Virus record (IMG/VR): IMGVR_UViG_2531839524_000011
DNA from: a virus
Taxonomy: Duplodnaviria; Heunggongvirae; Uroviricota; Caudoviricetes
Length of the DNA: 38,945 nucleotides
Reading direction: 5' to 3' (one strand)
In this document: positions 1 through 38,945 of the stretch, in pieces
Numbering within the stretch: position 1 is the stretch's first letter
How the letters are laid out: every line of letters starts with the position of its first letter
Made by a program: the position numbers and the translations under genes
The notes under the pieces: model-generated
Seen by the model: the letters and a program-made list of their open reading frames with translations, nothing else
Database searches by the model: none
What the model was told of the DNA's origin: nothing

Positions 1-1005
1 TTAATCCCCCGTGGACACTGCGTGGACACTCACGCCACCTTTCAGCGGATTAAGGGCCACCGCATCCTGCAGGTAATCCGGTGCAAAATGTGCATATGCC
101 ATTGTTTGCTGAATGGTTGCGTGGCCAAGAATCTTCTGAAGCGCAATAATGTTTCCTCCGTTCATCACAAAATGGCTGGCGAACGTATGCCGCAGCACAT
201 GTGCAGCCTGGCCTTTTGGTAAATCGGGCTTAACTCTTTTCAGCGCCAAGCAGAATTCCCGGTACTTCACCTCAAACAAGCCGCCTGTTTCTCTGGTTTT
301 GATCGCCTCACAAACTGCCTGCGAAATTGGCACCGTTCTCTTTCGGCCATTTTTGGTTTCAAGAAACGTTACACGGTTATGAACTATCTGTTCACCACGA
401 AGCTTACAAGCTTCACTCCAGCGCGCCCCTGTGCTTAAACACAAAAGCGCAACACGCCAGTAGTCGCCATCCAGTGTATCGAGCAATAGCGCTACTTCCT
501 TCTGGGACAGGAAAGCCATTTCTCGCGGGGATACATAAAGAATGGAGATCCCCCTTACCGGATGTTCTGCATCCCAAAGGCCTATTCTTTTCAGAACAGT
601 AAACATGCCGGATAGTCGGTTCATGTACCTGTTAGCAGATGACGGTTTCAATCCAGCAGCTATCTTTTGAGAACGCCACGCGATAATTTTCAGCTTATCA
701 AGATCCACAGCCTGCATATCAGCGCCAAGCTCATTGATTATGTTGCACAGTTGTTTTCGGTCTTCTTCCGCCTTACGCCTGTGCTGGCCGTGATACATCC
801 ACCACAACTCAAGCAAATCATTTAGCGTTCGACGATCACGGTAGCCCTGTATATATTCCCGCTTTTCAGCGTTCGCCATGATGTAGCGTTCAGTGGCCAC
901 CGCTACCGATTTTTTGTCAAATACCTTACGCACGCGCTTTCCCTTGCGTCCGTTCGGCCTGATGTCCAGCAAATAACGACCATCTTCGAGCTTCTTAATC
1001 GACAT
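1..1005 (-). CDS. int: Phage integrase, tyrosine recombinase (P2 Int-like)
   Basis: 339-aa minus-strand ORF; C-terminal catalytic region HVLRHTFASHF...LGHATIQQTMAYAHF typical of tyrosine recombinases; N-terminus MSIKKLEDGRY; ATG at 1003..1005 preferred over the TTG at 1018..1020; position at prophage left end. Confidence 0.9.
   Translation of the reverse strand: MSIKKLEDGRYLLDIRPNGRKGKRVRKVFDKKSVAVATERYIMANAEKREYIQGYRDRRTLNDLLELWWMYHGQHRRKAEEDRKQLCNIINELGADMQAVDLDKLKIIAWRSQKIAAGLKPSSANRYMNRLSGMFTVLKRIGLWDAEHPVRGISILYVSPREMAFLSQKEVALLLDTLDGDYWRVALLCLSTGARWSEACKLRGEQIVHNRVTFLETKNGRKRTVPISQAVCEAIKTRETGGLFEVKYREFCLALKRVKPDLPKGQAAHVLRHTFASHFVMNGGNIIALQKILGHATIQQTMAYAHFAPDYLQDAVALNPLKGGVSVHAVSTGD
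11..29. repeat. Candidate attL core (direct repeat of 37764..37783), overlapping the int 3' end
   Basis: gtggacactgcgtggacac here versus tgtggtcactgcgtggacat at 37764..37783; shared cactgcgtggaca core. Confidence 0.35.
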
Positions 1006-1101
1006 CGCGAAGCCCTCCAATGAACCGCTCTACAATTTCTCCAGCCTCTTTCCAGCAATAATCAGACCAGACAAAAAGCAGGTCTAACCAGTTTTCTGGC
1101 C

Positions 1102-1422
1102 TCAGCGGGGTAATTTTTGTTTTGTTTCGGTTGAACTCTGATCGCCCTCCAAACTGGAGAAGCCATCAAGAGAGAGAGCCGGAGAAATTTGCCCAACCTC
1201 CGGCATCGTTTCATCTGTTGATAACCAATAAGCATACTTCTTAAATTTTGGGTGTTTCGTAACCTTAAGTAAGGCCCCCTCTGTTACTTGCTTCCCCCTC
1301 ACCTCATAGTTAGTTACCGTCCCATAAGGCAGCCCAACACAATCCGCAAACTCCTGGCGGGTCATACCTTCTGCTTCACGAATCAGGCGAAATTTTTCCC
1401 CCATGCTTGACAAAGATGCCAT
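1102..1422 (-). CDS. C: Immunity repressor, P2 C-type (HTH)
   Basis: Translation ...FADCVGLPYGTVTNYEVRGKQ...KHPKFKKYAYWLSTDETMPEVGQISPALS matches my recollection of P2 C; divergent from cox; start at ATG 1420..1422 (MASLSSMGEKF) preferred over upstream in-frame ATGs. Confidence 0.8.
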   Translation of the reverse strand: MASLSSMGEKFRLIREAEGMTRQEFADCVGLPYGTVTNYEVRGKQVTEGALLKVTKHPKFKKYAYWLSTDETMPEVGQISPALSLDGFSSLEGDQSSTETKQKLPR

Positions 1423-1536
1423 ATCGGGCATATCCTCCATCACAAACATGCCACATCGGGCACATACATAAAAAAGCTCAAATAAGCCTATATAAGCCAT
1501 TTTGAGCCATTCGAACGAATTAAGGAGATTACCACA
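1423..1536. promoter_or_regulatory. Lysis/lysogeny switch region: divergent repressor and early promoters with operators (inferred)
   Basis: Intergenic between divergent C (-) and cox (+); contains short direct repeats (agccatt twice); assignment by position only. Confidence 0.45.
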
Positions 1537-1824
1537 ATGAGCGAATCAGAGCTTGAGGGGTTCATTCAGGTAGCACCATATCCACTTGAAGCGGTGCCAT
1601 ATCAACTATTTGCCAAGATGATTGGTCGCAAAGAATCAACCGTCAGAACCATGATTGACGCTGCAAAGTTACCAACAATTGACTTTGTAAAACCAGGTTC
1701 AGTGAAGACGCGAGCATCAGAAAACTGGGTATATCTGCCAGCATTTAACGCAGGTATGCGCAAAGCATTTTTTGATCAGCCGAAAGAGCGCCGCGACGCA
1801 TGGTTGCTCTGGCTGGGTCTTTGA
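1537..1824 (+). CDS. cox: Cox-like excisionase / early-promoter regulator
   Basis: 95 aa; VPYQLFAKMIGRKESTVRTMID...NWVYLPAFNAGMRKAF...RRDAWLLWLGL resembles P2 Cox as I recall it; first gene of the rightward early operon. Confidence 0.85.
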   Translation: MSESELEGFIQVAPYPLEAVPYQLFAKMIGRKESTVRTMIDAAKLPTIDFVKPGSVKTRASENWVYLPAFNAGMRKAFFDQPKERRDAWLLWLGL

Positions 1825-1835
1825 CGAGGATTTTT

Positions 1836-2177
1836 ATGAGACAACAACGTAATTCACGCTTTCGCAATGGCGCAGAACGCCATGCTAACCGTTTCGCTAC
1901 CAGCGCATCACGTAGCAGCTCTCGCTACAGCCTGAGCGAAACACACGCAACGCCGGATGGCTACCCCGTAAAACAAATCGGCGAACACGCCTGGCTGATT
2001 GAGAAAGCTGGAATCGTGGTCCACAAATGCCCGCGTAATCCGTTTACCGGAAGCCGCATTTTTGCCCTGAGCAGCGGCGACAATCAGTTCGGACAGGATT
2101 TCACATTATACGAAGCACTACGCACGGTTGATCGTCTGCTTCGCGGGCAAAGTTTTATTAAACAGGCTGATTTATAA
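1836..2177 (+). CDS. Hypothetical early protein
   Basis: ORF with ATG at 1836 (MRQQRNSRF...); early-operon position; no recognisable motif. Confidence 0.45.
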   Translation: MRQQRNSRFRNGAERHANRFATSASRSSSRYSLSETHATPDGYPVKQIGEHAWLIEKAGIVVHKCPRNPFTGSRIFALSSGDNQFGQDFTLYEALRTVDRLLRGQSFIKQADL

Positions 2178-2187
2178 CAGGTGCTTT

Positions 2188-2475
2188 ATGACTAAAGACC
2201 ATGCACAAGGTGTATTTATCCGTTTTATTGATTTTCGCGGTGAACTGTTATTACGTGCATCCGCTATTGATGGAGTGACTACGGCGGGGAAAAACGGAGC
2301 CGACGAAGCCACTTACGTTTATCTGAACGGTACGCGACTGCTTGTGGAACTTCCGTACCAGACCGTACGAGAAATCATTAGCGAAGCTGAAAAGGCACGC
2401 CAGGTTCATGGCGATGAACCCTATATCGAAATTATTTGTATGGATTCAGAAGCTGAAATCCAGAAAGCAGATTAA
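2188..2475 (+). CDS. Hypothetical early protein
   Basis: 95-aa ORF from ATG 2188 (MTKDHAQGVF...); same-strand early operon. Confidence 0.5.
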   Translation: MTKDHAQGVFIRFIDFRGELLLRASAIDGVTTAGKNGADEATYVYLNGTRLLVELPYQTVREIISEAEKARQVHGDEPYIEIICMDSEAEIQKAD

Positions 2476-2486
2476 AGGGTGTTGCG

Positions 2487-2729
2487 ATGGGCAAAGAATA
2501 TAAAACTCTCATTAACAAAGCACTTGAGCGTTTTTATTTTCGCTTAAGCGCATCAGGCACTCATGCTGAACGTGCAGCCCGTGACTCATTGACCAGGGCA
2601 ATCCGGAGTCTGTATGACGTGGCTTTTTACGCTGATGATCTGGATGCACTTAACGAACTTTCTGAGCTTATCTGCGCCGCAGAATGCGGGGAACATATTG
2701 AACCGTATAAGCTGGGGAATATCGCATGA
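2487..2729 (+). CDS. Hypothetical early protein
   Basis: 80-aa ORF tightly packed after the preceding gene. Confidence 0.5.
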   Translation: MGKEYKTLINKALERFYFRLSASGTHAERAARDSLTRAIRSLYDVAFYADDLDALNELSELICAAECGEHIEPYKLGNIA

Positions 2730-2839
2730 GTATATTTATCTCATGGCTTGTTATGATTATTTCGGTGGCCTGCGCCATTGGGATTATGCGAATTATTCAT
2801 TCAGTAAAAAAGATCGAACGTTTTTTCACTGGTGAATAA
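2726..2839 (+). CDS. Possible small hydrophobic membrane peptide (37 aa)
   Basis: ATG at 2726 overlapping the upstream stop (ATGA); MSIFISWLVMIISVACAIGIMRIIHSVKKIERFFTGE has one predicted TM helix; below the ORF-track length cutoff. Confidence 0.3.
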   Translation: MSIFISWLVMIISVACAIGIMRIIHSVKKIERFFTGE

Positions 2840-2931
2840 CCATACAAATAAAACATCAGGTTAAATAAGAAAACGTGAAAACAATCCGCATGCGCGGAGG
2901 TATTCGCACACGTAAATAACGGAGATATAAA

Positions 2932-3342
2932 ATGAATGCAAAAGAAGAAGGTATTATCAGAGCACTGAAAGAAATTTCAAAGATGGAAAGCGAAGTGGCG
3001 AAAAAAGCCGTAGCAAATAATCATATAGACGTCGCTACCCACACAATGATAGTTGCAAAAGTCACGGCAGAAGCCGCCAAAATCATCGAAGAACAGGGTG
3101 CGGAACTTACGCTTTTCAAAACTCAACCAGTCACCGGACTGGATTTATCTAACACCGGACGCCTTATTTACACAATTGGCTCAGAGCCACAGCGATACAC
3201 CATTATCGCCGGATTACAGGACAAATACCTGATCACTCCTTACCCCATAAGGGAATCAGCGCTTCTGACAAATCTCCACCTGATAGAGCGCTCTCAGGTC
3301 GCATTCATTGATGACGCCCAACACACCGTATTTAACGCATAG
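2932..3342 (+). CDS. Hypothetical protein (136 aa) in a lower-GC stretch
   Basis: ORF with upstream aacggagat RBS-like sequence; no recognisable motif. Confidence 0.55.
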   Translation: MNAKEEGIIRALKEISKMESEVAKKAVANNHIDVATHTMIVAKVTAEAAKIIEEQGAELTLFKTQPVTGLDLSNTGRLIYTIGSEPQRYTIIAGLQDKYLITPYPIRESALLTNLHLIERSQVAFIDDAQHTVFNA

Positions 3343-3353
3343 GGTTACTGGAC

Positions 3354-3370
3354 AAAAAAAAGGGGGGGGG
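3354..3370. repeat. Homopolymeric A8-G9 tract immediately upstream of the ATG at 3373
   Basis: aaaaaaaa ggggggggg directly visible at 3354..3370; occupies the RBS/spacer of the following ORF. Confidence 0.9.
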
Positions 3371-3372
3371 CA

Positions 3373-3576
3373 ATGGCAATTAAGCATTTTCCCGTCGTTC
3401 GCTTTACCTCCAGAGGACGTGAATACGAAGTCGACGAACGCCTGATTACCACTATCGACAAACATCGTTCGGAAAAGGATGCACACCACATCTACCTCAC
3501 TGACGGCACTTACTTCTGCGCCACCAACGTGGCGCGAGTAAATCTTATCCGACAGGTACAGGAGCAGCGTAAATGA
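3373..3576 (+). CDS. Hypothetical protein (67 aa)
   Basis: ORF; stop overlaps the next start (ATGA at 3573). Confidence 0.5.
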   Translation: MAIKHFPVVRFTSRGREYEVDERLITTIDKHRSEKDAHHIYLTDGTYFCATNVARVNLIRQVQEQRK

Positions 3577-3791
3577 GCAGAAGGCGAATCACACGCAGGC
3601 ATCGCCGCACACACATGAATTCCTTACCGACGCTGAAAGAACTCATTCAACACGAGATCGCTGATTTCTGCGCAACGCTGGGGTCGCCTGGCGAACCGGA
3701 AACACCAGAAGCGATGCAGCGCGAACTCATGATGCGCATCGATAACGTTTTTGACTTTTTCCTGAATAACAAAAGAGGGCAATCAACATGA
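3573..3791 (+). CDS. Hypothetical protein (72 aa), arginine-rich N-terminus
   Basis: MSRRRITRRHRRTH...; translationally coupled to flanking genes. Confidence 0.5.
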   Translation: MSRRRITRRHRRTHMNSLPTLKELIQHEIADFCATLGSPGEPETPEAMQRELMMRIDNVFDFFLNNKRGQST

Positions 3792-3991
3792 ACAAAAAGA
3801 CTTGGTTTCGCGCATACATGTGGGCGCTGGTATGCGTCCTCATTTCTATCATTCTGTATGCAGGACTACTCCCCCGAATGATTTCATCAGACAGCTCCTT
3901 CCTGGTATTGCTGGGCATTTTCATTGCCATGCTGTACCCGGCAGGCGTTGTTCGCCTTTTCAGTAAGTACATCAAGGAAATCAAACAATGA
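3788..3991 (+). CDS. Small two-TM membrane protein (possible NfeD-like partner of the SPFH protein)
   Basis: 67 aa with two hydrophobic helices (WALVCVLISIILYAGLL and FLVLLGIFIAMLYPAGVV); 4-bp overlap with the downstream SPFH gene. Confidence 0.55.
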   Translation: MNKKTWFRAYMWALVCVLISIILYAGLLPRMISSDSSFLVLLGIFIAMLYPAGVVRLFSKYIKEIKQ

Positions 3992-4818
3992 AGAAATTCA
4001 GACTCTTTCAGATTATCCCGCTTTTTGCCGCCATCCTGCTGGTTGGTTGCGATCGCGTTGAGCCAGGTAATGTGGGCATCAAAGTCAACAAACTGGGCGA
4101 CGACAAAGGCGTCGGTGAAGTGGTTGGCGTTGGCCGCTACTGGACAGGCTGGAATACAGAGGTTTACATCTTCCCGACCTTCAAACAAATGAAGACCTAC
4201 GATGAGCCGTTCAGCTTCCAGATGAGCGACGGCACAACCATCGGCTATCACATCGGTGTGACCTACAAGGTTGATCCATCCAAAGTTACCACAGTGTTTC
4301 AGACCTACCGCAAAGGCGTGGATGACATTACCGACACTGACCTGCGCCAGAAGATCGCCGATGCACTCAACCGACTGGCCAGCAAAATGACCACCGATAA
4401 GTTTATCGACGGTGGTAAGTCTGAACTGCTGGATTCAGCACTTAAAGATATTCAGGAAGAGATGACCCCCATCGGCATTCAGGTCATGAGCCTCTCTTAT
4501 GTCGGTAAACCGGAATATCCGCCAACCGTTATCGACAGCATTAACGCCAAAGTCACGGCAAACCAGAAAACCCTGCAACGTGAACAGGAAGTCAAGCAAC
4601 GCGAAGCTGAAGCCAACATGCTGCGCGCAGAAGCTGCCGGACAGGCCGATGCCATTCGCACAAAAGCCCAGGCTGAAGCCGACGCCATTCGTTTACGCGG
4701 CGAAGCTCTGCGCCAGAATCCCGGCGTTATGGAGCTGGAAGCGATCAACAAATGGAACGGCACGCTGCCGCAATACATGACCAGTAACACCGCTGTTCCG
4801 TTCGTTCCCGTGAAGTAA
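3988..4818 (+). CDS. SPFH/band-7 (stomatin-prohibitin-flotillin-HflK/C-like) lipoprotein
   Basis: 276 aa; lipobox LLVGC after the signal peptide; band-7-like core and a C-terminal coiled-coil alanine/glutamate-rich segment (QREAEANMLRAEAAGQADAIRTKAQAEADAIRLRGEAL) typical of HflC/K-like proteins. Confidence 0.75.
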   Translation: MKKFRLFQIIPLFAAILLVGCDRVEPGNVGIKVNKLGDDKGVGEVVGVGRYWTGWNTEVYIFPTFKQMKTYDEPFSFQMSDGTTIGYHIGVTYKVDPSKVTTVFQTYRKGVDDITDTDLRQKIADALNRLASKMTTDKFIDGGKSELLDSALKDIQEEMTPIGIQVMSLSYVGKPEYPPTVIDSINAKVTANQKTLQREQEVKQREAEANMLRAEAAGQADAIRTKAQAEADAIRLRGEALRQNPGVMELEAINKWNGTLPQYMTSNTAVPFVPVK

Positions 4819-4824
4819 TTAAAT

Positions 4825-4849
4825 CCGGCCAGTGAAAACCGCTGGCCGG
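4825..4849 (+). terminator. Stem-loop after the SPFH gene (weak intrinsic terminator candidate)
   Basis: ccggccag-tgaaaaccg-ctggccgg hairpin; the T-run is displaced about 15 nt downstream. Confidence 0.4.
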
Positions 4850-5185
4850 AGCAGTATCAGGATTTTTTAGTATGCCGTTCTCACAAAAAAACCGCTTGCC
4901 ATGCCGCAATCAGTCAGGTTACATTTCCGCTGCACCTCACAAAACGGGTGCCGGGTTTCGCAGCCTGCTGACTACACAAGCGCACAACCGCGCCAGCGGT
5001 TTTTTTGTGCGTACTGTATTGCCACGTTTTTTTCGCGTCAGAATTATGGCGGGGCGTACGGGGCCGACTTCGGTCGGGCCGGGTTCTTGTGTAGCCGGGA
5101 CTGCGAACCTCGTACGTCTCGCCACCCACAGTTTCGCAGCTCTGGATGGTGAGTTTTCACAACTTACTACACAAGGGGCCACACC
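4850..5185. other. GC-rich structured non-coding interval (candidate sRNA / regulatory or replication-associated element)
   Basis: No convincing ORF with an RBS; nested hairpins including gggccgac-ttcg-gtcgggcc enclosed by gcgtacg...cgtacgt (5054..5117); terminator-like ccgcgccagcggttttttt at about 4989..5007; direct repeat actacacaag at 4970 and 5166. Confidence 0.3.
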
Positions 5186-5416
5186 ATGGCAAACCGCAAA
5201 CCACACCGCGCTATCGCGGAGCGTCGTCACATCCAGACTGAAATCAACCGCAGACTTTCCCGCGCATCACGCGTCGCGCAAATCATGCACATCAATATGT
5301 TGCATGAGCGCAGCCACGCACTATCAAACATTTATTCCGCCTCTGTTTTCAGCTATCTGGCGGATGATCTGCACGAGCTTCAACAGCTCATCCAGCAGCA
5401 AAACAAACTCCATTAA
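5186..5416 (+). CDS. Hypothetical protein (76 aa)
   Basis: ORF preceded by aagggg RBS-like sequence 7 nt upstream of the ATG. Confidence 0.45.
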   Translation: MANRKPHRAIAERRHIQTEINRRLSRASRVAQIMHINMLHERSHALSNIYSASVFSYLADDLHELQQLIQQQNKLH

Positions 5417-5488
5417 TTCCTGTTCCGGGCCTTTCCTGCACCTTGCGGCGGGAGGCCTTCGCACATCTGTAACAAGAGGATTGCCGCA

Positions 5489-5854
5489 ATGATTCTCGCC
5501 AACGACTTTCTTGAATACCTGCTCAACACAGAACGTGATCTTGCCGCCCGCGTGCGTGATCGTTATGACATGTACCTGAAATCCCTGCCTGTACCGCAGC
5601 TCGCTGACGGAAAGATTGTTATTGATGGTCGCTACATGATTGACAGCCACGAGGGAAATTACAGGCTTTACCGCATTGAAGGTGGCACCCCGTCCGTTAT
5701 TGGCATTTACCAGCGCCCATCCTCTGCAATCGTCGATGTGATTGCCGACAGCATCCGCATCACACATCGCCATGCCGACACAGAAGACACCGTGCTGGAA
5801 ATTCAGCGGCTGGCTACAGTCTGCCGCGACACCCTGAATGGCATGACGAAGTAA
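5489..5854 (+). CDS. Hypothetical protein (121 aa)
   Basis: ORF immediately upstream of gene A. Confidence 0.55.
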   Translation: MILANDFLEYLLNTERDLAARVRDRYDMYLKSLPVPQLADGKIVIDGRYMIDSHEGNYRLYRIEGGTPSVIGIYQRPSSAIVDVIADSIRITHRHADTEDTVLEIQRLATVCRDTLNGMTK

Positions 5855-5860
5855 ATCACT

Positions 5861-8683
5861 ATGACGGCAGAGTACATCAGGGACTGGCAACAACCGCGCC
5901 ACGCAGTGGGGCGTGAAGGAACGGGGATCCCCACTCCTGAATCCGCGCTTTCCTCCTGGCTGGATGCCTACCGGGCAGAGAACGAGCGCCGCCAGGAAAT
6001 GGCTGATGCGGCGTTCTCCGCCACGCCGCTGGGCAACCTGATTAATAAAAGCCTGGACGCACAGGAAAAACAGGACAAAACCATCACACTGGCAGGAGAC
6101 GCCAGAAAGCAGGCACGCGGCGCGGTGGATGAAGCCATGGCCTCGCTGCGCCTGCTGCCGTCCTATCTGCGCGATCCGCTTATTCGCCACCTCTCCTTCC
6201 TGCGCAAAAAACAGGAATCTGACCGCCAGAAAGGTAAAAAGAACCAGCAGGCTGAACGCTACGCGCGCGGGACCCTGCGCAAAATATTCGAACGTCTGGA
6301 CCGCACCGACCACCGCTGGCTGACACCGGGTTATCGCGCCCTTGCCGGACGCGAACGCCTGGATGATTTGCTTTACCTCCCGCAGCTCAACAAGCACCAG
6401 ATACAGACGCTGGCCACCATGACGGCGGCGATGTTCAGCAGCACCTTCGAAAAACTCTGCGATGGCTTTGGCGCAACCGATGGCGAGCTGACCATGGATG
6501 TAACCCTGAAGGCGTATCAGATGCTGGCCCGCATGGCGTTACACCTGCACGCCATGCCTCCACATTATGACGCACTGACAACAGACAAAGACCGGAGGAA
6601 CGAACCGGACACGGAGCTGCTGCCGGGCGCAATCCTTCGCCTGACCTGTGCGGAATGGTGGAAACGCAAACTGTGGCTGTTACGTTGCGAGTGGAGAGAA
6701 GAACAACTCCGCGCCGCCTGTCTGGTTTCCAGAAAAACATCGCCCTATCTGAGCCAGGACGCGTTAAGCGAGTTTCGCGCACAGCGCGAGAAGACACGCG
6801 ATTTCCTGAAAAGTTTCATGCTGGAAAACGAAGACGGGTTCACGATTGATCTCGAGACAGTGTATTACGCGGGAGTAAGTAACCCGGTTCACCGTAAGGC
6901 AGAAATGATGGCCACCATGAAGGGACTGGAACTTCTGGCCGAAGCCCGTGGCGACAGAGCGGTGTTTCTGACTGTCACCTGCCCGTCAAAATACCACGCC
7001 ACAACAGAGAACGGTCATCCGAATCCCAAATGGAACGGGGCCACCATGCGCGACTCCAGCGATTACCTGGTTAACACGTTTTTTGCGGCTGTCCGCAAAA
7101 AACTGAACCGCGACGGTCTGCGCTGGTATGGCATCCGCACGGTGGAGCCTCACCATGACGGCACCGTGCACTGGCATATGATGGTCTTTGCTCATCCGGA
7201 AGAAATCGACACCATTGTGTCCCACACCCGCGATATTGCCATTCAGGAAGACCGCCACGAGCTGGGCGATGACATAACTCCGCGCTTTAAGGCGGAGTAC
7301 GTCGACGGCTCAAAAGGCACACCAACCAGCTACATCGCCACCTACATCGGAAAGAACCTGGACAGCCACGCCGTGGATGGCATCGACCCGAAAACGGGCA
7401 AGCCACGCGTTGACCACGAAACCGGAAAATCAATGGCCGAGAGCGTGGAGCGCGCCATCGGCTGGGCACGCCTTCACCGGGTCCGCCAGTTCCAGTTCTT
7501 TGGCATTCCCTCCCGTCAGGTGTGGCGTGAACTCCGCCGCCTTGCCAGCCAGATAGCACGCAACCCGGAAGGCCCGCAACGGCTGAAGGATGATGCAATG
7601 GATGCGGTACTCGCTGCCGCTGATGCCGGATGTTTTGCCACCTACATTGAAAAACAGGGCGGCGTACTTGTTCCACGCAAGGACTACCTGATTCGCACCG
7701 CCTACGACCTCGCCGATGAGCTGAACGATTACGGCGAACAGAGCGTACAGATTTACGGGATCTGGTCACCACTCATCGGGGAATCCTCCCGTGTGTGCAC
7801 GCATCCGGATAACTGGAAGCTGGTAAGACGCAAACCGGAAGCGAAAGACAGCGCCCGCGAAAATGGTTTTGACCTTCAGGGCGGCCCTGCCGCCCCTTGG
7901 ACTCGTGGCAATAACTGTCCCCGTGTACAGGAAACGGACAACAACGGGACAGAACAGCCGGAAGAACGGCCAGCACCGTGGCCGCAGCTTCCTGACGGCG
8001 TTGACGTGAATGAATGGATGCGCTCACTGAAACGGCACGAACGCCGGGCGCTGATGCGTTCGCTGCGTGACAAACAGGCAAAAAACAGCAGTGATGAGAT
8101 GCAGAGCTGGACACAGAGCCGCAAACAGCCGCGGCCTTTGCCTGATAACCACGAATTACTCGCTAAAGAATGGCGGGAGTCTGCTGAATCTCTCGGCCTG
8201 CATATCGGTGAACAGCAAATGCAGCACCTGTTACGGGGCGGCAGTCTGTACGTTGACGGCAGCATCATTGCACCGCAGGGATTTGAAATTGTACGCAAAC
8301 CGGATACCCGCCCGGACAGCCGAATCACGCAGCTCTGGCTGCGCCTGAGCCGTAATCACGGCGTAAGCAGCACGGAGATCCGCCATAACCCGGTCGCCAG
8401 TTATCTGGAACAGCTAGGGGCATCAGCCCCCGAAGCCGCCGCACGCCTGGCATCCACACTTCAGCAAGACCAGAACACCATGAAAACACCCGTTACCGTG
8501 CTTTCTGACATGCTGCGCGCCATCCGCGACGCAGAGCACGCGCAGAGAATCAGTGAAACTGCTGAACGCGCCCGCCGCAAAGCAGACCTGCTGCGGGGTG
8601 GCCTGACCAGCGGAAACAAAAAACAGACAGAAACGGGATTCACAAATCCCGTAAATGAGCAAAAAACGCGCCGCGATATATGA
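5861..8683 (+). CDS. A: Rolling-circle replication initiator (P2 gpA-like HUH endonuclease)
   Basis: 940 aa; HUH motif in GTVHWHMMVFAHPEE and paired catalytic tyrosines in TPTSYIATYIGKN, as in P2 A / phiX174 A-type initiators; position after the early genes. Confidence 0.9.
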   Translation: MTAEYIRDWQQPRHAVGREGTGIPTPESALSSWLDAYRAENERRQEMADAAFSATPLGNLINKSLDAQEKQDKTITLAGDARKQARGAVDEAMASLRLLPSYLRDPLIRHLSFLRKKQESDRQKGKKNQQAERYARGTLRKIFERLDRTDHRWLTPGYRALAGRERLDDLLYLPQLNKHQIQTLATMTAAMFSSTFEKLCDGFGATDGELTMDVTLKAYQMLARMALHLHAMPPHYDALTTDKDRRNEPDTELLPGAILRLTCAEWWKRKLWLLRCEWREEQLRAACLVSRKTSPYLSQDALSEFRAQREKTRDFLKSFMLENEDGFTIDLETVYYAGVSNPVHRKAEMMATMKGLELLAEARGDRAVFLTVTCPSKYHATTENGHPNPKWNGATMRDSSDYLVNTFFAAVRKKLNRDGLRWYGIRTVEPHHDGTVHWHMMVFAHPEEIDTIVSHTRDIAIQEDRHELGDDITPRFKAEYVDGSKGTPTSYIATYIGKNLDSHAVDGIDPKTGKPRVDHETGKSMAESVERAIGWARLHRVRQFQFFGIPSRQVWRELRRLASQIARNPEGPQRLKDDAMDAVLAAADAGCFATYIEKQGGVLVPRKDYLIRTAYDLADELNDYGEQSVQIYGIWSPLIGESSRVCTHPDNWKLVRRKPEAKDSARENGFDLQGGPAAPWTRGNNCPRVQETDNNGTEQPEERPAPWPQLPDGVDVNEWMRSLKRHERRALMRSLRDKQAKNSSDEMQSWTQSRKQPRPLPDNHELLAKEWRESAESLGLHIGEQQMQHLLRGGSLYVDGSIIAPQGFEIVRKPDTRPDSRITQLWLRLSRNHGVSSTEIRHNPVASYLEQLGASAPEAAARLASTLQQDQNTMKTPVTVLSDMLRAIRDAEHAQRISETAERARRKADLLRGGLTSGNKKQTETGFTNPVNEQKTRRDI

Positions 8684-8728
8684 AGCGCGCACAAAACAGG
8701 CAAAAACGGGATTTCAGAATCCCGTAAA
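8616..8728. repeat. Two roughly 39-bp direct repeats, each containing a palindrome (cgggatt...aatcccg); candidate ParR-binding centromere/operator
   Basis: acaaaaaacagacagaaacgggattcacaaatcccgtaaa (about 8616..8655) and acaaaacaggcaaaaacgggatttcagaatcccgtaaa (about 8691..8728), straddling the A stop and the parM promoter. Confidence 0.6.
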
Positions 8729-8759
8729 CGATTAATTAATCAACATAAGGAAAAGCGAC

Positions 8760-9719
8760 ATGAAAATTTGTATCGACGACGGCTCCACCAACATCAAGCT
8801 GGCATGGACTGAGAACGGCGAACGCCGCAACGCCATCAGCCCGAACAGCTTCAAGTCGGAATGGTCTGCGCCGTTCGGCGGCACGCAGCCCGCGAACTAC
8901 ATGCTTGATGGCGTGCGCTATGGTTTTGATCCGGTCAGCGATCGCTTTGTCCAGACGACCGACACGCAATACCAGTACAGCGATGTGAATGTCATTGCCA
9001 TTCATCACGCGCTGGTCAAATCAGGCATCACGCCACAGGAGGTGGATGTGGTTGTCACCCTGCCACTGAGCGAGTATTTCGACACAAACGCACAGCCGGA
9101 CATGGCCAACATCAACCGCAAAAAAGCGAACGTTATGCGCCCGGTGGAGTACCAGAACGGCGAAGCATTCACTATCCGTAACGTGCGGGTTATGCCTGAA
9201 TCCATTCCGGCTGGCTTTAAGGCACTGGCTGACATGAGTCCGTTTGAATCCCTGCTGATTGTGGATTTGGGCGGAACCACGCTGGATGTGGCAAAGGTTC
9301 AGGGGCAACTGGCAGGTATCAGCCAGGTGTTTTGCGATCCACACGTAGGCGTTTCCCTGATGGCCGATGCCGTACTGTCGGTGATGGCCACTAACGGTAT
9401 GCGTACCAGTCACCACATCGCCAATACCATTATCGAACATCGCCATGATGAAGCCTGGCTGCGCCAGCACATCCACAATGACGCGCATTACGCCAGCCTG
9501 ATGGCGGTTATTCGTGAAAAGGAAGAAACACTGAAACAACGCGTGATCCGCGCGCTGGCGGTTTTTTCGGGTTACGGGCGGGTGATGGTTGTCGGTGGCG
9601 GGGCGGAGATTGTGGCACCCGCTATCCGCGAAGCCTGCGGAGTTAATGCGACTTTCATCGCGGATGGGGTGCCACAGTTTGCTCTGGTTAATGGGCTGTA
9701 CGCAATGGACAAGGAGTAA
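8760..9719 (+). CDS. parM: ParM/StbA-like actin-family partition ATPase
   Basis: 319 aa; MKICIDDGSTNIKLAW, YSDVNVIAIHHAL, MPESIPAG, LIVDLGGTTLD and VMVVGGGAE match the plasmid R1 ParM (StbA) signature blocks as I recall them. Confidence 0.85.
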   Translation: MKICIDDGSTNIKLAWTENGERRNAISPNSFKSEWSAPFGGTQPANYMLDGVRYGFDPVSDRFVQTTDTQYQYSDVNVIAIHHALVKSGITPQEVDVVVTLPLSEYFDTNAQPDMANINRKKANVMRPVEYQNGEAFTIRNVRVMPESIPAGFKALADMSPFESLLIVDLGGTTLDVAKVQGQLAGISQVFCDPHVGVSLMADAVLSVMATNGMRTSHHIANTIIEHRHDEAWLRQHIHNDAHYASLMAVIREKEETLKQRVIRALAVFSGYGRVMVVGGGAEIVAPAIREACGVNATFIADGVPQFALVNGLYAMDKE

Positions 9720-9723
9720 ACCA

Positions 9724-10035
9724 ATGACGACACCAACCAGACGGATAAGTTTCTATCTGAAGCCCGCCGCCGTCAAGAACGAAGGCGAAGCATGCGCCTG
9801 GCTGGACAGCCTTACACCAGAAGCCCGCAAAAGCGGCCAACGCGTGGCTTTTCTGGCCGGGCTGGCACTACTGAAAATGAATCCGGCAGATGCTTACCGA
9901 CTGGCTGCATGGGCTGATGATGAGGCGTTATCAGTGACACAAACCAGGACAGAACGCCCCGCGTCACAGCCAGTATCAACCGCACAGATAACCAGTCAGA
10001 TGGCCGGAAATATCCGGGCGTTATTTCCCGATTAG
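9724..10035 (+). CDS. parR: ParR/StbB-like partition adaptor (ribbon-helix-helix type)
   Basis: 103 aa from ATG 9724; RRISFYLKP...RVAFLAGLALLK resembles the R1 ParR N-terminus (RTIAFKLNP...RAALTAGLALYR) as recalled; immediately downstream of parM. Confidence 0.6.
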   Translation: MTTPTRRISFYLKPAAVKNEGEACAWLDSLTPEARKSGQRVAFLAGLALLKMNPADAYRLAAWADDEALSVTQTRTERPASQPVSTAQITSQMAGNIRALFPD

Positions 10036-10164
10036 AACTTTGCACGGGCGGTTTCCAGTTCTGAAAACAATCAGCAAAGAAGGTGTCGAACGTCAAAGAT
10101 ATAAGGCCGCCTAGCTGGCGGTCTTGTGTCTTAAAATATGTTTATCTTAATGAGGATTATAATT

Positions 10165-10689
10165 TTATGAAAAATAATCATCATGAGAGGAAACATGCAA
10201 ATTATAATCACTCAATTGGGGAATAATCCCCCTACTCCAAAGCAACGTTTTATTTAGTCCAAGTCCATCTAATTTCATCATCCTGTTGCGCAGCGCAATG
10301 AACTCATTCTTGAAGTTATCTGCAGAGATGATTTTTGGGCAAAAACAAGAATACAATTTTCTGTTACTTACGCCACAAGCATTGGCAAGCTCATCCTCAA
10401 AATTGCTTGTTTGTTGAAATAGGTGGATTGTGTGTTTTTTCGCCTTTAATAGATTTAGGTTATTCTTAAATCTACCAAGATTCTCAATCCTATCCGTATC
10501 AAAAACCACTATAATTTCGCTATTTTCGGTTAATGCTGGCATGTATTTATTTATATTAACATTCCATAAATTAGCAATTACTATTTTCTTAATAGGATAG
10601 CCTAGCAATGTTTTGAAATCCTGAAACAATGCTTTTTCCGTATCTCCCTCAACGAGAATGATAGCAAATTTCTTAACTGCCATAATCAA
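10165..10689 (-). CDS. TOPRIM-domain protein (OLD-family C-terminal-half-like / AriB-like), 174 aa
   Basis: N-terminal ILVEGDTEK conserved glutamate followed by IIVVFDTD (DxD), the TOPRIM metal-binding signature; start overlaps the ATPase stop (ATGA); very AT-rich. Confidence 0.6.
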   Translation of the reverse strand: MIMAVKKFAIILVEGDTEKALFQDFKTLLGYPIKKIVIANLWNVNINKYMPALTENSEIIVVFDTDRIENLGRFKNNLNLLKAKKHTIHLFQQTSNFEDELANACGVSNRKLYSCFCPKIISADNFKNEFIALRNRMMKLDGLGLNKTLLWSRGIIPQLSDYNLHVSSHDDYFS

Positions 10690-11885
10690 TCCTCAAATAG
10701 CATCTCTTCGATTAATGAAACGTCAGGTATTGTTGCAAAACAGTCATTTTTTACTTTATTTAAAAGATTGCGATCATTCTTTTTATGATGTGTGGTAGCT
10801 TCAACAAAAGTGGTTAAACCATCTACTTTTTTAGTAAAAGTATATGAATGCGTAGGCAGATCTAAGCTCAAGATATCATAATTATGTGTGGTGTATATAA
10901 ATTGACCATACCTGCAAAGCTTAGATATAATCAGTGTGACCATCATTTTTTCTAATTCAGTATGAGTGAAGGCCATTTTCTCATCCAAAAAGTACACCCC
11001 ACTGCAAGGGAAATTGAACTCACGCTCTTCTATTTTATCTTCAAGCACTCCTGACAGGAGATGGGATATTTTTACTGCCTCATAAGTACCACGAGACAGT
11101 CTATCTTTATTTGTTATATCACCTTCCATATCAATAATAACTCTATCTCCATTATTGAAGACTACTGAATACCCCTGCAAATCCTCCTTTCCCTCATCAT
11201 CTTTAAGAGTGAGTCCTGAGACAGATTTAACAGTATTGTCAAAAGTTTTTAATATGCTATTAAGCACATTCTTCTTAATTCGGGATATTTTATCCGTGTT
11301 CTCTTGGTTTTCAGATAGAATGAAATGCCAACCAAGAACAAAGTCCAAATCCTCTAAATATTGGGAAAATTCTTTTGAGTTAGCGTTTTCAGTTGAAAAA
11401 AATCTATTTTGACCATTTAATTCAAACTTTTGCGCATCCCACACAGCATCCAATCTTTTGGTCGTCTTTGCGCATGATTCCGAGCTTCTTAAATCAACAG
11501 ATGCCATTGCAATTTTTTCTACAACAACAGACTCATCCATAGCCCTAAGCCAGAAACCTGCCCTAAACAAACATTTTAAATGACTCTGGAAAAAGTCAAC
11601 CTCTATATATGCAGGTTTTCTTTTGTCAGTAATTTTTAACGGTTCTGGATTAAAAACACCACTACTGAGAAAACGCAACACAGAAAGCATCACGCGACCA
11701 AGAGATGTTTTACCAGATGCATTAGCACCAGAAACGATGCAAACCTTTTTGAAGTAGAATTTTTCAAATCCATCAATGTACTCACCTTCCAGTGAGCTGT
11801 TGACCGGGGGTCTGGAGAAGCTTAAGTCAAGGATGCTATTTTCAAAGCAAAAAAGATTATCGATTCTGATTTTTGTAAAAGCCAT
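10686..11885 (-). CDS. ABC/SMC-type ATPase (OLD-family N-terminal-half-like / AriA-like), 399 aa
   Basis: Walker A GANASGKTS; ABC-signature-like LSRGTYEAV; Walker B VYFLDE; H-loop IYTTHN; AT-rich island located in the P2 tin/old slot between A/par and portal Q. Confidence 0.75.
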   Translation of the reverse strand: MAFTKIRIDNLFCFENSILDLSFSRPPVNSSLEGEYIDGFEKFYFKKVCIVSGANASGKTSLGRVMLSVLRFLSSGVFNPEPLKITDKRKPAYIEVDFFQSHLKCLFRAGFWLRAMDESVVVEKIAMASVDLRSSESCAKTTKRLDAVWDAQKFELNGQNRFFSTENANSKEFSQYLEDLDFVLGWHFILSENQENTDKISRIKKNVLNSILKTFDNTVKSVSGLTLKDDEGKEDLQGYSVVFNNGDRVIIDMEGDITNKDRLSRGTYEAVKISHLLSGVLEDKIEEREFNFPCSGVYFLDEKMAFTHTELEKMMVTLIISKLCRYGQFIYTTHNYDILSLDLPTHSYTFTKKVDGLTTFVEATTHHKKNDRNLLNKVKNDCFATIPDVSLIEEMLFED

Positions 11886-12421
11886 TTTGTTCCACCTTTT
11901 GGAAGTAAATATTGCTATCTGTTGAGTTTACATGTAATGAGCTGGTAAGCAATACAGGGATTCGATTTATCGCAAAATAGTGCACAAATTTGCACAATTT
12001 TTTTGAATGATTTTTTGCCCTTCCAGCCCGCATGGCGGCTGGATCCGTCAAGGATCCGTGCGTGCACAAAAAAACGCGTTTTTTCTGCGCGCAGGTGACG
12101 GGGGAACAGCCCGCGTTTCAGGGGGTAAATAGCATTCCCTGAGCGATGTCGCAGCGACACAACAGAATGGCCATATTTCTCACGCTGAGCGTGAAAAATA
12201 TGTGAGGGCTTTTGATTTGATGGGGTGAAAGGTAAGGCCGTCAAAATCGCACTGAGGCGGCGAGAACATACAGTCAACGCGGTAGGATTGCGTAAGAGTC
12301 TGACTGTCGATGGTGGCGATAAACTGGAAGGCGTCGTGAAATTATCTGATTGATACAGGAGCTGGAGAGTCGGGGCATAAATTTTTTATGCCCCGGCGAA
12401 GCAGCAGACAAGCGAAGCGCG

Positions 12422-13468
12422 TCAGGATGTGGGCTGAGTATCTAACAGTGCGTAAGGGTTAAAGCGGATCACCTCTTCGCCAAGCCAGTCATTGATGTGC
12501 TTCATGGCCTCCATGACGGGCATCAGCTCGTTAATTGCGTAAACCCGCGCGGCCTTCTCCACATCACCAAACGCACTTTTTTCACCCGGCATCGCCCCCA
12601 TCAGTTGCGGCGGAACGCGGTGCGCAGCCAGCACATCATCACGGGATGCCGCCTTAACATTCATGAACTCATCCTTTGCGGTGATCTGCTGGAACGGCAA
12701 AATTTGCACACCTTCTTTGCCACCGTTGGGCGCATGAATGAGCACGTTTTTAAATGCACCACCACCACGTGCACCCTGTAGCGTTTCCTTCAGGGAGTCC
12801 ATGCTTTCGCGGTTTACCTGCGCTGCACCGATGTAGATGATGCACCCGGCGTGGGATCCATTGTCGTAGTACAGTTTTCTGAACATGTCCGCCGAATGAG
12901 ACAGGCTGGCCGAGAGTAATGCGCCGAGATATTCCGGCATGCCGTAGATTTCCTGGTTAATGTCAGGATTCATCAGGTGGCACACTTTGCCAGGGCGAAA
13001 CTGAAACGCATCCTTACCATCCTGCACATACCACCATGATTCAAGATCGCTTCCGCGTCGCATGTATTTCGCCAGGGCGTGCCGTAATTTAAGCGGTTCG
13101 CCGAGCATATTGCTCCGAAGCTCAAGGAATGCGTTACCGAACACAAACCAGTCCAGCGCCAGCGCCGAGAAATCCTGCCGGGAAAGCAGCGGGTGCGGGA
13201 TGTAGCAACCGAGCAATACATTACGCTTAAAGTAAAGCGCAGACTGATGCCAGGACGTTTGCCGGGCAGCTCTTGCCAGACCGTACCAGTCCACCGGGGT
13301 TTCATACCACCGCCCGTTATCAGCACAGTACATATTGTCCAGCAAATCATGCCCGGTCAGGCGATAAGGACCATCAAATGTGAATGCACTGAGCGACGAT
13401 TCTTTCCTGAGCGCATCAGCGAGATCAATGCGTGAACTCATGCGCACTTTTTTATTTTTTCTGCTCAT
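12422..13468 (-). CDS. Q: Portal protein (P2 gpQ-like)
   Basis: 348 aa; position and orientation next to the terminase large subunit as in P2; size matches gpQ. Confidence 0.85.
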   Translation of the reverse strand: MSRKNKKVRMSSRIDLADALRKESSLSAFTFDGPYRLTGHDLLDNMYCADNGRWYETPVDWYGLARAARQTSWHQSALYFKRNVLLGCYIPHPLLSRQDFSALALDWFVFGNAFLELRSNMLGEPLKLRHALAKYMRRGSDLESWWYVQDGKDAFQFRPGKVCHLMNPDINQEIYGMPEYLGALLSASLSHSADMFRKLYYDNGSHAGCIIYIGAAQVNRESMDSLKETLQGARGGGAFKNVLIHAPNGGKEGVQILPFQQITAKDEFMNVKAASRDDVLAAHRVPPQLMGAMPGEKSAFGDVEKAARVYAINELMPVMEAMKHINDWLGEEVIRFNPYALLDTQPTS

Positions 13469-15219
13469 CAGAACTCCATAACCGTAAAACGCTCGTTTTC
13501 TCCTTCGCCGCCAATCGGTTCGTTAATGACAGCAAGCATGGTTGCCCACGCAAGGTCGCCGTGGCTGATCCCCCTCGCACGGTCCGTTTCGTAAGTGATA
13601 AAGCCGCCCGGTGTTTTCACCTTACGCACGGCGTTAAAGGCTGCGACCAGCTCGCGTTCGGCGCGATCATATTCCCACCGTCCGGCACGCATTATTTGCA
13701 GCATTTTCAGTACCAGCGACCGTTTTGATGACAGCGTGAAGGTGTACGGAATAGCAGCAGGGAAAAACCGTTTCACTATCTGATAAACAGCCTCCCCGTT
13801 CCCGCCCGTCACATCAATGCCGATGTGTTCCACGTTGTAGCGACACGTGAACTCTTCAATGACTCTGGCCTGTTCTTCAAACTCCAGCCCCTGAACGCGT
13901 CGCGTCTCCACCGTTCGAAAACGGCCTCCAGGAACAGCCGGAGGAACCACCACGGACACAGCGCCGCTGTCGCCGTTTCCACTGCTGCCGTTTGCATCAT
14001 ACCCAATCCATACCGGACGATTCCCCATCGGGCGGGGAGCAAAAGGTTTCCAGTCTTTCCAGTCGTCGTATCCGTCAACGCCGCAGCCAATCAGGATATT
14101 CAGGTTAAATACCGATTCCCCTTCGCGGACAAACTCACACATATAGAGATTGCGGAACTCGTCTTCGGTGTTTTCATCACGAATTTCGTCAATATCGGTG
14201 TGTTTCCAGCCGTGATTAACCACATCTTCCAGCGTGACAATTTGCCGCCACGTCCGGTCAGGGCAGATAAGCCCGTTATGCAGCGTTTTCCAGTCCACAG
14301 AAAAACGCTGGCGTTTATGCGTGGCCTTTTTCTCGTTCCAGCGGTCTCCGTTCCAGTAGGCGTATGCCTCGTGCGTTTCGGTGGATGGCGTGGAGAAGTA
14401 GGTGCGCCGCAGTCCGCTGAGGGTTGCCATAGCGCCAGCCACCTTGCGCAGTTCAGCAAAGCGACTGACCCAGAAAAATTCATCAAAATAAAAATTGCCC
14501 GTGTAGGACTGTGCCGTCGCAGCAGAAGTACCAAGAAAATGCAGCTCTGCGCCGTTGGAGAGGATGATTTTATCGCCCCCTTTCAGCTCCACATCAACTT
14601 CAGCCGCGGCCTTCTGAATAATGCTTTTAAACTGGAACGCCTGACGACGCGACGCAGACAAAAAAATCTGGTTACGCTGGTAAGGTTGCGCCACATCGTC
14701 ACGCAGCGCCATCAGCAGTGCTTCCTGAGCAAAATACCAGGTCGCCCCAATCTGTCGGGATTTCAGGATCATCCTGTTACGTATCCCGGCTTCCCTGCAA
14801 AGGGTCAGGGAGTCAAACCAGCCCCGCTGATGCCACTCCAGCCTGCTGATGATTTTTTCCCGCAGTGCGGCAATCTGTTCCGGCGTGAAATGATTTTTGA
14901 GTTTTTTCGCCCGGCTTTTCTTTCCTGTGGCCGTCGCATCCGGCTGGCCATCATGCAGTTTTTTAAGCTGCCGGGTCAGCAGGTCTATTTCCTTGAAGTC
15001 ACCACCTGTTTTATTCTGTTTTTCAGTAAGCTGGATGAGGCGCGCATCGATGGACTGCGTGACACGCTGCACGGGTGGTGTTTCATCCCACTGGTCGCGT
15101 TTTTTCCACGCATAAATCGTGTTCGGGTTTATTCCCATCAGACGTGATATTTCTGCGGGCGGATAACCCTGCCAGTAAAGTTGCCGCGCACGCTGGCGCA
15201 CAAAAGCGTCCTGAATCAT
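13468..15219 (-). CDS. P: Terminase large (ATPase) subunit (P2 gpP-like)
   Basis: 583 aa; N-terminal HTH-like MIQDAFVRQRARQLYWQGYPPAEISRLMGINPNTIYAWKKRD; size and position match gpP; 1-bp overlap with Q. Confidence 0.9.
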   Translation of the reverse strand: MIQDAFVRQRARQLYWQGYPPAEISRLMGINPNTIYAWKKRDQWDETPPVQRVTQSIDARLIQLTEKQNKTGGDFKEIDLLTRQLKKLHDGQPDATATGKKSRAKKLKNHFTPEQIAALREKIISRLEWHQRGWFDSLTLCREAGIRNRMILKSRQIGATWYFAQEALLMALRDDVAQPYQRNQIFLSASRRQAFQFKSIIQKAAAEVDVELKGGDKIILSNGAELHFLGTSAATAQSYTGNFYFDEFFWVSRFAELRKVAGAMATLSGLRRTYFSTPSTETHEAYAYWNGDRWNEKKATHKRQRFSVDWKTLHNGLICPDRTWRQIVTLEDVVNHGWKHTDIDEIRDENTEDEFRNLYMCEFVREGESVFNLNILIGCGVDGYDDWKDWKPFAPRPMGNRPVWIGYDANGSSGNGDSGAVSVVVPPAVPGGRFRTVETRRVQGLEFEEQARVIEEFTCRYNVEHIGIDVTGGNGEAVYQIVKRFFPAAIPYTFTLSSKRSLVLKMLQIMRAGRWEYDRAERELVAAFNAVRKVKTPGGFITYETDRARGISHGDLAWATMLAVINEPIGGEGENERFTVMEF

Positions 15220-15373
15220 TGCTCCCCCTGAGTAATTACAGGAAGATTACCCGCGCGCGAAACCGTTCTCCTTAACCCCCTGTTCTGGCCGTTTTCTTAC
15301 AACAAAAGCCCTTTGTATCAGCCTGTTACGCTTTGCCATCATGACTGAAGAACCAGTCAGAGGGGCAAAAACT

Positions 15374-16210
15374 ATGACTAATGAAAAAAAGACATCCCGC
15401 AAAAAGTTTCGCGTGGCTGTCTCCGGTGTGACGGCAGACGGGCGCGAAATCAACGGCGACATGCTGAAAGCTGCCGCCACCAGTTATAACCCGTCCGTTT
15501 ATGGTGCACGTGTGAATATTGAGCACATCCTGTCACCACTCCCCGGTAGCGAGTTTTCCGCTATGGGCGATGTTGTGGGGTTGAGCACCGAAGACATAAC
15601 CGATGGCCCGCTGGCAGGCCGCACGGCACTGTATGCCGAAATTGAGCCGACCGCTCGCATGATGTCCCTGCTTAACGATGGTAAAAAAATTTACTCCAGT
15701 ATTGAGCTGGAACCACAGTCAACCATCACGGGAGGCCCTTACCTGCGCGGGCTGGCAATGACCGACACCCCCGCCAGCCTGGGCACGGAACGTCTGGCCT
15801 TTGCGGCACAACAACGTATGCAACTGATGACATTCAACTGTCAGCAGGGAGACGTGGCGATGTTCACCGCCGCTATGGAGTCAGAACTTATCGAACTCAC
15901 CGAACAACGTCAGGAAGAAGGCACCCAGTGGCTTAACCGCGTTATGGGGATTATTGGCCGTGGCCGCAAAGCGGATGACGCCAGTTTCTCCCGTATTCAG
16001 GAAGCGGTGGAAGGTGTCGCAACGTCACAGGCCGACATTATCGACCGTTTTAATGCACTGGAAACCCGCCATCAGCAGGACAGCCAGAAAATCACTTCGC
16101 TGACCACAGAGCTGACAACACTGAAGGAAAAGCTGCGCACGCAGGACGGCGATCCGCAGAACCGGTTCACCGCAACGGGCGCAGCCTCCGACCAGCTGGC
16201 TGACTTCTGA
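15374..16210 (+). CDS. O: Capsid scaffolding protein (P2 gpO-like)
   Basis: MTNEKKTSRKKFRVAVSGVTADGREING...RVNIEHI resembles the P2 gpO N-terminus as recalled; ATG 15374 preferred over 15341; divergent from P. Confidence 0.85.
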   Translation: MTNEKKTSRKKFRVAVSGVTADGREINGDMLKAAATSYNPSVYGARVNIEHILSPLPGSEFSAMGDVVGLSTEDITDGPLAGRTALYAEIEPTARMMSLLNDGKKIYSSIELEPQSTITGGPYLRGLAMTDTPASLGTERLAFAAQQRMQLMTFNCQQGDVAMFTAAMESELIELTEQRQEEGTQWLNRVMGIIGRGRKADDASFSRIQEAVEGVATSQADIIDRFNALETRHQQDSQKITSLTTELTTLKEKLRTQDGDPQNRFTATGAASDQLADF

Positions 16211-16233
16211 TAAGACAAAGGAGCAAATTTTTT

Positions 16234-17286
16234 ATGAATCTGGTGATGTCAGATAATGCCCGTAACAAGCTGGGCTGCTACATGACGCGACAGGCGTCGA
16301 TTAACAATATCCCGGTTTCTGGACTGGTATCGCGATTTACCGTGGAACCCTCGGTGCAGCAGCGTTTTGAAAACGCCTCAAAGGATAGCACCGAACTTAC
16401 AAAAAAAATTAACGTGATCGGTGTGACCGACCAGAAAGGCGAAAAAGTCCTCATGGACACCACCGGGCCGATTGCGCGCACAAATACCAGTTATGACGGC
16501 ACAGATCGCCGCAACCCGATTAACGCTGTCGACCTGAAGTCCCGTCAGTACCAGTGTGAGCAGGTGAACTACGACACGTTTATTTCGTATCCGCAGCTTG
16601 ATGCCTGGGCGGCGCACAATGACTTCCAGACCCGCATCAGCGCACAGATTGCCCGACAGGTGGCGCTTGACCGCATCATGATCGGCTTTAACGGCACGTC
16701 ACACGCGGAAAAATCCAACTTCAGCACCAACAAGCTACTTCAGGACGTTAACGTGGGGTGGCTGGAGCACATCAGAACCAATGCCAGCGCGCGCGTAATG
16801 AATGACGTGACGCTGACCTCCCGCAACATGGACAACACCGTGGCGCACGCGGGTAAGTATGCGAACGCTGATGCACTGGTTCAGGACGCACGCTCATCCC
16901 TGCTGGATGAATGGCACAAGGAAGCTGACGACCTCGTGGTGATTATGGGACGCAACCTGTTTAACTCGCTGCGTCTGCCCGTGCTGAACAGCATCAGCGG
17001 CCAGAATCCCAATGCGGAATTACTCGCCGGGCAGCTCATCCTGTCATCGCGCACCATTGGCGGGCTGGGTGTGTTCCTTGCGCCGTTCTTCCCGGATGCA
17101 ACGATGCTGATCACCTCGTTCAACAACCTGTCGATTTACTGGCAGAAAGGTTCAATGCGTCGTCTGATGAAAGACGAACCGGAATACAACCGCATCGCCA
17201 CCTACCAGTCCATCAATGACGCTTATGTCGTTGAAGACTATGGCAAGTGTGCGATGGTCACTGGCCTGAAGTTCGCCGACAGCTAA
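16234..17286 (+). CDS. N: Major capsid protein (P2 gpN-like)
   Basis: 350 aa; aaggag RBS upstream of 16234; position between O and M (alternative start 16282). Confidence 0.9.
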   Translation: MNLVMSDNARNKLGCYMTRQASINNIPVSGLVSRFTVEPSVQQRFENASKDSTELTKKINVIGVTDQKGEKVLMDTTGPIARTNTSYDGTDRRNPINAVDLKSRQYQCEQVNYDTFISYPQLDAWAAHNDFQTRISAQIARQVALDRIMIGFNGTSHAEKSNFSTNKLLQDVNVGWLEHIRTNASARVMNDVTLTSRNMDNTVAHAGKYANADALVQDARSSLLDEWHKEADDLVVIMGRNLFNSLRLPVLNSISGQNPNAELLAGQLILSSRTIGGLGVFLAPFFPDATMLITSFNNLSIYWQKGSMRRLMKDEPEYNRIATYQSINDAYVVEDYGKCAMVTGLKFADS

Positions 17287-17331
17287 TCAACTCACGGCGG
17301 GCATCATGCCCGCCTGTAACGGAGAGAAAAA

Positions 17332-18132
17332 ATGATTACTCCTGCACAGCAACACTGGCAGAACGTGATGGCACAGCGCGCAGGCCGGGAGAATGAAGGC
17401 GTGGACCACGCCGCGCGTACCGCGCATGAAGAGGTGCTGTATCGTCTGCGTCTGGCACAGGCCCGGCTTAAGGGCGTACAGGCCAGAAGCGCGAAAGCCG
17501 CCATCAAAAAAGAGTTGTTGCCGGATTTTTCCGGCTGGATTGAGGGAACGCTGGAGGCTGACGGCGGGCAGCAGGATGAAGTGATTGCCACGCTGATGGT
17601 GTGGGCGATTGACTGCGGCGATCTTCCGCTGGCGTTGCGTATTGGTGCGTATGTGGTCCGTCATAACCTCATTATGCCGGATAACTTTGGCCGTACTGCT
17701 GCCACAGTGCTGACCGAAGAAATCTGCAACCCGGTACTGACGCAGGCCGGGACGGATGCCGACGCGGATTTGTCCGCCTTTATCGAACCACTGGATACCC
17801 TCCGGGAGATTGTCACCGACCAGGACATGCCGGACGAAGTGCGCACCAAATTATGCAAGGCGTGCGCCTTTGCCCGCCGTGGCCTGAGTGATGCGGACAG
17901 CATGGCCCTGTCACTGAAGCTGCTGCGCGAAGCAATGCACCTGAACCCGAATGCAGGTGTGAAACGCGAGATTGCAACCCTTTCCCGCGCCCTGAAAAAA
18001 GCCGATTCCGCAGCCGAACCAGAAGACGCCAGCGCACAGCAGGCGCAGGACGAAAGCAGCAAAAGTAAAAAGACAACGCGGAAGCCTGCAACACGAAAAA
18101 CCACCGCGACGCAGAAGGCGAAGCGCGGTTAA
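17332..18132 (+). CDS. M: Terminase small / endonuclease subunit (P2 gpM-like)
   Basis: 266 aa; position after N; basic lysine/threonine-rich C-terminus. Confidence 0.85.
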   Translation: MITPAQQHWQNVMAQRAGRENEGVDHAARTAHEEVLYRLRLAQARLKGVQARSAKAAIKKELLPDFSGWIEGTLEADGGQQDEVIATLMVWAIDCGDLPLALRIGAYVVRHNLIMPDNFGRTAATVLTEEICNPVLTQAGTDADADLSAFIEPLDTLREIVTDQDMPDEVRTKLCKACAFARRGLSDADSMALSLKLLREAMHLNPNAGVKREIATLSRALKKADSAAEPEDASAQQAQDESSKSKKTTRKPATRKTTATQKAKRG

Positions 18133-18225
18133 CGACTGACCCCGTCAGCGGGCGGCGTGCGCGGTGTTCCGGTTTGACTCCGTGACCGTTTACACCGCGC
18201 ACCCACCGCCCGATTTTTTTCAGGA

Positions 18226-18729
18226 GTGAACCCCATGAGTATGGTTGCCAGAACCAACCCCGGCCCCGCAGAGGACGACATCACCGATACCGATGATGGT
18301 GATACCCGTATTTCAGCGGGTGCATTCTGGCCGGATATTGTGCTGCGTGAGCTGCGTCTGGCGGTACGACTGCCGGGCCGTGTGACCACCTCCCGTCTGC
18401 TGCATACCGCCACCGGGGCTGTGGCACACGTTACCCGCGAGCTGGAAGCATGGCAGCAGGAACAGCAGGCGGCTGGCCATCAGACGCTGGCCGATGTTCC
18501 GGCACCCGTAATTAACGGAGAAAGCGTCAATCTCTGGCACTGGCGCAATGCGGTTTACACCGCCACACGCGCCCTGATTCTGGAGCGTTACCGCGATGCG
18601 GACACAACGGACAAGGGCGACCGCCGGGCGGACGCACTGGATATACAGACATCGGATTTGTGGCGTGATGTGAGCTGGGCCATCTCTGACATTCTGTGCC
18701 GCCCGCGAATCTTTGCGGAGTTGTGCTGA
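18226..18729 (+). CDS. L: Head completion / stabilisation protein (P2 gpL-like)
   Basis: 167 aa; position after M. Confidence 0.8.
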   Translation: MNPMSMVARTNPGPAEDDITDTDDGDTRISAGAFWPDIVLRELRLAVRLPGRVTTSRLLHTATGAVAHVTRELEAWQQEQQAAGHQTLADVPAPVINGESVNLWHWRNAVYTATRALILERYRDADTTDKGDRRADALDIQTSDLWRDVSWAISDILCRPRIFAELC

Positions 18730-18929
18730 TGAAAGTAAAGGCACTGGAAGGCGACACCGTGGATTCGCTCTGTTTCCGGTACTACGGCACGACGCAGGGC
18801 GTCACCGAAAAGGTGCTGGATGCCAACCCCGGACTCTGTCAGCAGGTATTTCTGGACGCCGGGCAGGAAGTGGAGATGCCGGAGCCGGAGAAGAAGAAAC
18901 GAGAAATGATTCAGTTGTGGGGGGAGTAG
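18729..18929 (+). CDS. X: Tail protein X (LysM-like, P2 gpX-like)
   Basis: 66 aa from ATG 18729, overlapping the L stop (TGATG); MKVKALEGDTVDSLCFRYYGTT... Confidence 0.7.
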   Translation: MKVKALEGDTVDSLCFRYYGTTQGVTEKVLDANPGLCQQVFLDAGQEVEMPEPEKKKREMIQLWGE

Positions 18930-18931
18930 CA

Positions 18932-19255
18932 GTGAGCACCATTCAAACGGGGATCACAGAGCAGGTTATTGCGTGGCTCTTTGACCACCTGCCAACGGTG
19001 TATGCAGCAGGCGCAGCGGTCAGCATTTCCGCGCTGATGAGCCTTTATGACGGACGAACACTGGTTCAGACCGTAACGGGATCGCTGGCGTGCGGCGTTC
19101 TTGCCATGGCCGTGGCCGGGTCGTTGCGCTTCTTCGGGTTTCCTGAAGATGCCGTGACGTTTATCGGCGCATCAATCGGTTTTATGGGCGCAGAGAAAGC
19201 ACGCGACAAGGTTATTGCGGCCTTTAATCGCAGGGTGAAGGAGAAGGACGAATGA
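18932..19255 (+). CDS. Holin (P2 gpY-like)
   Basis: GTG start at 18932 after a ggggggag RBS-like sequence; two hydrophobic helices (GSLACGVLAMAVAGSL and FIGASIGFMGA); first gene of the lysis cassette. Confidence 0.6.
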   Translation: MSTIQTGITEQVIAWLFDHLPTVYAAGAAVSISALMSLYDGRTLVQTVTGSLACGVLAMAVAGSLRFFGFPEDAVTFIGASIGFMGAEKARDKVIAAFNRRVKEKDE

Positions 19256-19644
19256 GCAACACATTTAAATTCAGCAGCCGGAGCGAAAAGAATTTGCAGG
19301 GCGTAAATCCTGAGCTGGTGAAAGTGACCCGACGGGCACTGGAAATTTCGGAAGTGGATTTTGGTATCACCGAAGGGTTGCGCAGCCGTTACCGCCAGAA
19401 GCAACTTGTGGCCACGGGTAAGAGCCAGACCATGAACAGCCGCCACCTTACGGGGCATGCCGTGGATGTTGTGGCTTATATCGGCAGCCAGGTGTCATGG
19501 GAATGGCCGCTGTACGAAAAAATCGCAGCAGCATTCAGACAGGCCAGCCGGGAACTGAATATTCCGGTGGAATGGGGCGGCGACTGGAAGACCCTGAAAG
19601 ACGGACCGCATTTTCAGTTACCGCACGGAGTTTATCCGGCATGA
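19252..19644 (+). CDS. Endolysin, peptidase M15-type (L-alanyl-D-glutamate peptidase-like)
   Basis: 130 aa; Zn-ligand-like SRHLTGHAVDV and DGPHFQL motifs; follows the holin. Confidence 0.7.
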   Translation: MSNTFKFSSRSEKNLQGVNPELVKVTRRALEISEVDFGITEGLRSRYRQKQLVATGKSQTMNSRHLTGHAVDVVAYIGSQVSWEWPLYEKIAAAFRQASRELNIPVEWGGDWKTLKDGPHFQLPHGVYPA

Positions 19645-20048
19645 AACTCTGGCCCACGCTGGGTGTCGCTTTTCTTCTGATTGCCGCCTGGGGAGCATCC
19701 ATGCGTCTGTCGTGGTCACTGGGCCGGGAGAACGCCAGAAACGAAGCGCAGGCCAGCACCCTGAAAAGTACCGTCGACACCCTGAATATCATCAGCGCCG
19801 GGGTACAGGATATGCAGCAGGTGCTGGCACAACTCCGCGCGGAAAATCAGCAACGCAATCAGGACGGAGAGGCCAGACGTGAACAGCTACGCAACGATAT
19901 TGCAAAAGATGAATGCGCCCACGCTTTGCCTGACGCTCGTTTTACTGACAGGTTGCGCAGGCACGCAGAACGCGCCACGGCCAGCGCCGTCAGTCCGGCT
20001 TATACCGCAGACGCTGACCATACCGGTAACGCCTCCCCCCTTCCCTGA
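19641..20048 (+). CDS. i-spanin (Rz / LysB-like)
   Basis: ATG 19641; N-terminal TM helix (LWPTLGVAFLLIAAWGA) then a coiled-coil region; follows the endolysin. Confidence 0.6.
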   Translation: MKLWPTLGVAFLLIAAWGASMRLSWSLGRENARNEAQASTLKSTVDTLNIISAGVQDMQQVLAQLRAENQQRNQDGEARREQLRNDIAKDECAHALPDARFTDRLRRHAERATASAVSPAYTADADHTGNASPLP

Positions 20049-20199
20049 CACTCCCACATGGGGAAATCTCGGTATATGGGGCGACCGCCTTCTGGATGCA
20101 CTGGAAACCTGTAACGCGGATAAACGGGCCATTGAATTACTGGAACAGCGCAGGCTGCAACGACTGAACAACGAGGACAACAACCATGCTGAAAACTGA
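19909..20199 (+). CDS. o-spanin (Rz1 / LysC-like lipoprotein), overlapping the i-spanin in another frame
   Basis: MNAPTLCLTLVLLTGCAG lipoprotein signal with lipobox; proline-rich; overlapping-frame arrangement like P2 lysB/lysC. Confidence 0.6.
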   Translation: MNAPTLCLTLVLLTGCAGTQNAPRPAPSVRLIPQTLTIPVTPPPFPDTPTWGNLGIWGDRLLDALETCNADKRAIELLEQRRLQRLNNEDNNHAEN

Positions 20200-20653
20200 T
20201 TCCCTGCGTGAAGCCATGACCCGTTCATGCCGATGGTGTCAGGCCAACCCGGAAAAATTCACCATTTTCGTGGAGAGCGGCAACATTGAAACGACCGGAG
20301 AAACGCCCTCGTTTGTTTACCGCTATCAGATGGTGATGTTTGTCATGGATTACGCCGGGGAGTTGGATGACCTCACGCTGCCGCTGCTGGCGTGGTTATC
20401 CGAAAATCAGCCACAGTTGTTGCTCAACCCTGAGCGTAATCAGGACATCAAATTCTCCGCCGTTATCAATGACGATGACAGCGCCGACCTCCTGTTTACG
20501 CTCCCCCTGCGGGAACGCGTTCGCATCACGCGCAACAGTCAGGGCACACCGCAGGCAGAACACCTGCCGGAGCCAAAACCCCGTCTGCCCTCTTCCGAAG
20601 GCGACTGGTCGCATGTATTCCAGGATGTGACGTGGGGTGAAAGCGATGGATAA
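20186..20653 (+). CDS. R: Tail completion protein (P2 gpR-like)
   Basis: 155 aa; order and size match P2 R. Confidence 0.8.
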   Translation: MLKTDSLREAMTRSCRWCQANPEKFTIFVESGNIETTGETPSFVYRYQMVMFVMDYAGELDDLTLPLLAWLSENQPQLLLNPERNQDIKFSAVINDDDSADLLFTLPLRERVRITRNSQGTPQAEHLPEPKPRLPSSEGDWSHVFQDVTWGESDG

Positions 20654-21281
20654 GGCATTCACCCGCGTGGATGAAACCTTTGAGGCCATCCGCGACAGCC
20701 TGAATCAGCAGGCCATCAATAACATCGCCAGAAAGCTGGCACAGGATTTACGCCGCGCCCAGCAGGCGCGTATCCGGTCACAGAAAGCGCCGGACGGGAC
20801 CGCGTGGACACCACGCAGACGCCGCGTAACCCGGATACAGGAACGCATTCGCTTTATCTGGAATAACGAAGCACGCACGCTGAAAAACTGGCATCACGAC
20901 ACGGGGAAATACGGGCGAACCATTACCGGGGGGGATGAGGATAAAAACAATATCCGCACGTTTTACCGGGATGACATCGACCGTTTTCTGGAAATACGCA
21001 CCCGGCGCATCAACCAGGACAGCACAAAGCGCGTCCCCATGTTCGTAAAACTGCGCACCGCCCGCTACCTGAAAGCCCGTGCAGATGCTTCCGGTGTGAC
21101 GGTGGGTTACAGCGGCGTGGCCGCACGTATTGCACGCGTTCATCAGTTCGGTGAGCGCGATCAGGTTGCGCCGGGCATTTTCACCGATTACCCGGTACGT
21201 GAGCTGCTGGGTATCAGCCAGGCAGATGAGCGCCTGATTTATAACACGGTGCTGGGCCGGATTGCGGAGGCTGTACGGTGA
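20646..21281 (+). CDS. S: Tail completion protein (P2 gpS-like)
   Basis: Position between R and V; ATG 20646 (alternative 20637). Confidence 0.8.
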   Translation: MDKAFTRVDETFEAIRDSLNQQAINNIARKLAQDLRRAQQARIRSQKAPDGTAWTPRRRRVTRIQERIRFIWNNEARTLKNWHHDTGKYGRTITGGDEDKNNIRTFYRDDIDRFLEIRTRRINQDSTKRVPMFVKLRTARYLKARADASGVTVGYSGVAARIARVHQFGERDQVAPGIFTDYPVRELLGISQADERLIYNTVLGRIAEAVR

Positions 21282-21859
21282 GCGCAGAACTCATGCGACT
21301 GCTGAGCAATGTCATCCGCACCGGGATCATCTCTGAAGTTGATGAGAAGTCCTGGCGCGTGCGCGTTCGCAGCGGCGAACTGGAAACAGGCTGGTTACGC
21401 TGGAACACCACGCGCGCGGGAGCCTTCAATGTGTGGCTGCCGCCATCACCCGGCGAACAGGTGGTAATTGCCTGCATTGGCGGCAACCCGGAAACCGCCA
21501 TGATAATTGGCAGCCTGTGGAGTGATACCAATCCGGCCCCCGGCAAAAGCCTGAAAGAAATCGTGGTCAGCGCGCCGGATGGCGCGGTGTTCCGCTACGA
21601 CGCGGACGCTGGCGCACTGAGCGCCAGCGGCATGAAAACAGCCAGCCTGCAGGCATCCGTCAGCGTGACACTGGACACGCCCGTCGTGGAATGCACAAAC
21701 CTTCTGAGAACGGCGACGCTTGACGTCACAAAAGGGGGAAAGATGAGCGGCAATATCACGCACAGCGGCGGCAATTTCACCTCAAACGGCATCACAGTGC
21801 ATACGCATAAGCACGGTGGCGTTAAAGGTGGCAGCGATTCGACAGGAGGCCCGCAGTGA
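21278..21859 (+). CDS. V: Baseplate assembly / spike protein (P2 gpV-like)
   Basis: 193 aa; MSAELMRLLSNVIRTGIISEVDEKSWRVRVRSGELETGWLRW... resembles P2 gpV as recalled. Confidence 0.85.
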   Translation: MSAELMRLLSNVIRTGIISEVDEKSWRVRVRSGELETGWLRWNTTRAGAFNVWLPPSPGEQVVIACIGGNPETAMIIGSLWSDTNPAPGKSLKEIVVSAPDGAVFRYDADAGALSASGMKTASLQASVSVTLDTPVVECTNLLRTATLDVTKGGKMSGNITHSGGNFTSNGITVHTHKHGGVKGGSDSTGGPQ

Positions 21860-22206
21860 CAACCCGCTACACAGGAATGAACCCGGACGGGACGGGAAAC
21901 CTGAACGATATGGAGCACCTGAAACAGTCAGTCAGGGACATCCTGACCACCCCGCTGGCAAGCCGGGTTATGCGACGGGAATATGGCAGCCTTTTGCCTG
22001 ATTTGATTGACGAACCCATGAATAACACCACGCGTCTGCAATGCATGAGTGCTGCCGTGATTGCACTGACACGATGGGAACCCCGCATTGCCCTGGACGC
22101 CATCGACGTTGTCTGGAAGGCAGGAGGCCGCGCCGGGGTGACGCTGTCGGGCACTGTCATGCAGACCATGCAGAATGTTGAATTAACCATCACGCTGAGG
22201 GAGTAA
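21856..22206 (+). CDS. W: Baseplate wedge protein (P2 gpW / gp25-like)
   Basis: 116 aa; size and order match P2 W. Confidence 0.85.
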   Translation: MTTRYTGMNPDGTGNLNDMEHLKQSVRDILTTPLASRVMRREYGSLLPDLIDEPMNNTTRLQCMSAAVIALTRWEPRIALDAIDVVWKAGGRAGVTLSGTVMQTMQNVELTITLRE

Positions 22207-22209
22207 ATC

Positions 22210-23106
22210 ATGCCCGCCGTTGACCTTTCCCAGTTACCGGAACCCGCCATCATCGCGGAGCCTGACTTTGAAGCAATTCTGGCTGACACAAAAGCCATGA
22301 TGATTGCGTCCTATCCCGCCGAACAGCGTGAAGCCGTTTCCGCCGCGCTGGAGCTGGAATCGGAACCCCTTAACGTTATCGCCCAGACAACAGCGTTTCG
22401 TGAAATGCTGTTACGCCAGCGGGTTAACGAGGGCGCACGCGCCTGCATGTTAAGCCACAGCGCCGGGACAGACCTGGACAACCTCGCGGGCAATATGAAC
22501 ACAAAGCGCCTGGTTATCACTCCGGCAACGGATACCACCGACGCGGTGATGGAGAGCGACACCTCGCTTAGACTGCGGGCGCAGCGGGCGTACGACGGCC
22601 TGAGTGTTGCTGGCCCGTCAGGTGCATACGAGTATTTTGCCCGCAGCGCCAGCGGTCTGGTGCGTGATGCGCGGGCTATCAGTCCGTCTCCGGCCAATGT
22701 GACGGTTTCCATCCTGTCCACTGAAGGCGACGGCACAGCAACGGAGGCGTTGCTTAATACCGTTCGCGCCGTTCTGAATGCAGAGGATACCCGCCCGGTG
22801 GCCGACCGCCTGACGGTACAGAGCGCCAGAATCGTGACATGGCGGCTGAATGCAAAACTGTACTTTTACCCCGGCCCGGAATCCGAACCTATTCTGGCCG
22901 CAGCTGAATCGTCGTTCAGGAAGTGGCTGGCTGAGCAGGGGCTTATCGGTCAGGACGTGGCGTTGTCCGCCATTGCTGCCGCACTGCATGTGCACGGTGT
23001 GCAACGCGTGGAGATAATCGAACCCACACAGAATATGGCCATCAGCGACATACAGGCGGCGCGCTGTGAGTCATTCACCATCAGCGAAGGTGGGCGCAAT
23101 GAGTAA
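22210..23106 (+). CDS. J: Baseplate protein (P2 gpJ-like)
   Basis: 298 aa; order V-W-J-I. Confidence 0.85.
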   Translation: MPAVDLSQLPEPAIIAEPDFEAILADTKAMMIASYPAEQREAVSAALELESEPLNVIAQTTAFREMLLRQRVNEGARACMLSHSAGTDLDNLAGNMNTKRLVITPATDTTDAVMESDTSLRLRAQRAYDGLSVAGPSGAYEYFARSASGLVRDARAISPSPANVTVSILSTEGDGTATEALLNTVRAVLNAEDTRPVADRLTVQSARIVTWRLNAKLYFYPGPESEPILAAAESSFRKWLAEQGLIGQDVALSAIAAALHVHGVQRVEIIEPTQNMAISDIQAARCESFTISEGGRNE

Positions 23107-23629
23107 TTCACTGTTACCGCCATCAGCCAGCAGTTTCATGCGTTGCGCCGAAGCTGTCGGAGCGCGCATTACAGACATCCCGGTAGACCTCAACACGCTG
23201 TGGTCACCGGACACCTGCCCGGTGCATCTGCTGCCTTATCTCGCCTGGGCATTTTCCGTTGACCGCTGGGATCGCAACTGGCCGGAAGAGACAAAGCGAC
23301 AGGTTATTCGTGATGCATGGCTGATACACCGACACAAAGGGACCATCAGCGCACTGCGCCGGGCCATTGAGCCGCTGGGATACCTCATTCGTGTGTCTGA
23401 GTGGTGGGAGTTCGGCGGAGAACCGGGAACATTTACCGTTGAAGTCGGCACGCTGGACAGTGGCGTGACGGAGGAAATGTATCTGGAAATGGAGCGGTTG
23501 ATTGCTGATGCCCGCCCGGCCAGCCGCCACATGACAGGGCTGAATATCATTCAGGAAATTCCGGGAGATATTTTCGCGGCGGCAGCAACTTACGACGGTG
23601 AAGTCATTACCATTTATCCGGACGATTAA
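23099..23629 (+). CDS. I: Baseplate protein (P2 gpI-like)
   Basis: ATG 23099 (MSNSLLPPSASSFMR...); precedes the tail fibre gene. Confidence 0.8.
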   Translation: MSNSLLPPSASSFMRCAEAVGARITDIPVDLNTLWSPDTCPVHLLPYLAWAFSVDRWDRNWPEETKRQVIRDAWLIHRHKGTISALRRAIEPLGYLIRVSEWWEFGGEPGTFTVEVGTLDSGVTEEMYLEMERLIADARPASRHMTGLNIIQEIPGDIFAAAATYDGEVITIYPDD

Positions 23630-23631
23630 GC

Positions 23632-26055
23632 ATGAGTACCACAACACGAAAATTTAAAACCGTTATCACCGATACGGGTGCAAAAAAATTAGCTCAGGCA
23701 GCCGCGCCAGATGGTAAGCCAGTCCGCCTGACTCATATGGCCGTGGGCGACGGTGGCGGCACGTTGCCCACACCAGACAGTAAGCAGACCCGTCTGGTGC
23801 ATGAGGTGTGGCGACACACTGTTAATCGCGTCATCCTGGACGCAACACATCAGAACCGCATTATTGCGGAGCTGGTTATTCCTCCTGAAACGGGCGGATT
23901 CTGGATCCGGGAAATTGGTGTATTTGATGAGCACGGCGATTTAATCGCGGTGGGCAATACTGCCGAAAGTTACAAGCCAGCCGTTGCCGAAGGGTCCGGT
24001 CGTGCACAAACGTTTCGCACCATTCTGACCGTATCCAGCACTGCCACCGTGGCGCTTACCGTGGATAACACCATGGTGATGGCCACAGTGGATTACGTGG
24101 ATGACAAACTGAAAGAGCATGAACGGTCACGACGTCACCCGGACGCCTCGCTGACCGCAAAAGGCTTTGTTCAACTCAGTAGCGCCACTAACAGCGTGTC
24201 TGAAACGCAGGCTGCAACGCCGAAAGCAGTAAAGGCAGCATATGACCTGGCTAATGGCAAATACACCGCACAGGACGCTACCACTGCGCGGAAAGGGATA
24301 GTTCAGCTCAGTAGCGCCACCAACAGCACGTCTGAAACGCAGGCTGCAACGCCGAAAGCAGTAAAGACCGCGTATGATCTTGCTAACGGTAAATATACTG
24401 CGCAGGATGCCAGCACGACGCGAAAAGGCCTTGTCCAGCTCAGTAGCGCCACCAACAGCACGTCTGAAGCGCAGGCTGCAACGCCGAAAGCAGTAAAGGC
24501 CGCGTATGACCTTGCTAACGCAAAATATACCGCTCAGGACGCCACGACGGCACAAAAAGGGATAGTCCAGCTCAGTAGTGCCACCAACAGCACGTCTGAA
24601 ACACTGGCCGCGACACCAAAAGCGGTTAAGGCGGTAATAGATGAAACGAACAAGAAAGCGCCCTTAAACAGCCCGGCGCTGACCGGAACGCCAACAACAC
24701 CAACTGCGCGACAGGGAACGAATAATACCCAAATCGCAAGCACGGCTTTCGTTATGGCTGCGATTGCCGCACTTGTAGACTCGTCGCCTGACGCACTGAA
24801 TACGCTGAACGAGCTGGCGGCGGCGCTGGGAAACGACCCGAATTTTGCGACCACCATGACTAACGCGCTTGCGGGTAAGCAACCGAAAGATGCCCCCCTG
24901 ACGGCGCTGGCCGGGCTTGCTACTGCGGCAGACAGGTTTCCGTATTTTACGGGGAATGATGTCGCCAGCCTGGCAACCCTGACAAAAGTCGGGCGGGATA
25001 TTCTTGCGAAATCGACCGTTGCCGCTGTTATCGAATACCTCGGTTTACAGGAAACGGTAAATCAGGCTTCTGGCGCATTACAGAAAAAACAGAACGGCGC
25101 AGATATTCCCGATAAAAAACTATTCCTGCGTAATATCGGCACAACAAATTCAACAACCATGTCTTTTAGTGGTGGTGCTGGATGGTTCAAACTGGCAACT
25201 GTAACAATGCCACAAGCCAGTTCCGTGGTTTACATAAGCCTGATTGGTGGCGCAGGGTATAACGTTGGCTCCTCGCATCAAGCAGGCATCTCTGAGCTGG
25301 TTCTGCGTGCCGGAAATGGGAATCCAAAAGGTATTACTGGTGCATTATGGCGACGGACATCGGTTGGATTTACTAATTTTGCATGGGTGAATACATCCGG
25401 TAATACCTATGATGTTTATGTTGAAATAGGTAATTACGCCACAGGTGTTAATATTCAGTGGGATTATACCAGTAACGCCAGCGTAACGATTCATACATCA
25501 CCAACTTATACAGCGAATAAACCAACAGGCCTGACAGATGGAACTGTATATGTAATTTACAGTTCGCACATTAAACCGACTGCTGCTGAGGTTGGGGCGT
25601 TGTCATTATCTGGCGGTCAATTGAATGGTGCACTGGGCATCGGAACATCCAGTGCTCTTGGCGGTAACTCGATTGTTTTGGGTGATAATGACACGGGATT
25701 TAAACAAAATGGCGACGGGTATCTGGATGTTTATGCTAATAACGTCCATGTTATGCGCTTTGTCTCCGGCAGCATTCAAAGTAATAAAACCATAAATATT
25801 ACAGGGCGTGTTAACCCCTCGGATTACGGTAACTTTGATTCTCGTTATGTGAAAGATGTTCGACTTGGTTCACAGCAATATTATGGAGTGAACAACTGGC
25901 AAACATGGAATTTCCAGTGCCCTTCAGGTCATGTATTGTCTGGTATTAATGTTCAGGATACAGGTTCCAACTCTGCCGATAATATAGCGGGCGTTTATTA
26001 CAGACCCGTCCAAAAGTATATAAATGGCACCTGGTATAATGTAGCGAGCGTTTAA
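23632..26055 (+). CDS. H: Tail fibre protein (P2 gpH-like), current-orientation C-terminus
   Basis: 807 aa; four tandem 44-aa fibre repeats ([20 protein letters not shown]...); the gix crossover site lies in-frame at 25028..25053. Confidence 0.9.
24161..24690 (+). repeat. Tandem 132-bp (44-aa) repeats, about four copies, inside H
   Basis: Repeat units begin near 24161, 24293, 24425 and 24557 ([44 protein letters not shown]). Confidence 0.7.
25028..25053. other. gix/cix/hix-type 26-bp inversion crossover site (left)
   Basis: ttatcgaatacctcggtttacaggaa; 24/26 identity to the reverse complement of the right site; the inverted homology extends about 56 bp further into the segment. Confidence 0.7.
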
Positions 26056-26056
26056 T

Positions 26057-26584
26057 ATGATGCACTTAAAGAACATAAAAGCGGGTAACGCTAAAACACT
26101 GGAACAGTATGAGTTAACAAAGAAACACGGAGTTATCTGGCTTTACTCTGAGGACGGAAAAAACTGGTATGAGGAAGTGAAAAACTTTCAGCCAGACACA
26201 ATAAAGATTGTTTACGATGCAAATAATATTATTGTCGCCATCACCAAAGATGCATCCACGCTTAATCCCGAAGGTTTTAGCGTTGTCGAGGTTCCAGATA
26301 TTACAGCCAACCGCCGCGCTGATGATTCAGGAAAGTGGATGTTTAAGGACGGAGCTGTGGTTAAGCGGATTTATACGGCAGACGAACAGCAACAACAGGC
26401 CGAATCACAAAAGGCCGCATTGCTTTCCGAAGCTGAATCAGTCACCCAGCCACTGGAACGCGCTGCCAGGCTGAATATGGCAACAGACGAGGAGCGCACA
26501 CGACTGGAAGCATGGGAACGCTACAGTGTTCTGGTCAGCCGTGTGGATACAGCAAAGCCCGAATGGCCACAAAAGCCTGAATAA
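26057..26584 (+). CDS. G: Tail fibre assembly chaperone (P2 gpG-like)
   Basis: 175 aa directly after H; paralogous to the minus-strand 26613..27146 ORF (both begin MMHLKNI...AGN.KT.EQY.LTK). Confidence 0.8.
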
Positions 26585-26612
26585 AAATTAAGGCCCGCTA
26601 TCGGGCCTTGTC

Positions 26613-27146
26613 TCATTCAGGTTGTTCGGGAAATGTTACTGGCAGGCTGGAGGGGTCTGTGGATTCGACTTTCTGCGCATAGAGCATCCACTCGGTTAAT
26701 TTTTGTTTATTCTCGTCGGAAATGATGCCCAGCCGTAGCTGTGAGTCCCATAGCTGGGTTTTATCCCTGACAAGTTGCAACAGGCTTTGCTTTTCATTCT
26801 CTGCCTGCTGCCTCTGTTCCTCCCCGGTATAAGTTCGCTTTATCACCACGCCATCTTTGAACATCCATTTACCCGAAATATCAGCCCGGCGATTTGCTGT
26901 AATATCAGGTAATTCAACGACGCTTGCGCCTTCTGGGTTAATTGCTGAAACATCCTTTTCAATACAAATAATAACGCCGTTATGGTCATAGGCCATTTTC
27001 AATGTGTCTGGCCGGAAATTCTTTTGTTCCTCATACCAGTTTTTTCCATCATCTGAATAAAGCCATTTGATGTTAAATTGCTTTGTTAGCTGGTATTGCT
27101 CTTTTGTTTTAGGATTGCCAGCAGTAATGTTTTTTAAGTGCATCAT
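26613..27146 (-). CDS. Alternative tail fibre assembly chaperone (G'), used after inversion
   Basis: 177 aa paralogue of G on the opposite strand inside the invertible segment. Confidence 0.8.
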   Translation of the reverse strand: MMHLKNITAGNPKTKEQYQLTKQFNIKWLYSDDGKNWYEEQKNFRPDTLKMAYDHNGVIICIEKDVSAINPEGASVVELPDITANRRADISGKWMFKDGVVIKRTYTGEEQRQQAENEKQSLLQLVRDKTQLWDSQLRLGIISDENKQKLTEWMLYAQKVESTDPSSLPVTFPEQPE

Positions 27147-27148
27147 AA

Positions 27149-28093
27149 TTAAATACTCCCCGCGTTATACCACGTTCCATTAATGCAATACTGAACTGGC
27201 CTTGCCTGTGTTGTATCAATTAATTCATCACGGTTTCCGTTAACTGAACCCGTAACGACATAACCTGACCTGTCAGACCAGCCGGGACCATTCCATGTCT
27301 GAACAGATGACAGACCGCCCAGACGAATACCTGTAATAAACTTTGAGTTACATTCCGCTTTGGTATATGCACCAACATCCCCCGCAGAGGGCTTGTAGGT
27401 TGTGGTGTAAAACGCTGACCAGTTATCTTCAAAGCCATAACCATCACGCGCTGAACGATAAAGGATACCGCCGTTCCTGTAATTCACACGGAACTGTACG
27501 GCAGGGCAACTCCCCGTATTCATATTGAAGTGGAGTATTAATGCTGTTGCGCCTTTGATATCTGCATCATAAACACCGCTATTCCAGTTCCAGCCAACAG
27601 CTTTATCATTTGCAACCCTGCTTCCTGTCTGCCCTAAAGCAAATGCAGGCTGCTGGTTTTTCGTGTTGTAGTCTCGTCGCCAGCCAGGAGCATAAGCATC
27701 ACCATGATTAATATAGGTGAATTGAGCGTTAGTAATTCCGCCGCCGCTGGACGTGCTCGGCGTGGTAACGCGTATGGTCATTGCGCCGCGAGTGCCAATA
27801 ACTTCCACCACAGCACCTGCAAGACAAATATTTCCGCAACCTGTATCTGTAATGACCTTATTATTTGCATAAGCCCATGAGCCTTTGCACATCCAGTAAG
27901 GATGGTTAAATGCCCCCTGACTCTCCAGCCACGAAATGAATTGTGCGGTTGTCCAGGCCTGACTATCGCCACCAATATTCAGCCATGCGCTATATGCGCG
28001 GCAGGCACCAATATTTTTGGTGAAGGTATCTTTTCCCGGAATATCTGCGCCGTTCTGTTTTTTCTGTAATGCGCCAGAAGCCTGATTTACCGT
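27149..28093 (-). CDS. Alternative tail fibre C-terminal segment (H'), has no start of its own; fuses to H after inversion
   Basis: The minus-strand frame is open from the right gix site (reads [15 protein letters not shown], identical to H at the left site) through ...WMCKGSWAYANN... to the stop at 27149. Confidence 0.7.
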   Translation of the reverse strand, partial: TVNQASGALQKKQNGADIPGKDTFTKNIGACRAYSAWLNIGGDSQAWTTAQFISWLESQGAFNHPYWMCKGSWAYANNKVITDTGCGNICLAGAVVEVIGTRGAMTIRVTTPSTSSGGGITNAQFTYINHGDAYAPGWRRDYNTKNQQPAFALGQTGSRVANDKAVGWNWNSGVYDADIKGATALILHFNMNTGSCPAVQFRVNYRNGGILYRSARDGYGFEDNWSAFYTTTYKPSAGDVGAYTKAECNSKFITGIRLGGLSSVQTWNGPGWSDRSGYVVTGSVNGNRDELIDTTQARPVQYCINGTWYNAGSI

Positions 28094-28119
28094 TTCCTGT
28101 AAACCGAGGTTTTAGATAA
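28094..28119. other. gix/cix/hix-type 26-bp inversion crossover site (right)
   Basis: ttcctgtaaaccgaggttttagataa, reverse complement ttatctaaaacctcggtttacaggaa, the classic Gin/Hin/Cin crossover consensus. Confidence 0.75.
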
Positions 28120-28173
28120 TGGCCGTTTCTGGCCTGCATGGCATGATTTGCGCTTTTGGACGGGAGATTCAGT

Positions 28174-28761
28174 GTGCTGATTGGCTATGTAAGGGTATCA
28201 ACAAATGACCAGAATACAGACCTGCAACGAAACGCTCTTGTTTGTGCAGGATGTGAACAAATATTTGAAGATAAATTAAGCGGGACAAAGACAGACCGAC
28301 CGGGATTAAAACGCGCTTTAAAGCGCCTTCAACAAGGTGACACGCTGGTTGTCTGGAAACTGGATCGCCTCGGGCGAAGCATGAAACATCTGATTTCTCT
28401 CGTCGGGGAACTACGGGAGCGAGGGATTAATTTTCGCAGTCTGACCGACAGCATAGATACATCTTCTCCAATGGGGCGTTTTTTCTTCCACGTGATGGGT
28501 GCCCTGGCTGAAATGGAACGTGAATTAATTGTAGAGCGTACACTGGCCGGTCTGGCAGCAGCACGCGCACAAGGACGCACAGGCGGACGTCGCCCGAAGC
28601 TGACAAAAGAACAGAATGAGCAAATAGCAAGGCTGATTAAAAACGGGCACGACAGAAAACAACTGGCAATAATTTACGGCATTGGTACATCGACGATTTA
28701 TCGTTACCACCCCGCAGGAGAATCAAGCGGAACAATTGAGAAGAGTCAGGAAACAAAATAA
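28174..28761 (+). CDS. gin: Serine DNA invertase, Gin/Hin/Cin/Pin family
   Basis: LIGYVRVSTNDQNTDLQRNAL...GDTLVVWKLDRLGRSMKHLISLVGELRERGINFRSLTDSIDTSSPMGRFFFHVMGALAEMERELI is near-identical to Mu Gin as recalled; GTG start at 28174 (TTG at 28156 possible). Confidence 0.9.
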   Translation: MLIGYVRVSTNDQNTDLQRNALVCAGCEQIFEDKLSGTKTDRPGLKRALKRLQQGDTLVVWKLDRLGRSMKHLISLVGELRERGINFRSLTDSIDTSSPMGRFFFHVMGALAEMERELIVERTLAGLAAARAQGRTGGRRPKLTKEQNEQIARLIKNGHDRKQLAIIYGIGTSTIYRYHPAGESSGTIEKSQETK

Positions 28762-28796
28762 CCGCTAATCTGGTCATTAGCGGTTTTTGTGTTAAA

Positions 28797-29291
28797 TCAG
28801 AACAGCCCTTTAACTGAACTGGCCGCGCTGTTAAGAGATGATGTCACCTTATCTTTGAAGCCGGACAGCATATCGCTGAACGATGAGGATTGCAGGCGCT
28901 CCCGCAAATCCTCATCACAGCGTTCAAGGGTCAGTGAAAATTCTATCTTTTTCGCCTTACCGTAGCGATCAAACTCGGAACGGGTCGTATTCGTTTCAGT
29001 CAGTACATACATGCCGTAAATCTGCCCGACACCATCAATCAGAGGCCAGGGGCGTCCTGTATATGCCTGCGTGGTCAGCAACGAAAGCGACACTTCGCCA
29101 CCTGTAATTTCAGGATAAAGCACGCCGGAAAGCACGATGCGATCATCACCTGCGCCGATATACTGCCAGCTTGCTGAACGGTTAACGCGTTCATTTTTCA
29201 CATGCCGCCAGCTTTTGTTTTGCTGTAACTGCTGATGCGGCAATGTGCGCAGCTCAAAAACAAACATGCCGTAGATCATCATCATGGCCAT
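28797..29291 (-). CDS. U: Tail protein (P2 gpU-like)
   Basis: 164 aa; position downstream of the tape measure gene on the minus strand. Confidence 0.8.
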   Translation of the reverse strand: MAMMMIYGMFVFELRTLPHQQLQQNKSWRHVKNERVNRSASWQYIGAGDDRIVLSGVLYPEITGGEVSLSLLTTQAYTGRPWPLIDGVGQIYGMYVLTETNTTRSEFDRYGKAKKIEFSLTLERCDEDLRERLQSSSFSDMLSGFKDKVTSSLNSAASSVKGLF

Positions 29292-29297
29292 GACTCC

Positions 29298-32141
29298 TCA
29301 ATCTTTATCGTAAAAACTGCCACGCCCGGCACGGGCACGCCGTTCCATTTCTGCCCTGACCATTTCACCGACCAGTTTCGCCAGTTCGCGGGGATTCTGC
29401 GTAACAACGTTATGCAGATGAACATGAATTTCATCGCCAAATCCTGAGGCAACAGGTTCCCGGTTACGCGAAGGTGTTGGGGCTGATGCCACTGGCGATC
29501 GTATGGCCTCCGCCACCGGGCGGGAGCTGGCCGCAACAACAGGGACCAGCGCCGGAGGCAGCGGGGCCGGAACCACAGGCGTGATATTAATTGCGGGGGC
29601 AGGCTTACTGACCTGCGCAATCTTCCGCTCCTGCCACTCCCCACGAACGGCAAGTGCGCGGGGCAGGTTCTTAAAGACAATATCGCCGGGGCCAATGCGT
29701 TTTTTCGTCTCATCAACCAGCTTACCTGTGTTATCAGCAATTTTGCTGAGTCTGCGTAGCGTACCGGTATTGCTGTCTGTGAGCGGTTTGTTGTCTTTGG
29801 GTTTATCACCTCCGGTGCCATTGCCATTTTCCACAGGCTTCGGCGGATTGATTTTCGCCAGGTCACCCTGAAGCAAGGCAACCTTGTCCTGAAGAATGGC
29901 CGCACGCTGTGCGTCTTCGATTTTCTTTCTCGCCCTTTCCGCTTCATCCGGAAGCACACCGAGTTTTTCAAGTATCCACGCCAGCGTATCCAGCAACATT
30001 TTTGCTGGCGTCAGAACAAGCTGTAACGCGCCACCAAGAACGTTACCGAATATCTCGCCAGCACTGGTACATTTATCCAGAGTTTCCTTGCTGGACTCCA
30101 TCGGTGACAGCAGCGATTTAAACCAGTTAAACACCTGGCTGATCCCACTCCCGATTGCGTCAAAAACAGGACCAAACCGTTCAAAGGTTTCGCGCAACGG
30201 GGTCAGCCTTTCCATAATCCCGCTGAACACCCCGGCAAAAAATGCCCTGATGGGATCCCAGTATTTCCAGATAAGAACGGCAGCTCCGGCAAGCGCAGCC
30301 ACGATAAGACCAACCGGACTGAACAACGCCCCGATAGCGCCTCCCAGTAAAGAAACGGAACCCGTCACCATTCCCCATAGTGCTGGCAGAACCCTGACAG
30401 CATTCATTGATCCGGTCAGGAGGGAAAAACCAAGACGCAGTTTTGCCAGCGGGCCAGCAAGCACACCAATAGCCAGCGACAACGAGCCAACCGTTGCAGT
30501 CATTGCCAGCAGTGCACCGCCTGCAATCAGTAGCTGGCGCGTCAGTGCGGGATGGGCCTGCGCCAGCGCCGTCACCTTTGATACCACACGCGTGAGCCAC
30601 TGCGTGACAGAACGCAGCGGACCGTCAATCAGATCTGCAATGCGGATGCGCAACCCTTCCCATGCACTGCTGAGTGATTTCAGATCGCCGTCAAGGTTGT
30701 TGGCCATAACCTTTGCCGTGCGTTCAGCCTCACCGCGCGCGCCTTCAAGTTCTTTTCTCAGTTTGGGTAAGGAGCCGTCACCTGCCGCATCAACGAGGGC
30801 CATAAATGATGTGAAAGCCTCTTCTCCGGCAATGTCCTTAAAGAACGATACCCGGTCAACTTCCCCGTATTTGCGGGTAGCTTTATAAAGGTCAGCCAGC
30901 ACATCCTCCATCGGGCGCATTTTGCCCCCGGCATCCGAGACAGACACGCCAAGCTCTTTCAGCGCCTCTGCTGCCGCCTTTGGCGGTGATGCCAGACGAG
31001 CCAGGCTGGCACGCATTGCCGTACCAGCATCACTCCCCCTGATACCCATATTCGCCAGTACGCCCGCCATCGCTGCGGCCTGCTCCAGCGATATTCCCAG
31101 CTTACCCGCCACCGGACCTGCATATTTCATGGTTTCACCCAGTGCGCGAAGGTCAGTGTTGGTACGGGTAAACGCTGTGGTGAGTGTGTCGCCGACCCGG
31201 TCCATCTGGTCAGCAGAAAGACCGAACTGCGTCAGAATATTTGAGCCAATATCCGCCGTCTCACCGAGGTCCATACCGCCAGCCGTTGCCATGCTCAGTA
31301 CGCCAGGGAGCGCAGCCTGAATGGCCTGTGGTGTAAAGCCAGCCATTGCAAGAAATGCCTGTCCACTGGCGGCATCGCCTGCGGTGAACTGCGTTTCAGA
31401 GCCAAGTTTTAACGCCTGCTCACGCAGCGCCTTAAACTGCGGGCTGTTCTGGTCGATTCGCGTCAGTGCCTGAACGCGGGACATCTCTTTGCCGAACCCG
31501 ATCGCAGGCTGCAAAAAACGCCCGGCAGCATAGCCGCCCGCCGCTGCCGCACCAATTGCCAGCGCACCACCTGTTTTCAGTTTTCCCGCTGTTTCCTGCG
31601 CGCGCGAATACCGCTCACGCGCCCGTGTTACACGCGCAAGCGCCTGCCGTTCGCGTTCAAGCTGGTTGTTGTACTGTTCGGTGCGTCTGATGGCCTGCTG
31701 GATGGTGTTATCGCTGCCTGTCAGGGAAATGCCGTGGCGTTTCAGCTCTCCGCCAAGCTCCCGCATTTTCTGAATTTCCCGTGTGCGCGATTCATTCAGG
31801 CGTTCAAGCCGGGTGCTTAACTGCTGCATCAGCTTTTGTTGTTTTTCGCTGAGCACTGTACCCGTGCGTTGTAACTGATTAAGGGCGTTAAGCTGGCGTC
31901 GCGCTTTCACGATACCCGCATCCGCTTTACTGACAGCGTCGCGGGCGCGCTCAAATGAACGCGCCTGACGCTCGAGATTTTTGATCGCCCCCTGCGTTCG
32001 CTGGATGGAGTCACCAAACCGCCCCATCAGGCGGCGGGCGTTTTCGGCAGGTCGGGTCAGCCTGTCAACGGCGCTGAAAGCGACCCGGATATCAAGAGTC
32101 TTCATTGTCTGCATTCCCGCTGCGAAGTGCCGCCCGCTCAC
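29298..32141 (-). CDS. T: Tail tape measure protein (P2 gpT-like)
   Basis: 947 aa; coiled-coil N-terminal part, long Gly/Ala-rich hydrophobic central region; position between E/E' and U. Confidence 0.9.
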   Translation of the reverse strand: MSGRHFAAGMQTMKTLDIRVAFSAVDRLTRPAENARRLMGRFGDSIQRTQGAIKNLERQARSFERARDAVSKADAGIVKARRQLNALNQLQRTGTVLSEKQQKLMQQLSTRLERLNESRTREIQKMRELGGELKRHGISLTGSDNTIQQAIRRTEQYNNQLERERQALARVTRARERYSRAQETAGKLKTGGALAIGAAAAGGYAAGRFLQPAIGFGKEMSRVQALTRIDQNSPQFKALREQALKLGSETQFTAGDAASGQAFLAMAGFTPQAIQAALPGVLSMATAGGMDLGETADIGSNILTQFGLSADQMDRVGDTLTTAFTRTNTDLRALGETMKYAGPVAGKLGISLEQAAAMAGVLANMGIRGSDAGTAMRASLARLASPPKAAAEALKELGVSVSDAGGKMRPMEDVLADLYKATRKYGEVDRVSFFKDIAGEEAFTSFMALVDAAGDGSLPKLRKELEGARGEAERTAKVMANNLDGDLKSLSSAWEGLRIRIADLIDGPLRSVTQWLTRVVSKVTALAQAHPALTRQLLIAGGALLAMTATVGSLSLAIGVLAGPLAKLRLGFSLLTGSMNAVRVLPALWGMVTGSVSLLGGAIGALFSPVGLIVAALAGAAVLIWKYWDPIRAFFAGVFSGIMERLTPLRETFERFGPVFDAIGSGISQVFNWFKSLLSPMESSKETLDKCTSAGEIFGNVLGGALQLVLTPAKMLLDTLAWILEKLGVLPDEAERARKKIEDAQRAAILQDKVALLQGDLAKINPPKPVENGNGTGGDKPKDNKPLTDSNTGTLRRLSKIADNTGKLVDETKKRIGPGDIVFKNLPRALAVRGEWQERKIAQVSKPAPAINITPVVPAPLPPALVPVVAASSRPVAEAIRSPVASAPTPSRNREPVASGFGDEIHVHLHNVVTQNPRELAKLVGEMVRAEMERRARAGRGSFYDKD

Positions 32142-32310
32142 GCCAGCTAACCACTTCGCCGGGCGTCATCATGAAGATTTCGGCGGGCGACCAGTTAAAA
32201 ATAACGGCAATATCTGCCACAAAGTCTTCTATGTGCTCAAAGCACACAACCGTGATCAGGCTTCCGTCGCCTGTTCGTTCTTCCCGCCAGAGTCCGCACC
32301 GCTCAAAAAA
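32092..32310 (-). CDS. E' frameshift extension of the tail assembly chaperone (E+E' product made by -1 slippage)
   Basis: The -1 frame is open across the slippery heptamer T-TTT-TTG (minus strand, plus coordinates 32304..32310) and continues RKFFERCGLW... to a stop overlapping the T start. Confidence 0.5.
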   Translation of the reverse strand, partial: FFERCGLWREERTGDGSLITVVCFEHIEDFVADIAVIFNWSPAEIFMMTPGEVVSWRERAALRSGNADNEDS

Positions 32311-32621
32311 TTTACGGCAACCACACATAACTGAATAAAGTCACGGGATGCCATTTTTTTGATCGTCACTTCATCCAGTCGCGGTGATGTCACGCGTGAC
32401 AGCAGCGTAAACATGGATTCCGCTTTCAGATTCAGCACATCAGACAGCGACAAATCTCGCAGAGATCCAGCCTGCTCAATAGCCCCGGTGATCTCCACAT
32501 ACGTGATTTTTTCGCCGCTTCGCTCAATTGGTTGGGTAAGTTTTACGCCACGCTCACTGGTTTCTTTCACAGTGTCAGTAACTACCGTGTTTTCGGTATC
32601 GATGTTTTTCGTCTCTTTCAT
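32256..32621 (-). CDS. E: Tail assembly chaperone (P2 gpE-like)
   Basis: 121-aa ORF between the tail tube and tape measure genes; contains the slippery site near its 3' end. Confidence 0.75.
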   Translation of the reverse strand: MKETKNIDTENTVVTDTVKETSERGVKLTQPIERSGEKITYVEITGAIEQAGSLRDLSLSDVLNLKAESMFTLLSRVTSPRLDEVTIKKMASRDFIQLCVVAVNFLSGADSGGKNEQATEA

Positions 32622-32675
32622 CAGGAAACTCCTTTCAGTCAGAGGCGACGCACTGCGCCGCCTGCATATTACTTA

Positions 32676-33188
32676 TCAGCCAAGCCCAAGCGCGGAACGG
32701 ATGCGATCGGGCACAATGTCCTTGCCGTCCTTCCGGTAAATGAAGTTCAGCAGGTCAATCTCCCACAACGGGCGATCGTTAACGCTCAGCTTGTAGTAGG
32801 TGTTTTTAATGGCGTAAGTGTGTGATGTGGCTTCGCCCTGTTTGGCTTCCCCCATATCAATTTCCGTCACACGTCCGCGCATTTCGACTTCATACAGGTC
32901 GCTTTCTGCATCGGTGTAGTATTCACCCGCAAAACGCAGCAGCGTGCCGTCAATCGTGCCGCCATACTTAAGGAACAGCTCACGAACTGCGCCCCCCATG
33001 ACAAAGCTCGCATCAAGCGCGGAGTCGTCCAGACCGAGATCAATACTTACCGCCCCCATCATGCCACCACCCCGGTAGCTGTCGGTTTTGCGCGTCAGTT
33101 TGGGCAGAGTGACGGACGTCACCTTACCCACTTCGTTTTCACCATCCACAAACAGCGTAAAAAAGCGAAGATGTTTTGGCACAGCCAT
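32676..33188 (-). CDS. FII: Tail tube protein (P2 gpFII-like)
   Basis: 170 aa immediately downstream of the sheath gene; size matches FII. Confidence 0.85.
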   Translation of the reverse strand: MAVPKHLRFFTLFVDGENEVGKVTSVTLPKLTRKTDSYRGGGMMGAVSIDLGLDDSALDASFVMGGAVRELFLKYGGTIDGTLLRFAGEYYTDAESDLYEVEMRGRVTEIDMGEAKQGEATSHTYAIKNTYYKLSVNDRPLWEIDLLNFIYRKDGKDIVPDRIRSALGLG

Positions 33189-34372
33189 CAGGCACCTCCC
33201 AGCACCGCAAATGCGGGTTCAAAGTATTCATCAGTAAACGTCTGGTAAAGCTCCATATCTTCCAGCGGGGGAACAGGCGTATATTTGTAGCGAATACGCA
33301 CACGCCCCTGACGTAAATCCGTGGTGCTGTTATCCACCACGTCATACCAGCACTCCGCGCCAATCAGTTTCCCGGCAGTCACCAGTGAATCCAGTTTTGC
33401 CCTGATGGCGCTGATAACATCCTTCACGTTCGCAGGCGTCAGTGGACTGTCGATGGTTTCAAACTGCGCTTCCGCAATTGAATCAGCCAGCACCTGTGCG
33501 GTTCGGGTATACACCTCAAAGATGTAGGCGTTCGTTTCCGGTGTGCGGTTGCCCCAGAAGCGGAACCCGTTGCGACGAATAATGGTCGTGATTTCTTTGT
33601 TATTGAGGCTGTTGGCATCACTGTCTTCGGCCTGCAACGACCAGAACACATGCCTCGACATCCCCAGCACATTTTTAACCGGAACGTTGGACAGCGATTT
33701 GTGCCAGCCCTGCTCATGGTCAATGTACGCACGAAGGCCGCACGCATAAGCAGGAGCGGGGAACGTTTCGTTTTTGCCACTTTTCGGGTTGTAGGCGATG
33801 AAGTCAGGCCATAAGAGCATCACCTCACGTTCGTTGAATTTCTGGCGGTAGGTAATTGCCTCAGCCATCGTGTTACAGTCATGACATGAGGCATACACAA
33901 ACGCGCGCAGTTTACCCGCAATCACGCACAGGGATTTTGTCACCGCCTCCGTGTCCAGCTCCGGCGCGGCCAGAATACGCGGACGGTATCCGATGCTTTC
34001 ATCCTGCTCTGCAACAAGCAGCGCATACATCCCCGTATAGCTGCCGTCAGATTCAGAACCACCGATAACCAGTTGATCCTGCGTCTTACCGCCTTCTTCT
34101 TTGTGTTCAGCCACGCGAACGACGATCACCTTTGTGCTCACCTGGTCTGCGATGGCCTTAAGCGCACGATAAAGCGTCCCCGTTGTCCCGCATTTTCCCA
34201 GCACGTCATTGACGCGGGTCAGCAATGTGGGCTTGTTCAGCGGGAACAGCTTCGCGTCCGCATCATCCGCCGTTGCCACGATACCGATAACACTGGAATC
34301 AACATCATTAATCGCTGTTACCAGGTCGGTATTTTCCGTAACACGGGCACCATGAAAACGAGTTTCACTCAT
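33188..34372 (-). CDS. FI: Tail sheath protein (P2 gpFI-like)
   Basis: 394 aa; size and position match the contractile sheath. Confidence 0.9.
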   Translation of the reverse strand: MSETRFHGARVTENTDLVTAINDVDSSVIGIVATADDADAKLFPLNKPTLLTRVNDVLGKCGTTGTLYRALKAIADQVSTKVIVVRVAEHKEEGGKTQDQLVIGGSESDGSYTGMYALLVAEQDESIGYRPRILAAPELDTEAVTKSLCVIAGKLRAFVYASCHDCNTMAEAITYRQKFNEREVMLLWPDFIAYNPKSGKNETFPAPAYACGLRAYIDHEQGWHKSLSNVPVKNVLGMSRHVFWSLQAEDSDANSLNNKEITTIIRRNGFRFWGNRTPETNAYIFEVYTRTAQVLADSIAEAQFETIDSPLTPANVKDVISAIRAKLDSLVTAGKLIGAECWYDVVDNSTTDLRQGRVRIRYKYTPVPPLEDMELYQTFTDEYFEPAFAVLGGA

Positions 34373-34529
34373 AGCTTCAGCCCCTTGTATCCGTTAAATG
34401 ATTCGGCAACAATCATCACCCACCACGCGCGTAATCTCACCCCCTGCGCCGTTCTCCCGCCACGGCGACAACAAAAAGCAGTAACCCCCTCCGCACGCAC
34501 ATGCGACCATGCCGCACAGGGAGGGAAAG

Positions 34530-35639
34530 ATGACCGACACCACCATGCAATTGCTCAGTCAGAGCACAGACCCCGTGAAAATGCCGGATTTTGATATTCT
34601 CGCGGAGGGGGAAACGCTGTCCGGCGTGGCAGAGCGCCTGATGAGTCTGTCACTGACCGACAACCGGGGATTTGAAGCGGACCAGCTCACCATCACGCTG
34701 GATGATGCGGATGGTCAGTTGCAGCTACCGCCACGGGGCGCGCGCCTGACGGTTCTCATTGGCTGGAAAGGAGAACCGCTGACAGAAAAAGGCACTTACA
34801 TTGTTGATGAAATCGCTCACGAAGGACCGCCGGACAGGCTGACGGTTTCAGCCAGAAGCGCAGATTTTCGGGATGAATTTAACGTTAAACGTGAGGTGTC
34901 CTGGCATGATGTGACCGTTGAGCGAGTGGTATCCGCCATCGCTCATCGGTACGGTCTGAAACCGCAAATCAGCGAAATGCTGATGGATATCGAAATCGAC
35001 CACGCCGACCAGACCGAAGAAAGTGACATGTCCTTCCTTACGCGCATGGCGGAAATGCTGGGCGCAATCACTACGGTAAAAAGCGGTAATCTGTTATTCA
35101 TCATGCCAGGTGGTGGCGTGAACGCACTGGGCCAGCCGTTGCCATCGTTCGCCATCACACGCAGCAGCGGCGATCGCCATCAGTTCCGCATTGCTGACCG
35201 CGAAGCGTATACGGGGGTACGCGCTTACTGGCTTGATCTTAATTACGGGAAAAAGAAAAAAGTCAGCGTGAAACGCCGCAAACCGCCAAAACCCAAAAAG
35301 GAGAAAAGCAGCAGCCGTGAAGGTGATTATATGGAAGGCGCAGAAGGCAATGTGTTTGTGTTACGCAAGACTTATCAGAACGAGCAGGCAGCAAGACGCG
35401 CAGCAGCGGCAAAATGGCAGCAGCTACAACGCGGAGCCGCATCATTCTCCATCACGCTGGCGCGTGGACGCGCAGAACTCTATCCCGAAATGCATGGCAC
35501 GGTGAAAGGCTTCAAAAGTGACATCGACAATCAGGACTGGATTATTGCAAAAGCTGAGCACACCATTGATAACAGCGGCTTTACCACACAGCTTGAGCTT
35601 GAGGCAAAAATCCCGGAATGGATAGCGGAAACAGAGTGA
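34530..35639 (+). CDS. D: Tail protein D (P2 gpD-like)
   Basis: ATG 34530 after agggaggga RBS; about 370 aa; position between FI and ogr. Confidence 0.85.
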   Translation: MTDTTMQLLSQSTDPVKMPDFDILAEGETLSGVAERLMSLSLTDNRGFEADQLTITLDDADGQLQLPPRGARLTVLIGWKGEPLTEKGTYIVDEIAHEGPPDRLTVSARSADFRDEFNVKREVSWHDVTVERVVSAIAHRYGLKPQISEMLMDIEIDHADQTEESDMSFLTRMAEMLGAITTVKSGNLLFIMPGGGVNALGQPLPSFAITRSSGDRHQFRIADREAYTGVRAYWLDLNYGKKKKVSVKRRKPPKPKKEKSSSREGDYMEGAEGNVFVLRKTYQNEQAARRAAAAKWQQLQRGAASFSITLARGRAELYPEMHGTVKGFKSDIDNQDWIIAKAEHTIDNSGFTTQLELEAKIPEWIAETE

Positions 35640-35681
35640 AGAACTTAGAATAGCGGCAGCACCACGTTAAGGGAGGTCGCT

Positions 35682-35942
35682 ATGTTCCGTTGTCCGCTTT
35701 GTGGCGCATCTGCCCGTATCCGCACCAGTCGTCCGGAAAATGATTCAAACACCGTGCGGCAAAAGTATTACCAGTGTAACAACCTGGAATGCGGCGTATG
35801 CTTCTCAACACTGGAAGCCTTCCATAAATTCACATCGAAACACGCCTCCGGCGTTCACTCATCAGAAGGTATTCCGTGGCATGAGCTGCCAGCTTCACAC
35901 AGGGGAAACAATCAGATGAGTTTGCCTTTACCTCAGAATTAA
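35682..35942 (+). CDS. ogr: Late-gene transcription activator (Ogr/Delta zinc-finger family)
   Basis: MFRCPLCGASARIRTSR...YYQCNNLECGVCFST has the Cys4 spacing of P2 Ogr; last gene of the P2 backbone. Confidence 0.8.
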   Translation: MFRCPLCGASARIRTSRPENDSNTVRQKYYQCNNLECGVCFSTLEAFHKFTSKHASGVHSSEGIPWHELPASHRGNNQMSLPLPQN

Positions 35943-36030
35943 CAGGCAGAATTGCCGGGGTAACAAAAAAGCGATAGATTACGTGCGGGTGCCTTTCGGC
36001 TGATGGTCGGAGGGAATACCCGAAGGCCAG

Positions 36031-36216
36031 ATGTGGAAGGGCCCCGAGTCAACTTTAACGTTAACCCGAGGCCCTAACCATCTACCCTTAGCAAGTGATA
36101 GGTTAGCGCCTCCCCGAAAAAGGAGCAAGCGCTATGTCGCAAAAATCGCTTACGGCCATCACGTTCTGCGTGACGGCAATCCTCATCATCTGGATGCTGC
36201 ACGGTTCGCTGTGTGA
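36031..36216 (+). CDS. Possible mok-like overlapping reading frame (modulator of hok translation)
   Basis: ORF in a different frame overlapping the 5' half of the hok-like CDS, as in hok/mok/sok loci; true start uncertain. Confidence 0.3.
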   Translation: MWKGPESTLTLTRGPNHLPLASDRLAPPRKRSKRYVAKIAYGHHVLRDGNPHHLDAARFAV

Positions 36217-36274
36217 AATACGGATGAGCTTCTGGGGAGCGGAGTTTGCGGCGTTCTTACAGTGTAAGCAGTAA
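36134..36274 (+). CDS. hok: Hok/Gef-family type I toxin (46 aa)
   Basis: MSQKSLTAITFCVTAILIIWMLHGSLCEIRMSFWGAEFAAFLQCKQ: single TM helix followed by the SLCEIR ... AAF motif shared with Hok/HokA as recalled; below the ORF-track cutoff. Confidence 0.7.
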   Translation: MSQKSLTAITFCVTAILIIWMLHGSLCEIRMSFWGAEFAAFLQCKQ

Positions 36275-36451
36275 GGAAACCGCGACGGGGGAGTAATCCC
36301 CCGTCAATCAGTTGCCAGGATAAGGTCGATAAGGCATCCTGTCTCACTCTATACCAGCTAATCAATTGACACATATCAATAAAAAGCCTGATAAAATCAA
36401 AATGTTTTGTTACAAATGTCAGCTAGTAGAGGGCCAAAGGAGGCAGATTAT

Positions 36452-36784
36452 ATGGCATTAATCAAATGTCCTGAATGCCAGAAAGAGGTGATCGATTCAG
36501 TATTGTCTTGCCCTGCTTGTGGCAAACAACTGAAAAATCTTAAACGCTCATTTTTTGGAGAACTCATTAAGTGTTTTTTTATATTATTTAATATTTTTAT
36601 AATCTACACGATTTGTATTGGGCTAAGAGAGGTGGGTGAAATAATAAACAACGCCACATCCGATGCCGAAAAAGCCGGTACAGTTATTGGTACGGGCTTA
36701 GGTTTAATTGCTATTGGAGGCTTATGGGTTATTGGCAATATCATTATCGGAAATTTAGTATTTCTTACTAAACCAAAGGGATAA
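36452..36784 (+). CDS. Zinc-ribbon membrane protein (110 aa)
   Basis: aaggagg RBS; CPECQ...CPACG zinc ribbon at the N-terminus followed by two hydrophobic helices; AT-rich. Confidence 0.5.
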   Translation: MALIKCPECQKEVIDSVLSCPACGKQLKNLKRSFFGELIKCFFILFNIFIIYTICIGLREVGEIINNATSDAEKAGTVIGTGLGLIAIGGLWVIGNIIIGNLVFLTKPKG

Positions 36785-36788
36785 CAAA

Positions 36789-37682
36789 ATGAAAAATGTG
36801 ATTATTTCTATAGGCGCATCATTTATATCAATTAGTGTGCTACCTGCTCACGCAGCAACTGAGCATAATAACTTTAAGTCATCACTCCAGTGCCGAGCAA
36901 TAGAAAATAATAAAGAAAGACTTTCTTGTTATGATAAGTCAATACAACCGACTCGAACGACAGTTGCTGAAAAATTCGAAAGCAGAGATCAATGCCCTGA
37001 TGAGAAAGATGATGACAGACGTTTATCTTGTTATGACCGTTTTTTTTCTCCAACATTTACTCCGCCTGTAAGCTCAAAATCTAAAGTGAAACAGCTAGTA
37101 ACAACAGAGACTCAGCAACCAAATCTTTCTGAGATATCTAAATGTCGAGCAGAAAACGATAAAGAAACTAGAGTAAACTGCTACGATAAACTATTTCCAC
37201 AGGAAAAAGCTACGCAATCTAAATCAAAATTAGAGAAAGCCACAGACTCAGGAAAATGGCACACATCCATTACTACATCGCCAATTGATGATTCGAAAAA
37301 TGTAATTTTATCGTTAGAAAGTGATGATTATATAAGAACTCCATTTGGAGAAGCGGTTACCCCTACTCTGTTTATAGCTTGCCGAGAAAAGAAAACCGAA
37401 GTATTTCTTAATTGGGATGTATATTTAGGCCTTGAACAAACCAGCATGCTGTATCGCCTTGATAAACAGAAAGCAGTTGAGCGAAACTGGCTAGTATCTA
37501 CAGATACAAAGGCTGTTTTTTATAAAGGCAATGACATTAACTTCATCAGAAAACTAGCCAACTCAAACAAAATGTATGCAAGAATAACCCCTTATAATGA
37601 AAGCCCTGTAAGTGCAACTTTCAATTTAAACGGCCTGTCAACCACGCTAAAACCGCTTCAAGAAGCCTGTAACTGGAAATAG
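36789..37682 (+). CDS. Secreted/periplasmic protein with three C-x8-R(L/V)xCYD(K/R) repeats
   Basis: Signal peptide MKNVIISIGASFISISVLPAHA; repeats CRAIENNKERLSCYDK, CPDEKDDDRRLSCYDR, CRAENDKETRVNCYDK; AT-rich. Confidence 0.55.
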   Translation: MKNVIISIGASFISISVLPAHAATEHNNFKSSLQCRAIENNKERLSCYDKSIQPTRTTVAEKFESRDQCPDEKDDDRRLSCYDRFFSPTFTPPVSSKSKVKQLVTTETQQPNLSEISKCRAENDKETRVNCYDKLFPQEKATQSKSKLEKATDSGKWHTSITTSPIDDSKNVILSLESDDYIRTPFGEAVTPTLFIACREKKTEVFLNWDVYLGLEQTSMLYRLDKQKAVERNWLVSTDTKAVFYKGNDINFIRKLANSNKMYARITPYNESPVSATFNLNGLSTTLKPLQEACNWK

Positions 37683-37712
37683 TATAAATCATGCGGCTAA
37701 GCCACAATCACA

Positions 37713-37750
37713 GATAACACAAAGCCCGTGAAAACGGGCTTTGTGTTATC
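37713..37750 (+). terminator. Perfect 16-bp stem-loop after the cargo operon
   Basis: gataacacaaagcccg-tgaaaa-cgggctttgtgttatc; no clear T-run, so possibly bidirectional or structural. Confidence 0.45.
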
Positions 37751-37763
37751 TATAACTCGAAAA

Positions 37764-37783
37764 TGTGGTCACTGCGTGGACAT
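37764..37783. repeat. Candidate attR core (direct repeat of 11..29)
   Basis: tgtggtcactgcgtggacat versus gtggacactgcgtggacac at the window start. Confidence 0.35.
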
Positions 37784-37949
37784 GCGCCGATACAAATCCT
37801 TTTATATCAAAAAGTTAAATCAACATCTTTTTCATCAACAAGGATTTTCACGTTTGTGTTACCTGTATGAGACGAGAGTTAACCGGACAAGTGTGCCATA
37901 ATCTCGCGGCCAGGCATACTTGCGAAGATTTCAGGTATAAGGATACGTA

Positions 37950-38945
37950 ATGATACAACCTATTTCCGGCCCTCCTCCTGGGCAACCACCAGGTCAGGGA
38001 GATAACCTGCCGTCTGGCGCGGGCAATCAGCCTTTATCCAGTCAGCAACGTACTTCGCTGGAAAGCTTAATGACGAAAGTGACCTCACTGACGCAACAGC
38101 AAAGAGCAGAACTGTGGGCGGGTATCAGGCACGATATTGGTCTGTCGGGAGATTCACCGCTGCTTTCGCGTCACTTCCCTGCCGCTGAGCATAATCTGGC
38201 GCAACGTCTGCTGGCCGCGCAAAAAAGCCATTCTGCCCGCCAGCTTTTAGCTCAATTAGGGGAGTATTTACGTCTGGGGAATAATCGTCAGGCGGTCACG
38301 GATTATATCCGTCATAACTTTGGTCAGACGCCGCTGAATCAGCTCTCACCGGAGCAATTAAAAACCATTCTCACCCTGTTGCAGGAAGGGAAGATGGTTA
38401 TTCCGCAACCGCAGCAGCGCGAGGCGACCGATCGTCCTCTATTACCGGCGGAGCACAATGCGCTCAAACAGCTGGTGACCAAACTTGCGGCGGCAACGGG
38501 GGAACCCAGCAAACAGATCTGGCAATCGATGCTGGAACTTTCCGGGGTGAAAGATGGTGAGTTAATTCCAGCGAAACTGTTTAACCATCTGGTGACCTGG
38601 CTGCAGGCGCGTCAGACGCTAAGCCAGCAAAATACGCCGACGCTGGAATCACTACAGATGACGCTAAAACAACCTTTAGATGCCAGTGAACTGGCGGCGT
38701 TATCGGCATATATCCAGCAAAAATATGGCCTTTCTGCGCAATCATCGCTTTCTTCTGCCCAGGCCGAGGATATTCTTAATCAGCTTTATCAACGGCGGGT
38801 TAAAGGGATTGATCCGCGTGATATGCAACCGCTGCTTAATCCTTTTCCACCGATGATGGACACGTTGCAAAATATGGCAACGCGTCCCGCGCTGTGGATA
38901 CTGTTAGTCGCGATTATCCTGATGCTGGTCTGGCTGGTTCGTTAA
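37950..38945 (+). CDS. flk: Host gene, Flk-like C-terminally membrane-anchored flagellar regulator
   Basis: 331 aa; proline-rich N-terminus MIQPISGPPPGQPPGQ and C-terminal TM anchor ALWILLVAIILMLVWLVR match my recollection of enterobacterial Flk; lies outside the candidate attR. Confidence 0.55.
   Translation: MIQPISGPPPGQPPGQGDNLPSGAGNQPLSSQQRTSLESLMTKVTSLTQQQRAELWAGIRHDIGLSGDSPLLSRHFPAAEHNLAQRLLAAQKSHSARQLLAQLGEYLRLGNNRQAVTDYIRHNFGQTPLNQLSPEQLKTILTLLQEGKMVIPQPQQREATDRPLLPAEHNALKQLVTKLAAATGEPSKQIWQSMLELSGVKDGELIPAKLFNHLVTWLQARQTLSQQNTPTLESLQMTLKQPLDASELAALSAYIQQKYGLSAQSSLSSAQAEDILNQLYQRRVKGIDPRDMQPLLNPFPPMMDTLQNMATRPALWILLVAIILMLVWLVR

Follow-up and report, generated by a model that had tools for sequence, protein, structure and literature searches.

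The stretch of DNA analysed here (38,945 nucleotides, called the window) very probably carries, at a probability of roughly 0.9, a functional Gin-type DNA-inversion switch controlling the host range of a P88-like prophage. Two inverted crossover sites bound a segment of about 3.05-3.07 kb that adjoins the gene of a serine invertase, and inversion of the segment in silico exchanges both the C-terminal part of the tail fibre H and the chaperone encoded after it. The prophage itself is P88-like (Xuanwuvirus, Peduoviridae; P2 family): it encodes members of the integrase, gpA, portal, terminase, gpU and gpD families, together with an H that has an N-terminal tail-collar domain.

Crossover sites and alternative fibre exons

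The features are as follows, in coordinates of the window.

23632..25039, plus strand: constant N-terminal part of H (aa 1-469, to the crossover dinucleotide), the same in both in-silico isomers
25028..25053, plus strand: left crossover site (gixL-like), TTATCGAATACC-TC-GGTTTACAGGAA, in frame within H
25028..25116: left arm of the inverted repeat, 89 nt
25054..26055, plus strand: Hv, variable C-terminal exon of H, expressed in the sequenced orientation
26057..26584, plus strand: G, tail-fibre assembly chaperone (Pfam Caudo_TAP, E = 4.6e-36), expressed with Hv
26590..26609: G+C-rich terminator-like hairpin in the gap where G and G' converge, about midway along the segment
26613..27146, minus strand: G', alternative chaperone (Pfam Caudo_TAP, E = 7.8e-36), silent as sequenced
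27149..28093, minus strand: H'v, alternative variable exon (Pfam gp37_C), silent as sequenced
28031..28119: right arm of the inverted repeat, 89 nt
28094..28119, minus strand: right crossover site (gixR-like), TTATCTAAAACC-TC-GGTTTACAGGAA as read on that strand
28174..28761, plus strand: serine DNA invertase of the Gin/Hin/Cin/Pin family, 195 aa, GTG start
28174..28283, plus strand: first 110 nt of the invertase gene, probable position of a Fis-bound recombinational enhancer (sis)
28760..28785: bidirectional terminator-like hairpin between the invertase gene and a convergent gpU-like tail gene

A sequence-only reading of the same DNA had proposed 26-bp crossover sites at 25028..25053 and 28094..28119, and both are present there, in inverted orientation and with TC as the central dinucleotide. 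They are the only two matches to the gix pattern (up to 3 mismatches) in the 38.9-kb window, and the pattern fits the sites of Mu and P88 as well, with 0 mismatches at the specified positions. Scanned at the same tolerance, 100 dinucleotide-preserving shuffles gave 0 matches; no such pair is expected by chance. A multi-site shufflon (of the Min/p15B type, or like the three-repeat P2 locus of EPEC) was rejected, since the whole window holds no further crossover site within 3 mismatches. Each site forms the outer end of an arm of the inverted repeat. The arms are 94% complementary, spaced 2914 nt apart, and identical over 73 nt (site position 10 to 82), so the earlier estimate of about 80 bp of inverted homology was right.

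As sequenced, the H open reading frame extends from 23632 to 26055 (807 aa), and the left site does lie in frame inside it, as had been proposed. The constant part of H is a P2-type fibre shaft, made up of a tail-collar N-terminal domain (PF12571) and four Phage_fiber_2 repeats (PF03406). Its identity to P2 H is 73% over aa 7-254 and 93% over aa 259-485, and the similarity stops just beyond the gix site. After the site comes Hv, the receptor-binding tip of H, with a 23-aa leader common to Hv and H'v followed by 314 aa unique to the sequenced orientation. Hv is 85% identical in amino acids to its counterpart in Mu-like Yersinia phages, and with some P2-like H proteins its C-terminal half shares 82% identity; compared with P88, it matched no counterpart.

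The silent exon, H'v, is 94% identical in amino acids to Mu S'v and 95% to H'v of P88. Its frame is open on the minus strand from 27149 to about 28105, where an in-frame TAA within the right gix site closes it upstream, and H' is therefore without a start of its own. A simple promoter scan of the right end of the segment picked up no promoter-like site facing H'v. Each chaperone gene begins 2-3 nt past the stop codon of its own fibre exon. G shares 90% identity with Mu U, 91% with P88 G and 87% with P2 G; for G' the values are 95% with Mu U' and 57% with G. The minus-strand H' and G' had been read as positioned to replace their plus-strand equivalents, and the in-silico inversion bears this out: with exchange at the central TC, H stays in frame but goes from 807 aa to 788 aa, its last 314 aa giving way to a 295-aa alternative and G giving way to G'. 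The two isomers of H have 493 N-terminal residues in common.

According to the model, the late operon would transcribe the constant part of H into the invertible segment, and in the sequenced orientation H would end in Hv (the 807-aa fibre), followed by G. Dimers of the invertase would bind the two inverted 26-bp gix sites, host Fis would bind the enhancer in the 5' part of the invertase gene, and both sites would be cut at the central TC by way of Ser9. Half of the resulting tetramer would rotate by 180 degrees before religation. The constant part of H would then be joined in frame to H'v (the 788-aa fibre), followed by G', and Hv and G would fall silent. With two orientations, the virions set free by a population of lysogens should be of two kinds, differing in receptor specificity. 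That the orientations differ in host range seems probable, since Hv and H'v are only 28% identical and H'v so closely resembles Mu S'v; also, the identity of H'v and G' to Mu S' and U' (about 94-95%) suggests that the inverted form should have a host range of the Mu G(-) type.

Invertase and probable enhancer

The GTG start of the invertase is the start annotated for Mu gin. The protein contains the domains PF00239 (Resolvase, E = 2e-50) and PF02796 (HTH_7, E = 9e-14), and it matches the structures of Gin (PDB 4M6F/3UJ3, E = 5e-100). It had been described as a Gin-family enzyme nearly identical to that of Mu; the family assignment holds, but overall identity to Mu Gin is 85%, short of near-identity, while identity to the P88 invertase is 98%. 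The similarity is distributed unevenly. Within residues 1-120 only two, K39 and Q54, differ from wild-type Gin, and the catalytic domain is 98% Gin-like, whereas the DNA-binding domain shares about 54% identity with Gin's and 96% with that of P88. Bit scores of the DNA-binding domain are slightly higher for the Hin domain (PDB 1HCR; 52.4) than for Gin (48.7). The invertase is thus a mosaic, its catalytic domain being of the Gin type and its DNA-binding domain of the P88/Hin type. The half-sites are almost as in Mu, though the DNA-binding domain diverges from Gin's to this extent.

The residues expected of a working, Fis-dependent enzyme are in place. The reading frame is full length (195 aa), and the Ser9 nucleophile, noticed earlier within YVRVSTNDQ, is kept in the alignment to the Gin structures 4M6F/3UJ3. 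Met114, linked to Fis dependence, is kept as well (criterion from PMC3575834). McLean et al. 2013 (PMC3798978) found that residues for contact with Fis and the enhancer are conserved in Fis-dependent invertases uniquely, in Hin K47/R48/K51 of helix B and Q151/R154/L155 of helix 1 of the DNA-binding domain. The equivalent residues are present here as K46/R47/K50 and Q150/R153/L154. It is therefore likely that this invertase catalyses the inversion, and that it does so with the help of Fis and an enhancer; in this family inversion also depends on negative supercoiling.

As to where the enhancer may be, the passage of PMC10434027 that cites Kahmann et al. 1985 places it within the invertase gene. 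Because the 5' end of the gene is identical to that of Mu gin (100% over 28174..28283 in an alignment of Mu, P88 and the window), the enhancer probably occupies that end here too. Two Fis-consensus-like 15-mers, at 28196 and 28244, are 48 bp apart, but they are weak matches to a degenerate consensus; a consensus of the Huebner-Arber type matches 6 times in 320 nt and is too unspecific by itself.

Perhaps the architecture is intact but flips at a rate of no biological meaning in its host, and only Hv and G are ever expressed. Poor expression of the invertase might bring this about, and a simple scan picked up no sigma-70-like promoter for the gene; or the diverged DNA-binding domain, with its 54% identity to Gin's, might be weak on these sites. 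Such systems do decay, since related lambdoid prophages carry recombinase genes truncated to 64 aa beside the same cassette, and the window shows one orientation only. However, the invertase frame is full length, its catalytic, Fis-contact and helix-B residues are conserved, and both silent genes are intact. P88 has an invertase 98% identical to this one, and inversion has been observed in P88-like prophages. Considering also the opposite isomer of a prophage 98-99% identical, described below, a frozen relic is improbable.

Both orientations among natural prophages

The window comes from a single assembly and so presents the segment in one orientation. The same prophage, 98-99% identical to the window in the flanks, is found in E. 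coli 99-3165, but there its segment faces the other way and the prophage is collinear with the isomer flipped in silico. The breakpoints are inside the repeats: the inner ends have traded places, while the outer half-sites are as in the window. The flipped right junction, in which Hv lies beside the invertase and P88-type tail genes, was found in 3 E. coli genomes, and the junction as sequenced, with H'v in that position, in 64 genomes. The cassette's ratio of orientations is not to be read from these counts, since a different Hv partner is present in many of the 64 genomes; they serve solely to show that both types of junction exist. Both isomers therefore exist among near-identical natural prophages. 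Reversible inversion, confirmed by PCR, is reported for P88-like prophages of ST131 (bioRxiv 10.1101/2022.05.07.487787, a preprint) and likewise for other P2-like prophages (PMC4272514).

The natural isomers fit either site-specific exchange at the TC core or homologous exchange at any point of the 73 identical nucleotides. Nonetheless, inversion mainly by RecA-dependent recombination between the long repeats (82-89 nt), without the invertase, is the least probable reading: the repeat exceeds in length those of Mu and P88, in which similarity is lost after about 34 nt, and the isomers do not place the exchange point within the identical stretch, but 73 nt of identity is a poor substrate for RecA beside an intact dedicated system whose sites, enzyme and enhancer region are conserved, and in the homologous Gin, Hin, Cin and Pin systems inversion depends on the recombinase (PMC3575834). 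The preferred reading remains a switch operated by the invertase.

Related systems and significance

The closest relative is P88 (KP063541 / NC_026014; Xuanwuvirus P88), which is collinear with the window over 18159-25066 and 26011-34800 at 96-97% DNA identity. The gene order is common to both: baseplate J, I, H, G, inverted G' and H'v, invertase, and then convergent gpU, tape measure, tube and sheath. The crossover sites are identical, and G' is 97% identical in amino acids. Unlike P88, the window has an Hv (about 25067-26010) exchanged for an unrelated type. As a result, the two variable exons have an S'-type leader in common at their start, and the length of the inverted repeat is 82-89 nt, compared with about 34 nt in P88. 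The P88 paper (PMC5285337) makes no mention of an invertase or of inversion. The sequence-only reading had the switch grafted onto a P2-type tail fibre. The constant part of H is indeed of P2 type, and the module is compositionally foreign (43-49% G+C over 25000-29000, against 54-62% in the flanks), which fits a graft, but not a new one: the arrangement is the already known, standard layout of P88 and many E. coli prophages.

The likeness to the Mu G segment, also proposed earlier, stands as far as structure is concerned. All structural elements are intact and the logic is the same (constant exon, gixL, Sv-U, inverted U'-S'v, gixR, gin), and the gix sites differ from those of Mu at positions 6 and 9 only. 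It does not extend to the expressed exon, as Hv is not like Mu Sv. The host phage is of the P2 family and the constant part is of the P2 H type, both unlike Mu. At the sequence level (window 25993-28539, about 92% DNA identity), likeness to Mu is confined to G, G' and H'v, together with the 5' part of the invertase gene.

Textbooks have covered tail-fibre inversion switches of the Gin/Cin/Pin type since the 1980s. The C segment of P1/P7 (Cin) and the P segment of e14 (Pin) employ the same family of Fis-dependent serine invertases to flip C-terminal tail-fibre exons and chaperones, and the cassettes of P7, P1 and D6 match window 26011-28078 at 89-94%; the P1/P7 and e14 systems reside, however, in host replicons different from a P88-like prophage. 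Systems of the e14 type and the P2-like systems of EPEC have pix-type crossover sequences (AAACCTTGGTTTGGGAGAAG), whereas those of the window are gix-type. For this reason the EPEC inversions (PMC4272514) were rejected as the same cassette and represent a different module of the same family. Salmonella Hin/hix shares enzyme family and mechanism, and Hin's Fis-contact residues are kept in the present invertase, but Hin flips a promoter rather than coding exons, and is chromosomal and unrelated to tail fibres. Canonical P2 H-G has the same fibre N-terminus and shaft as H of the window. H of P2 (NC_001895) even contains a solitary gix-like site, with 1 mismatch, at homologous codons (none was found in 'Peduovirus P2', NC_070906), but P2 is without a second site, an alternative exon or chaperone, or an invertase, and its tail genes FI to D are co-directional, not convergent as in the window.

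Tail-fibre cassettes bounded by identical gix sites also occur as orphans, in lambdoid prophages whose recombinase gene has decayed to 64 codons and in varied arrangements at the potB locus of ETEC strains. Strain TW10828 has such an orphan cassette together with an intact P88-type invertase. It is conceivable, if doubtful, that P88-type invertases act in trans on co-resident lambdoid cassettes, in which case several prophages would have their host-range states set by one. It is established that Gin, Cin, Pin, Hin and Fin complement one another in trans, so this would be an extension rather than a new principle.

Since the type of switch is familiar, and P88 and dozens of E. coli prophages have been deposited with exactly this layout, the value of the present case as a discovery is small. 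Its practical value lies in annotation: the minus-strand 'partial tail fibre' is no pseudogene, the orientation in the assembly represents one of two states, and the host range of induced phage is expected to be bimodal.

The Invertible Segment

The two 26-bp gix crossover sites, one inside the tail-fibre gene H and the other beside an invertase gene, are the outer ends of an inverted repeat of 89 nt identified in the window by a repeat finder (arms 25028-25116 and 28031-28119; 94% complementary). A degenerate site pattern, allowing up to three mismatches, matches the 38.9-kb window exactly twice, at these sites, and gave no match across 100 dinucleotide-preserving shuffles. The sequence-only reading had proposed a Gin/gix switch at this locus, and when the repeat, sites, and ORFs were rechecked, all of its coordinates were correct.

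Crossover sites and genes of the switch
25028-25053, + strand: left 26-bp site, TTATCGAATACC-TC-GGTTTACAGGAA
28094-28119, read on the - strand: right 26-bp site, TTATCTAAAACC-TC-GGTTTACAGGAA
23632-26055, + strand: H, 807 aa, ending in the 3' exon expressed as sequenced (Hv)
26057-26584, + strand: G, chaperone paired with Hv (Caudo_TAP)
26613-27146, - strand: G', chaperone paired with H'v (Caudo_TAP)
27149 to right site, - strand: H'v, silent alternative exon, open frame
28174-28761, + strand: invertase gene, 195 aa, with the same GTG start as Mu gin

Identity between the repeat arms is unbroken over site positions 10 to 82. The repeat reaches 82-89 nt because the same S'-type leader opens both variable exons (25054-25116 and 28031-28093), whereas in Mu and P88 similarity is lost beyond about 34 nt. 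The Hv exon seems to have been gained by recombination within an S'-type leader.

Inversion was simulated by reverse-complementing 25040-28107, so that the crossover fell at the central TC in each site. The flipped H is still open (788 aa), keeping residues 1-493 and exchanging its final 314 aa for 295 different ones, and it is then followed by G'. As sequenced, the H'v frame meets a TAA inside the right site, and H'v therefore has no independent translation. Hv and H'v are 28% identical overall (77 of 277 aligned positions), and what they have in common is limited to a leader of 23 aa and the motif INGTWYN at the C-terminus. G and G' are 57% identical. One terminator-like hairpin separates G from G', and a second lies between the invertase gene and a convergent gpU-like gene.

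At its N-terminus H carries a tail-collar domain of the P2 type, and it has four Phage_fiber_2 repeats; H'v matches gp37_C weakly. Within H, three tandem 132-bp repeats (24159-24630; 85-86% identical) encode 44-aa Phage_fiber_2 repeats. Copies are more numerous than in P2 H, which explains part of the difference in length.

The Invertase and Its Putative Enhancer

The invertase contains a Resolvase and an HTH_7 domain, and its match to the crystallised Gin of Mu (4M6F, 3UJ3) has E = 5e-100. It is 85% identical to wild-type Gin, differing at two of the first 120 residues. The nucleophile Ser9 is present, as is Met114, whose change to Val frees Gin from Fis (PMC3575834). All the residues that McLean et al. 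(2013; PMC3798978) found uniquely conserved in Fis/enhancer-dependent invertases are present as well: K46/R47/K50, corresponding to Hin K47/R48/K51, and Q150/R153/L154, corresponding to Hin Q151/R154/L155.

The DNA-binding domain, at the C-terminus, shares about 54% identity with that of Gin and 96% with that of P88, and its score against the Hin domain (1HCR) is slightly above its score against that of Gin. The DNA similarity of the gene to Mu stops near 28539, at about codon 122, the junction of the catalytic domain and E-helix with the DNA-binding domain. The invertase is a mosaic, Mu-like up to about codon 122 and P88-type for the remainder, slightly nearer Hin than Gin.

Kahmann et al. 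(1985; as cited in PMC10434027) located the Mu enhancer inside the gene for the invertase. Over the initial 110 nt of the window's invertase gene (28174-28283), the sequences of the window, Mu, and P88 are 100% identical, and the enhancer is presumably conserved in this 5' part. Two 15-mers resembling the degenerate Fis consensus, candidate Fis sites of low specificity, lie 48 bp apart.

Origin of the Module and Its Prophage Setting

Integrase, gpA, portal, terminase, gpU, and gpD are all encoded in the window, a complete P2-family prophage. The prophage is collinear with P88 (Xuanwuvirus, Peduoviridae), the two being 96-97% identical over 18159-25066 and 26011-34800, and differs from it only in the Hv exon. 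The Hv protein shares 85% identity with a cassette found in Mu-like Yersinia phages; over its C-terminal half it is 82% identical to the H protein of some P2-like coliphages.

The sequence-only reading described the module as grafted onto a P2-type fibre. That is a fair description, because the constant part of H is P2-type as far as the left site, Mu-like DNA (about 92% identity, 25993-28539) runs from the end of H through G, G', H'v, and the right site and takes in the catalytic half of the invertase gene, and G+C, 54-62% in the tail genes on either side, drops to 43-49% over the invertible segment and invertase gene (25000-29000). In base composition the module is foreign, but the graft is old and widespread. 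Canonical P2 (NC_001895), without an invertase, has a solitary gix-like site inside H, TTATCGAATATCTCGGTTTACAGGAA (one mismatch; 1358-1383 of its locus, L010), at the codons that correspond by homology to the left site in the window. This solitary site may be a relic, or else a landing pad for cassette exchange.

The current left junction, joining the constant part of H to this type of Hv, has its best matches (98% identity) in "plasmid"-annotated records of about 48-50 kb. Such matches include E. coli ATCC 25922, 25POL, and E300082 (records of about 48-94 kb), which may be phage-plasmids with the same tail-fibre cassette.

Lambdoid prophages at the potB locus of E. coli E66, 504239, 503025, and TW10828 carry the same gix-bounded cassette of tail fibre and chaperone, with identical gix sites, downstream of gpJ-lom-stf. 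The cassette adjoins a recombinase remnant of only 195 nt (64 aa), and its combinations and orientations vary between strains. Since TW10828 has an orphan cassette and also, in a P88-like prophage, an intact invertase of 195 aa, it is conceivable that the P88-type invertase flips the orphan in trans. Such cross-prophage control is the one mildly novel reading of the locus.

The prophage carries other cargo. The stretch separating the replication/ParM-like region from the portal gene holds a two-gene pair (10165-11885, - strand), encoding a 399-aa AAA_15 ATPase (PADLOC AbiLi match, E = 8e-28) and a 174-aa protein with weak matches to AbiLii and to the Toprim region of GajA. The pair is probably P2-hotspot cargo for defence against phages. 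Directly 3' of the gpA replication gene is a gene for a ParM/StbA-type actin-like segregation protein (8760-9719, + strand; Pfam E = 2e-82), unusual for an integrated P2-family prophage. Downstream of gpD, an ORF (36789-37682, + strand) contains a VasI (type VI secretion) domain; it is probably prophage-end cargo or host flank.

Both Orientations in Related Prophages

Every testable defining feature of Fis-dependent serine invertases, of Mu-type invertible tail-fibre cassettes, and of P88-type prophages was found here, and the arrangement is already known from the deposited, annotated sequences of P88 and many prophages. Complete E. coli genomes were queried with junctions built for either orientation. 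The right junction as sequenced occurs in 64 genomes and the flipped one, with Hv beside the invertase gene and P88-type tail genes, in three. In the best flipped case, E. coli 99-3165, the flanks match those of the window at 98-99% identity, the stretch 25028-28119 aligns to the other strand, and the locus as a whole is collinear with the in-silico flipped isomer.

A preprint describes reversible inversion between GpH and the Mup49/S-like gene, adjoining a phage DNA invertase, in "Entero_P88" prophages of ST131 isolates, and confirms it by PCR and restriction digest (bioRxiv 10.1101/2022.05.07.487787). Both orientations also co-exist in two other P2-like prophages, of EPEC (Goldberg et al. 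2014; PMC4272514), but with pix-type sites. Inversion has already been observed in P88-type prophages, and it is very unlikely that the window's switch is a frozen relic.

In 99-3165 the outer half-sites have not moved (TTATCGAATACC on the H side, TTATCTAAAACC on the invertase side) and the inner repeat ends are swapped. Site-specific inversion predicts this arrangement, which is also compatible with exchange elsewhere in the 73 identical nt. RecA-driven inversion across the unusually long repeat is more improbable still than a relic.

The standard Gin mechanism is the best-supported reading, with a probability of about 0.9. Invertase dimers would bind the two sites and synapse with the Fis-bound enhancer on supercoiled DNA; Ser9 would cleave at the TC core, and the subunits would turn 180 degrees before religation. 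The 3' exon of H would thereby be exchanged along with its chaperone, and the H'v/G' state should resemble Mu G(-). By this exchange, one lysogen culture would give two types of virion.

Follow-up and report, generated by a model that had tools for sequence, protein, structure and literature searches.

The window, a 38,945-nt stretch of viral DNA assigned to the Caudoviricetes (IMG/VR record IMGVR_UViG_2531839524_000011), carries a small toxin gene directly downstream of ogr, the gene for the P2 late-gene activator (Table 1). An open reading frame of 46 amino acids lies on the plus strand exactly where the first-pass annotation, made from the sequence by eye, had proposed a Hok/Gef-like peptide (36134..36274). 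Its translation, MSQKSLTAITFCVTAILIIWMLHGSLCEIRMSFWGAEFAAFLQCKQ, contains a hydrophobic stretch from L6 to L22, in line with the N-terminal transmembrane helix that had been claimed, and both parts of the Hok core recognised at that stage—SLCEIR (residues 25–30) and AAF (residues 39–41)—are present and are those of Hok of plasmid R1. The identity of the upstream neighbour held up as well: an Ogr_Delta match covers 35682..35942, and hok begins 191 nt downstream on the same strand.

Table 1 Features of the hok locus and of the adjoining right end of the prophage (columns: feature, position in the window, strand, basis)
Feature	Position	Strand	Basis
ogr (P2 late-gene activator)	35682..35942	+	Pfam Ogr_Delta, 5.1e-14; RefSeq annotation of a 99.6% identical locus
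Candidate hok promoter	35952..35980	+	-35 TTGCCG (35952-57), 17-nt spacer, -10 TAGATT (35975-80); read from the sequence
Predicted hok mRNA 5' end, tac-like element GGGUGCCUUUCGGCU	35987..36001	+	Position 1 of Rfam RF01794; pairing with 36324-36339
Predicted Sok-like RNA, ~70 nt	36020..36092	-	5' tail, hairpin 36075->36038, U/C-rich tail; ends inferred
Leader (mok-like) ORF	36022..36216	+	SD GAAGG 36022-26, AUG 36031, 61 codons; ORF list
Predicted sok promoter	36100..36128	-	-35 TTGCTC (36128->36123), 17-nt spacer, -10 TAACCT (36105->36100)
Predicted hairpin sequestering the hok SD	36104..36133	+	GGAG 36122-25 paired with CCUC 36110-13
hok toxin gene	36134..36274	+	46 aa; ORF list, profile matches and alignment
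Conserved hairpin past the hok stop	36283..36306	+	No U-tract on the plus strand
fbi-like 3' element (GGUCGA.AAGGCAUCC)	36324..36339	+	Pairs with the mRNA 5' end
Zinc-ribbon membrane protein	36452-36784		Between hok and attR
VasI/TagO-like protein	36789-37682		Between hok and attR
attR core TTTTCATCAACAAGGATTTT, right prophage end	37829..37848	.	Same 20-mer at the NCCP 15734 left junction and once in the empty K-12 site

Profile comparisons placed the peptide in the Hok/Gef family. It matched Pfam PF01848 (HOK_GEF) with 29.9 bits (E = 4e-7; residues 7–44 on profile positions 5–42 of 42), the curated gathering cut-off being 22 bits, and PHROG 251 (‘MokW-like host killing’) at 1.3e-22 over residues 1–46; from these two scores, the match is not a chance one. 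Alignment to HokA–E, as proposed in the first-pass annotation, and to Hok of R1, PndA and SrnB revealed all family-conserved residues to be kept: C12, T14, L26, C27, E28 and E37 of the peptide fall on conserved positions, the Hok logo of a 2026 survey giving these as C16, T18, L30, C31, E32 and E41 in its own numbering (preprint 10.1101/2025.08.07.668861). Identity to named toxins was 41% for HokA, 30% for Hok of R1 and 28% for both HokD and HokW. HokA of E. coli K-12 and the window peptide share a tryptophan at the end of the transmembrane segment, SLCEL/I, the AAFL-C-K pattern and a C-terminal cysteine, but differ at the N-terminus and in the residues preceding SLCE, where HG in the window peptide replaces RD. 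HokA was also the best-matching named subfamily (NCBIfam NF007290), yet with 34 bits against an equivalog cut-off of 89, and we therefore rejected an identification as HokA.

Variation among related loci points the same way. Counted over variant codons, the hok frame had 20 synonymous to 27 nonsynonymous changes, the highest synonymous share of the three frames (6:38 in the frame of the mok-like ORF, 12:33 in the third); the ORF is intact, and the same peptide is encoded by many DNA variants. The stretch 36134..36274 encodes a genuine Hok/Gef peptide. With respect to its activity, a peptide of identical sequence, 72_1621, was cloned as LRP137 from a high-abundance cluster for an arabinose-induced toxicity assay; 42 of 45 Hok homologs tested in that study were toxic, and 72_1621 is not among the three named as non-toxic (10.1101/2025.08.07.668861). 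Toxicity of this exact peptide is thus read by elimination from the three non-toxic sequences.

The locus had been described as lying at the end of the prophage, which is approximately right: hok is near the right end, but about 1.5 kb inside attR, where a region of accessory cargo starts. We fixed that end by comparing an empty site with the left junction of a lysogen, NCCP 15734, which places the 20-nt att core TTTTCATCAACAAGGATTTT at the 5' end of pdxB in K-12; consistently, prophage-free genomes match the window only from ~37829 on. The same comparison led us to reject an 18-nt direct repeat (11-28 and 37765-37782) as the att core, since it gives 37829-37848 instead. These 18-mers are more likely arm-type sites for the integrase, as with P2 Int. 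Phage P88 proved unsuitable as an attP reference, because its integrase differs (72% identical) and other cargo follows its hok.

To delimit the unit, we compared 34 unique variants, the related loci having been found using an alignment of five cluster members as query. Homology among them spans ~35950 to ~36349 and then splits into different contexts, so the functional unit appears somewhat larger than the extent of 35943-36300 originally annotated, at about 35950-36349. Strain AVS0969 has an inserted RES-family gene directly behind the hok module, and phage P88 carries different cargo there, which together mark the position near 36349 as a cargo junction. The cargo stretch between hok and attR in the window has a GC content of only 31-41%, and no more than 225 of 5426 E. 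coli genomes contain at least 80% of the segment 36340-38300. By its position, the cassette forms the inner edge of a variable ogr–attR cargo slot in P2-like phages, occupied by a RES-domain gene or by zinc-ribbon and VasI-like genes.

We placed the 5' end of the hok mRNA with the help of Rfam family RF01794, which, under the name ‘sok’, is a model of the hok leader on the sense strand: its match to an R1-type control begins where the mRNA starts, ends at the hok AUG and scores 87.2 bits. A sensitive local search matched the window at 35987-36147 over the full length of the model (positions 1–157) with 37.0 bits (E = 9.6e-7), that is 37 bits as against 87 for the R1 type and under the gathering score of 59; an Rfam scan at gathering thresholds accordingly gave nothing at the locus. 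As model position 1, which coincides with the start of the R1-type mRNA, aligns at 35987 in the window, the transcript is predicted to begin there. The candidate promoter upstream matches the consensus at 8 of 12 positions, which is under the threshold of our promoter scan, and a paralogue from Stx phages (see below) shares this geometry, with TTGCCC-17-TAAATT and a further 6 nt before GGGTGCC.

The first-pass annotation had called the leader GC-rich and structured. Structure was borne out (z = -3.3 for the leader alone, -5.2 for the whole transcript), whereas GC-richness was weak, with ~54% GC compared to 49-55% in the flanking prophage DNA. Folding the leader together with the 3' UTR in search of fbi and tac elements returned a long-range pairing that is kept in all 34 relatives: in the minimum free energy fold of 35987-36345, 35987-36001 pairs with 36324-36339 at a pairing probability of 0.98. 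The 7-bp core of this 5'-3' pairing is retained in 34/34 variants, with variation limited to G-C/G.U changes, and relatives with divergent 3' elements still pair when inspected by eye; homology among relatives ends ~10 nt past the fbi-like element, near 36349. When the 3' element was removed in silico, the 5' end refolded as a local hairpin (35987-36021), mirroring the refolding model for R1. The hok Shine–Dalgarno (SD) sequence was paired at a probability of 0.98 whether the folded RNA was full-length or 3'-truncated, and these pairs are kept in the consensus structure. Past the hok stop codon, a further hairpin has compensatory changes in two pairs (GC to AU in six variants; AU to GC or CG in three). 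Covariation over the whole structure is limited to 12 of 108 pairs, the relatives being close. A terminator scan of 35900-36450 found none on the plus strand, the ogr–hok gap included, and a single terminator-like site on the minus strand; a U-tract terminator was visible neither for the hok mRNA (plus strand) nor for Sok.

The antisense RNA had been left unplaced by eye. Homology to the sok promoter of plasmid R1 (TTGCGC-17-TATCCT) allowed us to place a Sok-like RNA, with the predicted -10 box in the window aligned to that of R1. Among the variants, the -10 sequence TAACCT is invariant (34/34), the -35 sequence TTGCTC is found in 32/34, and the spacer measures 17 nt in 33/34, with 18 nt in the Stx-phage copy. 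The promoter matches the consensus at 6 of 12 positions, and a consensus promoter scan of 35900-36450 reported none on either strand; because the same scan also misses the established sok promoter of R1, we did not count the blank result against the window promoter. Conservation of the -35 box has a second possible explanation, as it overlaps the hok SD. The -10 box lies outside the hok SD and is invariant while flanking leader positions vary.

The predicted Sok-like RNA would start near G36092 with a 17-nt 5' tail followed by a 16-bp hairpin (36075->36038), and its predicted fold reaches -44.6 kcal/mol (z = -6.6). In each of 22 unique variants, the hairpin region is more stable as antisense RNA than as mRNA (mean -33.9 versus -24.2 kcal/mol). 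Two G.U pairs that only the antisense strand can form, retained in 19/19 and 17/19 variants, respectively, would be C.A mismatches in the mRNA. The upper stem occurs in two versions, both of which pair. The RNA would be complementary to the SD (36022-26) and the AUG (36031-33) of the leader ORF. Of the promoter–terminator pair that had been suggested as a check on the antisense RNA, we thus recovered a candidate promoter placed by homology to R1, with a strong hairpin after it, but no clear terminator. The Hok peptide is probably under antisense RNA control.

A second ORF overlapping the 5' half of hok in another frame had been taken as a mok-like arrangement. Such an ORF is present in the window (36031..36216) and covers the first 83 nt of hok; the overlap, however, is not conserved. 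The leader SD and ATG are conserved in 32/34 variants, yet the ORF reads into hok in only eight of the 34, the window included. In most variants—phage P88 and the Stx-phage copy among them—it ends 27-78 nt before the hok AUG is reached; taking all variants, the stop lies anywhere between 78 nt ahead of hok and 137 nt within it. Twelve variants instead have read-through into hok from another ATG (position -130, the counterpart of 36003), and in 13 neither ATG opens an upstream ORF that reaches hok. With 6 synonymous against 38 non-synonymous variant codons, the leader ORF shows no constraint at the protein level.

Judged by these variants, the conserved feature is a translatable leader start beneath the predicted antisense RNA, rather than a mok–hok overlap. 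As the hok SD appears sequestered, some form of coupling is still expected; lacking conserved mok-like read-through, this subfamily may couple the two differently from R1. With only the leader start conserved and a stop that wanders, the mok overlap is perhaps dispensable, which would suggest that entry of any ribosome into the leader, or its arrival near the SD hairpin, activates hok in place of a mok–hok overlap. That the overlap is not conserved among such close relatives bears on the generality of the R1 coupling model. A more far-reaching proposal, namely that the classical mok frame is dispensable here, that the cassette constitutes the edge of the cargo slot and that late read-through from ogr ties Hok to the lytic programme, strikes us as doubtful when taken as a whole.

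The layout as a whole is that of hok/sok (parB) of plasmid R1, the paradigm of type I toxin–antitoxin systems. Both loci have, in the same order, a tac-like 5' end, a leader start, an antisense promoter (a predicted one in the window) just upstream of the hok SD, and hok itself, and both then have a post-stop hairpin and a 3' fbi-like element; R1 Sok and the predicted Sok of the window likewise share a 5' tail, a hairpin and a U-rich tail. The peptides have SLCEIR and AAF in common at 30% overall identity. They differ in length (46 residues in the window, 52 in R1), the window peptide having a shorter N-terminus and ending in LQCKQ where R1 Hok ends in AYESGK. Between the sok -10 box and the hok SD, the window leader is ~7 nt shorter than that of R1, which is why the sok -35 box overlaps the hok SD here. 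The setting differs as well, being a plasmid for R1 and a prophage for the window.

Outside P2-like phages, the closest relative is a hok paralogue located next to lom in Stx phages (VT2-Sakai/Sp5, 933W and others), with ~82% DNA identity over ~374 nt and 74% identity between the two 46-residue peptides. Annotated as ‘MokW-like host killing’, it agrees with the window locus in the geometry of its promoters and in the tac/fbi pairing. It differs in sitting downstream of lom, not ogr, in lambdoid phages, in a sok -35 box (TTGACT) that matches the consensus better than that of the window, and in a leader ORF of only eight codons. We considered whether this match is the hokW-sokW locus of Sakai prophage 5 (Sp5), a prophage-borne and experimentally working type I toxin–antitoxin system (PMC8621323), and rejected this: the hokW primers of that study are absent from the matching sequence, whose peptide is a different paralogue. 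HokW (MKQQKAM...) groups with HokD, belongs to a different Hok cluster and locus, and is 28% identical to the window peptide.

Taken together, we consider it very likely that 35950-36349 is an intact hok/sok-type type I toxin–antitoxin cassette, carried as accessory cargo of a P2-like prophage of E. coli directly downstream of ogr. The original reading of a hok/mok-type type I toxin locus is thereby supported by family membership, RNA pairings, the geometry of the predicted antisense promoter and genomic context, and hokW-sokW of Sp5 provides a functional precedent for a phage-encoded system. We infer the existence and ends of both RNAs, the 3' processing, the translational coupling and the biological role, and the following scheme is offered in that sense. 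A transcript of ~350 nt would start near 35987, and pairing of its 5' end with the fbi-like element at 36324-36339 would yield a compact, probably long-lived RNA. With the hok ribosome-binding site locked in a local hairpin, Hok would be made only when the leader ORF (36031) is translated. From the minus-strand promoter at 36128-36100, a short antisense RNA extending from ~36092 to ~36020 would cover and block the leader SD and AUG, and the resulting duplex with the mRNA would presumably be destroyed by RNase III. Once transcription of the locus stops—upon loss of the prophage or shut-off of the host by an infecting phage—the unstable antisense RNA would decay first; 3' trimming of the mRNA would then let its 5' end refold as a local hairpin, and the leader ORF and hok would be translated. 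The 46-residue peptide would enter the inner membrane, and the membrane potential would collapse.

What a cassette of this kind does for the phage may be answered in several ways. By design, a stable mRNA kept in check by an unstable antisense RNA should kill the cell whenever the locus ceases to be transcribed, which fits addiction and abortive infection alike. In our assessment, a role in addiction to, or stabilisation of, the prophage is somewhat likelier than either abortive infection or a contribution to lysis in lytic growth. The last of these is a rather unlikely alternative: the cassette would be a working type I system, selected because it makes host lysis faster or stronger once the P2-like phage goes lytic, and Hok levels would rise late through either loss of Sok or read-through out of the late D-ogr transcription unit. 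It draws on hokW-sokW, so far the one phage-borne hok with an experimental precedent to offer, which points to a contribution to lysis after induction: deleting it in Sp5 halves phage release after induction (PMC8621323). That effect is only twofold, though, and HokW, encoded by a lambdoid phage, comes from another Hok cluster (28% identity). The arrangement in the window would permit such a route, given that hok follows ogr at 191 nt on the same strand without a terminator-like site between them—so that late-phase read-through into hok is possible—and the adjacency is kept in 76/89 loci; a read-through transcript, however, would bear a 5' extension and perhaps not fold into the translatable form. 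Abortive infection or superinfection exclusion, whereby an incoming lytic phage shuts off transcription, stable hok mRNA is translated and the lysogenic cell is killed, seems to us unlikely. The stable-mRNA/unstable-antisense design does predict activation on transcriptional shut-off, and the variable cargo region at whose start the module lies also includes the RES-domain gene in one relative. R1 hok/sok on a plasmid lowers T4 plating and plaque size, an effect that needed a high-copy plasmid, both as cited in the Sp5 study (PMC8621323). A PADLOC scan of Hok and the neighbouring cargo gave no match to any model, so nothing here bears on a defence role.

A more sceptical view, which we regard as quite improbable, is that the toxin gene lacks a functional antitoxin RNA or has become a silent relic, with hok kept off only by mRNA folding or a weak promoter and the antisense ‘promoter’ conserved merely through its overlap with the hok SD and the leader structure. 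Both promoters are indeed weak (8/12 consensus matches for hok, 6/12 for sok) and went unreported by the scan, the sok -35 box does overlap the hok SD, no clear Sok terminator was found, and several chromosomal hok loci of K-12 are inactive (PMC2887945). Against this view, the -10 box TAACCT lies outside the SD and is invariant in 34/34 variants amid varying leader positions, and the central hairpin is systematically more stable as antisense RNA, with G.U pairs that would be C.A mismatches in the mRNA. The ORF is intact, moreover, with an identical peptide across many DNA variants, and with the peptide toxic by elimination, more than 1000 genomes would hardly carry it in unrepressed form.

The cassette is of an already known kind, and its sequence is already catalogued in RefSeq, in PHROGs and in a dedicated Hok survey. 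RefSeq WP_000078916.1 (‘Hok/Gef family protein’) is the identical peptide, annotated beside ogr in a locus of 99.6% identity. The same protein is peptide 72_1621 of Hok cluster 72 (Escalera-Maurer et al., 10.1101/2025.08.07.668861), identical to the window peptide in its amino acids, with the window DNA differing at a few synonymous sites. Of 5426 complete E. coli genomes, 1550 match the 811-nt ogr–hok segment, 1177 of them over at least 80% of its length; ogr lies immediately upstream in 76 of the 89 loci with this hok type that we fetched. P2-like phages carrying hok after ogr include P88, 500465-2, Chuche and P884B11. A literature search found no specific description of a hok beside ogr in P2-like phages; for O157 Sakai, 14 Hok/Gef genes were counted by Fozo et al. 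(PMC2887945). Our map of the RNA elements of this subfamily places two candidate promoters, a predicted Sok-like RNA, the hok SD with its sequestering hairpin and the tac/fbi pairing; it is a modest addition, as the preprint survey did not attempt Sok, Mok or mRNA structure. A caution for annotation concerns the name of the gene: the ‘MokW-like’ label found on the gene in phage records is misleading and denotes only the family (PHROG 251), since the gene encodes a Hok toxin and is not an ortholog of hokW.

The prophage is integrated at the 5' end of pdxB, as judged from the window together with the left junction of lysogen NCCP 15734 (L115) and the empty K-12 site (L113), all of which carry the same 20-nt core, TTTTCATCAACAAGGATTTT. 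Its attL lies ~200 nt to the left of the window start. In the lysogen, pdxB is annotated at 1113 nt versus 1137 nt, that is, 24 nt shorter, implying that integration alters the pdxB start and promoter region. We also considered an 18-nt repeat, GTGGACACTGCGTGGACA / GTGGTCACTGCGTGGACA, as the crossover core, and rejected it in favor of the 20-nt sequence. One copy of this repeat falls within the int 3' end, the other ~50 nt from the attR core. Both copies are probably arm-type binding sites of Int (the arm consensus of P2 Int being TGTGGACA).

Coordinates of prophage features and of compared hok loci (window positions unless a locus is named)
Feature	Position	Strand	Match or further occurrence
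20-nt core	37829-37848		L115 left junction, L113 empty site
18-nt repeat	11-28 and 37765-37782
Zinc-ribbon membrane protein (cargo)	within 36452-37682		PHROG 6586
VasI/TagO-like protein (cargo)	within 36452-37682		Pfam VasI, 9.9e-25; PHROG 1848
isrK	within 4932-5129		RF01394, 64 bits
C4 antisense RNA	within 4932-5129		RF01695, 78 bits
hok leader	35987-36147	+	RF01794
hok leader, R1-type hok/sok control (L005)	232-403	+	RF01794
lom-adjacent 46-aa hok paralogue (L002)	VT2-Sakai 44532-44906

Immediately past the hok module (~36349) lies a junction at which the cargo varies: a RES-family NAD+ phosphorylase gene is inserted there in strain AVS0969 (L114 2275-3102), phage 500465-2 has an additional ~80 nt, and phage P88 instead harbors a small gene encoded on the opposite strand. 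In the window, the AT-rich interval between hok and attR (31-41% GC) contains two cargo genes, neither of which matched a PADLOC model. At least 80% of the length of segment 36340-38300 was found in only 225 of 5,426 E. coli genomes.

With respect to hok itself, the hits to Rfam family RF01794 ('sok antitoxin') lie on the sense strand and span the interval between the start of the hok mRNA and the hok AUG; in practice the family is a model of the hok leader rather than of the antisense RNA. Among Stx phages, VT2-Sakai (Sp5) possesses two unrelated hok loci, namely the experimentally studied hokW of the HokD cluster and the lom-adjacent paralogue, and the latter, matched by many further Stx-phage records and in many left without annotation or labelled 'MokW-like', is a Hok, not a Mok. 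Enterobacterial hok loci also occurred on genome contigs filed as Planococcaceae, Vagococcus, Xanthomonas pisi and Pseudomonas lundensis (L006, L007, L010, L018 and L020), accompanied by ogr in two cases and, in the first two contigs, encoding a peptide 98% identical to the window Hok; contamination or mis-binning is the most likely explanation.

Elsewhere in this P2-like prophage, isrK and the C4 antisense RNA adjoin each other in the early region, an adjacency that suggests a P1/P7-type c4-controlled module. Separately, a repeat at 24159-24630, probably within a structural (tail-fibre-like) gene, is present in three tandem copies at 132-nt spacing, with 85-86% identity to the reference copy.

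Follow-up and report, generated by a model that had tools for sequence, protein, structure and literature searches.

A P2-like prophage of E. coli (Xuanwuvirus/P88-type) carries, as accessory cargo at its end, two adjacent genes. The first, ORF1, encodes a putative zinc-ribbon protein with a predicted two-helix membrane hairpin, and the second, ORF2, a predicted exported protein whose sequence places it in the VasI/TagO family. VasI/TagO is an accessory protein of type VI secretion systems (T6SSs) with unknown function, and the branch of the family found here, which is sizeable, lives outside T6SSs. We propose, tentatively and at somewhat less than an even chance, that the two genes make up an operon for lysogenic conversion (a moron), whose products may form a two-part envelope complex that hinders other phages. 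This is not a first description of ORF2, which is already annotated in RefSeq, under the name TagO, and in the PhiSM paper on C. rodentium.

Position and composition of the pair

The whole stretch of DNA that was analysed, hereafter the window, is 38,945 nt long, and the features at its end are as follows.

35682-35942: ogr, 5' of the pair
36134-36274: hok, between ogr and the pair
36366-36397, plus strand: candidate sigma-70 promoter for the pair, as read from the sequence
36439-36445, plus strand: ribosome-binding site AAGGAGG, 6 nt before the start codon of ORF1 (36452)
36452-36784, plus strand: ORF1 (110 aa), putative zinc ribbon and predicted two-helix membrane hairpin
36789-37682, plus strand: ORF2 (297 aa), predicted exported VasI/TagO-family protein
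36789-36854, plus strand: ORF2 signal peptide (residues 1-22) from sequence features, with predicted cleavage after AHA
36891-36935, plus strand: Cys module 1 of ORF2 (residues 35-49), CRAIENNKERLSCYD, from the motif and the AF2 model
36993-37037, plus strand: Cys module 2 of ORF2 (residues 69-83), CPDEKDDDRRLSCYD, from the motif and the AF2 model
37143-37187, plus strand: Cys module 3 of ORF2 (residues 119-133), CRAENDKETRVNCYD, from the motif and Pfam VasI profile positions 1-30
37236-37679, plus strand: VasI/IalB-type beta-sandwich of ORF2 (residues 150-297), in which C198 and C294 are invariant
37712-37751, no strand: hairpin closing the unit, with an 18-bp perfect stem, terminator-like without a U-tract
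37765-37782, no strand: GTGGTCACTGCGTGGACA, candidate integrase arm-type site
37829-37848, no strand: att core (attR), TTTTCATCAACAAGGATTTT, from breakpoints in host and phage matches

The neighbours of the pair are ogr, hok, att and flk, and both genes lie downstream of the late genes (D, ogr) on the same strand. The description of the first-pass annotation, two AT-rich co-directional cargo genes, holds: both ORFs were confirmed, ORF2 starts 4 nt past the stop of ORF1 in the same direction, and the two form an island of low GC content (0.35-0.40 over positions 36400-37800, versus 0.50-0.59 in the phage backbone). Although the mechanical ORF of ORF1 extends over 36407-36784, translation probably begins at the ATG at 36452, which is preceded by AAGGAGG. 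The candidate promoter was read manually, with TTGACA at 36366-36371 and an extended -10 (TGATAAAAT) at 36389-36397, 20 nt apart. It would put the start of transcription near 36404. A consensus scan that allowed only spacers of 16-18 nt reported no promoter upstream of ORF1. A consensus scan of the plus strand after ORF2 found no canonical terminator. The strong hairpin that had been noticed at the end of the unit was borne out, with a folding energy of -45 kcal/mol when 108 nt are considered, a z-score of -6.6 compared to shuffles and three compensatory double substitutions in the stem relative to phage P88_4B11.

The boundary of the prophage could be placed from the ends of sequence matches. 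In prophage-free E. coli genomes the match to the window begins at 37829, and in the circular phage genome P88_4B11 it runs to 37848, which delimits an att core overlapping the first codons of pdxB (minus strand). The same breakpoints speak against attR being the repeat at 37765-37782 (a 13-18-mer), whose near-copy at window positions 11-28 lies in the 3' end of int; this repeat is more likely an arm-type site of the integrase. Because prophage-free genomes match only from 37829, the two genes are not conserved host genes flanking flk, and they are indeed missing from prophage-free E. coli. They are missing also from the close phage relatives P88, Chuche and 520873, as well as from classical P2. 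The pair lies inside the att boundary, is absent from close relatives, differs in composition from the backbone and ends in a hairpin, with a putative promoter of its own, in agreement with the moron position assigned to it before. The comparison of the interval between ogr and attR across prophages, which had been suggested as a check, showed that the pair recurs after ogr in several genera in addition to being missing from the three close relatives.

In these respects the pair resembles the morons and superinfection-exclusion genes known from prophage ends, of which P2 old/tin/fun and lambda rex/sieB are examples: it is accessory, atypical in GC content, dispensable for the phage, located in a variable hotspot near att, and provided with a putative promoter and a closing hairpin of its own. 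The proteins themselves are unrelated, and the pair sits at the ogr-att end rather than in the classical gpA-gpQ or Z/fun hotspots. The stretch from the tail gene to int/C, into which it falls, is variable and has been reported as a third P2 hotspot; lesser P2 defence hotspots have been reported beside int and att. The literature on P2 hotspots makes no mention of VasI, TagO or SDIC at this locus. A branch of the VasI family occupies this end, on the side of lysogeny, in P2-like prophages, which are known to carry antiviral systems.

Families and domains of the two proteins

ORF1 had been read as a zinc-ribbon protein with two transmembrane (TM) helices, and the sequence and the model are in line with this reading. 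The four cysteines of its CPEC-x10-CPAC motif (C6, C9, C20 and C23) are invariant among 17 homologs, the score against Pfam Zn_Ribbon_1 (PF13240) is just under the cutoff (24.5 bits versus 25), and the AF2 model consists of two long helices (residues 30-67 and 71-105) with short beta strands of moderate confidence in the zinc-ribbon region. The membrane helices span residues of about 37-57 and 78-104. From the positive-inside rule (K25, K28, K31 and R32 before the helices, K107 and K109 after them) we infer that the ribbon faces the cytoplasm and that the short turn between the helices, where E73, A75 and G76 are invariant, faces the periplasm. ORF1 matches phrog_6586 (1e-32), and precomputed matches of its Klebsiella homologs to PF28000, a model for DrpB, are weak. 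Its membrane domain also bears a weak likeness to DrpB (YedR), a two-TM divisome protein of E. coli: the alignment covers nearly the whole DrpB profile and includes the C-terminal motif T-(K/R)-P-(K/R), with low scores both in NCBIfam (NF038392, E 0.0058, 16.9 bits versus a cutoff of 50) and in hhalign (probability 17%, E 1.4e-3). Unlike ORF1, DrpB has no zinc ribbon.

The first-pass annotation recognised no family for either protein, which proved wrong for ORF2. Pfam VasI (PF11319) matches it with 87.7 bits, well above the gathering threshold of 26.5 (E = 1e-24), profile positions 1-184 aligning with residues 118-296 and two more stretches aligning further N-terminally. ORF2 also matches phrog_1848 (1e-36), and a search of the BFVD viral structures returned uncharacterised phage proteins only. 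Its N-terminus (MKNVIISIGASFISISVLPAHA, followed by AT) reads as a Sec-type signal peptide, with K2 in the n-region, a hydrophobic core and an AxA cleavage site (A-H-A at -3 to -1). The motif C-x8-R-(L/V)-x-C-Y-D then occurs at residues 35-49, 69-83 and 119-133, so that the earlier picture of a signal-peptide protein with a triplicated Cys motif can be retained. In terms of the VasI profile, the repeat corresponds to the first 30 positions present three times: module 3 aligns with the lone module of canonical VasI proteins, and module 1 is modelled by AF2 as a short helix pair (pLDDT 77-79). Homologs of ORF2 carry one, two or three copies, in which the motif is conserved. Given this conservation and the three separate stretches matched by Pfam VasI, the repeat is not a chance feature. 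An LprI/DUF1311-like lysozyme-inhibitor fold, raised earlier for the Cys-repeat protein, was not borne out, as Pfam PF07007 gave no signal on the repeats even at E <= 10.

The beta-sandwich also recalls IalB (invasion-associated locus B) of Bartonella (PDB 3dtd), which shares 17% identity with ORF2 and, unlike it, has neither Cys modules nor a zinc-ribbon partner. An IalB-like periplasmic or surface protein could serve the lysogen as a host-interaction or fitness factor by altering envelope traits that matter for colonisation (adhesion, invasion or stress tolerance) instead of resistance to phages. We consider this role unlikely, because ORF2 fails to reach the Pfam threshold for IalB (E 0.0086), the mechanism of IalB is itself unknown, relatives of ORF2 are spread among free-living and marine bacteria as well as lytic phages, and adhesin-like features were not found in the pair. 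Nor was any toxin, enzymatic or effector domain found in ORF1 or ORF2, and nothing points to a toxin-immunity pair.

Synteny, single-chain fusions and selection

P2-like prophages with the pair at their ogr-att end were seen in Escherichia, Citrobacter, Klebsiella, Raoultella, Enterobacter, Dickeya, Brenneria and Salmonella, and they occupy several integration sites. Of the 80 best IMG/VR contigs with a relative of ORF2, 65 have ORF1 directly upstream of it, as do 64 of the 67 among them that are clearly P2-like. The two genes are 4 nt apart here and overlap in some relatives. Among complete E. coli genomes, 237 out of 5,426 (about 4%) carry the pair, mostly at 90-95% identity (191 genomes), with another 44 genomes at 95-99%.

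In other bacteria the two proteins are found in one chain. In the protein P0290, an ORF1-like two-TM domain (39% identity) is followed by a third TM helix and by a VasI domain that is 29% identical to ORF2 and scores 38 bits in Pfam, and P0282 shares this architecture (hhalign 99.4%). In chains of this type, the third membrane helix sits where ORF2 has its signal peptide. Two further examples (L034 and L054) combine a VasI-like domain with a zinc ribbon and TM helices, the first above and the second just below the Pfam VasI cutoff. The Cys module is missing from the membrane-tethered forms. Together with the spacing and the synteny, these fusions support the earlier view of the two genes as one unit. 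Since an ORF1-like anchor and a VasI domain are fused in single chains, ORF1 and ORF2 probably form one complex, in which case ORF1 is a membrane partner dedicated to the VasI-like protein, one that other bacteria attach to it covalently.

VasI domains are also fused elsewhere to SPOR, PG_binding_1 and TonB_C domains, which argues for a periplasmic role. The SPOR and peptidoglycan-binding fusions, the location of the pair just downstream of the late genes on the same strand and the likeness of the ORF1 membrane domain to DrpB would all fit a helper of the lytic cycle, expressed late, whose action on cell wall or divisome during phage development could concern the timing of lysis or targeting to the septum. 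This is quite unlikely, however, because viable relatives and classical P2 do without the pair, hok and a hairpin stand between ogr and ORF1, and the resemblance to DrpB is faint. Moreover, the lysogeny module is where other temperate elements carry a VasI-like gene, between a cI-like repressor and the integrase.

Signs of decay are present in part of the family. An O6:H16 ETEC genome, which was examined for the 95-99% identity band, has ORF2 broken by a frameshift into pieces of 93 and 188 aa, so that the gene is dispensable at least in that host. Truncated members of ORF2 are common in its 90% protein cluster, and some IMG/VR copies carry frameshifts. These lesions, and a dN/dS of up to 0.7 for ORF1, could be taken to mean that the pair is decaying passenger DNA with no present function in this host, which we regard as highly improbable. 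Neither ORF is broken in this prophage or in the copy that was examined for the 90-95% band, and the same holds for the loci looked at in Klebsiella, Enterobacter and Dickeya, where identity is only 47-65%. The dN/dS values are below 1 for ORF1 (0.36-0.70) as well as for ORF2 (0.24-0.34), which indicates purifying selection on both genes. The invariant Cys and Gly columns lead to the same conclusion of selection on the pair, and the compensatory changes in the hairpin also speak against decay.

Type VI secretion and phage exclusion at the envelope

The VasI/TagO protein of T6SSs (VCA0118 of V. cholerae; PF11319, TIGR03360) belongs to the same Pfam family as ORF2. The two have in common a signal peptide, a C-x8-RLxCYD module near the N-terminus, the beta domain and a C-terminal A-C-x-W, and both are predicted to be exported. 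Only in ORF2 is the N-terminal module triplicated, and only ORF2 is encoded by a prophage, away from T6SS genes; it has a dedicated zinc-ribbon membrane partner, whereas T6SS clusters carry none next to vasI. On the T6SS equivalog TIGR03360, ORF2 scores 72.8 bits, under the cutoff of 124.2, compared to 257.4 bits for VasI of the E. coli EDL933 T6SS-2, and its identity to the E. coli T6SS VasI is 22%. T6SS clusters hold vasI between tssH or vasH and tssA, and the ORF2 locus does not have this layout. No T6SS genes lie beside the phage-borne or orphan relatives of ORF2 that were examined, and the 25 Pfam families that occur most often among 147 neighbours at 27 non-P2 loci include none from T6SSs. 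By its equivalog score, its identity and its gene context, ORF2 is not a genuine component of a T6SS.

A looser connection could still exist, with the extra VasI/TagO tuning the T6SS of the host or shielding the lysogen envelope against T6SSs or tailocins. P2 tails and T6SSs are homologous machines, and the Pfam family and RefSeq name of ORF2 point in the same direction. VasI of V. cholerae is exported and contributes to killing even though it is dispensable for Hcp secretion, and the PhiSM paper lists the homolog of ORF2 among T6SS/virulence cargo genes. Nevertheless, we judge such a connection to be rather doubtful, because the scores and neighbourhoods reported above separate ORF2 from T6SS proteins and because the T6SS function of the VasI family is itself listed as unknown. 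Even if the function of the pair turned out to be mundane, a misleading "type VI secretion" label on prophage cargo, already taken as a virulence trait in the case of PhiSM, is hereby corrected.

A role of VasI-like proteins in phage defence has been reported once. SDIC4B of Serratia, which has a VasI fold, protects on its own 10-200-fold against phages (bioRxiv 10.1101/2024.01.28.577318). SDIC4 (SDIC4A, AWY87_RS24860, and SDIC4B, AWY87_RS12625) and the pair are both two-gene operons with a VasI-like fold in the main component (SDIC4B and ORF2, respectively), both lie outside T6SS loci, and both are common in Klebsiella, Salmonella, Citrobacter, Enterobacter and E. coli. A VasI-like fold outside a T6SS locus, which characterises SDIC4, is found in ORF2 from the Pfam match, the IalB/VasI-type AF2 model and the prophage context. 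The two systems differ in location, since SDIC4 resides in chromosomal LptG-YjiA islands, usually beside BrxR, which is absent from the ORF1-ORF2 locus. Furthermore, SDIC4B has no BLAST similarity to VasI according to its authors (10.1101/2024.01.28.577318), whereas ORF2 matches Pfam VasI directly, and the precedent therefore holds at the level of the fold only. No Serratia relative of ORF2 was detected in the genome scan or profile search. PADLOC-DB v2 (2023), which predates SDIC4, had no match for ORF1 and for ORF2 only a chance-level one to Cas1e (E 0.049). Some relatives of ORF2 adjoin GmrSD, methyltransferase, AbiLi-like or AriA-like genes, and in non-phage loci this defence-gene neighbourhood signal is weak and heterogeneous.

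Among the roles proposed, exclusion or defence is the most plausible, and we favour it solely by analogy with SDIC4B. In the exclusion model, the operon would be expressed in the lysogen and ORF1 would form a helical hairpin in the inner membrane, its zinc ribbon facing the cytoplasm. ORF2 would be exported by the Sec pathway and then oxidised in the periplasm, where disulfides may staple each of its three helical modules and one more may form in the beta domain. ORF1 would hold the beta-sandwich of ORF2 at the membrane, probably via the Cys modules, and the complex, which would not be part of a T6SS machine, may hinder the entry of other phages at the lysogen envelope through superinfection exclusion or defence. 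Being small and clonable, and present in about one in twenty-five complete E. coli genomes and repeatedly in Klebsiella prophages, this two-gene unit offers a way to test VasI-fold proteins as envelope-level anti-phage factors, as the single report on SDIC4 suggests, and to learn their mode of action.

A more specific version of the exclusion model, which we consider unlikely, starts from the single-chain proteins. ORF1 and ORF2 could be the split form of a widespread and uncharacterised envelope protein in which a two-helix anchor and a third TM helix precede a VasI/IalB beta-sandwich in the periplasm. Temperate phages would deploy it as a new class of envelope-level exclusion device that interferes with injection across the periplasm. 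Its targets would be contractile or other injectors (incoming phage tails, tailocins and T6SSs), and one to three expandable Cys-hairpin modules would dock ORF2 in place of the covalent tether. If true, this would hint that VasI/TagO guides or shields the tube crossing the periplasm in T6SSs.

Position of the gene pair at the prophage end

The window contains a segment of E. coli chromosome with a P2-like prophage of the P88/Xuanwuvirus type. One prophage end carries int, the other carries ORF1 and ORF2, and the host side past the prophage continues with flk and then yfcJ (outside the window).

Features of the window
1-1020, minus strand: int
34509-35639: late gene D
35682-35942: ogr
36134-36274: hok/mokW-type gene
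36452-36784: ORF1, zinc-ribbon protein with two transmembrane (TM) helices
36789-37682: ORF2, 297 aa, starting 4 nt past the ORF1 stop
37712-37751: 18-bp perfect hairpin, 3' of ORF2
37829-37848: att core TTTTCATCAACAAGGATTTT, overlapping the first pdxB codons (minus strand), from host and phage P88_4B11 breakpoints

The genes follow the order D, ogr, hok/mokW-type, ORF1 and ORF2, the last two being co-directional, and GC is 0.35-0.40 over 36400-37800 compared with 0.50-0.59 in the phage backbone. The mechanical ORF of ORF1 starts with a TTG at 36407, while the ATG at 36452 follows a strong AAGGAGG by 6 nt, is the start used by RefSeq, and gives the 110 aa found in every ORF1 homolog. All elements of the first-pass annotation (genes, GC drop, Cys repeats and hairpin) were recovered where it had placed them. 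A GC-rich hairpin (36283-36306, GACGGGGGA-gtaa-TCCCCCGTC) lies directly 3' of hok, between hok and the AT-rich pair, and was called a terminator for the minus strand only.

We compared window 37500-38300 with complete E. coli genomes, all of which matched (5426/5426). Only 225 of the 5426 matched over most of the query, and in every lower-ranked genome sampled the match starts at 37829 and overlaps pdxB and flk. The circular genome of P88_4B11 matches up to window position 37848, past which it runs into its own integrase. The att core therefore corresponds to 37829-37848, and because it overlaps the first pdxB codons, the prophage lies in the 5' end of pdxB. ORF1 and ORF2 are inside the prophage. 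The alternative that the first-pass annotation had named against a cargo position, namely that they are conserved host genes adjoining flk, is excluded, as the lower-ranked E. coli genomes sampled match only from 37829. The pdxB start is readable on the minus strand at the att core and 37849-37870 (GTG AAA ATC CTT GTT GAT GAA); the rest of the gene must be outside the window, past its left end, and its start must have been rebuilt at attL.

The hairpin that closes the pair folds far better than shuffled sequences (z -6.6), and three of its base pairs are altered on both sides between the window and P88_4B11, which argues for selection on the structure. The hairpin lacks a U-tract, and a consensus scan did not call it a terminator. 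Between this hairpin and the att core, GTGGTCACTGCGTGGACA (37765-37782) is conserved in P88_4B11 and has a near-identical copy, GTGGACACTGCGTGGACA, at 11-28, within the 3'-terminal part of int. A GTGGnCA direct repeat is present in both copies, which are candidate arm-type binding sites of the integrase.

ORF2 and the VasI/TagO family

[quoted passage not shown] The first-pass annotation had recognised no family for it with confidence, yet ORF2 matches Pfam VasI (PF11319) with 87.7 bits (gathering threshold 26.5), as well as phrog_1848. On the NCBIfam equivalog TIGR03360 it scores 72.8 bits, under the cutoff of 124.2; the genuine T6SS-2 VasI of E. coli EDL933, encoded between tssH and tssA, reaches 257 bits and shares 22% identity with ORF2. 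All nine traced ORF2 homologs (down to ~45% identity) lie at the ogr end of P2-like prophages, at several integration sites in Klebsiella, Enterobacter, Dickeya, Salmonella and E. coli. No T6SS cluster surrounds any of the nine in the contigs and loci inspected, and T6SS families are absent from the most frequent Pfam families among 147 neighbour proteins at 27 non-P2 loci of distant relatives. A rival explanation, that the pair has a T6SS- or tailocin-related role, has the family match in its favour and this genomic context against it.

A VasI-like gene also lies between cpxP and fieF in Phytobacter (L025, 5950-6579) and Izhakiella (L026, 5573-7021), and neither P2 gpD nor ogr occurs within 6 kb of it. 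The Izhakiella locus additionally has an ORF1-like sequence and a zinc-ribbon gene of the TM2 type. The VasI-like gene of Klebsiella and Enterobacter P2-like prophages adjoins fieF in the same place, and the Phytobacter and Izhakiella genes look like cargo retained after prophage loss. In non-P2 temperate elements from IMG/VR (L128-L131, L135, L136; ~3900-4560), a one-module VasI-like gene without zinc-ribbon partner has a cI-like HTH repressor on one side and a tyrosine integrase on the other.

ORF2 has the motif C-x8-R-(L/V)-x-C-Y-D at residues 35, 69 and 119, and in the AF2 model each module is a short helix pair, with disordered linkers in between. Because the repeat region alone aligns with the VasI profile three times, and only with its positions 1-30, the Cys repeat is a triplicated N-terminal VasI module. 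The LprI/DUF1311 resemblance that had been proposed for checking was not borne out by a Pfam search of this region alone. The EDL933 T6SS-2 locus includes a DUF1311/LprI-like gene (L057, 17166-17615) that is separated from vasI by only a few genes and has no detectable similarity to the ORF2 Cys modules. The E. coli T6SS VasI has one module, and homologs form length classes of ~210-218 aa (one module), ~250 aa (two) and ~297 aa (three). The eight cysteines with pairwise-conserved spacing and the signal peptide (AHA|AT) suggest that ORF2 is a disulfide-bonded periplasmic protein.

ORF1 and its coupling to ORF2

ORF1 contains CPEC-x10-CPAC, with all four cysteines invariant, followed by a basic stretch. 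Its AF2 model has two long helices, 30-67 and 71-105, on either side of a short turn in which E73, A75 and G76 are invariant. By the positive-inside rule, the predicted topology has both the zinc ribbon and the C-terminus on the cytoplasmic side. Homologs with 47-81% identity lie immediately 5' of a VasI-like gene in prophages of Klebsiella, Raoultella, Enterobacter, Dickeya, Brenneria, Salmonella and Citrobacter. Among the best 80 IMG/VR contigs with an ORF2 relative, ORF1 is directly upstream in 65, and the remainder are 3 P2-like contigs without ORF1 and 12 other elements.

An ORF1-family profile search, run exhaustively and yielding 265 cluster representatives at E <= 1e-10, recovered single-chain proteins holding both ORF1-like and VasI parts. 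In one of them, the 310-aa P0290, the N-terminal part (residues 6-88) aligns with ORF1 25-109 at 39% identity and the C-terminal part (residues 149-309) with ORF2 140-297 at 29% identity (Pfam VasI 38 bits); between the two come a short basic linker and then a third TM helix. Two further proteins have this architecture, P0282 (hhalign 99.4% to the VasI profile) and, judged by eye, P0295. Independent fusions in Desulfobulbaceae (L034) and Aeoliella (L054) likewise have a VasI-like domain in a single chain with a zinc ribbon and TM helices, L034 scoring above and L054 just below the Pfam VasI cutoff. The Cys module is absent from the tethered forms. These gene fusions are the strongest sequence-based evidence suggesting that ORF1 and ORF2 work together, and the simplest reading is that the two would form a split version of one membrane-anchored protein. 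The ORF2 signal peptide would then stand where single-chain forms have the third TM helix, and the Cys modules plausibly supply non-covalent attachment to ORF1.

Elsewhere, the VasI domain is fused to SPOR, PG_binding_1 and TonB_C, which may point to a periplasmic role near the cell wall. The membrane domain of ORF1 has a weak similarity to DrpB, a divisome protein. Two proteins (P0209, P0236) combine an ORF1-type two-TM domain with Pfam tRNA_anti-like (OB-fold) domains; this two-TM domain seems to serve generally as a membrane anchor for extracytoplasmic domains. Small partners of a second type consist of a zinc ribbon fused to a Pfam TM2 domain (98 aa, two TM helices). One of them, in a different P2-like prophage of E. 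coli (L009-L011, 6001-7126), adjoins a VasI-like gene with two Cys modules that lies on the opposite strand, in convergent orientation, and another lies 2 kb 3' of an ORF1/VasI pair in a Salmonella prophage (L028, 8542-8838).

Variation, selection and probable function

The hok-att interval is a variable cargo locus. In P88, Chuche and 520873 the match to the window stops at the hok region, while the pair is present in 500465-2, PhiR44_2, C. rodentium PhiSM and P88_4B11, the last with extra small ORFs inserted ahead of it. Lesser P2 defence hotspots adjoining int and att have been reported in the literature. Related prophages carry cargo between D and ogr, either a 1023-nt hypothetical gene on the opposite strand (L140, NZ_CP196262.1, 434-1456) or an alpha/beta-hydrolase gene (L009, 8204-8962), and this junction is therefore a further variable spot. 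The pair occurs in 237 E. coli genomes, 191 of them in the 90-95% identity band. Nine of its 238 places in E. coli genomes are on plasmid-typed records, which could be phage-plasmids or assembly artefacts.

The dN/dS values of ORF1 (0.36-0.70) and ORF2 (0.24-0.34), compared with gpD (0.12-0.17), show that both genes are under purifying selection, looser than gpD. This bears on the rival explanation that the pair is decaying DNA, which has on its side an O6:H16 ETEC genome (L139, NZ_CP024275.1, 1347-2257; ~98% nucleotide identity) where ORF1 is intact and ORF2 is frameshifted into two pieces, annotated as a "hypothetical protein" (93 aa) and, lacking the signal peptide, a "TagO" (188 aa). ORF2 is intact in the window and in one copy examined from the 90-95% identity band. 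Several viral contigs from IMG/VR (L078-L082, L086) have an ORF2 copy 1 nt shorter.

RefSeq already labels ORF2, whose family is known, and the PhiSM paper puts its homolog among virulence cargo under the name "T6SS VasI family protein". In the literature searched we found no description of this distinct non-T6SS VasI branch tied to the ogr-att end of Peduoviridae, of its N-terminal module varying from one to three copies, or of its dedicated zinc-ribbon two-TM partner, which is fused to it in other bacteria. A 2026 review lists the function of T6SS VasI as "unknown"; the V. cholerae protein is not required for Hcp secretion but contributes to killing. For VasI-fold proteins outside T6SS, the one functional lead is SDIC4, a two-gene anti-phage operon of Serratia whose VasI-fold SDIC4B alone gives 10-200-fold protection against several phages (bioRxiv 10.1101/2024.01.28.577318), and which has been described as common in Klebsiella, Salmonella, Citrobacter, Enterobacter and E. 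coli. Both SDIC4 and the pair have two genes and a component with a VasI-like fold; according to its authors SDIC4B has no BLAST similarity to VasI, whereas ORF2 matches Pfam VasI. A genome scan and a profile search found no Serratia relatives of ORF2.

Sequence analysis suggested no enzyme or toxin features in either protein. The likeliest role, which we hold tentatively, is envelope-level exclusion or defence expressed by the lysogen, where we infer the anti-phage step. Further rival explanations are an IalB-like role in host interaction and help in the lytic cycle. Exclusion or defence fits the placement of the pair as a moron, its repeated occurrence at the lysogeny-side end of P2-like phages, the VasI-like genes between repressor and integrase in other temperate elements, and the occasional neighbours, which include GmrSD, methyltransferases and AbiLi/AriA-like genes.
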